Shown in pieces: positions 1-26,725 of a DNA stretch of 26,725 nucleotides (positions within the stretch are counted from its first letter, which is position 1; every line of letters starts with the position of its first letter). A model generated the notes under the pieces. That model was not told the origin of the DNA and ran no database searches. It saw only the letters and a list, made by a program, of their open reading frames with translations. Where the stretch lies: positions 1 through 26,725 of the forward strand of contig JAZJZE010000043.1 in assembly GCA_040390065.1 (NCBI GenBank), in the 5' to 3' direction. The position numbers were made by a program, and so were the translations under genes. This DNA comes from a bacterium (GTDB lineage Archaea > Thermoplasmatota > E2 > JACPAO01 > JAHFTW01).

Positions 1-61
1 GCACATCCCCGGCGCGGGCCGAACAACGACACAGGCCACCCTGGAAGGGATGCAACGACCT

Positions 62-1741
62 CTAGCGGCGCTTGGGAGTGCGGCCCTTGCGCCCGGGCAG
101 GACGATGGCGAGGGTCACGCCGACGCCAAGGACGAGGACTCCGCCGACGACCAGGAGGCCGCCCACGAGGCCGAGATCGGTTGAACTTCCGGCAGCCGCG
201 CCGCCACGGGCCGACGACGGCGACGAGTGGCCGAGAGCATACGTGCTCGTGTGGTTGACGATCGCCCAAGCCGTGTGCGTCGCCGCATCGTATCCGGCGT
301 CGAAGACGCGAAGGGGTGGCTCGCCGGCTCCGGCAACGACGCCGCTTGCGGGCACGTCATGTTGCAGGTCCACCCATTGCGCCCCGTCGTAGTACTCGAT
401 GACTGGCTGCACGTCACTTGGCCCCGCAGAGATTGGCGCCTGGATGGCGATGCGCACCTGGCCATCGGCGGACGCTTGGCCGACGGCGAGTTGCACGTAG
501 ACGGTGGGGATGTCCGGCGTGGCAATCGTCGGCAGGGGAGGGACTGGGATGGGGAGTCGTTCCGGCTGCAGCTCGGTCGACGCGGAGCCGACGACGTCGA
601 GCGCCTTGCTACCGGCCTCGTACGTGACGGTCACTTGGTCGCTCACGGTGACCTTCTCGGTGACGTGCGGCGCAAGGTGAATGACGATCGGGACGCCGGT
701 CGGGCGAATCGGGGCGGGCAGGCCGACGAACGGCGGAGGAGCCGCGGCGGCGCAGGGACCCCGTGTCAAACTGCGCAAGTGCGTCACCGTGGTGACTGGT
801 TGGCCGGCCGCGTCTCGGCCGCCGAAGACTGCAACCTCACCAGGTGCCGGCGACACGGCAGCCGTCTCACGGATGGGTGCCGGCAAGCCGGGGCAGGTGA
901 CCTCGCCGGAGTTCGTGGCGGGATTGTAACGGAAGATCGTGTCATGCGTGTCGTTCGGGCCGCCTCCGCCGATCGTGTACAGGTACGTGCCGTCCCAGAC
1001 GACGCTGTTGGAGATGAGCCCGTTCGGGAAAACGCTGCTCGGGATGGTGAAGACCTTCTCGGCCGTGGCCGACGCGCCGGTCCAGGTGAGCTTGCAGATG
1101 GTGGCATAGAAGACGGCGCCGTCTGCGCCGCCCACGATGTAGGCTCCGCCCGGCACTTCGGCCGAGCCCATCCAGCGGACGCCTTGGCCCGCTGGCGTGC
1201 AGCCCTCCGTCGAGCCCACCGTCGTGACGGCGCCGCCCGGAGTGTATCGGTAGATGTCCGTCACGGGACGGCCGTCATACGATCCGCCGTACATGTAGAG
1301 GTGACCGTTGTCCCAAGCCGCGCCGCCGTCGTACGTCGGCTTCGGCATGTTGGCGACCTCGACGGGGCCGTCCGTCTTGGTCGGGTCGAGCATCAGGATG
1401 GACGAGAAGGTCGTGTGGTTGCTGGTGAAGCCGCCGACGAGGTACACGACCTCACCGGTCCACGCCGTGGCCACGTTGTAGCGTGGCGACGGCAGGCGCC
1501 AGCCACTGTCGGTGACGGGCTGCCCTGGCGCCCACTTGAGGATGGTGTCTAGTTCGCCGCGGAAGTCGGGAGCGGACGCGCCGCCGACGATGAGTGCCTC
1601 GTTGCCGATCCAGACGGCCCCGGGAGCGCTGTTGGGTGTGGGAAGCCATTCCCCTGCGGCGACGGAGGTGCCGCCCGTCGGCAACGGCATCATGAACAGA
1701 AGGCAAGCCACTGCGGCGACGCGCCCGAACCACCAAGCCAT
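62..1741 (-). CDS. Secreted, membrane-anchored Kelch-repeat (beta-propeller) protein, ~559 aa
   Basis: Repeated Kelch motifs (LIVGG, YLVGG, YMYGG, YIVGG, YTIGG, AVFGG); signal peptide from MAWWFGRVAAV (ATG 1741); C-terminal TM helix plus basic tail. The ORF-track extension to 1936 overlaps the upstream gene. Confidence 0.85.
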   Translation of the reverse strand: MAWWFGRVAAVACLLFMMPLPTGGTSVAAGEWLPTPNSAPGAVWIGNEALIVGGASAPDFRGELDTILKWAPGQPVTDSGWRLPSPRYNVATAWTGEVVYLVGGFTSNHTTFSSILMLDPTKTDGPVEVANMPKPTYDGGAAWDNGHLYMYGGSYDGRPVTDIYRYTPGGAVTTVGSTEGCTPAGQGVRWMGSAEVPGGAYIVGGADGAVFYATICKLTWTGASATAEKVFTIPSSVFPNGLISNSVVWDGTYLYTIGGGGPNDTHDTIFRYNPATNSGEVTCPGLPAPIRETAAVSPAPGEVAVFGGRDAAGQPVTTVTHLRSLTRGPCAAAAPPPFVGLPAPIRPTGVPIVIHLAPHVTEKVTVSDQVTVTYEAGSKALDVVGSASTELQPERLPIPVPPLPTIATPDIPTVYVQLAVGQASADGQVRIAIQAPISAGPSDVQPVIEYYDGAQWVDLQHDVPASGVVAGAGEPPLRVFDAGYDAATHTAWAIVNHTSTYALGHSSPSSARGGAAAGSSTDLGLVGGLLVVGGVLVLGVGVTLAIVLPGRKGRTPKRR

Positions 1742-1814
1742 GCCCTCTGTAGGAAGCGCAGCGGTCTTCAAGCCTGTGGCCAGGTACGGTCGTGGCGCGT
1801 CCCGAACGGGCGCG

Positions 1815-2972
1815 TCAATCCAGGAGGGACGCCGCGTCCCTCTGCATGCGGCGGCGGCGCGGGATCGTCGACGCCCACGCAAGCACGGCGACGCCGACGA
1901 CGGCGAGCGCGCGCAGCGCCAAGGGCCATGGCGCAAGTCGCAACGCGACGACCGAAAGGGCTAAGCCGGCGCCGAGGGCCACTTTGACGCACACCTTGGC
2001 CCACCGTCGGCGCGCCCATCCGGCGGCGGAGATGGCTTGCATGGAGGCCAGGGCCAAGCCCGTCGCGAGCAGGACCCACCAGGGGCCGGGCACCGAGACG
2101 ACCGCGAGCAATGCGGCCGCGACGATGAACGCCGGGAACGTGGTAGCACAGCCGATGCAGATGCGCATCCCGCCCATGCGGTACACGTCGTCGCGGTAAC
2201 GTGGTGTGTCCGGATGGTGGGCAAACGCGTCACGCCACTGCACGCGGCGCAGGGCGAGGGCGCCCGCAAGACCGGTGCCGACGGAGGCGAGGCCCGTGGC
2301 GGGGGCCCCACGGCCGCCCCCCGACGACGAGCCGCCCGTCGATGTCGACGATGAACCGCAGCAGGAGCCAGACGAGCTACCGCCGGAGCTCGAGGGGGAG
2401 CCGCAGCAACCGCCCGACGACGTGGCTGGCCGGTCGGTGGAGCCGCAGCACGAACCGCTCGGGCAGACGCCGCCGGCGTGCGAGTGGCCGCAGCCGTTGC
2501 AGCAAGTCGGGTCGCCGCTGGTCTGGCAGGTGAAGTTGCACGGCTGCGGCGACGGGTGCCACGTCATGAGCCACAGCATGGCGATGACGAGCCACAAGCC
2601 CCACGTCGCGACGATGACGCAGGCGATGACGAGGGCCACCATCGCGACAGTGTTGGCCTGGTCGGCCGGGGACCCTTGCCCGCGTTGCGTGAACGCGGCA
2701 AAGGCGAGGGCGCCCGCCACGATGGGCAGGATCAGCGCCGACATGGGAACCAGGAAGAAATCCGGCGCGTCCCAATAGCCGTCCCCGGCGGCCATGAAGA
2801 CGACCTCCATGAGGAGGGCGAGGATTGCCAATGTCAGGGCAGTCCAAGCGAGTCCTGGCGAGCCCGGCGCTGGCGGCGGGGTCGTGATGACGACGGGTGG
2901 CGCGCCGGGCGCGTCGACGACGGCCGCCTGGTCTTCGTCCTTTTTCACAGTGCGCTTGGCCTGACTCGCCAC
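1815..2972 (-). CDS. Multi-pass membrane protein with a central Cys-rich, Gly/Ser linker and a C-terminal DUF2085-like (HH...CxxC) membrane domain
   Basis: Three N-terminal TM helices, a linker with repeated CC motifs, then AHHPD...RICIGCATT followed by ~4 TM helices. Confidence 0.7.
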   Translation of the reverse strand: MASQAKRTVKKDEDQAAVVDAPGAPPVVITTPPPAPGSPGLAWTALTLAILALLMEVVFMAAGDGYWDAPDFFLVPMSALILPIVAGALAFAAFTQRGQGSPADQANTVAMVALVIACVIVATWGLWLVIAMLWLMTWHPSPQPCNFTCQTSGDPTCCNGCGHSHAGGVCPSGSCCGSTDRPATSSGGCCGSPSSSGGSSSGSCCGSSSTSTGGSSSGGGRGAPATGLASVGTGLAGALALRRVQWRDAFAHHPDTPRYRDDVYRMGGMRICIGCATTFPAFIVAAALLAVVSVPGPWWVLLATGLALASMQAISAAGWARRRWAKVCVKVALGAGLALSVVALRLAPWPLALRALAVVGVAVLAWASTIPRRRRMQRDAASLLD

Positions 2973-3110
2973 GCATTGCGACCGCGGCCGCCGGTGAAGA
3001 AGCTGTCGAGCGTCGGCGCCCGGTGTGCGCGAGGCAAATGGCCCATGGGTCCGCTCGCGTGCGCTGCGCGGCTCGCTGCCAGCGACAACGCGACTGCTCG
3101 CTGCGCTCGA

Positions 3111-5309
3111 CTATTCGGCGTAGTAGCTGGCCGGATAGGGTTCCGGCTTCAGGCCCTTCCTCTCGCGGATCTGCTTCACGACCTTGCCCTGAAGTTCAGG
3201 GGCCAGGACCTCGAAGCCGAGGTTCTCCGTGGACCAGAGGACACGGCCGCCGGTGGCCGAGCGGATGGCGCCAGCGAATCCCAGCATCTCGGCGACGGGC
3301 ACCTTGGCGGTGACGGTCGTGGAGTCGCCCTGCTGCTCCATGTCCTGGATGAGGCCGCGGCGCTTCTGGAACTCGCCGGTCGCAGCGCCCATCACAGTGT
3401 CCGGGACCGTCACGACGGCCTTCTGCATCGGCTCGATCAGGACCGGGCCCGCGATGGTCATGGCGCCGTAGATGGCGTTGCGCACGGCCGGGATGGTCTG
3501 CGCCGGGCCGCGGTGGACTGCGTCCTCGTGCAACTTTGCATCCGTGATGATGAAGCAGACGCCCTGCACCGGCTCGCCGGCGAGGGGCCCTTTCTGGATG
3601 GTCTCCAGGAAGCCCTCGATGATGAGCTCGAACGTCTCGTGCAGGTTCTGGATGGCCTTCGTACCGTCCACGAGCATGCAGGTGCCGTCGATGGCCTTGA
3701 CCTTCTTCGTGAGGTCCTTGTGGAAGCCGAGGGCCGTGAGCTTCTCGTGCACTTCCTTCATGTGCTTCTTCGGATCGCTCGGGATCTCGTTGTCGCGCAG
3801 CGCCACGACGATGTTGTCGGGCAGCGGCTCGGCCGTGACGAAGAAGCGGTTGTGGCGGTTCGGCGACTTGCCTTCGAAGGAGTACGGCGAGACGGTCTTG
3901 ACGCACTCGCGGTACACGACGATGGGGTTCGACGTGACGATCTGCAGGTTGAAGTCGCGCTCGATGCGGTGCGTGATTACCTCGAGGTGCAGTTCACCCA
4001 TGCCCGACATGAGGTTCTCGCCGGTCTCCTGGTTGATCTTGACGACGACCGACGGGTCGCCCTTGGAGATCTGGCGCAGCACTTCGACGAGCTTGGGCAG
4101 GTCCTTCATGTGCTTGCACTCGACGGCGACCGTGACGACCGGGTCGGAGACGTGCACGATGCGCTCGAACGGCTCCATCTCGGGGTCCGACGTCATGGTG
4201 TAGCCGGCCATGGCGTCCTTGAGGCCGGTGAGGGCGACGATGTTGCCGCCCGTGGCCTTCTCGACAGGGATGCGGTCGGCGCCGACCATGAGGCCGACTT
4301 GCTGCACGCGGTTCTTCTGCTTCGTGCCGCCGACGTAGAGGTCGACGCCGCGCTCGACGGTGCCGGAGAAGAGGCGGCCGATGGCGATTTCGCCGGCGTG
4401 GGGATCGATCATGATCTTCGTCACCATGAACGAGACCACACCCTTCGGATCCGCTTCGCGCATCGACTTGCCGGCTGCCGAGTCTTGGTCGCCGTGCCAG
4501 ATGTGACGGATACGGTACTCCTGGGCGACCTTGGGGCTCGGGATGCGGTCCGCCACGGTGTCCAAGACGACGTTCGCGACGGGTGCCAGCTTGGCCAGTT
4601 CCTTCTGCGTGTCGTTCTTGCAGTGGTTGTAGACGTCCTTGAACGAGACGCCGGACTTCTTCATGAACGGAAGCGAGACGCCCCACTTGTGGTACGCCGA
4701 GCCGAACATGACGGAGCCGTCGTCGATCTTGACGCCCCACTTGCCGCGGAACTCCTCGGGCAGGTTGCGGTTGATGAGTTCGTTGACCTTGTTGATGATC
4801 TTGATGAAACGCGCCTGCATCTCCTCGGGCGTGACCTTGAGCTCGTTCACGAGGCGGTCGACCTTGTTGATGAACAGCGTCGGGCGGACCTTCTCGCGCA
4901 GCGCCTGACGGACGACGGTCTCCGTCTGGGGCATCGGACCCTCGACGGCGCAGACCAGGATGATGCAGCCGTCGACGGCGCGCATGGCACGCGTCACGTC
5001 GCCACCGAAGTCGACATGGCCCGGGGTGTCGATGAGGTTGACGAGGTAATCCTTGTCGTTGAAGTGGTGCACCATCGAGGCGCAAGCGGCGTTGATGGTG
5101 ATGCCGCGGGCCTGCTCCTCCGGGTCGAAGTCGAGGGCGCGCTGCTGGCCTGCCAGCTCCTGGGAGATCATGCCGGCGCCGGCGAGAAGGTTGTCCGAGA
5201 ATGTGGTCTTCCCATGGTCGATGTGGGCCGCAATCGCGATGTTGCGGATGTTTTCCAAGTGTCCCATGACCTGGACTGCCTTTGCGATGTTGTCTTCCTT
5301 GCGTCCCAT
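3111..5309 (-). CDS. fusA: Archaeal translation elongation factor 2 (aEF-2), 732 aa
   Basis: AHIDHGKTT, RGITI, DTPGHVDF and NKVD GTPase motifs; diphthamide loop LHEDAVHRGPAQ; start MGRKED at ATG 5309. Confidence 0.98.
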   Translation of the reverse strand: MGRKEDNIAKAVQVMGHLENIRNIAIAAHIDHGKTTFSDNLLAGAGMISQELAGQQRALDFDPEEQARGITINAACASMVHHFNDKDYLVNLIDTPGHVDFGGDVTRAMRAVDGCIILVCAVEGPMPQTETVVRQALREKVRPTLFINKVDRLVNELKVTPEEMQARFIKIINKVNELINRNLPEEFRGKWGVKIDDGSVMFGSAYHKWGVSLPFMKKSGVSFKDVYNHCKNDTQKELAKLAPVANVVLDTVADRIPSPKVAQEYRIRHIWHGDQDSAAGKSMREADPKGVVSFMVTKIMIDPHAGEIAIGRLFSGTVERGVDLYVGGTKQKNRVQQVGLMVGADRIPVEKATGGNIVALTGLKDAMAGYTMTSDPEMEPFERIVHVSDPVVTVAVECKHMKDLPKLVEVLRQISKGDPSVVVKINQETGENLMSGMGELHLEVITHRIERDFNLQIVTSNPIVVYRECVKTVSPYSFEGKSPNRHNRFFVTAEPLPDNIVVALRDNEIPSDPKKHMKEVHEKLTALGFHKDLTKKVKAIDGTCMLVDGTKAIQNLHETFELIIEGFLETIQKGPLAGEPVQGVCFIITDAKLHEDAVHRGPAQTIPAVRNAIYGAMTIAGPVLIEPMQKAVVTVPDTVMGAATGEFQKRRGLIQDMEQQGDSTTVTAKVPVAEMLGFAGAIRSATGGRVLWSTENLGFEVLAPELQGKVVKQIRERKGLKPEPYPASYYAE

Positions 5310-5380
5310 AGTGCACCAGCGGAATGTCAGCCCCAGGGGTTTCCCTCTGGGTTTGCTTGGTTCGGGGCACCTGTGGGCCC

Positions 5381-5386
5381 ATAAAA
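5381..5386 (-). promoter_or_regulatory. Probable TATA box of EF-2 (TTTTAT)
   Basis: Strongest TATA-like hexamer in GC-rich context, ~72 nt upstream of the ATG; implies a ~50 nt leader. Confidence 0.6.
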
Positions 5387-5392
5387 GGGTGG

Positions 5393-5410
5393 CGGGTCGC
5401 AAGGCGGCGT
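5393..5410 (+). repeat. Left island boundary: 18-bp direct repeat CGGGTCGCAAGGCGGCGT
   Basis: Exact copy at 18031-18048. Confidence 0.85.
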
Positions 5411-5585
5411 CCGTAATCCCCCGGAACGGCCGCTGAACGGCGAGAGTCCATCCGCGAAGGCCAAAGACAGGGCTGAGGGGCCGCAAACGGGCCGCCTTGC
5501 GGCGCCGGGGGGTGGTCCGCAGCACTTGCCGTGGCGGAGCGCACATGGCGCCGGCACCGGTTTTTGACGCCGACGCCACCCGTGT

Positions 5586-6854
5586 TTAGACAGCGTCGAC
5601 TATCCCTTGAAGCCCCTGAGCCAGCCGGTTGGCCGTTTGGGAGAGCTTGTGACGTGCGAGGCCGGCGACGGCCATGCTTACTCCATGCACGGTAACGCCG
5701 GCCGTCGTAAATCGCTCAAAGGCCGCGACTGTCCCTGGTAGCGTGTCCGGTTCTGCCAAACCCGGGTATAGCAAGACCACGGTGGTCGCTTCGTATGCCT
5801 TTGCGAAGGCCAGCGCTTCGTAGACGTCTGGCCGGGCTATGGTCCGCCTTTCGGATTCAATGGAGGCCTTGTATTTCGCATCGACCAGAAGGACTAGTGA
5901 AGTCGGTGGGCGGACCACTATGTCGGGGTGCACGAAGCGTTCGACGGTCGGGCCGCTCGGTAGGAACCGAGATTCCCCAAACAACAGTTTGCCTCGTTCG
6001 ACTTGGGCCGCTCCATGGTATTGGGCGAGAAGATTTGTTAGGAACCGCTCCCAGGTGGGCGCGGTGGGCAGCATGAACCCCGGCGCCCCTTCGTGAACAG
6101 GCTTGTCAAGACTCAGGCCGCCTTGGGCAAGATACGCCTTGGCCAGGTCATAGGCAGGCTGCCAACGCGTATGCCGGGGCGCCAAGCGCGCCTTGGGGCG
6201 GCGCCCGCTTGGGCTAGTTTGGGGCTGGATTCTGCCAGCCAGGCCGCGCAGCCTTACGCGCACTGCGGGGCTCCGCACTTCGGGCTGGAGTCGGCCCAGG
6301 GCTTGGCGGATGACCTCGGTTTCCGGCGTGGTGTCAAAATGCCGAAGCCCACGCTGCCGGAACCCGTCCGGGTTGGGCTCGTGGAATGCGTCTGGCACGA
6401 TCTCACCGGACACCTGGAACGAGTACCAAGAATCGCGCCGGTACTCGAACATGGGCCGCCGCATGGCTCGCTGGATTGAAGTCGCAAGGGCGGCGCCTAT
6501 CGCATCGGGGATGCTCGCCGAGGTGGCCCGAAACCCCAGGGCTGAAGAAACGTCCAGCGCCCCTCTGGTCGCGATGGTCGACAACAAGAGGAAATCATCG
6601 CGCCAACTTGGGTCGGCGGGGTCAAGAAACTTGGGCACGACCTCGACCGCCGTGGTCCGGTTCAGACGAACATAACCTGCAACACCGCGCACCGTGAAAG
6701 TGTTACGCCCTTCCTCAATGACTTGGGTCTGATTCGTCGACACGCGGATGCGACGGCGCAGCCGCGACAGCAAGGCTGAAGCCAAGTTGGGGTCGCCAGA
6801 CAGGCAATCGTAGGAATCGCGGCCTTTCTCCTCCCATAGAGATACGACCCGCAT
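5586..6854 (-). CDS. mcrC: McrC-like PD-(D/E)xK restriction endonuclease subunit
   Basis: N-terminal GVAGYV...EVVPKF, TWERFL, catalytic HPDIVV...LVDAKYK, DVYEALAF, VVLLYP; directly downstream of the McrB-like gene. Confidence 0.88.
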   Translation of the reverse strand: MRVVSLWEEKGRDSYDCLSGDPNLASALLSRLRRRIRVSTNQTQVIEEGRNTFTVRGVAGYVRLNRTTAVEVVPKFLDPADPSWRDDFLLLSTIATRGALDVSSALGFRATSASIPDAIGAALATSIQRAMRRPMFEYRRDSWYSFQVSGEIVPDAFHEPNPDGFRQRGLRHFDTTPETEVIRQALGRLQPEVRSPAVRVRLRGLAGRIQPQTSPSGRRPKARLAPRHTRWQPAYDLAKAYLAQGGLSLDKPVHEGAPGFMLPTAPTWERFLTNLLAQYHGAAQVERGKLLFGESRFLPSGPTVERFVHPDIVVRPPTSLVLLVDAKYKASIESERRTIARPDVYEALAFAKAYEATTVVLLYPGLAEPDTLPGTVAAFERFTTAGVTVHGVSMAVAGLARHKLSQTANRLAQGLQGIVDAV

Positions 6855-6865
6855 GGAACTCCAGT

Positions 6866-7984
6866 CTACGCCGCTTGACCCTGCGCCAATCGCGCCATTG
6901 ACCGAAGAGCCGCAAGGACATTGGCCGGACCGATTGTTGGCCCCTCCAGGGTTGGGTAGTCTTGCTCGCCCACCGAGTGCTCCACCATTTTCAACGGCGA
7001 CGTCGCAGATGCTCCGAGCACTTCGGCTTGAAGGCGGACGTCATCGAACAGGATTTCCTGGACATGCTGCTTCATCATGTGCCAGCAGGCGGTGGCAAAG
7101 GCGAGCGCGCCATCCTTGGTCGGTTCGTCGGGCGGCGTCGTCGCCATTAGCGCCCCGTGACCAAGCTGGTAGGCTGGACCGCGCACGATGGCGAGTTTGC
7201 GATTCATCTCTCGCCAGGCCGCGACAACTGTCCGGTAGATGTCCTCCGGCGTTTCGGTCCCTCCTGGTTGGGGTGGCTCGGTATCGGTCAACAGCCCCAG
7301 AAACGCTGCCAGAGCGCCTTCTTCCGGTTGGATTTCGATTGGATAGAAGCGGCGCCGGAACGCGACGTCCAACGGCGCAATGCTGGTATCGGCTTCATTC
7401 ATGGCCGCCAAAATGTAGAGGTGACTTGGCAGTGCAATTCTCTGAGGCTGGCCGTCGTCCCCTACTGTCTGCATGAAGGCCGTTAGGTGCGTTTCTTCAC
7501 CGGATTCGTTCAGCCGCTTGTCCACCTCGATGGCGGTGATGGCGTCACCAAAAACGGACACGGCTGGGCCACGGTTGATTTCGTCGATGGTGATGAGAGA
7601 GGCCCCGTTTGCGTGCTGCGCATGCTCCGATGCTAGGAGAAGCGTTCCCCGCGTCAAGGAGAATCCAGTTTGGCCTACGCCTAGTTTGGGAAGAATCCCG
7701 TAGACGAAGTCCCGATACTTGGTGTCCTGGTGGAACGTCATGGACCAAACCTTCGGCTGGGTGCGCGTCCTCGCGGGGAACCAATCGGGGAGATCTTCTT
7801 GCGGTGGAAACAGAACTGTGCCGCCAGGCGCGAAGGCAGTTCCTTGCCCCGCCCTCGTTGCAAAGCGTTTTGCAACCTCAGCCATGATGCGCGACTTGCC
7901 TGCTCCCGGCGGTCCCGTAAGCAAGACGTTTCGGTGCTTGGCCAACGCCCGCAAAACGGCCTCGACTTGCGTATCAATTGGCAT
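6866..7984 (-). CDS. mcrB: McrB-family AAA+ GTPase lacking an N-terminal DNA-binding domain
   Basis: Walker A GPPGAGKS at about residue 24, TFHQDTKYRDFV, Walker B IDEINRG, McrB signature MNEAD (NxxD), AFRRRF, QLGHG. Confidence 0.9.
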   Translation of the reverse strand: MPIDTQVEAVLRALAKHRNVLLTGPPGAGKSRIMAEVAKRFATRAGQGTAFAPGGTVLFPPQEDLPDWFPARTRTQPKVWSMTFHQDTKYRDFVYGILPKLGVGQTGFSLTRGTLLLASEHAQHANGASLITIDEINRGPAVSVFGDAITAIEVDKRLNESGEETHLTAFMQTVGDDGQPQRIALPSHLYILAAMNEADTSIAPLDVAFRRRFYPIEIQPEEGALAAFLGLLTDTEPPQPGGTETPEDIYRTVVAAWREMNRKLAIVRGPAYQLGHGALMATTPPDEPTKDGALAFATACWHMMKQHVQEILFDDVRLQAEVLGASATSPLKMVEHSVGEQDYPTLEGPTIGPANVLAALRSMARLAQGQAA

Positions 7985-7986
7985 GG

Positions 7987-8514
7987 TTAGACGACCTCCT
8001 GGCCCGTTTGGAGGTTGAGTGCACCAATAGCGCCCCTCTCAGAGTCCTTGAGGATTTTTTGGGCGAAATCCCGGACCCGCGAGTTGTTCTTGGAATAGTC
8101 CATGTCCAAATCGCCCCAAACCACGCCCCTGTCGTCAGCCACCAGCACGAAGAACCACGGTCGCTCCTTCTGGCGGAACTCCAGCATGTTGAGCATCCAC
8201 TTGGGAAAGAGATGGATGGTGCCGATACGCATCTCTTGATCTCGCGAAGCCGTGGGGGGATGAAGGGTGAGCGCAACCTTCTCTACCGTGCCGTCCGGCT
8301 TTACGAAGTGGACGTCCTGTGTGATTCGACCCTTGTCGTCGGGCTTGGCCTTGAACACGTTCTGCGCGAGAAAGGTCCCAAAACGCTTTGGCATCCTAAG
8401 GTCGCGGGCGCCTCCGCCGGTCCCAGCGTCGTTGCTGTCGGCTTGCGTTTTGCGGACATCTCCTTCCAGGACTTCCTTGAGGAAGACCCAGGTCGGCTTT
8501 CCAGGCTTTGTCAT
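7987..8514 (-). CDS. Hypothetical 175-aa protein; probable stand-alone B3/EcoRII-N-like DNA-recognition subunit
   Basis: ATGA-coupled to the upstream MTase and 2 nt before McrB; FLKEVLEGDV...NDAGTGGG...LRMPKRF...EMRIG resembles the B3/EcoRII-N pattern (by eye). Confidence 0.55.
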   Translation of the reverse strand: MTKPGKPTWVFLKEVLEGDVRKTQADSNDAGTGGGARDLRMPKRFGTFLAQNVFKAKPDDKGRITQDVHFVKPDGTVEKVALTLHPPTASRDQEMRIGTIHLFPKWMLNMLEFRQKERPWFFVLVADDRGVVWGDLDMDYSKNNSRVRDFAQKILKDSERGAIGALNLQTGQEVV

Positions 8515-10685
8515 GCGGTCGCCTTCTGAGTTGCCTGCGTGGGCACGTAGGGAGCGGCGCCTTGTTGCCGGGCGTCCTTGGCGCGGCCGGCAAAATGGTC
8601 GCTTCGGTCAACATCTTCGTGCGCCCATGCTGCGGCGAGAACAAGGTCGCGCGTAACGCTCGGCGATTCGCTCTGAATACGGGGTTGGTTGCGGTCCACC
8701 GAAGGGAAGTCATTGAGAAGAACTTCAACGTCATGAGCGGCCAACCCGTAGCCGCGAGCGACCAAGGCCTCGATGGTGCCTCGCAACATGCCAATCTGGA
8801 ACAGCCGCGCTTGAGACTTCGGTCCTTCTTCATGGCAATAGCGAGCTACCTTTTCGGAGGCAACGCGGAGCGCCTTTGTGTCGTGCTCAGACAGCACTGG
8901 AAGAGGAGCCTTGCGCAGAATGAAGAAATTCACCGTGTTGGTGACGTATCGGCGCATGAACCAATCAAAGGCGAATGAGTTCCAGACCGCCACGAGTTCT
9001 TCCCATGCCACAGGGATCTCGCTAGGAAGGACCGTGGGGACCTTGTTGCCGCAAACTGTTCCGGCCGGAATCCAGGAAGCGAGCATAGTGCGTTCGTTCG
9101 TTTGTCCAGTGATGTCGCAGAACCCGACGCGGTCATGTTCCACCCGGTCCTGAAGGCGTTCGGGAAGCTGGTCCTCGTCGACCCAGAATTGCGGATGTTC
9201 TGGCCGGTTGGCATATGGCCCGAGCGGTTCCCATTCGGCCCGCCGCCCGGTGCCCGACCGAAATGCCTTGGCCCCAGCGTCGTACTGGTGAACCATGCGC
9301 CCTTCAATGAGGGCCATGTGGTCTTGCTCATGTTCCCGCCGGAAGAGGTTGCGGTGGTTGGTCATGTCGAGTTCCCGGACGATGCTGCCCGGGCGCTGCA
9401 GCCATTCCGGAACCTGTCCATGCGTGTTCATCTTGCGCAAAATGTTCAATTCCTGCTTGTTGCGAACTTCCGGAATCAAGAAGTCCGGTCGCCGAACTTC
9501 ACGTCCCCTCTTCATCAGACGAACCGGTGCATTATCCTGGGCCACATGACCATTCGGCGTGTGTGGGTGCCCAAGGTCGAATGAGTCGCCAGGGGCGCTC
9601 GCGGGGCTGCCTGAGACAAGCAGGAACTTGAAACGTGAGTCGATGGGGAAGTGTCGCCCCTTGTTGTCCAGAACATCAAAGCGAAGCGCGTCCACGCCGT
9701 CGAATAGGGCCGCCCGCAACCGGCGCGTGCCTGAGTTGCGAATGAGACCCGCGGGCATTAGCACGGACATGTGCCCACGATTTTGCATCAGTTCCAGGCT
9801 CAGGGCAAGGAACGCTGAGGAAACATCGAGCTGCCCTCCTCCAAGAACGGGGAACCGTTCGCGGACAGCGTGCGAGTATGCAATGATGGAGTCGCGTTCG
9901 GTTGCAAAATTGGCCAGCGCGGCGTTTCGGACGGGCGCGCCGTAGTGGTGGTCCTCGTCGTGCTTGGCAACGTATTCGTGCCGACTTGGGCGCGGCTGTT
10001 CCCAAGGAGGATTGGCTAGAAACTCGGCCGGTGCGTCGACCAGGAAACCTTTCCATTCGGCGTCCGACGCGATCAGTGAATCGAAGGTGGCAAGATGCCG
10101 GCCCAACTTTTGGACGGTGGATGCCCGGCTTGCGGCGGAAGCCAAGGCCAGTCTCGCGCCGCGCACCGCAAGCGGGTCCCGGTCGACCCCGAAGAATCGA
10201 GTCGCGAGCGCTTCGTCAAGCTGCTTCGGCGCTTCATTCTGGAGGGCGACCGCTCGGGCAGCCAACAGGATGCCTGCCCCGCAGGCTGGGTCAAGGACAG
10301 GACCTTTGGGTTTTCCCAGAGAAGGCAAGGCCGCCACGAGGTGTTGCGCCAGACGCGAATCGGTGTAGAAGGCGCCGGCTTGACGACGTCCCGAGGAATC
10401 GCATGCACGATCTGCAAGAGCCGCGAAGGCGATGGGCGGCGGAATTCCCGTCGACTGAATCTCATGAAGGATTGCGGCGGAGGCTGCCACTGCGTCGCCC
10501 TTGCGCAGATGACGAGCGCGGCCAAAACCGTCTCCGATGCCATCAACGTCAAGCCCGGCATGCAGGGCGGCAGCATGTTCCAGAATGGCTAGCGCCTGCT
10601 CCGCTCCCAAGGAGCGGCTTGCGTTCTCGAGTGTGGCGCGGGCGGGCCAAAGGAGACGCTCGTCGCGAGTCTGGGGCTTGGTCAC
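8511..10685 (-). CDS. Gamma-class N6-adenine DNA methyltransferase (Eco57I/type IIG-like M domain plus TRD), ~724 aa
   Basis: GAFYT, VLDPACGAG (SAM binding), ANPPW (motif IV); GTG start at 10685 overlaps the upstream stop (GTGA); no obvious nuclease domain. Confidence 0.85.
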   Translation of the reverse strand: MTKPQTRDERLLWPARATLENASRSLGAEQALAILEHAAALHAGLDVDGIGDGFGRARHLRKGDAVAASAAILHEIQSTGIPPPIAFAALADRACDSSGRRQAGAFYTDSRLAQHLVAALPSLGKPKGPVLDPACGAGILLAARAVALQNEAPKQLDEALATRFFGVDRDPLAVRGARLALASAASRASTVQKLGRHLATFDSLIASDAEWKGFLVDAPAEFLANPPWEQPRPSRHEYVAKHDEDHHYGAPVRNAALANFATERDSIIAYSHAVRERFPVLGGGQLDVSSAFLALSLELMQNRGHMSVLMPAGLIRNSGTRRLRAALFDGVDALRFDVLDNKGRHFPIDSRFKFLLVSGSPASAPGDSFDLGHPHTPNGHVAQDNAPVRLMKRGREVRRPDFLIPEVRNKQELNILRKMNTHGQVPEWLQRPGSIVRELDMTNHRNLFRREHEQDHMALIEGRMVHQYDAGAKAFRSGTGRRAEWEPLGPYANRPEHPQFWVDEDQLPERLQDRVEHDRVGFCDITGQTNERTMLASWIPAGTVCGNKVPTVLPSEIPVAWEELVAVWNSFAFDWFMRRYVTNTVNFFILRKAPLPVLSEHDTKALRVASEKVARYCHEEGPKSQARLFQIGMLRGTIEALVARGYGLAAHDVEVLLNDFPSVDRNQPRIQSESPSVTRDLVLAAAWAHEDVDRSDHFAGRAKDARQQGAAPYVPTQATQKATA

Positions 10686-11809
10686 GGGCTGCGACCCCCC
10701 ATGCGGACGTCGAAAAGGAGTTCCTCGACCGTTTCCCCGTTCTTCTTCGCATCTTGATTGGAAAGGTAGCGGCCAATGGCCCCGATACGCTTGACGGTTA
10801 CTTTCCCGTGCTGCGACAGAACGTCGAGGATTGCGGATTCTGTGAGATGCCCCTCGTTGCTGTAGGACATGAGCAGTCGCCCGGCCGATAGCCCTGCGGC
10901 AAGGCGTTCGAGAGCGACCTTCGCCTTCCGTTTGTAGCAAAAGTCGCTGCTCCGCTGCTCCCATGGTCGCAGGCCTGTGATGCCTTGGACAACCGGCACG
11001 TCCTCGCAGGCCAGAGTCTCCAGGATGTGGTAGTATGCAGCATACTGGCGCTTCGTGTAGGGCGGGTCCAAGTAGACCACATCCTCGCGGGTTGTTGCGA
11101 CTGCGTCTGCGTCATCACGGGACCAGGAGAAGGCGGGGGCCCCGTCAGCCCGCAAGGCTCGCGGTATAAGGCGCAAAGGCCGGAGCGCATTGGGCTGCCA
11201 TTTGCTCATGAAGCAGCCATAGGTGCCTGCGATGTTCGCCACCGCGTTTGTGGCGAGCATGAGGTCAGACAAGAGAACCATGTGCTCTAGCTGCGTAATC
11301 TGGCCCAACTGTTGCCATGCCGCAATCGTCGCACGAATTGCGTCGATTTTCATTGCGTTGCTGCGCGTGAAATACATCCTCCCCGGCGCGCTGAGGTCGA
11401 GCGGGCGGCTGTATTCGCGTGCGAAAAAGCGCCGCGTAGGTCGCGCCTCGTTTAGGTCTTGAATGGCCTGAACGTAGCCGTCCCTGACCGCGAAGGGGAC
11501 GTCACTTTCGCGGGCCAGTCCGGCCACGGATGTGCATACCGCCGACGACAGGTGGTCGTTGATGTGCACTCGCCATCCCGTCTGGGCCGCCCATTGGGCG
11601 ACGGCACCCGTGCCTGACATGATGTCGACGAATCGCCCACCGTTCGTCGGCGCATCGCCAAGCGCACGCATGATGGCCCGCACGACGCGCGTCTTGTTGC
11701 CGAGGTAGCGGAGCCTGGACGCACCCGACGTCGGTCCGCCAGGGTTTGGTTGCGGCGCTGGCTTCGTCACCAGGACGGTGCGCGCGCGCTGCAAGCCAGA
11801 ACTCGCCAT
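10682..11809 (-). CDS. Alpha-class (D12, M.FokI/M.NlaIII-like) N6-adenine DNA methyltransferase, ~375 aa
   Basis: LRYLGNK, FVDIMSGTGAV, VANIAGTYG, YLDPPY, YHILET, MSYSNEG; TTAAAG box ~20 nt upstream of ATG 11809. Confidence 0.9.
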   Translation of the reverse strand: MASSGLQRARTVLVTKPAPQPNPGGPTSGASRLRYLGNKTRVVRAIMRALGDAPTNGGRFVDIMSGTGAVAQWAAQTGWRVHINDHLSSAVCTSVAGLARESDVPFAVRDGYVQAIQDLNEARPTRRFFAREYSRPLDLSAPGRMYFTRSNAMKIDAIRATIAAWQQLGQITQLEHMVLLSDLMLATNAVANIAGTYGCFMSKWQPNALRPLRLIPRALRADGAPAFSWSRDDADAVATTREDVVYLDPPYTKRQYAAYYHILETLACEDVPVVQGITGLRPWEQRSSDFCYKRKAKVALERLAAGLSAGRLLMSYSNEGHLTESAILDVLSQHGKVTVKRIGAIGRYLSNQDAKKNGETVEELLFDVRMGGRSP

Positions 11810-11940
11810 GTTGGGGTCTCCATGCTTTAAGTGCCATATGGGGCTACCGTAGGGACTCAAGGCTCTCCACTCTGTTGAGTAGGATGAACCACGCGGGGAG
11901 GTCGGTGAAAGTGGTTCCAGCGACCCCGGTGCGCGATGAC

Positions 11941-13308
11941 TCATGTGGCGTTCGCCTCGCCCAGATGCCGCGTCCGGCCCGCCGCCACGGTCATGGAATG
12001 GTAAAGCGTCCCTAGGTCGACCCACGTCGAGTCCGCCAGCGATTGGGCACCGCCGACGAAATTGATCTCGATGCCGTGCTCTACCGAGAGCACGACGAGC
12101 CGGGTGAGGTTGTATGCGATGGCCATGCAGAGAATCTCGTTGCGCTGCGCGGTCGGGTTGCTGGAGTAGATTTGGTCGCCGAGGAACGCCTTGAAGGCAC
12201 GGTTGCCGGTCTCGGCGTTACTGCGGCGGTTGGCACGCGCCGCGTAGCCCTCGGGGTCGATGCGGGACTGGTGGACGTAGGCGCGATACGCCTTCGCTCG
12301 CGCACCCGTCTGGCGGCTAGGTGCGGCGTTCGCCTTGAGCTTGATTTGCGGCTCGATGCCGTGGCGCCGCGCGTACTCGTAGATGTAGTAGGCATTGTAC
12401 GCCTTGTCCGCACCAAGTTCGCGCAGGTCGAGCATGATGCTCGCGCGTTCCAACAGCGGCAGCAACCACGGGGCCTCGCCGAAGGGGCCGGGTTGCGCGT
12501 AGAGCGCGGCAATCATCGTGTATTCGTAGGTCCACAGAAACTCCGCGTAGTTCCAGCGGTGTTCGCGGCGCTCGGGGCGCTTGTGGTGCTTCTCCTCGAA
12601 GAAGGCCGTGAAGTGCTGCTCCGTGAGACCAGTGCCGTCGGGATGCACGAGCGTCTCGTAGGGCTTGGCGGGCCACGTGGTCAACGCGAGCAGCTTCTCC
12701 AACAGAGTCGTCGTCTCGGAGTCGACGAGGAACTTACTCATCGTGCTCCGGCTGAAGCCACCGTAGGGGTTGTGCTGCCGGTGGTCCGCGCTCGCCATGA
12801 GGCCCTGGCTCGCGCGCAGGTTGTTTCGCCACGCGACCCGCATGATGCTCTGGTAGAGCAAACCGAAGGTCGACGCGGGCGGACGGCCGCCCTTGGGGTT
12901 GATGACGGGTGGCTCGACCATGACCGGCAAGCCTTCGCGCAGAAGTCTCCCGAGCAGCTCGGGCAACTTCGTCGGCACGAGCTTCCATGCCGCCTCTTCA
13001 AGGCCGTGGTCGCGTGCTTCGTTGCCTTTGCGGTAGACGTCGGCGGCCGTGTTTGGCGTGATGGCTAGGCCCTCGTAGATGAGGACCGCGAGGATGTGGC
13101 TGCACGGCTGGTCCTGGCTGTTGCGCTTGTCCGACGAGCATCGGAACTGGTCGCCCACGCGGCGAACGCGAACGCGCCGGCTCGGGGTGCGGAGGCTGTA
13201 GACCTCCCAACGTTCCGGGTTGACCTTGAGGATGGCGTCCTCATGGCTGAGGATTTTCATGGTGTTGGCGACCATGTTGCGCGCCAGGCTCCGGACGTCG
13301 AGGGTCAC
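11941..13308 (-). CDS. DDE transposase (IS4/IS5-like) with an N-terminal SWIM-like Zn finger, ~455 aa
   Basis: FRCSSD...PCSHILAV (SWIM-like), PDGTG (D1), ADKAY (D2), RSNAETGNRAFK (R-x3-E-x6-K), AYNL; GTG start overlaps the upstream stop (GTGA). Alternative ATG starts lie slightly downstream. Confidence 0.85.
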   Translation of the reverse strand: MTLDVRSLARNMVANTMKILSHEDAILKVNPERWEVYSLRTPSRRVRVRRVGDQFRCSSDKRNSQDQPCSHILAVLIYEGLAITPNTAADVYRKGNEARDHGLEEAAWKLVPTKLPELLGRLLREGLPVMVEPPVINPKGGRPPASTFGLLYQSIMRVAWRNNLRASQGLMASADHRQHNPYGGFSRSTMSKFLVDSETTTLLEKLLALTTWPAKPYETLVHPDGTGLTEQHFTAFFEEKHHKRPERREHRWNYAEFLWTYEYTMIAALYAQPGPFGEAPWLLPLLERASIMLDLRELGADKAYNAYYIYEYARRHGIEPQIKLKANAAPSRQTGARAKAYRAYVHQSRIDPEGYAARANRRSNAETGNRAFKAFLGDQIYSSNPTAQRNEILCMAIAYNLTRLVVLSVEHGIEINFVGGAQSLADSTWVDLGTLYHSMTVAAGRTRHLGEANAT

Positions 13309-14066
13309 AGGCTGTGCCTCCGGTGCTTGACTCCGCCCGAGTAGCCGAGGTGCTGGTCGAGCCAATCGTTGCCGGTCGTCTCGGGCGCTGCCTCGGGTTT
13401 GGCCCAGATTCCATCCGGCAGGCTCATGGGCGGCCTGCCGGGCGGCGGCGTCTCGGGGGACTCCTCGACCTTGTGGCCGTTGGCACCTTTCAGGTTGCTG
13501 ACCAGCGCAGCTAGGCCAATGCCTGCTGCCGCGACGCCTCCTGCCACGAGCCAGCCCTCGCCGGGCGCCTTGCTCGTCGGCTCCGGTGGCGGAGTCGGTT
13601 CGATCTCCGGGGCTTGCGTCAGGGGCGCCGATTGCAGGGGCGCGGGTGTCGGCGGGGTGGCCACGGGGGCGGGCGCTTGCACGGCGGTAGGCTCCGGTGC
13701 TCGCTGCCACGCCGCCTCTGCAATGCGTTGGTCCGCGCGCGCACGGCTGGCTTCGAGCGACTTCTCGGTCAACTCTTGCAGAGCACGCTTGAAATCCGCC
13801 TTCGCGTCGGTCGCGGCCGGTTGCGGCGAGGCCGGCGGCGAGGTTGGGGTCGGGCTCGCGGCCTTCCGACTGGCAGCATGGCGGTGCGCGCCGCGCACCC
13901 TTGCGCCCGCCTTGGTGGGCTTGTGGTTCGGCCCGAGGGGCATCCTCATCCCATGGGCCTGGCGGAAGGATGCATGGGTGCCGTCGTTGAAGGTCGCAAG
14001 GTGTCCGCTGCGGCCCTTGAGGCTGCGGAAGGTCCGGCCGCACGCGGGGCAGGTCGTGTCGGTCAT
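13305..14066 (-). CDS. C2H2-like Zn-finger protein with Pro-rich linker and one hydrophobic segment, ~253 aa
   Basis: CPAC-x3-F-x8-H...H at the N-terminus; WLVAGGVAAAGIGLAALV segment; coupled to the transposase. Confidence 0.65.
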   Translation of the reverse strand: MTDTTCPACGRTFRSLKGRSGHLATFNDGTHASFRQAHGMRMPLGPNHKPTKAGARVRGAHRHAASRKAASPTPTSPPASPQPAATDAKADFKRALQELTEKSLEASRARADQRIAEAAWQRAPEPTAVQAPAPVATPPTPAPLQSAPLTQAPEIEPTPPPEPTSKAPGEGWLVAGGVAAAGIGLAALVSNLKGANGHKVEESPETPPPGRPPMSLPDGIWAKPEAAPETTGNDWLDQHLGYSGGVKHRRHSL

Positions 14067-15384
14067 GCTGCACGCCATTGCGCGGCAGTCCGCATAACCC
14101 GTGGACGACCCCTGGCCCCACGTGGCCCCCAGGTCTCTACCATGAAGGATAGGGTGTGGCGGGAGGGCCACATCAAGGGACGCGCATAGGTCGGCACCAG
14201 TGGTTCCAACAGGAGGGAAAGGGTGCTTGGGTGAGGGTGTTCCGGGGTGGCGCCACTGGTGCCAACCCGTGCCGACTGTCGCATATCAACAAGGTTGGCG
14301 ACGGACCACGATGAAGGCTGGAGGAGCCCTCTGCACCCCTGTGCACCTTTTGCGCGGGGGTCACGTGTAGCCACGTGGGGGGCACGTTGGGTCGTCACGC
14401 GGGACCTGTTGGTGGCCGCCCAACGAATACGGATGACGTAGGTATGGGTAGGGTGGTCGACGGCCTGCTGATATGAAGAAAGGGCGAGGGCGGCGTGCGT
14501 GCTCTCCTGTTGGATGCGTCCATACCCATCCTTACCCGACCCATGGGTGCGCGTCATCGGAGACCCGGTGGCTTCGCCTCCAACCTATACTGTCGCGCAC
14601 CCGTCGCGTACTGTGGGGCGCGCAACAGGAGGAAAACGCGTCCTCGGCCTTCACCCTTGAAGGCTCGCGGACCCCGCGCTTGATAAACCGCATTTGAAGG
14701 GTGCATGGTCCCACTACCCCACACGGTTCACCAAAGGGTGCACAGGTCACCCAAGCGCCGGGCGCGGGCGGGCAAGCGTGAAGACAGCACCCTTCGTGGT
14801 GCGGACCCAATGCCGCGAGTCAAGGGTGCTGCAACGGTGCTTCACGTCAAGGGTCCAGTCGTATTGGACTGGGGCAACGGCATCCGAATCCAACTCCCGC
14901 CCGCGGGCGTGATGGGTGCTCCCGCACCCATCGCCTCGCCTGCCCGCAAGGGTGCTGGGCGCCCGCCCAGCGCGGCCACACTTGCCTTGCGTGACGCGAT
15001 GGCCAAGGATGCCCAGTCAGAGCACCCTCGAAGTCGAGCCCACTACCTCGCCGTGCTACAGGGCGCTGGTGGCCCCGTCTCACCCAACGCGGCGGGCATC
15101 ATCATCAACCGGGAGGCCAAGCGTGCGTTCGGTCACCCATTGGGAAGGGGGAAGGCCAAGGGTGCATCCAAGGGTGCTCGCCGGGGTGGGCGCCAGGCGT
15201 CCCCGGCTACGGCAGCCTTGAGGGCGAAGCTCGCCGAGGATGCCGCGAGGGGTGAGGTGCGGGATGCACCCTTTTACGTACGATGGGTCGTGACCAGCCC
15301 GGCGTCAAACTCGGGTTGAAGGGTGCTCGGCCAATCGCTTACCGCGAGCTTCGGACTGTCCGCGGGTGAACCAGCGGCACCCTT
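13895..15384. repeat. Dispersed cluster of the 8-mer AAGGGTGC/GCACCCTT
   Basis: Exact copies at 13895(-), 14219, 14697, 14734, 14787(-), 14822, 14948, 15158, 15170, 15266(-), 15319, 15377(-), plus many 1-mismatch variants. Confidence 0.9.
14810..15369 (+). CDS. Small basic protein with two tandem homologous helical domains; apparent frameshift near 15291
   Basis: Repeat 1 GRPPSAATLALRDAMAKDA...HYL...IIINREAK; repeat 2 GRQASPATAALRAKLAEDA...FYV. The frame stops at 15319, but the -1 frame continues DQPGVKLGLKGARPIAYRELRTVRG* to 15369 and completes repeat 2. Confidence 0.65.
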
Positions 15385-15409
15385 GTGGTCAGCTTGGAGG
15401 GCGGGCTTG

Positions 15410-15580
15410 CTAGGGCAGAACGTATCCAAGCGTGAGGAAGAGGGCGCCGCCTCCGAGCCATGCGGGCACCGTGAACTTGATGCCGTTGCCAAGGTCGACC
15501 TTGGAGATCCCGATGGCGAGATGACCAAGTCCGCCGAGGACCAGAATGGCGATACCGATGAGGGAGAACTCGAACGCCAT
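15410..15580 (-). CDS. 56-aa two-TM membrane protein (absent from the ORF track)
   Basis: MAFEFSLIGIAILVLGGLGHLAIGISKVDLGNGIKFTVPAWLGGGALFLTLGYVLP*; ATG lies 4 nt after the upstream stop. Confidence 0.7.
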   Translation of the reverse strand: MAFEFSLIGIAILVLGGLGHLAIGISKVDLGNGIKFTVPAWLGGGALFLTLGYVLP

Positions 15581-15584
15581 GATC

Positions 15585-16835
15585 TCAGGCCCTCTTGGCG
15601 TACGGGCTGTTCAGGGACAGGCCGGCTGAAAATGCGCTCAGCGGGTTGTCGGCGGGGCCATCGTCCTGCAAGGCCTTGCGAAGCTGGCTCGCGATTTCGG
15701 CCTTGTAGGTTTCCAGTTTGGGCACCAGGGTGTAAATGGTCCCAGTGTCAATCCTGACGACGCGCGTCTGCTGGATGTCGAAGGGAATCTTGTCGGCTGC
15801 CCGGGCGATGTGGATGGTGGGCAACCGGGCTGCATGCCGCAGGCAGAGCTCATAGAAGACGTTCGGGTTGAGGAATGAGAGGTCGGCGATGACGACCTTT
15901 GCGCGAAGGGTGTGCTCGAAGGTCTGATGCCCAATCATTCCTGCCTTGCCGATTGCATCGGCGCGCACGACCTGGAGACCCAACGGTTCGACGGCGGGCC
16001 GCACGATTGCTTCCAGGAATAGGTCGGAGTGCATCCGCTCCTCGGAACCTTCCTCCCCGATTGGTGCGATGTAGAAGCACGTCTTCTCCCACGCCACGTC
16101 GGGCGCTGCGCTCGAAGCAGTCCCAGATGCGAGTGCCGTGTCCCGCGTTTCTGGGGTGCGGGATTGAGTCGGCGTCGCCTTGGGCGTCTCTTCGAGGATG
16201 TGCTCAAGGGTGACGAGGCGGTCGGCACCAGCCAGGGTGCGAAGGGCACCCACGAACTTCGCGTTCGTCACGAAGGTGTCAACGCATTCGTCCTGGGCAT
16301 CCGGTTCAACGCCAACCTCGGCAAGGGCGTCCTTCATGACCGCCTTCGCGGGGAGTTTGTTGCCCTTGAACCGGTCGTGCAGGATGCGGAAGGGCTCGAC
16401 GTTGGTGATGGCGAGCTTGAACCTTGCTTGCGCCTTCGCATAAGCGGAAGCATCGGGGTCTGTTGCAGTGCGGCCGTCAGGGGTCAGTTCGAGCGTCTCT
16501 GCACCGTAGCCGCCGGTCGTGATTCCGTACCTTCCGGAGCTTGTGATGAGGGCTCGTGTTTGGCTGCTGTCCGGCGACTTCTTCATGTTATCCAGGAGGG
16601 TGATGCGCCGTACCTGCTGTCCGGACGCGTGCTCCTGGATGCCGTTGCCAATCTCCAGGGCATCCTCGAACGTTTCCGAGGGGAACGGGCGAGTCGTGCG
16701 CTTGCGGCGGGCCTTGACGTCGGCCGCAGTCTCCGGCAGCGGAGCAGCTTCCAGCACTGTGGCGCCGAGATGGCCGTTGGTCGTAGGGGTGGGCGTGACG
16801 GGGGCTTCGTTGTCGGACATGGGATTGTTCTCCAT
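15585..16835 (-). CDS. N-terminal wHTH-like domain plus C-terminal nucleoside 2-deoxyribosyltransferase (NDT)-like nucleotide hydrolase domain, 416 aa
   Basis: C-domain CFYIAPIG...RAD...VIADLSFLNPNVFYEL...IPFDI; N-domain RPFP...SSGRYGIT...LELTPDGR; perfect SD before ATG 16835. Confidence 0.8.
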   Translation of the reverse strand: MENNPMSDNEAPVTPTPTTNGHLGATVLEAAPLPETAADVKARRKRTTRPFPSETFEDALEIGNGIQEHASGQQVRRITLLDNMKKSPDSSQTRALITSSGRYGITTGGYGAETLELTPDGRTATDPDASAYAKAQARFKLAITNVEPFRILHDRFKGNKLPAKAVMKDALAEVGVEPDAQDECVDTFVTNAKFVGALRTLAGADRLVTLEHILEETPKATPTQSRTPETRDTALASGTASSAAPDVAWEKTCFYIAPIGEEGSEERMHSDLFLEAIVRPAVEPLGLQVVRADAIGKAGMIGHQTFEHTLRAKVVIADLSFLNPNVFYELCLRHAARLPTIHIARAADKIPFDIQQTRVVRIDTGTIYTLVPKLETYKAEIASQLRKALQDDGPADNPLSAFSAGLSLNSPYAKRA

Positions 16836-16840
16836 GGTGT

Positions 16841-16848
16841 TCACCTCC
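16841..16848 (-). promoter_or_regulatory. Shine-Dalgarno GGAGGTGA
   Basis: 5 nt upstream of ATG 16835. Confidence 0.8.
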
Positions 16849-16956
16849 GGGAGCGCCAGGGCCTTGAGGCAACTAACGGACCCGTGAGTGAAACCACCAC
16901 CCGCGGACCCGTTATGTAGGTTGTACAAGGGTACTATCTGTACAAGACGAGCAGTC

Positions 16957-17889
16957 TCAACGTCTCGCTAGGCCGGAGAGTTCATCGCGGGCCAACAGGG
17001 CGAAGGTGGTTCCTGGTTCGGTAAGGACGACCAGCCGCTCCAGGCCCTTGACTTGTGTCTCAACGAGCCGTCTCTTTTCGAGGTCGGCCAACCTGGTGCG
17101 GAGGCGCCCTAAGGCCTTGCTGTGGAGTGTACGCAAAGTACCCATCGGCTTGCGTGTTTTCGGCGTGCGCTGTTCGGCTCGCTTCGTCTGCTTTAGCGCG
17201 TGCCGCTTGGCCACGGTCGACGGCAGCAAGTCGGCGAAATCCTCCATGGCTGCTTCGGGGTATGGGATCAGATGCTCAAGCAGTTCGCTGCGCGTGGCGC
17301 GGCCTCCCTTGTTGAGGAGAAACGCAAGCACCTGCCATTCGTAGCGTTCTAGGTGCACAAGGGGGATGGCGGGAATTGCAAGGACATCGCGTAGGCCAAC
17401 TGACATGCCATGGCGTTCCCACAGGTCCTGACGCTTCTTGGGGTCGCTTTCCCGCTCCGTGTACTTCTCCGGCTGCACGTAGTAGAGCGAGACGAGGCCC
17501 GTCTGTTGATATGCCATGCCGCCTAGGCCGGCGGCAAACGCACCAATCTTTGAGCCGGAACTGATGTTGATGCGAACCTGATTGTGGCCTCGGTAGGCCT
17601 CAAGGTGGCATAGCTCAACGACCTTGGCCAAGGTGTTTTCGAATTCGACGCTCCTTCCGCCTTCTGTCTTTGCGATGGGGTGGGTCTGGACCTCCAGGCC
17701 CAGCTTTTCCAACTCCGCAGCCACCCGTTCGGGGAATCCAAGGCCGCCCTTGGGGTCAGGGACCACCAGATGCACACGGTTGGCGTGTTGCCGGCGGTTG
17801 TCCTTCAACTCGGCCATGAAGGGCAAGACCGCACGGTCGAACTCCCACCCAATAGGAAGGACATGGACAACGACGTGCCTGCCCTTCAT
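16957..17889 (-). CDS. DUF6293/HFX_2341-type CARF-like domain plus C-terminal wHTH transcriptional regulator
   Basis: HVLPIGWEFDRAVLP, RVHLV, VRINISSGSKI (CARF-like loop), LYYVQPEKY; wHTH ending LEKRRLVE...VVLTEPG. Confidence 0.8.
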   Translation of the reverse strand: MKGRHVVVHVLPIGWEFDRAVLPFMAELKDNRRQHANRVHLVVPDPKGGLGFPERVAAELEKLGLEVQTHPIAKTEGGRSVEFENTLAKVVELCHLEAYRGHNQVRINISSGSKIGAFAAGLGGMAYQQTGLVSLYYVQPEKYTERESDPKKRQDLWERHGMSVGLRDVLAIPAIPLVHLERYEWQVLAFLLNKGGRATRSELLEHLIPYPEAAMEDFADLLPSTVAKRHALKQTKRAEQRTPKTRKPMGTLRTLHSKALGRLRTRLADLEKRRLVETQVKGLERLVVLTEPGTTFALLARDELSGLARR

Positions 17890-18030
17890 GGGTGCGGAAG
17901 GCGTCGATGGTATCTACAAGGCTGCCGAGTCGACATGGCGCCTGGACAAGGACGACATCGAGAGTCCGTCCGGAAACGGCCCGGGTCCAGCCGGATAGGC
18001 CCGGTCAAGGGGGCGGTTCAAAGACGCCGC

Positions 18031-18048
18031 CGGGTCGCAAGGCGGCGT
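18031..18048 (+). repeat. Right island boundary: 18-bp direct repeat within the palindrome ACGCCGCC-N9-GGCGGCGT (18024-18048)
   Basis: Exact match to 5393-5410. Confidence 0.85.
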
Positions 18049-18085
18049 GCCATGGGTTCAAGACCCTGGCTGGCTCGGAACTCGC

Positions 18086-19435
18086 GTGCCTCTCGTCTGC
18101 CCGCGGTGCGGCACCATGGTGCAGTTCCCTCCGGGGACGGTCCCTTGGTGTCCGACCTGCGGTTTCACGGGCCCCCTTCCATCCCCGCGGCCGGCGCAAC
18201 CGGCGGCGCCGCCCCCTTCGGCGGCATCGGCACGCGCGGCGCACCCGCCGTCTCCCCCGGCCTCGCCGGTTCCGACCGTTCGGCCGCCGCCGGCCGGGCC
18301 CCGTGCGCCGCCGGCCCGTGAAACAGGTGGCAGGCCAGCGTCGGCCGGCACGGCCCCGGCGTCCATGAACCCGGCGCGCACGGGAAAGGTGCGGACCATG
18401 GTTGTCGCTGCATTCGTCGCTGGAACGCTCTTGGCCAGTGGCGCCTGGGTGGCCGTTCTCTTCCTTCACAAGGATAGTCCCTCGATTCCGGGCACTGCAG
18501 CCGCGCCGGCTGGATTATTGGCGGACGTGCGGGCCGCGTTGGCAGGCGAGATTCCTGATGTGACGGAGGTCCACGGCACGCTTGCGGACATCGTTTACGC
18601 GGGCGCCCCAGACTATTCCTACAAAGTGTCGCCGCGGCCGGTGCATCTCGTCTACGGCGCGAACGGTGTGCAAGTTTTCACCTCATCCTGGACGGCCATT
18701 GACGGCCCGACCGGGGCCCGGACATGGTGCGCTGATGGTCTCCTGTACATGGTGTGGGGCGCGGACTGGAATACCACGTCGCGGGCCACCTCGATTGTCA
18801 GGGAGGAATACTCGGCCTCTGGCTGCAGCATCCACAAGGCCCTCGATCCGGACCGGTGGTCGGACGACCTTGCAAACGCAACGCCGACATCCGTCAGCCC
18901 AATGGGGGACGGATTCGTCGCCACGGCGACGTCGGTTCGCGGTGCGTTCAACGTGACCTTCGACGGCGCGATGCATGCCGCGCGCGTGCAGGTTTTTGGC
19001 GTGGCGGGTGAGCCTATTGCGGACCTGTGGGTCGAGAGAGGGATGCGACAGGCCGTTGCCCTGCCGCCGGGAGAGCGGGTGCCCATGTACGTGGACGTCT
19101 GCTCCTCTTCTGGGGCAACGGAATTTTCGTGGCGACTGGGGCGCCTGCCGTTCTCCCTGCCCTTGCGGGACCTGCACTTTACCTACGTCGAGGCGGGCAA
19201 CCGGTCGGGAAGTGTCGGGTCGCGGCACTCCTTCCAGGTCGGTGACCCTGCCGACGCGAGCGGGTCGTGGCTCGAGTACAAGGACGTGGACGCCGACGCG
19301 CGGCTATCGAAGGGCGATGTCGCCGTCCTGCATCACCGCAACGACGGCGGTCGCGGGGCCGAGAGACTCGACGATGACTGGTCGGGAAAGATGGCCCCGG
19401 AGACACACGGGTCATGTCCGGCCGGCTCATCCTGA
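18086..19435 (+). CDS. Zinc-ribbon, Pro-rich, single-TM protein with a large extracellular domain
   Basis: CPRC...CPTC, PAAPP-rich linker, TM MVVAAFVAG..., DVDADARLSKGD motif; GTG 18086 preferred over 18047, which falls in the boundary repeat. Confidence 0.7.
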   Translation: MPLVCPRCGTMVQFPPGTVPWCPTCGFTGPLPSPRPAQPAAPPPSAASARAAHPPSPPASPVPTVRPPPAGPRAPPARETGGRPASAGTAPASMNPARTGKVRTMVVAAFVAGTLLASGAWVAVLFLHKDSPSIPGTAAAPAGLLADVRAALAGEIPDVTEVHGTLADIVYAGAPDYSYKVSPRPVHLVYGANGVQVFTSSWTAIDGPTGARTWCADGLLYMVWGADWNTTSRATSIVREEYSASGCSIHKALDPDRWSDDLANATPTSVSPMGDGFVATATSVRGAFNVTFDGAMHAARVQVFGVAGEPIADLWVERGMRQAVALPPGERVPMYVDVCSSSGATEFSWRLGRLPFSLPLRDLHFTYVEAGNRSGSVGSRHSFQVGDPADASGSWLEYKDVDADARLSKGDVAVLHHRNDGGRGAERLDDDWSGKMAPETHGSCPAGSS

Positions 19436-19552
19436 GCGCCACCTTCCGGAAGCCGGTGGAGCGAGCGTTGGTGGCCGGCCTGCCGCCCGCGACGTCCACG
19501 TTTCAACTCCTGACTACGTTCCTTAAGTAAGCACCCAGAGCGTTCGTGCACG

Positions 19553-20665
19553 ATGGCTCCTACCATCAAGACCCTGACCGCGCTGGCAGCCCTCCTCATG
19601 GCATTGCCCAGTGCTTCGGCGTTGGCTGCGACGCACGCGGCCGACGCCGCCTTGCCCCCCTCCCTCGACCCGAACGCCCTTCTTGCCTCGGCCGGCGGCC
19701 AAGCCGACTCTGGCGGGAAGGCGGCGACCGACACGCTTCGTGCCGTGTCCGATACCGCAGACCGTGCCACGGGCACGCTCGCCGTCGCGACGCAGCCCAT
19801 CCTCGACCTGGCGACGAACAGCTTGTCATGCCGCCCCGCCGTCCACGTCAAACTCGACTGGTTCGGCGGCCGCGTCACGGACTCCCGCGACGGCTCGGGT
19901 TCGTTCCTCGTGCCCTACACGCTGGTCTCCAAGCAGACGATCCAAGTGCCGCGGCTCGAGACGGTGACGGAGACCGTGTGGAGCGCCGGCAGCGTGCTCG
20001 ACGCCTTCGTCGCACCCATCACACGCACGACGACCCGTGTCATCGGCGACGACGTGCAGACCGTGGTGACGCAGACGCCCGCGGACCTTTGGGCGATGGC
20101 CTCATGGCGCGAGGACTACATCGTGTGGTCGGCCTACTATGACGACTGGTACGTGAGCCCGCTTGCGTCGCTGCCGGCGACGCCGGGCATGAGCCATGGA
20201 GCCATCGAGTTGCAGTGCGATCCATCGGCGGTCATCCTCGGCTCGGTCCCCGACCCGTGGCGCGCCGGCGTCGACACATACTGCTTGTGCGCCAGCAGAC
20301 CCGTCGACGGCTGGTACGTCAGCATCGTGTCGCTCGACGTCAACCTCGCCAACGCGCAGCAGTACCGGACGGCATGGGCGTCGCCCGCGAGCGCCCCGAC
20401 CGTCGTCGCCGACGCCGCCATTGCCAAGGCCGGCGTGCTATCGTTCACGCCGGACCAACTGGCCCGTCAGGCGCAAGACCGCGCCGACGCCGGCCGGCCG
20501 GATGCCCCGACGGCCAGCCGCGACCCGGCAATCGCGCCCCAGACGAGCACGTGCTCGACCCTGAACGTGCCGTTGTCGACGGGCTTGATGCTGGGCACCC
20601 TCGGCGTCTCCATCCTCGCCGCCCTCGGCTTGGGAGCCCACCGCATTGTGCGCCGCAAGGCGTGA
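19553..20665 (+). CDS. Secreted hypothetical protein with C-terminal TM anchor
   Basis: Signal peptide, C-terminal TM plus RRK tail; TTAAGTA TATA-like box at ~19523-19529. Confidence 0.75.
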   Translation: MAPTIKTLTALAALLMALPSASALAATHAADAALPPSLDPNALLASAGGQADSGGKAATDTLRAVSDTADRATGTLAVATQPILDLATNSLSCRPAVHVKLDWFGGRVTDSRDGSGSFLVPYTLVSKQTIQVPRLETVTETVWSAGSVLDAFVAPITRTTTRVIGDDVQTVVTQTPADLWAMASWREDYIVWSAYYDDWYVSPLASLPATPGMSHGAIELQCDPSAVILGSVPDPWRAGVDTYCLCASRPVDGWYVSIVSLDVNLANAQQYRTAWASPASAPTVVADAAIAKAGVLSFTPDQLARQAQDRADAGRPDAPTASRDPAIAPQTSTCSTLNVPLSTGLMLGTLGVSILAALGLGAHRIVRRKA

Positions 20666-20749
20666 GGGCCGAACGCCGCCTCTTCCCCTCCTTCCTGCAT
20701 CGTCCGGCACCACCGAAGCGATGAAGCGGCCCGCCGGCCTCGCACGCCC

Positions 20750-21421
20750 GTGTCCTCGAAGACGCGCTGGTTCCAAGAGCGCTCCAAAGAGGGCTACTAC
20801 CGCATGGCCAAGAAGGAAGGCTACCGGGCGCGCTCGGCGTACAAGTTGCAGCAGATCAACGAGAAGTACCGCATCGTCTCGCGCGGTGCTGCCGTGGCCG
20901 ATCTCGGCTGCGCGCCCGGCGGCTGGAGCCAAGTCCTGGTCGAAGCCGTGGGCCAGGACGGCGTCGTGGTCGGCGTCGACCTGCAGCGCATGAAGCCCAT
21001 TCCGGGAGCCCGCTTCATCCGCGGCGACTTCACGAAGCGCGAGACGCATGCCAAACTGGCCGAGCTCCTTGCCGACGCGGGCCGGGACCGCCTCGATTGC
21101 GTCCTCTCCGACATGGCCCCCGATATGTCCGGCAACTACGAGCTCGACCAGATCCGCAGCATCCAGCTCGCAGAGATGGCCCTCGACTTCGCCGGTCACC
21201 ACCTGCGGCCGGGCGGCCACTTCGCATGCAAGGTCTTCGAGGGCGCCGACTTCCAGCAGTTCCGCAACGAGGTGCGCACGCGCTTCAAGGGCCTCTACCA
21301 GTTCCATCCGCCGGCGAGCCGCTCGTCGTCGAGCGAGATTTACGTCATCGGCAAGGGCTTCAAGCCGGAGAAGGCAAGCGATCCCGAGCCGGACGACGAA
21401 GCCGCCGACGCCGACGATTAG
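20750..21421 (+). CDS. rlmE: 23S rRNA (uridine2552-2'-O)-methyltransferase RlmE/FtsJ
   Basis: GYRARSAYKL, DLGCAPGGWSQ, VLSDMAP, CKVFEG, SRSSSSEIY. Confidence 0.96.
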   Translation: MSSKTRWFQERSKEGYYRMAKKEGYRARSAYKLQQINEKYRIVSRGAAVADLGCAPGGWSQVLVEAVGQDGVVVGVDLQRMKPIPGARFIRGDFTKRETHAKLAELLADAGRDRLDCVLSDMAPDMSGNYELDQIRSIQLAEMALDFAGHHLRPGGHFACKVFEGADFQQFRNEVRTRFKGLYQFHPPASRSSSSEIYVIGKGFKPEKASDPEPDDEAADADD

Positions 21422-21873
21422 GTCGCGGGCGTGGGGTCGAACCGAGCCAGTGCGCCACAGAGGATGGCGTAGGCACCGAGCGCAACATGCAGGCCGTTGA
21501 GTGCGGGAGTCAGGGCAAGAAACGCGTACCCCGAGCTGGCCGGATCGCTCCACACGGCGAAGCCGGCAATGCCGAAAACCAGGTAGAAGCAGCCGAAGAT
21601 GATGGCAAACAGGCGCACCGTCGGACCGGGCAACGTGGCGAAGCCGAAGAGCACCGCGGCGGCGGCCAGGACGAGGTGGGTCAGATCGTGGGCCCAGGTG
21701 AAGTTCACCAGGCGGTTGCCGTAGCTGAGCGCGTAGGCTTGCCCGACCATGCCCATCAGCAAACCAACCGCGGCGATCCCGGTCAAGGCGAAGGCCGAGA
21801 TGCGGAAGAACATCACAGGCTCGAGCAGGGTCGGCAAGTGGTTCGTCGTGCGCGGGTACTCAGGCATCCGCAT
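21418..21873 (-). CDS. DUF4383-like four-TM membrane protein
   Basis: HDLTHLVLA, FYLVFGIAGF, NGLHVALG; TTTAT box ~30 nt upstream. Confidence 0.7.
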   Translation of the reverse strand: MRMPEYPRTTNHLPTLLEPVMFFRISAFALTGIAAVGLLMGMVGQAYALSYGNRLVNFTWAHDLTHLVLAAAAVLFGFATLPGPTVRLFAIIFGCFYLVFGIAGFAVWSDPASSGYAFLALTPALNGLHVALGAYAILCGALARFDPTPAT

Positions 21874-21959
21874 CCGGGTCGGTTGCACTGGCCGCGCCGC
21901 GATAAACATTGGCGATTGGCCACGGCAACGTCTTGAACGGCGCGCGGCCTGCGCCATGC

Positions 21960-22925
21960 GTGCGCCTTGGCGCGGCCCTTGCCCTCATGGTCCTCGTCGC
22001 ACCATGGGCTTGCGCCGCCCCGGCCGATGACGCGGCGGCGCGCGGCCTGGTCTTTCTGGCCAGCCTCCCTGCGGACGGGCAGATGGCGCCCTACCTCGTC
22101 GAGGCGGCGGTGGCCACGGGCCTGGACCCGCGCGCGTGGCCGTCCGGGCACGCTGCACTCGACGACGTGCCGCGCAATGCGAGCGGCCAGGCCGCGCTCC
22201 GGCCACTCTACGCGTTGGCGCTCGCCGGCGCCGCGCCGAGCGACGGGCCCGGCCGCATCCTGGCCACGTTCCGCGACGGTCAATTCGGCGACGCAGCGCT
22301 GCGCAACGACGACGCGTGGAGCATCCTCGCGCTGAGTGCCGCGCACGCAAGGGACGAACGCATCGGCACGGCGGCCTTGCGACTTGCTGCCCAGCAGGAT
22401 CCGCAAGGCGGTTGGTCGTGGAGCGACGGTGGCGCCGCCGACGTGGACACCACGGGCATGGTGCTCGAGGCGCTGCGGGCGGCGGACCACCTCGATGCGG
22501 GCGTGGTGCAGCGGGCCGCGTCCTGGCTTGCTGGCCAACGCGTACCCGGCGGCGGCTTTCCTTCCGAGCCGGGCCAGGCCGCGAACTGTGACTCGACGGC
22601 ATGGGCAATCCGGGGTCTGCGCGCCGCCGGCGCCGCCGTTGCAGCCGAGACCTGGACCTATCTGGTTGGCTTGCAGCAAGCAGACGGGGGCTTTGCGTAC
22701 CAGGTCGGCGGCACGTCGAACGCCCTGTGCACGGCCGAGGCCGTCACCGTCCTAGGCTTGGCGGGGGCACGTGCCTCATCTGCTCCGCCCCAATCGACGC
22801 CGATGGTGGCGCCACAATTCATCCTCGTGGGACTCGGTGCGATGGTCACGCTGCGACGGGGGCGCGCGGCAAGGACATGGAGCGCCAAGCCCGCACCGTC
22901 GCCGGCGTGGCGGCGGCAAACATGA
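21960..22925 (+). CDS. Secreted prenyltransferase/squalene-oxidase-repeat (alpha/alpha barrel) protein with C-terminal anchor
   Basis: QDPQGGWS, DVDTTG, QRVPGGGF, NCDSTAW, QQADGGF repeats; signal peptide; STP...TM...RR tail. Confidence 0.85.
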   Translation: MRLGAALALMVLVAPWACAAPADDAAARGLVFLASLPADGQMAPYLVEAAVATGLDPRAWPSGHAALDDVPRNASGQAALRPLYALALAGAAPSDGPGRILATFRDGQFGDAALRNDDAWSILALSAAHARDERIGTAALRLAAQQDPQGGWSWSDGGAADVDTTGMVLEALRAADHLDAGVVQRAASWLAGQRVPGGGFPSEPGQAANCDSTAWAIRGLRAAGAAVAAETWTYLVGLQQADGGFAYQVGGTSNALCTAEAVTVLGLAGARASSAPPQSTPMVAPQFILVGLGAMVTLRRGRAARTWSAKPAPSPAWRRQT

Positions 22926-23961
22926 CTGCGTTGGCGTAGGCCGGGATGAGGTTGAACAAGAGGCCGCCGACAACCAGCGCGGACAGGCCGCCGGGGGCGC
23001 CGCGGGCTTCGGGCAGCATGAGCCAAGTGACGGCGTCGCTTGCCAGCGAGAACAGCATCGTCGCGCAGAAGCCGGCCGCCGCCGCCGTGAGCCGTGCAGA
23101 CCAAGCATCGAGGCGTGAGGGTCCCGTCCAGTCCAGCCCACGCAGGACTCCGCCGAGAAGGCCAAGAAGGGCCATGGCGGGGACGTTGACGAACGATGCC
23201 GGCAGGAGGCCGGTGAGCATCACGTCGGTCGTCGCCATGGCAAGCGCGCCAGCCCACATCCCGACGCGGGGGCCGAAGAGGACGCCGCCCAGGAAGACGA
23301 TGGCGTACGTCGGCGAGATGTTGGCGACCGTGAAGGCAAGCCGCGCGGCGGCGGCAACGGCGGCCACGGCGATGACGGGCGCAAACGAGGCGTTCGTATC
23401 CATGCCGGCAAGGCGTAGCGCGTCTTTGCGTATCTCGGCCCGCCGTAGCCCTGAGGCAAACAACGGCGGCAGCAGGCGCGCGACACCGTTGGGCCGCAAC
23501 TTGCGCCGGCCATCGAGACGCTGCGCGGCCAACACCCGACGCGCATCCTCGCCCACACCGTGAGCGGCCAGGACGACGGCAGCCATGAAGGCGGTTGCGC
23601 GGCGGGGCAGGCGAAGGCCATCCAGGATGACGGTTGCCGGTGCCCGGTCGAGGAGGGCGAAGTTCACGGCGACCGCCGCACTCAGACGGGTCGCGACGGC
23701 GATGCCGGTGGCCGCCGCACTGGGCGAGAACGGGACAGGACCAAGCCACGACAGCGGCGGCTGACGGATGACGAAGCCGAAGAGGATTGCGTCGAAGGCC
23801 ATGGTGGTGGCAGCAAACAGCAGCAGCCCCAGGTGCCCTTTCCGCCTGGCAGCGAGCGCGACGATGCCGACGGCTGCGACGATCGGCACGGCCAGGGCGA
23901 GGGATGCCGCGGTCAGTGCGCCAGCGATGGCCACGAAGGCGAGTGCGACAGGACGCTTCAT
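22846..23961 (-). CDS. ECF transporter EcfT-like domain fused to an S-component (CbrT-like, cobalamin probable)
   Basis: N-half with coupling-helix-like AAQRLDG and ALRLAG; C-half ARLAF..ANISPTYAIVFLGGVLFGP typical of S components. Confidence 0.7.
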   Translation of the reverse strand: MKRPVALAFVAIAGALTAASLALAVPIVAAVGIVALAARRKGHLGLLLFAATTMAFDAILFGFVIRQPPLSWLGPVPFSPSAAATGIAVATRLSAAVAVNFALLDRAPATVILDGLRLPRRATAFMAAVVLAAHGVGEDARRVLAAQRLDGRRKLRPNGVARLLPPLFASGLRRAEIRKDALRLAGMDTNASFAPVIAVAAVAAAARLAFTVANISPTYAIVFLGGVLFGPRVGMWAGALAMATTDVMLTGLLPASFVNVPAMALLGLLGGVLRGLDWTGPSRLDAWSARLTAAAAGFCATMLFSLASDAVTWLMLPEARGAPGGLSALVVGGLLFNLIPAYANAVMFAAATPATVRAWRSMSLPRAPVAA

Positions 23962-25136
23962 GGGCCCCCCATGGAGATGCGGCTCTGCGCGGCGGCGATG
24001 ATTTCGGGGTCATGCGTCGCTGCCAGGATGCACGCCCCCGCCTCGATGCGTTGGGACATGAGGCGCGCAAGGCCCGCGCGGCCGGCGCCATCCAAATGAG
24101 CCTCGGGTTCGTCCAGCAGGTAAAGCGGCGCCGGCCGCCCCAGCGTCTTGGCAAGCGCCACGCGTTGGGCTTGGCCGCCGGAGAGGGCCAACGGATGGCG
24201 TGCCGCAAGCGCAGCCGGCACCAGGGCCGCGCGGACCTCGGCGTCGGCGTGTTCGAGCTCCTGGTCGACCGTGTCGCACGTGAACAGTTCGCCGGCGCGG
24301 GGGAGCAGGAGTTGGACGTTGTGCCCGGGTTGCGGCGTGGCCCCGCGGACTCGGGCGTTGGTCGCGCCGAGGAGTCCTGCGAGGTGCAGAAGGAGGGTGC
24401 TCTTGCCACAGCCGTTCGGCCCCACGACGACGTGCAGGCCCGCCGCAAGAGCCGTCGCCGGAAGTGGCACCTCACCGTCGCCGCGCCGCACGGTGCATCC
24501 GGGAAAGCGCAAGACGGCCTCTCCCGCGCCACGTGCGATTGGCGGCAGCGGGGCCAGGGCAGTGCCGCCGAGGTCGATGCGCGCCGTCGCCAGGGCGTCG
24601 AGGAAGTCGCCGTGATCAGCCGCCACGACGGCGCCATGTTGCCGCGCGCGCATCACGAGGCGAACCAGGCGGGCCCGGCGCTCGTCGTCGAGTCCCTCCG
24701 TCGGCTCGTCGAGGAGCAGGAGGCGAGGCGATCCTGCCTCCGCGACCAGGAGCGCCACGTTGCGGGCCTCGCCGGAAGACAGCGTTGCGATGTCGCGGTC
24801 GCCAAGGTGGGCCGCCTGAGGGGGCACGGTCTTCCCGCGCAACCGGAATTCGCCGCTCACCGTCAGGCCGACGAGCCCGTCCCGGGCATCCTGTTGGGCC
24901 ACGTGCACGAGAGTGAGCAGCTCGCCGGCGCGCAAGCTCGACGGGTCCCTGCCGGCCACGTGCACGGATGCGGCGGCCAGGGGCGACGGGAGTCCGGCGA
25001 GCAGGCGCAGCAGGCTGCTCTTCCCCGAGCCGTTGGCGCCGCGCAGGACGACCAAGTCGCCGGCGTGCACATCGAGGTCTACGGGCCCGGACGCCGCGCG
25101 GAAGCCGCGTACCACTGCGATGGGCGCATCAGGCAT
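23958..25136 (-). CDS. ECF/ABC ATPase with two compact nucleotide-binding domains
   Basis: GANGSGKS/LSSGE/LLLDEPT and GPNGCGKS/LSGGQ/LLDEPE/ATHD; ATGA-coupled to the downstream gene. Confidence 0.9.
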   Translation of the reverse strand: MPDAPIAVVRGFRAASGPVDLDVHAGDLVVLRGANGSGKSSLLRLLAGLPSPLAAASVHVAGRDPSSLRAGELLTLVHVAQQDARDGLVGLTVSGEFRLRGKTVPPQAAHLGDRDIATLSSGEARNVALLVAEAGSPRLLLLDEPTEGLDDERRARLVRLVMRARQHGAVVAADHGDFLDALATARIDLGGTALAPLPPIARGAGEAVLRFPGCTVRRGDGEVPLPATALAAGLHVVVGPNGCGKSTLLLHLAGLLGATNARVRGATPQPGHNVQLLLPRAGELFTCDTVDQELEHADAEVRAALVPAALAARHPLALSGGQAQRVALAKTLGRPAPLYLLDEPEAHLDGAGRAGLARLMSQRIEAGACILAATHDPEIIAAAQSRISMGGP

Positions 25137-25956
25137 GGCGCTCCGGCGCCTCGGCCAACTCGACCGCGACGCGGCGCAGGGTCACGTCGTTCTGGCGCTC
25201 GAAGCCGGACAGGACTTCGGCGAGCCGGTCGCGCGAGGCAAACAGCAGGACGTCGAGGCCGCGCTCCGCCGCGTTGAAGGCTGCGCGGTCGGCGGCGAAC
25301 TCGAAGTCGAGGCGCAGGAGGCCGGCCTTGGCAAGACCGCGTGCCAGGATGCGGGCGCCGGTCCCATGGGCGCCGACCTTGTGCCAGGCGCTCCGCCGGA
25401 CGTCGGTGGCGAGGCGGGCCGTGTCGATGCGCGCGATGCCTCCTTCCGCTGGCGCCGGCAGCGACACCACGCGCAGACGGCCGGGCTCCAGGCCGACCAT
25501 GCCCTTGAGGTCGGCGACGATGACCTCTTCGCCCCGCTTTGCGTCGTTGCGGGCCCGGCCGCGGCTTGCAGCGTCGCGTCCCGGTCGTGCCTCGAGGTCG
25601 CCGTCAGCCATCCAGAGTCCCACGTCCTGGCCTGCCTTGACGGGCGCCGCGGCCACGGCGCTTGTGACTTGGATGACATCGAGGGGGCTGGCAAGTGACG
25701 CGACGGCGTCGCGCAACTGGCGCACGCCTTCATGGAGAGATTGCAGGCCGCGGGCAGTCGGCGCGGCGCGTCCGTCCTCCTGGGCAAGAAGCCCGTCCTT
25801 TGCCAGGCCTTTGGCGTGCATCGAGACCGCCTGGACGGTGACGCCCAGGCGCTTTGCCACATCGGACAGCGTTGCGCCGGGGTTGCCGTCCAGCGTGGCG
25901 AGGATCAAGAGCCGCGTCGTGCCGGTGCGGTCGCGCAGCGTGCCGTACGGGTCCAT
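25129..25956 (-). CDS. Archaeal HTH transcriptional regulator (MarR-like, COG1497-like)
   Basis: TLSDVAKRLGVTVQAVSMH HTH, GQDVGLWMADG, AAFNAAERGLDV. Confidence 0.8.
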   Translation of the reverse strand: MDPYGTLRDRTGTTRLLILATLDGNPGATLSDVAKRLGVTVQAVSMHAKGLAKDGLLAQEDGRAAPTARGLQSLHEGVRQLRDAVASLASPLDVIQVTSAVAAAPVKAGQDVGLWMADGDLEARPGRDAASRGRARNDAKRGEEVIVADLKGMVGLEPGRLRVVSLPAPAEGGIARIDTARLATDVRRSAWHKVGAHGTGARILARGLAKAGLLRLDFEFAADRAAFNAAERGLDVLLFASRDRLAEVLSGFERQNDVTLRRVAVELAEAPERHA

Positions 25957-26016
25957 GCCGTGGGCAACCCTTTTGCCGTTTCAACTCTTGGTGAGCCCCA
26001 TCAATCTGGATTGAGC

Positions 26017-26463
26017 ATGTCCGACATAGCCAGTTCTGCCTCGACGCGCCGCTTTGGCGCAGCCATGCTCCTCGTCGCCCTCGTCGTCGCGGGTGCCGTG
26101 TGGATCGGGCACCTGAGGCCGGCCGCCAACAGCGGCGACGCGGGCAGCTACGAGGTGAGCGTGGTGGGCCCCGATGGTCCGTGGTGGAACGGCACGGTGC
26201 GCGTCGCCTCGGGGGCAACGGTCCTGGATGCCACGCGCTCGGCCGCGGCGCACAACTTCACGCTCGACGTGCAAGAGCAGGCTCTCGGCGCCTACGTGCG
26301 CGGCATCGGGCCTTACTTCGAGACGCGCACCGGAGGCTGGAACTTCTGCATCGATTCCGGAGCCGGCTTTGTCTGGGTCGGCGTGGCGGCGGACCAGCGC
26401 CCGCTGCATCGCGGCGAACGCATCCAGTGGCGTTGGGCGGAAGGCGGCAGCGAAGTCTGTTAG
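26017..26463 (+). CDS. Membrane-anchored DUF4430 (transcobalamin C-terminal-like) protein
   Basis: N-terminal TM, TVLDAT, GAYVRGIG, GWNF, VAADQRPLHRGERIQW. Confidence 0.85.
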   Translation: MSDIASSASTRRFGAAMLLVALVVAGAVWIGHLRPAANSGDAGSYEVSVVGPDGPWWNGTVRVASGATVLDATRSAAAHNFTLDVQEQALGAYVRGIGPYFETRTGGWNFCIDSGAGFVWVGVAADQRPLHRGERIQWRWAEGGSEVC

Positions 26464-26464
26464 G

Positions 26465-26725
26465 GCATTGCGCAGATGCCTTCCAGTTCGTCATCCACCT
26501 GGATGCCCCGCAGATTGACTTGACCCCTTTGCTCAATCCGTGGAATCTGCTCCCAGTCCGTGCCATTGCAAGACGTGCAAGAGCTCACCAGCACGATGCC
26601 CAACATTTCAGCGGAATCTGTGGACAAGGGAGCGTTGCATTGCGCAGATGCCTTCCAGTTCGTCATCCATCTGGATGCCCCGCAGATTGACTTGACCCCT
26701 TTGCTCAATCCGTGGAATCTGCTCC
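26465..26725. repeat. Direct repeat with 172-bp period, running off the window end
   Basis: 26465-26553 matches 26637-26725 at 88/89 nt. Confidence 0.9.

Follow-up and report, generated by a model that had tools for sequence, protein, structure and literature searches.

Elements of the IS903 group are IS of approximately 1-1.5 kb with one gene and no passengers, and ends starting GGC are typical of the group in ISfinder. Duplications of 9 bp are typical of IS10/IS50 and of Mutator-type DDE enzymes, and the Tn7 duplication is 5 bp. Mutator-like elements have SWIM fingers in addition to 9-bp duplications and can carry pieces of host genes; these elements, Ty3 and Tf1 insert at a set distance from the transcription-start machinery. 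A 9-bp duplication is reported for IS903B (PMC10513040), and Tn7-like transposons are described as having large defence-rich cargo and safe sites beside housekeeping genes (PMC8649781; bioRxiv 10.1101/2025.07.27.667033).

Here we describe an element of an uncultured archaeon that, in the best parse (terminal inverted repeats plus a 9-bp target duplication), is 12,629 bp long and extends from 5403 to 18031 of the window, the window being the whole stretch of 26,725 nt analysed (GCA_040390065.1 JAZJZE010000043.1:1-26725). With a probability of roughly 80%, the island is one cargo-carrying unit transposon, inserted beside the EF-2 promoter, with an IS4/IS5-type DDE transposase as its only mobility gene. 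A PF01609-type DDE transposase is shared with the IS903 group of the IS5 family, the best NCBIfam match being an IS5-family model; the 9-bp duplication and short inverted ends of that group are also found in the window element and its relatives, and the ends of the window element begin GGC. The differences from the group are 8-11 kb of cargo, a score of 68 against a 140-bit cut-off, an additional zinc-binding domain at the N-terminus, a frequent C2H2 partner gene, a single copy and insertion beside promoters. Transporter IS (tIS), IS-like elements that carry passenger genes, likewise have a single transposase, short inverted ends, a duplication and internal passengers, whereas the element described here is archaeal and IS5-like and has entire defence systems as cargo. 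Large defence-rich cargo and insertion at the side of a housekeeping gene recall Tn7-like transposons, from which the element differs by its one IS5-like transposase, its 9-bp duplication and the several different promoter targets of the family in place of one att site. A Tn7-like transposon was rejected, as no TnsA, TnsB, TnsC or target selector was found among the island ORFs. Ty3, Tf1 and Mutator-like elements have other transposase or integrase families, the catalytic domain here being PF01609 and not MULE.

Gene content and flanks of the island

The EF-2 gene and a zinc-ribbon ORF flank the island as the first-pass annotation described (Table 1), the latter gene more likely starting at GTG 18086 than at 18047. 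The G+C content is 0.59-0.65 within the island versus 0.67-0.73 outside, and at third positions 0.64-0.78 in island genes versus 0.83-0.90 in host genes. A second, independently made assembly of the run from which the genome probably derives spanned 5071-19500 without differences; among the assembled contigs of one run, the probable source, no excision or circle junction was seen.

Table 1. Coordinates of the element, its genes and flanks in the window, and of three homologous elements.
Feature	Position	Strand	Remarks
EF-2 gene, host, left flank	3111..5309	-	Pfam GTP_EFTU, EFG_III, EFG_IV, EFG_C and others
EF-2 promoter (putative)	5381..5393	-	TATA box TTTTAT 5381-5386 and the 7 nt upstream, GCCACCC, 5387-5393
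Target duplication, left copy, GGGTCGCAA	5394..5402	+	exact match to right copy
Terminal inverted repeat GGCGGCGTC	5403..5411	+	perfect inverted copy of 18023-18031
McrC-like gene, cargo	5586..6854	-	PF10117 McrBC, E 7.4e-17
McrB-like AAA+ GTPase gene, cargo	6866..7984	-	PF07728 AAA_5, E 9.1e-15
175-aa ORF	7987..8514	-	unmatched by Pfam, NCBIfam and PADLOC
Large N6-adenine DNA methyltransferase, type II/IIG-like, cargo	8511..10964	-	PF02384, E 1.6e-6
D12-class adenine methyltransferase, cargo	10682..11815	-	PF02086, E 1.1e-24; start codon uncertain
DDE transposase, IS4/IS5-type	11941..13236	-	PF01609, E 1.2e-7
288-aa protein, C2H2-like zinc finger and one hydrophobic helix	13305..14171	-	upstream of transposase gene
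Promoter-like CACCC-TTCAAAT box	14692..14703	-	within element, upstream of C2H2 and transposase genes
204-aa ORF	14705..15319	+	no family in Pfam, NCBIfam or PADLOC
447-aa protein, C-terminal TIR-like effector domain, cargo	15585..16928	-	PADLOC PDLC00733 'Effector TIR', E 2e-10
CARF-like and winged-helix regulator, cargo	16957..17889	-	PF19810 HFX_2341_N, E 4.2e-17
Terminal inverted repeat GACGCCGCC	18023..18031	+	preceded by GGTTCAAA
Target duplication, right copy, GGGTCGCAA	18032..18040	+	exact match to left copy
GGCGGCGT in right flank	18041..18048	+	identical to first 8 nt of left terminal repeat
Zinc-ribbon membrane protein gene, right flank, outside element	18047..19435	+	third-position G+C 0.77
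G012:C24 element	8231-18117, 9,887 bp		ends GGCTGTGTC, duplication CGCCCCACC; transposase 72% identical
L195 element (metagenome locus)	3445-14960, 11,516 bp		ends GGCTGCGTCCCGT, duplication CTCGGCGAC; transposase 66% identical
G017:C2 element	12,278 bp		ends ACGAGCGTT, extending to 14 of 15, duplication CTGGGAGGT; transposase 54% identical

Matches to protein families predict a defence island with McrBC, two methyltransferases, a TIR-like effector and a CARF protein as cargo. The AAA_5 protein resembles McrB and has McrC as its partner, its NCBIfam McrB match (E 2.3e-18) being far under the cut-off of that model. The large methyltransferase matched the NCBIfam Alw26I/Eco31I/Esp3I family methyltransferase under its cut-off (E 3.9e-26) and PADLOC REase_MTase_IIG (E 4.6e-16), and the D12-class enzyme matched PADLOC MTase_II (E 7.5e-58). 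The TIR-like domain comprises residues 300-389 of the 447-aa protein and has no Pfam match, and the regulator matched PADLOC CARF3--CARF (E 1.8e-22). The CACCC-TTCAAAT box, one of 14 matches to the promoter pattern genome-wide, is a candidate promoter. No tyrosine or serine recombinase was detected on contig C43, either with Pfam and NCBIfam on the 10 island ORFs or in a six-frame search of the genome with PF00589 and PF00239, the absence claimed in the first-pass annotation thus holding and the DDE protein being the only recombinase of the island.

Over its first 150 residues, EF-2 is conserved at 95-98% identity in all 12 same-genus genomes. Matches of the zinc-ribbon protein to 40 relatives are limited to the first ∼15-200 residues, mostly the N-terminal zinc ribbon, and none of these matches adjoins EF-2. 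Two relatives, G004 and G007, keep the synteny, and both are without the element and without the zinc-ribbon gene. Homology to G004 ends at approximately 5397 on the left and picks up again only at 19501 on the right, and no empty site was found in the EF-2 region of the relatives. Since the relatives without the island are also without the zinc-ribbon gene, the right junction could not be confirmed by an empty site.

Ends of the element

The 18-mer CGGGTCGCAAGGCGGCGT is exact at 5393-5410 and 18031-18048, and the alternative parse put forward with it, GGGTCGCAA flanking inverted GGCGGCGTC and GACGCCGCC, reads at the coordinates in Table 1. Of the two readings of the ends, the evidence favours terminal inverted repeats with a 9-bp duplication over att sites. 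The GGCGGCGTC end is that lying downstream of the 3' end of the transposase gene. The direct repeat is 18 nt rather than 9 because GGCGGCGT follows the right duplication, and no counterpart of GGCGGCGT was found beside the duplications of the other three elements. The extra GGCGGCGT counts against the transposon model in that it fits an att core more simply.

The repeat stops at 18 nt with no extension. No further copies with up to two mismatches were found in the window, and two matches occurred in 0 of 100 shuffles. In the genome to which the window belongs (G000; 2,677,426 bases, 50 contigs, 89% complete), the only exact copies are the two at the island ends; five more sites have two mismatches, versus two for a control read backwards. 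In 80 kb of the genome, which has 67% G+C, exact direct repeats of 15-17 nt occur commonly, and in 27 of 383 random 36-kb regions the centre was enclosed by an exact inverted repeat of 9 nt next to an exact direct repeat of the same length. Chance repeats being so frequent, the 18-nt repeat alone is only moderately significant and the homologous elements carry the weight.

Transposase

The transposase, a 455-aa protein in the database gene call (P0001), matched PF01609 (DDE_Tnp_1) with 32.1 bits, passing the cut-off of 23, and its best NCBIfam match, NF033579 transpos_IS5_2 (E 7e-19), scored 68.4 bits and did not pass the cut-off of 140. The catalytic residues are intact, D200, D277 and E342 being invariant across 40 homologues, as are C33, D36, C45 and H47 in an N-terminal beta-sheet/helix domain. 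The AlphaFold model (pLDDT 87) has an RNase-H-like transposase fold, for which the nearest solved folds are the transposases of Tn5 and of ISCth4, an IS256-family enzyme, with low TM-scores of 0.27-0.37. The protein had been labelled SWIM-DDE in the first-pass annotation; it is of the IS4/IS5 type and not Mutator-type, the SWIM match being sub-threshold (E 0.031, 14.3 bits versus a cut-off of 19.6, over 12 residues), and the Mutator-like/IS256 superfamily (MULE or Transposase_mut plus SWIM) was rejected on the same grounds.

No inverted ends of a compact IS close around the transposase gene. A compound transposon was rejected, as the island has just one transposase gene and the sole other match in the genome is on contig C4. 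That copy is merely 60% identical and therefore gives no sign of recent transposition. The Pfam match of the 288-aa protein to zf-C2H2_4 is just E 0.1. A homologue of this protein is encoded upstream of the transposase homologue in G000:C4, G012:C24, G007:C10 and G007:C1, and none was found in L195; the window protein is matched in G012, and the G012 and G017 proteins share only a weak 45-residue match.

We infer a transposition chemistry in which the transposase would bind both 9-bp inverted ends, GGCGGCGTC and GACGCCGCC, and cut out or copy the element, which would then be joined to a target whose strands are cut 9 bp apart, the GGGTCGCAA duplication arising when the gaps are repaired. The remainder of the element, including the small ORFs, would be cargo.

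Homologous elements

Fourteen loci with transposase homologues were scanned for an exact inverted repeat of at least 9 nt, an exact 9-nt duplication and an AT-rich box. All three were found at 4 of the 14: the window, two related genomes (G012:C24 and G017:C2) and one metagenome contig (L195). Where the transposase gene is unbroken with at least ∼4.8 kb on both sides, four of five loci were delimited, the miss being G000:C4; of the 10 loci without convincing ends, most lie on contigs no longer than 12.4 kb or have a disrupted transposase gene.

Two of the three homologous elements have ends of the same kind as the window element, GGCTGTGTC and GGCTGCGTCCCGT. The pattern GGCKGYGTC is common to GGCGGCGTC of the window element and to the ends in G012:C24 and L195, and the inward-read 11 nt GTCTTTGAACC of the 18023..18031 end are identical to an end of G012:C24. 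The inverted ends of the four elements are 9, 9, 13 and 9 (14 of 15) nt long. Exact 9-bp duplications are present in all four, with different sequences at non-homologous sites, as expected of a transposase. The elements are 9.9-12.6 kb long with 8-14 ORFs besides the transposase gene, which is the only gene common to all four; the cargo varies, with named defence genes in three of the four and, outside the window, type I R-M and Kiwa-like genes. In L195 third-position G+C is 0.91-0.95 in host genes and 0.69-0.80 in element genes, and the shift falls at the ends. The proposal that homologues would show the same ends, 9-bp duplications and varying cargo is thus supported by three elements, each with its own duplication, the ends being alike in two. 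Among the searched genomes the family is small, single copy and confined to a single order of archaea labelled Thermoplasmatota. Both the family and the rule for its targets come from only four elements, whose inverted ends are very short, at 9 nt in two cases.

Alternative explanations

Within the transposon model, two successive insertions may have occurred at the same promoter edge, an older member of the family first and then the present element, which would have reused the same 9 bp set by the distance to the TATA box and left GGCGGCGT as a decayed older end and the zinc-ribbon gene as leftover cargo. Such a history would account for the 18-nt repeat; the zinc-ribbon segment 18041-19500 is missing from G004 and G007, the third-position G+C of 0.77 is island-like, and GGTTCAAGAC (18055-18064) is similar to the sub-terminal GGTTCAAAGAC (18013-18023). 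It is nevertheless unlikely, as no matching distal end or duplication was found at 19436-19500, where by eye 6 of the 9 positions of GACGTCCAC agree with the end and 3 of the 9 nt that follow agree with the duplication. Furthermore, the 9-mer GGCGGCGTC recurs often here, with 10 copies in 35.8 kb counting both strands, and therefore an 8-nt coincidence is not extreme, and the island was first chosen because of its long repeat.

The first-pass annotation had left the choice between a cargo-carrying archaeal transposon and a site-specific island. In the latter, the 18-mers would be attL and attR of an integrative island whose circle has a symmetric attP (9-nt arms and a 9-nt spacer), recombined by a tyrosine or serine recombinase acting in trans or since lost. 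The direct repeat is indeed exact over 18 nt, the joined ends would show dyad symmetry, and six tyrosine recombinase and six resolvase matches elsewhere in the genome, all on other contigs, could in principle act in trans. However, neither kind is on the contig of the island, a split integrase gene would not fit into the non-coding ends of 175 and 141 nt, the window contains no tRNA gene as a target, and none of the five two-mismatch sites is near an integrase match. A search of 185,579 species genomes gave 82 single hits of the 18-mer, all of them in bacterial records and none in archaeal ones. Homologous elements have like ends with unrelated 9-bp repeats at unrelated sites, which is not expected of a site-specific recombinase. 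The site-specific island is thus very improbable, and the transposon half of the proposal is supported by the homologous ends, their own 9-bp duplications and the varying cargo.

That the repeat arose by chance and the low-G+C block came otherwise, for example by recombination in the flanks after foreign DNA uptake with the transposase gene as a passenger, is hardly credible despite the commonness of 15-17-nt repeats here, the 9+9 pair in 7% of random regions and the lack of a compact IS with its own inverted ends, given that three other transposase homologues are bracketed likewise, two with homologous ends and one with a 13-nt inverted repeat and exact 9-nt duplication, and that the ends coincide with the composition change and, on the left, with the end of homology to relatives.

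Insertion beside promoters

The element and its three relatives all have a TATA-like box 5-7 nt from one copy of the duplication. An AT-rich hexamer 4-9 nt from the duplication was found at one flank in four of four elements and at the other in none, against a background of 2.8% of genome positions. In all 12 same-genus relatives, TTTTAT or a close variant follows a C-rich stretch ∼70-75 nt ahead of the EF-2 start, and the sequence farther upstream is unrelated between species; from sequence, 5381..5393 probably works as the EF-2 promoter. In G012 the neighbouring promoter is that of the A-type ATP synthase, with a TATA box (TGAAATA) kept in 11 alignable relatives, and in L195 the host ATG is 21 nt past the box. 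With the duplication 5-7 nt from the TATA-like box, the host promoter stays whole. The earlier idea that a housekeeping promoter is used as a safe site gains support from EF-2 here and from the ATP synthase operon in G012.

A tentative explanation is that these are lineage-specific archaeal defence transposons with a transposase guided to the upstream edge of promoters, at a fixed 5-7 nt from TATA, by reading promoter DNA through the zinc-binding N-terminal domain or the C2H2 partner or by docking on the bent promoter bound by TBP/TFB. Both the targeting, as a property of the transposase rather than of selection, and these modes of promoter recognition are conjectural. If true, the family would be a prokaryotic counterpart to the promoter-directed integration of Ty3 or Tf1, and strong housekeeping promoters (EF-2, ATP synthase) would be safe sites for mobile immunity.

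The genes of the element have the same direction as the host gene. Judged by homology of the ends, the end turned towards the promoter in the window element is the opposite one to that in the G012 element; therefore, the shared orientation holds only by gene direction.

Inverted ends and duplications of the island

The first-pass annotation had placed an exact 18-mer at 5393 and 18031. This was confirmed, with CGGGTCGCAAGGCGGCGT at 5393-5410 and 18031-18048, and no further copies with up to two mismatches were detected in the window, which is the initial 26,725 bases of a contig (C43) of 35,851 bases. When checked as a possible genome-wide repeat, the exact 18-mer was found only at these two positions in the host genome (2.68 Mb, 50 contigs, 89% complete). 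Among 185,579 species genomes there were 82 single matches, every one in bacterial records and none in archaeal records. The second parsing, in which GGGTCGCAA flanks inverted ends, also reads as claimed, with GGCGGCGTC on the left and GACGCCGCC on the right each adjoining a copy of the 9-bp duplication (Table). Exact direct repeats of 15-17 nt are common inside 80 kb of this 67% G+C genome, and in 27 of 383 random 36-kb regions the centre was bracketed by a 9-nt inverted repeat that a direct repeat of 9 nt adjoined. Since chance is not negligible at 67% G+C, outside support was needed for the repeat.

Regions around homologues of the island transposase were scanned for inverted ends that adjoin duplications. 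Four of the 14 loci, the window among them, combine an exact 9-nt duplication with an exact inverted repeat of 9 nt or longer. The consensus GGCKGYGTC fits the ends of the window, G012:C24 and L195 elements and not those of the G017 element, and a further identical stretch, GTCTTTGAACC, is common to one end of the window element and one of the G012 element. In L195 the third-position G+C jumps at the ends from 0.91-0.95 to 0.69-0.80. The only gene common to all four elements is that of the transposase. The three further elements each have their own 9-bp duplication and differing cargo, in agreement with the transposon proposed in the annotation.

Table. Coordinates of the elements, repeats and island genes.
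Locus	Feature	Position	Strand	Details
Window	Element (transposase 100%)	5403-18031		12,629 bp; end GGCGGCGTC; duplication GGGTCGCAA; flank: duplication, GCCACCC, TTTTATGG
G012:C24 (related genome)	Element (transposase 72%)	8231-18117		9,887 bp; end GGCTGTGTC; duplication CGCCCCACC; flank: duplication, CAACCCC, TGAAATAG; cargo: KwaB-like gene with upstream partner, 2OG-Fe(II) oxygenase, others
L195 (metagenome)	Element (transposase 66%)	3445-14960		11,516 bp; end GGCTGCGTCCCGT; duplication CTCGGCGAC; flank: duplication, ACAACCC, TCTTATAG; cargo: two HsdM genes, HsdR, KwaB-like pair
G017:C2 (related genome)	Element (transposase 54%)	16336-28613 (region coordinates)		12,278 bp; end ACGAGCGTT (14/15); duplication CTGGGAGGT; flank: duplication, AGAAC, ATTTATCC; cargo: mainly genes without assigned function
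Window	Left and right duplication, GGGTCGCAA	5394-5402, 18032-18040
Window	Left inverted end, GGCGGCGTC	5403-5411
Window	Right inverted end, GACGCCGCC	18023-18031
Window	EF-2	3111-5309	-	host gene, left flank
Window	McrC-like	5586-6854	-	island
Window	McrB-like AAA_5	6866-7984	-	island
Window	175-aa ORF without assigned family	7987-8514	-	island
Window	817-aa N6-adenine methyltransferase, type II/IIG kind	8511-10964	-	island
Window	D12-class methyltransferase	10682 to ~11815	-	island
Window	DDE transposase	11941 to ~13236	-	island
Window	288-aa C2H2-like protein, one hydrophobic helix	13305-14171	-	island
Window	204-aa ORF without assigned family	14705-15319	+	island
Window	447-aa protein, TIR-like effector domain	15585-16928	-	PADLOC E 2e-10
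Window	CARF-like and winged-helix protein	16957-17889	-	island

Past the right duplication stand 8 nt, GGCGGCGT (18041-18048), with which the left end also opens, so that the direct repeat reaches 18 nt. No counterpart was found beside the duplications of the other three elements. The match is possibly a coincidence, since the corresponding 9-mer has 10 copies in 35.8 kb and the island was chosen for its long repeat. Alternatively, GGCGGCGT would be what is left of an earlier family member inserted at these 9 bp, and the neighbouring zinc-ribbon gene would be its remnant; however, no distal end of such an element was found at 19436-19500.

The exact repeat had also been read as att sites of site-specific integration, an explanation that is now very improbable: six-frame searches with tyrosine-recombinase and resolvase models returned six matches each in the genome and, as the annotation had stated for the island, none on its contig, the non-coding ends of 175 and 141 nt leave too little room for a split integrase gene, and conserved ends with differing duplications at unrelated sites indicate a transposase rather than a site-specific recombinase. 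The feature is real, and we consider the island to be a new IS5-like transposon of archaea that carries cargo and has inserted where the EF-2 promoter ends on its upstream side (probability approximately 0.8). Entire defence systems (McrBC, restriction-modification, Kiwa-like, TIR/CARF) appear to travel as units of 10-12.6 kb, moved by one IS5-like transposase.

No convincing ends were found at the ten remaining loci, four of which lie on contigs no longer than 12.4 kb, five of which have broken or partial transposase genes, and one of which, the intact paralogue (60% identical) on contig C4 of the host genome, has no recognisable ends. When the eight known ends were compared with the other loci by BLAST, no match fell at termini. 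Candidate ends at G012:C5 (inverted repeat of 7 nt, duplication of 9 nt, AT-rich box), at G007:C1 (12 nt, duplication 8/9, resembling coding sequence) and at G000:C4 and G029:C108 (7-8 nt with an 8/9 duplication) were weak, and were all regarded as chance or undecided. A 14-nt match to the 18-mer next to the C4 paralogue falls within a gene for a 163-aa protein and was taken as chance.

The window, G012:C24, G000:C4, G007:C10 and G007:C1 each have a C2H2 gene upstream of that for the transposase. The C2H2 protein of the G017 element is encoded at another place in the element, and none was found in L195. The C2H2 and transposase pair of C4 (101656-102888, 60% identical) lies in a second low-G+C region of the host genome at ~92,000-118,000. 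Nearby are a tyrosine recombinase match (106228-106731), resolvase-family matches, one strong (106906-107340) and one weak and below cut-off (108637-108951), and a transposase fragment (121428-121562). No ends were found there, and the region may be mobile DNA that is nested or has decayed.

Two minor repeats were observed near the island ends. A perfect 11-nt inverted repeat, CGCAAGGCGGC / GCCGCCTTGCG, pairs the junction of duplication and end (5398-5408) with 5491-5501, 82 nt inside the element. The sequence GGTTCAAAGAC (18013-18023), just inside the right end, reappears 42 nt on in the host flank as GGTTCAAGAC (18055-18064).

Target sites and promoters

Each element has one flank with a TATA-like box near the duplication (Table, sequences given in the outward direction); in the window the duplication starts 7 nt past the EF-2 TATA box. 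On the box flank all four elements have an AT-rich hexamer at a distance of 4-9 nt from the duplication, and on the opposite flank none does (background, 2.8% of genome positions). The host genome has only 14 sites at which a TATA-like box comes after a C-rich one, and in several of these an ORF begins at +22 to +26, as with leaderless archaeal mRNAs. The suggestion that a housekeeping promoter serves as the insertion place is supported by two elements: the window box is the conserved EF-2 promoter, and the G012 box, TGAAATA upstream of the A-type ATP synthase operon, is conserved in the 11 relatives that could be aligned. The L195 box stands 21 nt ahead of the ATG of a lipoprotein gene.

The position beside a promoter reflects either targeting or the survival of harmless insertions, and the constant spacing argues for targeting. 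Promoter targeting directed by the transposase itself is the boldest reading, and a doubtful one. If the enzyme itself brings about insertion next to the TATA box, it would be a transposase that naturally seeks promoters, from a domain with eukaryote-like transcription machinery; this is testable in vitro and of possible service to archaeal genetics. The question bears on how mobile elements locate harmless sites within compact genomes. In all four elements the transposase gene and most of the cargo are co-directional with the adjacent host gene. Since the window and G012 elements turn opposite ends toward the promoter, as judged by end homology, the shared orientation may reflect selection against colliding transcription.

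At the ATP synthase loci of relatives, tblastn matches to the gene downstream of the G012 element (weak V_ATPase_I match) contained one or two in-frame TGA or TAG codons in six of 13 genomes (L186, L188-L191 and L194). An alignment that runs over both atpH and atpI and slips in frame may account for these.

Boundaries in related genomes

All 12 other species of the genus have EF-2, and its promoter is conserved among them: TTTTAT or a close variant, preceded by a run rich in C, stands ~70-75 nt ahead of the start codon. The sequence upstream of this promoter varies between species. In the related genome G004, synteny is kept from the 19553-20665 gene through 26460 and nucleotide homology with the window stops at ~5397 and restarts at 19501, and in G007 a homologue of the 19553-20665 gene lies ~400 nt from EF-2, results indicating that the island is absent from both, as is the zinc-ribbon gene (18047-19435). 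The comparison with relatives lacking the island thus supports the left boundary; no empty site confirming the right one was found. Only the first ~15-200 residues of the zinc-ribbon protein, mainly the N-terminal zinc ribbon, have a match in 40 relatives, and no such match is next to EF-2. The slot upstream of EF-2, from which this membrane protein gene is also missing in relatives, looks variable between species: it holds an unrelated 224-aa lipoprotein-like ORF in G004 and only ~400 nt in G007. The zinc-ribbon gene has an island-like third-position G+C of 0.77.

The empty site was defined as the flanks joined over one GGGTCGCAA, then GGCGGCGTG. Neither this nor a circle junction, both proposed as checks, was present in the assembled contigs of run X1, probably the source sample, which holds the locus. 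Homologues of the two genes flanking the G012 element (33-51% identical) were adjacent in none of 12 same-genus genomes.

Transposase

The protein had been described as SWIM-DDE. The DDE assignment stands, with a PF01609 domain in which D200, D277 and E342 are invariant in 40 homologues, and the SWIM assignment does not (sub-threshold, E 0.031). Likewise invariant are C33, D36, C45 and H47 of the N-terminal domain. The best NCBIfam match was an IS5-family model, well below cut-off. An AlphaFold model was confident (pLDDT 87, pTM 0.84); its closest solved folds are the ISCth4 and Tn5 transposases at low TM-scores of 0.27-0.37, and a PDB sequence search with the transposase profile gave no match. 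The best inverted repeats compatible with a compact insertion sequence around the gene were 15/20 and not significant for both genomic copies.

Homologues formed ~70 clusters among 5.8 billion proteins, named, where given, as transposase or hypothetical, from MAGs labelled Thermoplasmatota, Thermoplasmata or Halobacteriales; among them are P0002 (80%), on a 13-kb contig, and P0009, present on 42 contigs. Close homologues were confined to two families of one order among 197 genomes of the class, and matches with E ≤1e-50 occurred only in G000 (the host), G012 and G017 among 401 genomes sampled across the phylum. No relative was found in viral contigs. Metagenome contigs gave four loci, comprising the whole element of L195, two fragments and L196 (12.4 kb), in which no ends were found.

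Relation to known elements

Archaeal defence islands are commonly ascribed to integrases, viruses or plasmids. The chemistry and 9-bp duplication of the window element agree with the IS903 group of the IS5 family, of which IS903B is stated to make 9-bp repeats in the text available of PMC10513040. A simple insertion sequence would have neither its size nor its cargo, and passenger-carrying insertion sequences are described as restricted to IS1595 and IS66 in the available part of the TnCentral preprint. Tn7-like elements, as far as the accounts available describe them, share the defence cargo and safe-site habit; however, none of their genes are present here. A full-text search of main texts found no description of such a transposon family, and the main text of a 2026 survey of archaeal insertion sequences, in the portion available, holds no such family and no occurrence of 'SWIM', 'passenger' or 'promoter'.

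Island genes and composition

The G+C of the island is 0.59-0.65 versus 0.67-0.73 outside, and the third-position G+C of its genes is 0.64-0.78 versus 0.83-0.90 for host genes. No tRNA genes or Rfam families were found in the window. The TIR-like effector adjoins the CARF and winged-helix protein (15585-17889), with no CRISPR locus attached in the window, an arrangement suggestive of a pair that acts in defence or regulation under the control of a signal. The C2H2 and transposase genes lie between the copies of an imperfect 29-nt direct repeat (76%; 11891-11919 and 14180-14208), which may delimit an inner module of two genes; one copy doubles as an arm of a nearby inverted repeat (14184-14208 / 14248-14272).

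Follow-up and report, generated by a model that had tools for sequence, protein, structure and literature searches.

An array of an 8-bp word in and around a gene for a small basic protein on an archaeal defence island

Results

A dense field of AAGGGTGC adjoins an R-M module and an insertion sequence

The DNA analysed here (the window, 26,725 nt) is contig JAZJZE010000043.1 of assembly GCA_040390065.1, from a Thermoplasmatota archaeon. It carries a defence island with a restriction-modification (R-M) module at 5586-12025, which comprises an Alw26I-family N6 methyltransferase, a D12 methyltransferase, an AAA_5 McrB-like and a McrC-like protein, and lies 2-9 kb from the field of repeated words described below. 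A gene for an IS5-family DDE transposase directly adjoins this field; the insertion sequence (IS) itself is probably bounded by another repeat, present at 11891-11919 and 14248-14272 and once more internally at 14184-14208. A paralogous Zn-finger/transposase pair is carried on C4, and the 9 kb around this paralogous IS contain no AAGGGTGC. The field extends over gene 14810-15369, the sole + strand gene of the island, together with its promoter region and 3' flank. The right-flank gene of the island has no close relatives in the genus. A Pfam scan of the 26 ORFs of the window detected no ParA/CbiA-type family, the AAA_5 protein being McrB-like, and Pfam, PADLOC and NCBIfam detected no FtsK/SpoIIIE/TraB-like translocase among the island proteins. 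Neither Rep nor Orc1/Cdc6 was found in the island; Cdc6_C matches lie on C11 and C5. No known RNA or tRNA matched the window at E ≤ 1.

The whole window was scanned for AAGGGTGC, and 12 exact copies were found, all within 13895-15384 (~1.5 kb): eight on the + strand (14219, 14697, 14734, 14822, 14948, 15158, 15170 and 15319) and four on the - strand (13895, 14787, 15266 and 15377). Ten of the 12 are packed into 14697-15384, and the window outside 13895-15384 has no exact copy. An earlier note on this DNA had counted at least 12 copies in ~1.5 kb, on both strands, with 10 in the same subregion and none noticed elsewhere in the window, and the exact count is indeed 12. In 100 dinucleotide shuffles of the window the expected number was 1.09 and the largest was 4; as a local control, the 3.5-kb locus (L020) gave 0.15 expected copies and at most 1 in 200 shuffles. 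Sites with at most one mismatch number 57 in the window, compared with 24.7 expected, and 27 of these (12 exact and 15 with one mismatch) fall in 13895-15384, the other 30 being spread across the remaining 25.2 kb. The near-copies noticed earlier at 14543, 14651, 14849 and 14912 are all present among this enriched class. Similarly, 19 of the window's 40 GGGTGC hexamers are inside the field. The spacing between GGGTGC cores is irregular (12-245 bp), no helical phasing was found among the field's sites, and GC content across the field is 0.66-0.69. A 7/8 copy at 5385-5392, next to the boundary repeat, does exist as had been reported, but its proposed use in target selection is not needed: one-mismatch copies occur at ~1.2 per kb outside the field, so that chance suffices.

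In the genome (2,677,426 bases), AAGGGTGC occurs 71 times, 12 times in the field and 59 times scattered. The ratio of observed to expected copies (maximal-order Markov model) is 1.04 for these 59, and for the word and its sub-words genome-wide it ranges from 0.77 to 1.26, neither avoidance nor enrichment. Equal abundance elsewhere, which the earlier note had named as an outcome that would speak against its reading, is thus not what the genome shows. Because the 59 scattered copies give a ratio of 1.04, a genome-wide signal (uptake, Chi-like or orienting sequence) was ruled out. When every 8-mer was counted in every 1.5-kb span, the field ranked third by raw count, after a poly-C run and CCGCCGCC (1,642 genomic copies). 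The next densest grouping of AAGGGTGC, four copies in 5.7 kb on C9, falls within unremarkable coding DNA of high GC3 and seems to be due to chance. For the field itself, chance or composition was ruled out as the cause by the shuffles, the local control and the all-8-mer scan; the genome has no second field of this kind, and the one here is non-random.

Copies lie in the promoter region, the reading frame and the flanks of gene 14810-15369

Five exact copies are non-coding (14219, 14697, 14734, 14787 and 15377). Three of them (14697 +, 14734 + and 14787 -, spanning 14697-14794) are in the promoter and 5' leader upstream of the ATG at 14810. The copy at 14697-14704 would lie between the expected transcription start and an AT-rich, TATA-like box read from the sequence at 14680-14687 (+), a putative promoter element; part of this block recurs in a related contig from another sample. 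Two homologues called from an upstream ATG (P0010 and P0015) have D-R-T-L-R where the window has D-S-T-L-R, a change that would still allow the reverse word in these sequences. The copy at 14219-14226 (+) sits between the arms (14193-14203 and 14253-14263) of an 11-bp perfect inverted repeat, 14193-14263, that is found nowhere else in the genome; a 16-mer (14206-14221) that also occurs at the locus of the C11 paralogue abuts this copy. The inverted repeat was considered as an archaeal (ORB-like) origin and rejected, its arms being genome-unique and nothing similar being found near the two Cdc6 genes. The copy at 15377-15384 (-) lies 8 bases past the ancestral stop of the gene, in the convergent gap before a 56-aa gene (15410-15580, -).

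Six exact copies are inside gene 14810-15369. Two of them, 12 bp apart at 15158-15177 (+), encode a basic linker (K-G-A-S-K-G-A-R); the 4 bases after each 8-mer differ completely, so this pair is not a recent duplication. The reverse copy at 15266-15273 (-) is read as A-P-F, where homologues have A-P-H, A-P-Y, A-R-Q and similar. In the alignment, the copy at 15319-15326 (+) is read as K-G-A in the ancestral frame (L-K-G-A-R-P), and at its columns the sister clade and distant homologues have K-Q-A, K-R-A or K-P-A. Two one-mismatch copies (ATGGGTGC, on + and -) form a near-palindrome at 14912-14931, read as V-M-G-A-P-A-P-I.

One exact copy sits 900 bp off, within a neighbouring gene: the outlying copy at 13895-13902 (-) is inside the Zn-finger/transmembrane gene (13305-14066, -), where it is read out of phase as A-R-V-R. 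The linker that holds it is not conserved in the C4 paralogue of the Zn-finger gene.

The product is very basic and is predicted to contain two three-helix domains

Gene 14810-15369 (+) belongs to a Thermoplasmatota family without annotation, whose proteins have ~185 aa and a pI of ~11.5 (11.3-11.8). Compared with all aligned homologues, it lacks one base at 15291-15292 (+). The shifted frame stops at the TGA at 15317-15319, and the ancestral frame runs on to the TGA at 15367-15369. A Logan contig, which is another assembly of the probable source run, has the identical frameshifted sequence; frameshift apart, the window's copy aligns with the family throughout. As the gene is frameshifted here, the array might be a remnant, or its binder might be supplied in trans.

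In the AlphaFold2 model (pLDDT 84.6), a beta hairpin at the N terminus is followed by two bundles of three helices; an extended basic GRPxS(P)AT arm leads into each bundle, and a disordered basic linker joins the two. Five family members had no Pfam match at E ≤ 1 (neither ParB/Srx nor HTH_7), the gene had no match in PHROGs, PADLOC or NCBIfam, and a single match was obtained among PDB sequences, at E = 2. The ESM Atlas search (top score 0.77) left the domain unnamed, Foldseek against PDB and BFVD returned nothing at E ≤ 0.001 (E ≥ 0.06), and the top Z of VIA-align wide, 6.0, was tied with generic three-helix matches. A homodimer prediction for one homologue (P0011) scored 0.09, compared with a mark of 0.42. 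Because the fold matches are generic and no database match names the domain, it is we who infer a DNA-binding role; we consider that this small, very basic product probably binds DNA.

Selection acts on the DNA word

All five K-G-A tripeptides of the gene are spelled AAG-GGT-GC, compared with 11 of 110 (10%) in 700 long genomic ORFs, and GGT accounts for 8% of Gly codons genome-wide. When synonymous codons were permuted inside the gene, a procedure that preserves the gene's own motif-inflated usage, the mean was 2.16 copies and six or more were rarely reached (P = 0.00075, 20,000 trials). Four of the 12 copies are reversed. Copies are read in three frames, as K-G-A, as R-V, and as S-T-L or A-P-F, and the K-G-A tripeptides occupy structurally unrelated contexts (tail, arm, linker and helix cap). 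In alignments, R-K-G-A-G-R-P is found in six of seven clade rows, compared with R-K/R-A-A-G-R-P in all five sister-clade rows, and L-K-G-A-R-P in six of eight clade rows, compared with L-K-Q-A-R-P in all five sister-clade rows. By these alignments, amino acids were replaced so as to create the word. Codon choice, the use of both orientations, the non-coding copies and the word-creating replacements together show that selection acts on the DNA word and not on the peptide alone. The earlier note had seen K-G-A with the GGT codon and the reversed A-P-F in this gene and had suspected selection on the DNA; both observations are correct, and the suspicion is borne out.

The K-G-A footprint is confined to one clade of the family

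At E ≤ 1e-3 the family comprises 118 proteins. Among genomes, 24 of the 31 from the window's own taxonomic family contain matches, many of which are single-domain, and none of the 165 from the class's other families contains any. The seven database proteins nearest to the window's have three to eight K-G-A each. The other 110 family members have zero to two (88 have none) at similar K and G content. The K-G-A-rich proteins form a single clade (SH-aLRT 99, six of the seven in the tree), their K-G-A columns being occupied by K-A-A or K-Q-A in the sister clade. This footprint, which is known from protein sequences alone, is inherited by one clade; by the same comparison, single sites are gained and lost among clade members and the array as a whole would endure. 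Helix three of either domain hardly differs between the K-G-A clade and the sister clade, which has no K-G-A, so a clade-specific specificity is not evident.

Besides the window, no member of the K-G-A clade was present in 197 genomes of the class, and a second protein search with a clade profile added none. Reads of two other runs of the same study yielded just four short, distant pieces, and the probable source run has the stretch unchanged. Homologue DNA came from genome contigs (five loci) and metagenome contigs (three loci), all distant; viral contigs, plasmids and phages gave no homologue locus. Eleven distinct, more distant homologue loci were scanned, and no comparable k-mer cluster was found, the P values of their top clusters being 1e-3 to 7e-7 compared with 1e-18 to 1e-21 here. 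GGGTGC is not enriched at the distant loci, except at G011, which has four in palindromes upstream. The question of the earlier note, whether homologues carry their own clusters, is answered in the negative for the distant homologues, which have neither K-G-A nor an array; the close clade, as far as its protein sequences tell, keeps and multiplies K-G-A. No synteny is conserved around the homologue loci, which have no constant neighbour.

Discussion

The field looks like a docking array for a protein, since there are 12 copies and several are forced into the coding sequence of a probable DNA-binding protein. The explanation that we tentatively prefer is that it is a homotypic array of binding sites for the product of gene 14810-15369 itself, used for autorepression or for assembly of a higher-order nucleoprotein complex. 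Each three-helix domain would read the GGGTGC core in the major groove, and the GRPxS arm would touch the adjacent A/T pair. With two domains per chain and irregular sites on both strands, promoter, gene body and 3' flank might be occupied together by many molecules. Autorepression would come from the copy at 14697, downstream of the TATA-like box and ahead of the transcription start, and the other copies would build a high-capacity, cooperative nucleoprotein block. This block might work as an insulator or roadblock, as a tether or as a sink, and would travel with the gene on mobile DNA. Given a very basic product with two helix-turn-helix-like domains, the 'protein-loading array' of the earlier note is the most economical reading; the more specific roles that it named (centromere, iteron or silencer) find no ParA, Rep or FtsK-like gene in the island to go with them.

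A broader proposal, possible but more doubtful, is that of a self-referential archaeal mobile-DNA module. The coding sequence of the clade, amino acids included, would have been rewritten as sites that its product binds, with the gene serving itself as operator, sink or tether and being, in effect, a centromere of its own, and the paralogue would have done likewise with a different word.

The array might instead be real and selected but bound by something else, either a factor of the host or a second protein encoded on the element (for instance the membrane-anchored Zn-finger protein or the CARF/winged-helix regulator of 16957-17889), gene 14810-15369 merely carrying the sites. The similarity of the recognition helices in the K-G-A clade and its K-G-A-free sister fits such a binder, as do the persistence of the array despite the frameshift, the distant homologues without arrays, and the presence of one exact and two near copies inside the Zn-finger gene. 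We nevertheless regard it as unlikely: the K-G-A footprint tracks the gene's own clade, the C4 Zn-finger/transposase paralogue is surrounded by 9 kb of DNA free of the word, and no conserved neighbour at the homologue loci could serve as constant partner.

The earlier note had also suggested a cluster of R-M sites. The R-M module of the island would then recognise all or part of the word, and the cluster would be a methylation-sensing or sentinel region. Two adenine methyltransferase genes and the McrB/McrC-like genes are close by in the same island, and the asymmetric word, which has adenines in either strand, would fit a pair of strand-specific methyltransferases. Methyltransferase genes also adjoin two of five homologue loci (8.5-kb loci), and the tail of one C5 methyltransferase weakly resembles the family's arm and first helix (E 0.001). 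Recognition of 8 bp would be unusual for such R-M enzymes. The word is neither avoided nor enriched genome-wide (1.04), which for a word of 8 bp is weak evidence; the packing of sites into one gene is left without explanation and the K-G-A footprint follows the gene clade. The claim of an R-M site cluster thus gained no positive support, and we keep it as a distinctly improbable alternative.

It is very improbable that the DNA word has no function as such, K-G-A-rich basic peptides having been selected or having drifted in, or the + copies acting as Shine-Dalgarno-like pause sites in mRNA. The clade does conserve K-G-A in its proteins and the word resembles a purine-rich ribosome-binding sequence, but the peptide alone accounts neither for the rare GGT in five of five K-G-A nor for four reversed and five non-coding copies, three reading frames and unrelated structural contexts.

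Least probable of all, the copies would be transposase or recombinase sites of the adjacent IS5-like element, or of a small unit bounded by the inverted copies 14219 and 15377: the transposase gene adjoins the field, both orientations occur and the outermost copies of the main block are mutually inverted, but there is a single cluster rather than two ends, the likely IS ends carry a different repeat, the paralogous IS on C4 lacks the word, 14219 and 15377 are alike in the 8-mer alone, and the in-gene copies arose by substitution within a conserved reading frame.

An array bound by the product of its own gene would have partial counterparts in known systems. ParB-parS type centromeres and other kinds of partition site can be situated in or next to the gene of the binding protein, also within coding sequence. 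The likeness is a cis cluster of short sites in and around the gene of a small DNA-binding protein (binding being predicted here), on mobile or segregating DNA. In contrast to ParABS, neither a ParA-type ATPase nor a ParB domain was found, the element is integrated in the chromosome, and the site is an asymmetric 8-bp word, in 12 exact copies of both orientations, rather than the 16-bp palindrome of parS; the only palindromic site in the field is the near-palindrome of imperfect copies at 14912-14931. [quoted passage not shown] The likeness is a repeated 8-bp word, plasmid-specific there and clade-specific here, that is confined to a few hundred bp of a mobile element, but the clt repeats are described as direct, whereas copies here are on both strands. 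Here, moreover, the host is an archaeon, the island has no FtsK/TraB-like translocase, and the sites extend across a gene whose product has two helix-turn-helix-like domains.

In operator and iteron arrays of plasmid regulators and at loci that titrate an initiator through its boxes, many short sites allow cooperative, high-capacity binding, and a site that overlaps the promoter autoregulates. Such arrays are mostly non-coding and regular or contiguous, whereas here spacing is 12-245 bp without phasing and half of the copies are on codons. An iteron origin has a Rep gene, direct and regular repeats of 17-22 bp and an AT-rich unwinding element; the field has no Rep, an 8-bp word on both strands and a GC content of 0.66-0.69. 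The subterminal repeats of plant transposons are short words in both orientations, irregularly spaced over several hundred bp and bound by the transposase, but they form two fields at the ends of the element, unlike the single field here, which is centred on a non-transposase gene. The modelled product might resemble helix-turn-helix domains of the resolvase/invertase type (Pfam HTH_7), which have a minor-groove arm at the N terminus, in its Gly-Arg-Pro start and a three-helix unit that ends in a Tyr-Arg-containing helix. It differs in having no Pfam match at E ≤ 1 and no standout fold match, and in having two tandem units and an N-terminal beta hairpin with no catalytic domain.

A full-text literature search for AAGGGTGC gave, among the matches listed, none related by title, and a search on intragenic autoregulatory sites in archaea gave nothing pertinent among the matches listed. 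If the gene's own product binds the word, the field would be a clear natural case of a regulatory or architectural DNA code that overrides codon usage and amino-acid identity, and would provide a first functional handle on ~120 proteins without annotation, a family encoded by the mobile and defence DNA of Thermoplasmatota from soil and groundwater, which are uncultured. If the word is instead the target of the methyltransferase/McrBC-like module, it would give the specificity of that enzyme. Under any reading, this is a well-defined problem of protein-DNA recognition in a lineage without genetics.

The same-genome paralogue (C11) has three domains and adjoins a tRNA gene. Its adjacent non-coding DNA contains a one-strand cluster of ACTTTC, six copies in ~560 bp (uncorrected P 7e-7), and this cluster, together with the 16-mer common to both loci, argues weakly for an array bound by the product of its own gene.

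Clustering of an 8-mer between 13895 and 15384

The 8-mer AAGGGTGC occurs 12 times in the window, eight times on the + strand and four times on the - strand, always within 13895-15384 (the field), with 10 of the 12 copies concentrated in 14697-15384. When the window was shuffled with its dinucleotide content preserved, a mean of 1.09 copies and a maximum of 4 were obtained, compared with 12 observed; shuffling the 3.5 kb surrounding the field gave a mean of 0.15 and a maximum of 1. One-mismatch copies numbered 15 in the field versus 30 in the other 25.2 kb; the 8-mer cluster described in the earlier note was borne out in every particular. Nearly half of the GGGTGC hexamers of the window (19 of 40) are inside the field, all 19 with an A located one or two bases upstream.

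A genome-wide count of the 8-mer was run, and it upheld the local character of the cluster: the source genome G000 (2.68 Mb, 66.7% GC, 50 contigs, the window being C43) contains 71 copies, and the 59 outside the field are scattered, where a maximal-order Markov model expects 57. When local counts were compared for all 8-mers over all 1.5-kb spans of G000, the word was beaten only by a poly-C run and by one very common GC word. Elsewhere in G000, contig C3 ends in a run of more than 46 C, and GAATCCAC is found seven times within 290 bp (C9:251795-252081; 7 of its 87 genomic copies).

The island around the field

The source is a Thermoplasmatota archaeon itself represented by metagenomes only, according to the names attached to homologues. 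A lower-GC stretch (about 5.4-18.0 kb) encloses the field and has the look of a defence and mobile island; every gene listed in this paragraph is on the - strand. In coordinate order, a McrC-like gene (5586-6854) and an AAA_5 McrB-like gene (6866-7984) are followed by a 175-aa ORF, an 817-aa Alw26I-family N6 methyltransferase (8511-10964) and a D12 methyltransferase overlapping it (10682-12025), an order that we take to recall LlaJI-type restriction systems. An IS5-family DDE transposase (11941-13275) and a C2H2-like Zn-finger protein that ends in a membrane helix at its C-terminus (13305-14066) come next. Beyond the field, 15410-15580 encodes a 56-aa two-helix membrane peptide, 15585-16928 a 447-aa protein whose C-terminus is TIR-like (PADLOC E 2e-10), and 16957-17889 a CARF/HFX_2341-type regulator. 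Coding signal, measured as GC by codon position, is strong to about 14100, weak from there to about 15400, and strong again from about 15400.

Several minor features were observed. A 15-bp direct repeat, GGGTCGCAAGGCGGC, flanks the island (5395-5409 and 18032-18046), its complement is also present at 5491-5505, and no empty site for the island so bracketed was found in relatives. Candidate inverted IS ends are at 11891-11919 and 14248-14272, with an extra internal copy at 14184-14208; a transposase/Zn-finger pair 67% identical to that of the window adjoins a tyrosine-recombinase-like ORF (G000 C4:101731-103622). Two related genomes keep the 56-aa peptide gene (77-79% aa) but neither the TIR-like nor the CARF gene. 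Two 99% identical 89-nt direct repeats (26465-26553 and 26637-26725) are 172 bp apart, the second reaching the window end.

The 14810 gene

Sequence comparison shows that ATG 14810 opens a genuine gene on the + strand: in alignments with same-genus relatives, substitutions are distributed as in coding DNA, and the homologous proteins can be aligned over their whole length. A profile search recovered 118 family proteins, none annotated; every named one belongs to a metagenome bin of Thermoplasmatota or Thermoplasmata. By whole-genome search, members were found in 24 of the 31 genomes of the window's taxonomic family and in none of 165 genomes in other families of the same class; many whole-genome matches cover a single domain, and some large proteins contain several.

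Compared with all aligned homologues, the window copy lacks one base between 15291 and 15292, so that a stop is reached at 15317-15319; the ancestral frame, reading QPGVKLGLKGARPIAYRELRTVRG, extends to 15367-15369. The Logan contig of the probable source run is identical, frameshift included, so that the frameshift is not peculiar to one assembler, although the two are not independent data.

AlphaFold2, run on 79 aligned rows headed by the intact relative P0011 (mean pLDDT 84.6), predicted a short beta hairpin followed by two three-helix bundles, at 55-107 and 136-189. A GRPxS(P)AT stretch stands before each bundle, and a disordered basic linker connects the two. The pI of family proteins is 11.3-11.8. 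Since no library gave a domain name (Pfam, PHROGs, PADLOC, NCBIfam, ESM Atlas, PDB sequences) and structural searches returned generic three-helix matches only (best VIA Z 6.0; Foldseek none at E <= 0.001), it is from shape and charge that we infer a probably DNA-binding, helix-turn-helix-like product. Its domains may resemble resolvase-type domains with a minor-groove arm.

Codon choice at the word

Six exact copies of the word are within the 14810 gene. Five encode K-G-A, invariably spelled AAG-GGT-GC, and the sixth, in reverse orientation, encodes A-P-F, which confirms both readings proposed earlier, including the use of GGT. In 700 long, high-GC3 ORFs of G000, GGT accounts for 8% of Gly codons and 11 of 110 K-G-A are spelled in this way. 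In the 14810 gene GGT is used for 11 of 24 Gly codons (6 of 19 excluding exact copies); as Gly usage is shifted, the most conservative null was used, in which synonymous codons were permuted within the gene. It yielded a mean of 2.16 copies, with at least six in 15 of 20,000 trials (P = 0.00075). Five copies are non-coding, and those upstream of the gene, if translated at all, would read R-V and S-T-L. The copies at 15158 and 15170, 12 bp apart, have only the 8-mer in common, so this pair is not a fresh duplication. These observations show selection acting on the DNA word.

Inheritance within one clade

At the position of L-K-G-A-R-P in the window, distant homologues have L-K-Q-A-R-P, I-K-R-A-R-P or L-K-P-A-K-P, and their loci contain no copy of the word, except for one in L003, a locus matched via the 56-aa gene. 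The seven database proteins closest to the window contain three to eight K-G-A (P0010 and P0039, 8; P0011, 6; P0061, P0100 and P0008, 4; P0015, 3), and the window's own truncated call contains three. The other 110 family proteins, comparable in lysine and glycine content, comprise 88 with no K-G-A, 21 with a single one and one with two.

A quick maximum-likelihood tree was built from 79 rows; of the 118 proteins, 39, for the most part short or fragmentary, had been left out of the alignment, and the tree also lacks P0100 and the window copy. In it, the six K-G-A-rich rows formed one clade (SH-aLRT 99), and none of 500 label shuffles was as clustered. R-K-G-A-G-R-P is present in 6 of 7 clade rows, versus R-K/R-A-A-G-R-P in 5 of 5 sister-clade rows, and L-K-G-A-R-P in 6 of 8, versus L-K-Q-A-R-P in 5 of 5. 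The clade also has V/A-K-G-A near the N-terminus (4 of 6 versus 0 of 4), A-K-G-A-L (4 of 8 versus 0 of 5) and A-P-F (3 of 8 versus 0 of 5), and its linker contains one to three K-G-A in variable arrangement. The array thus endures through gains and losses of single sites, which is the behaviour of redundant binding-site clusters. Two clade proteins called from an upstream ATG translate the upstream region as D-R-T-L-R, where the window reads D-S-T-L-R across the reverse copy 14787; this is compatible with the word at 14787 being kept in both. With protein sequences as a proxy, the array appears to be inherited by one clade of the family.

Other homologue loci

Fifteen locus records, corresponding to 11 distinct loci (four duplicates), were analysed for 6-, 7- and 8-mers over-represented around the gene relative to the genome's k-mer frequencies. 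P was 1e-18 to 1e-21 for the window and at best 1e-3 to 7e-7 for the other loci, and GGGTGC was enriched at no other homologue locus except for four copies in G011. The suggestion that homologues carry their own motif clusters held weakly at best, for the paralogue in G000 (C11:34251-35003), and not for the other loci tested. In G011 (C9; L017 520-665), three to four GGGTGC/GCACCC units, whose hexamer core is common to the window word, form palindromes upstream of a two-gene unit (a 231-aa gene, then the family member).

The paralogue, the best non-window locus, has three domains and directly follows a putative tRNA gene, judged by eye; in L043 (G000:C11:33081-36503), this tRNA-like gene is at about 915-990 and the paralogue (1024-1929) starts about 40 bp after it. 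Behind it, about 700 bp of non-coding DNA contain six ACTTTC on one strand, four CAACAGG and a 16-mer common with window 14206-14221, where it adjoins the copy at 14219. Putative tRNA gene, paralogue and repeat-rich DNA together suggest an integrated element. CAACAGG is also present four times in the 743-bp gap 14067-14809 of the window. CAACAGGAG(G) has 53 copies in G000, frequently paired in inverted orientation at distances of 40-110 bp in non-coding DNA (window 14207, 14405, 14505 and 14623; C9:470989-471050, C5:324661-324710, C12:20372-20485, C11:35121-35207); it is probably a separate, general signal, and possibly a general regulatory word of the organism.

No conserved neighbour was found around homologue loci. 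Their surroundings are mobile or defence-like, with an ArdC-type antirestriction protein, two C5 methyltransferases, Fic, AbiEii, an ATP-dependent ligase and a DDE transposase. The C5 cytosine methyltransferase adjoining the family member in G006 (C15; L007 41-1198) has a C-terminal tail weakly like the family GRPxS arm and first helix (pairwise E 0.001). In G002 (C30; L044 440-640), a purine-rich non-coding stretch with seven GGTGTCC/GGACACC in loose tandem lies about 850 bp from the family member, with another gene between.

Candidate readers of the word

The facts call for a reader that is sequence-specific for double-stranded DNA, because copies are in both orientations and in coding and non-coding DNA, and that is local and co-inherited with the gene clade. 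The simplest candidate would be the 14810 gene product, since it is very basic, its two small helical domains carry extended basic arms, and its gene coincides with the sites. One of these is positioned downstream of a putative AT-rich TATA-like box (14680-14687) and ahead of the expected start of transcription, the region in which archaeal repressors act; a related contig from another sample retains part of the TATA-like block (loose-end consensus). We tentatively favour an autoregulatory, high-capacity binding array: the product would assemble into a multi-protein complex over its own gene, from the promoter through the body to the 3' end, the promoter site would mediate autoregulation, and the array might also serve as a sink, roadblock or tether. 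Against this reading, the K-G-A clade and its sister clade have almost the same recognition-type helices, arrays are absent from distant relatives, and the gene is broken in the window. The array phenomenon is solid and testable; the mechanism remains a proposal.

Binding by another protein, host- or element-encoded, would account for the unchanged helices and for the outlying copy in the Zn-finger gene, and we consider it rather unlikely. Less likely still is a restriction-modification site: a methyltransferase module is close by and the family is recurrently associated with methyltransferases, but across the genome the word is not avoided. An explanation purely at the level of peptide or mRNA is improbable, as it fails on codon choice, copy orientation and the non-coding copies. 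Transposase sites are the least probable, the field being single, the apparent ends of the IS being formed by another repeat, and no copy of the word occurring in the paralogous IS on C4.

In its working principle the field is akin to centromere, operator and titration arrays. Among the systems documented here, the clt loci of Streptomyces plasmids, whose direct 8-bp repeats the cognate TraB recognises (PMC4447253), are nearest. No ParA, ParB, Rep, Orc1 or FtsK-like gene was found in the island, and the field is a member of none of these families. The window word is asymmetric, on both strands and irregularly spaced. An unusual trait is that codons carry half of the array, for which amino acids were replaced, in a gene family restricted to a single archaeal lineage.
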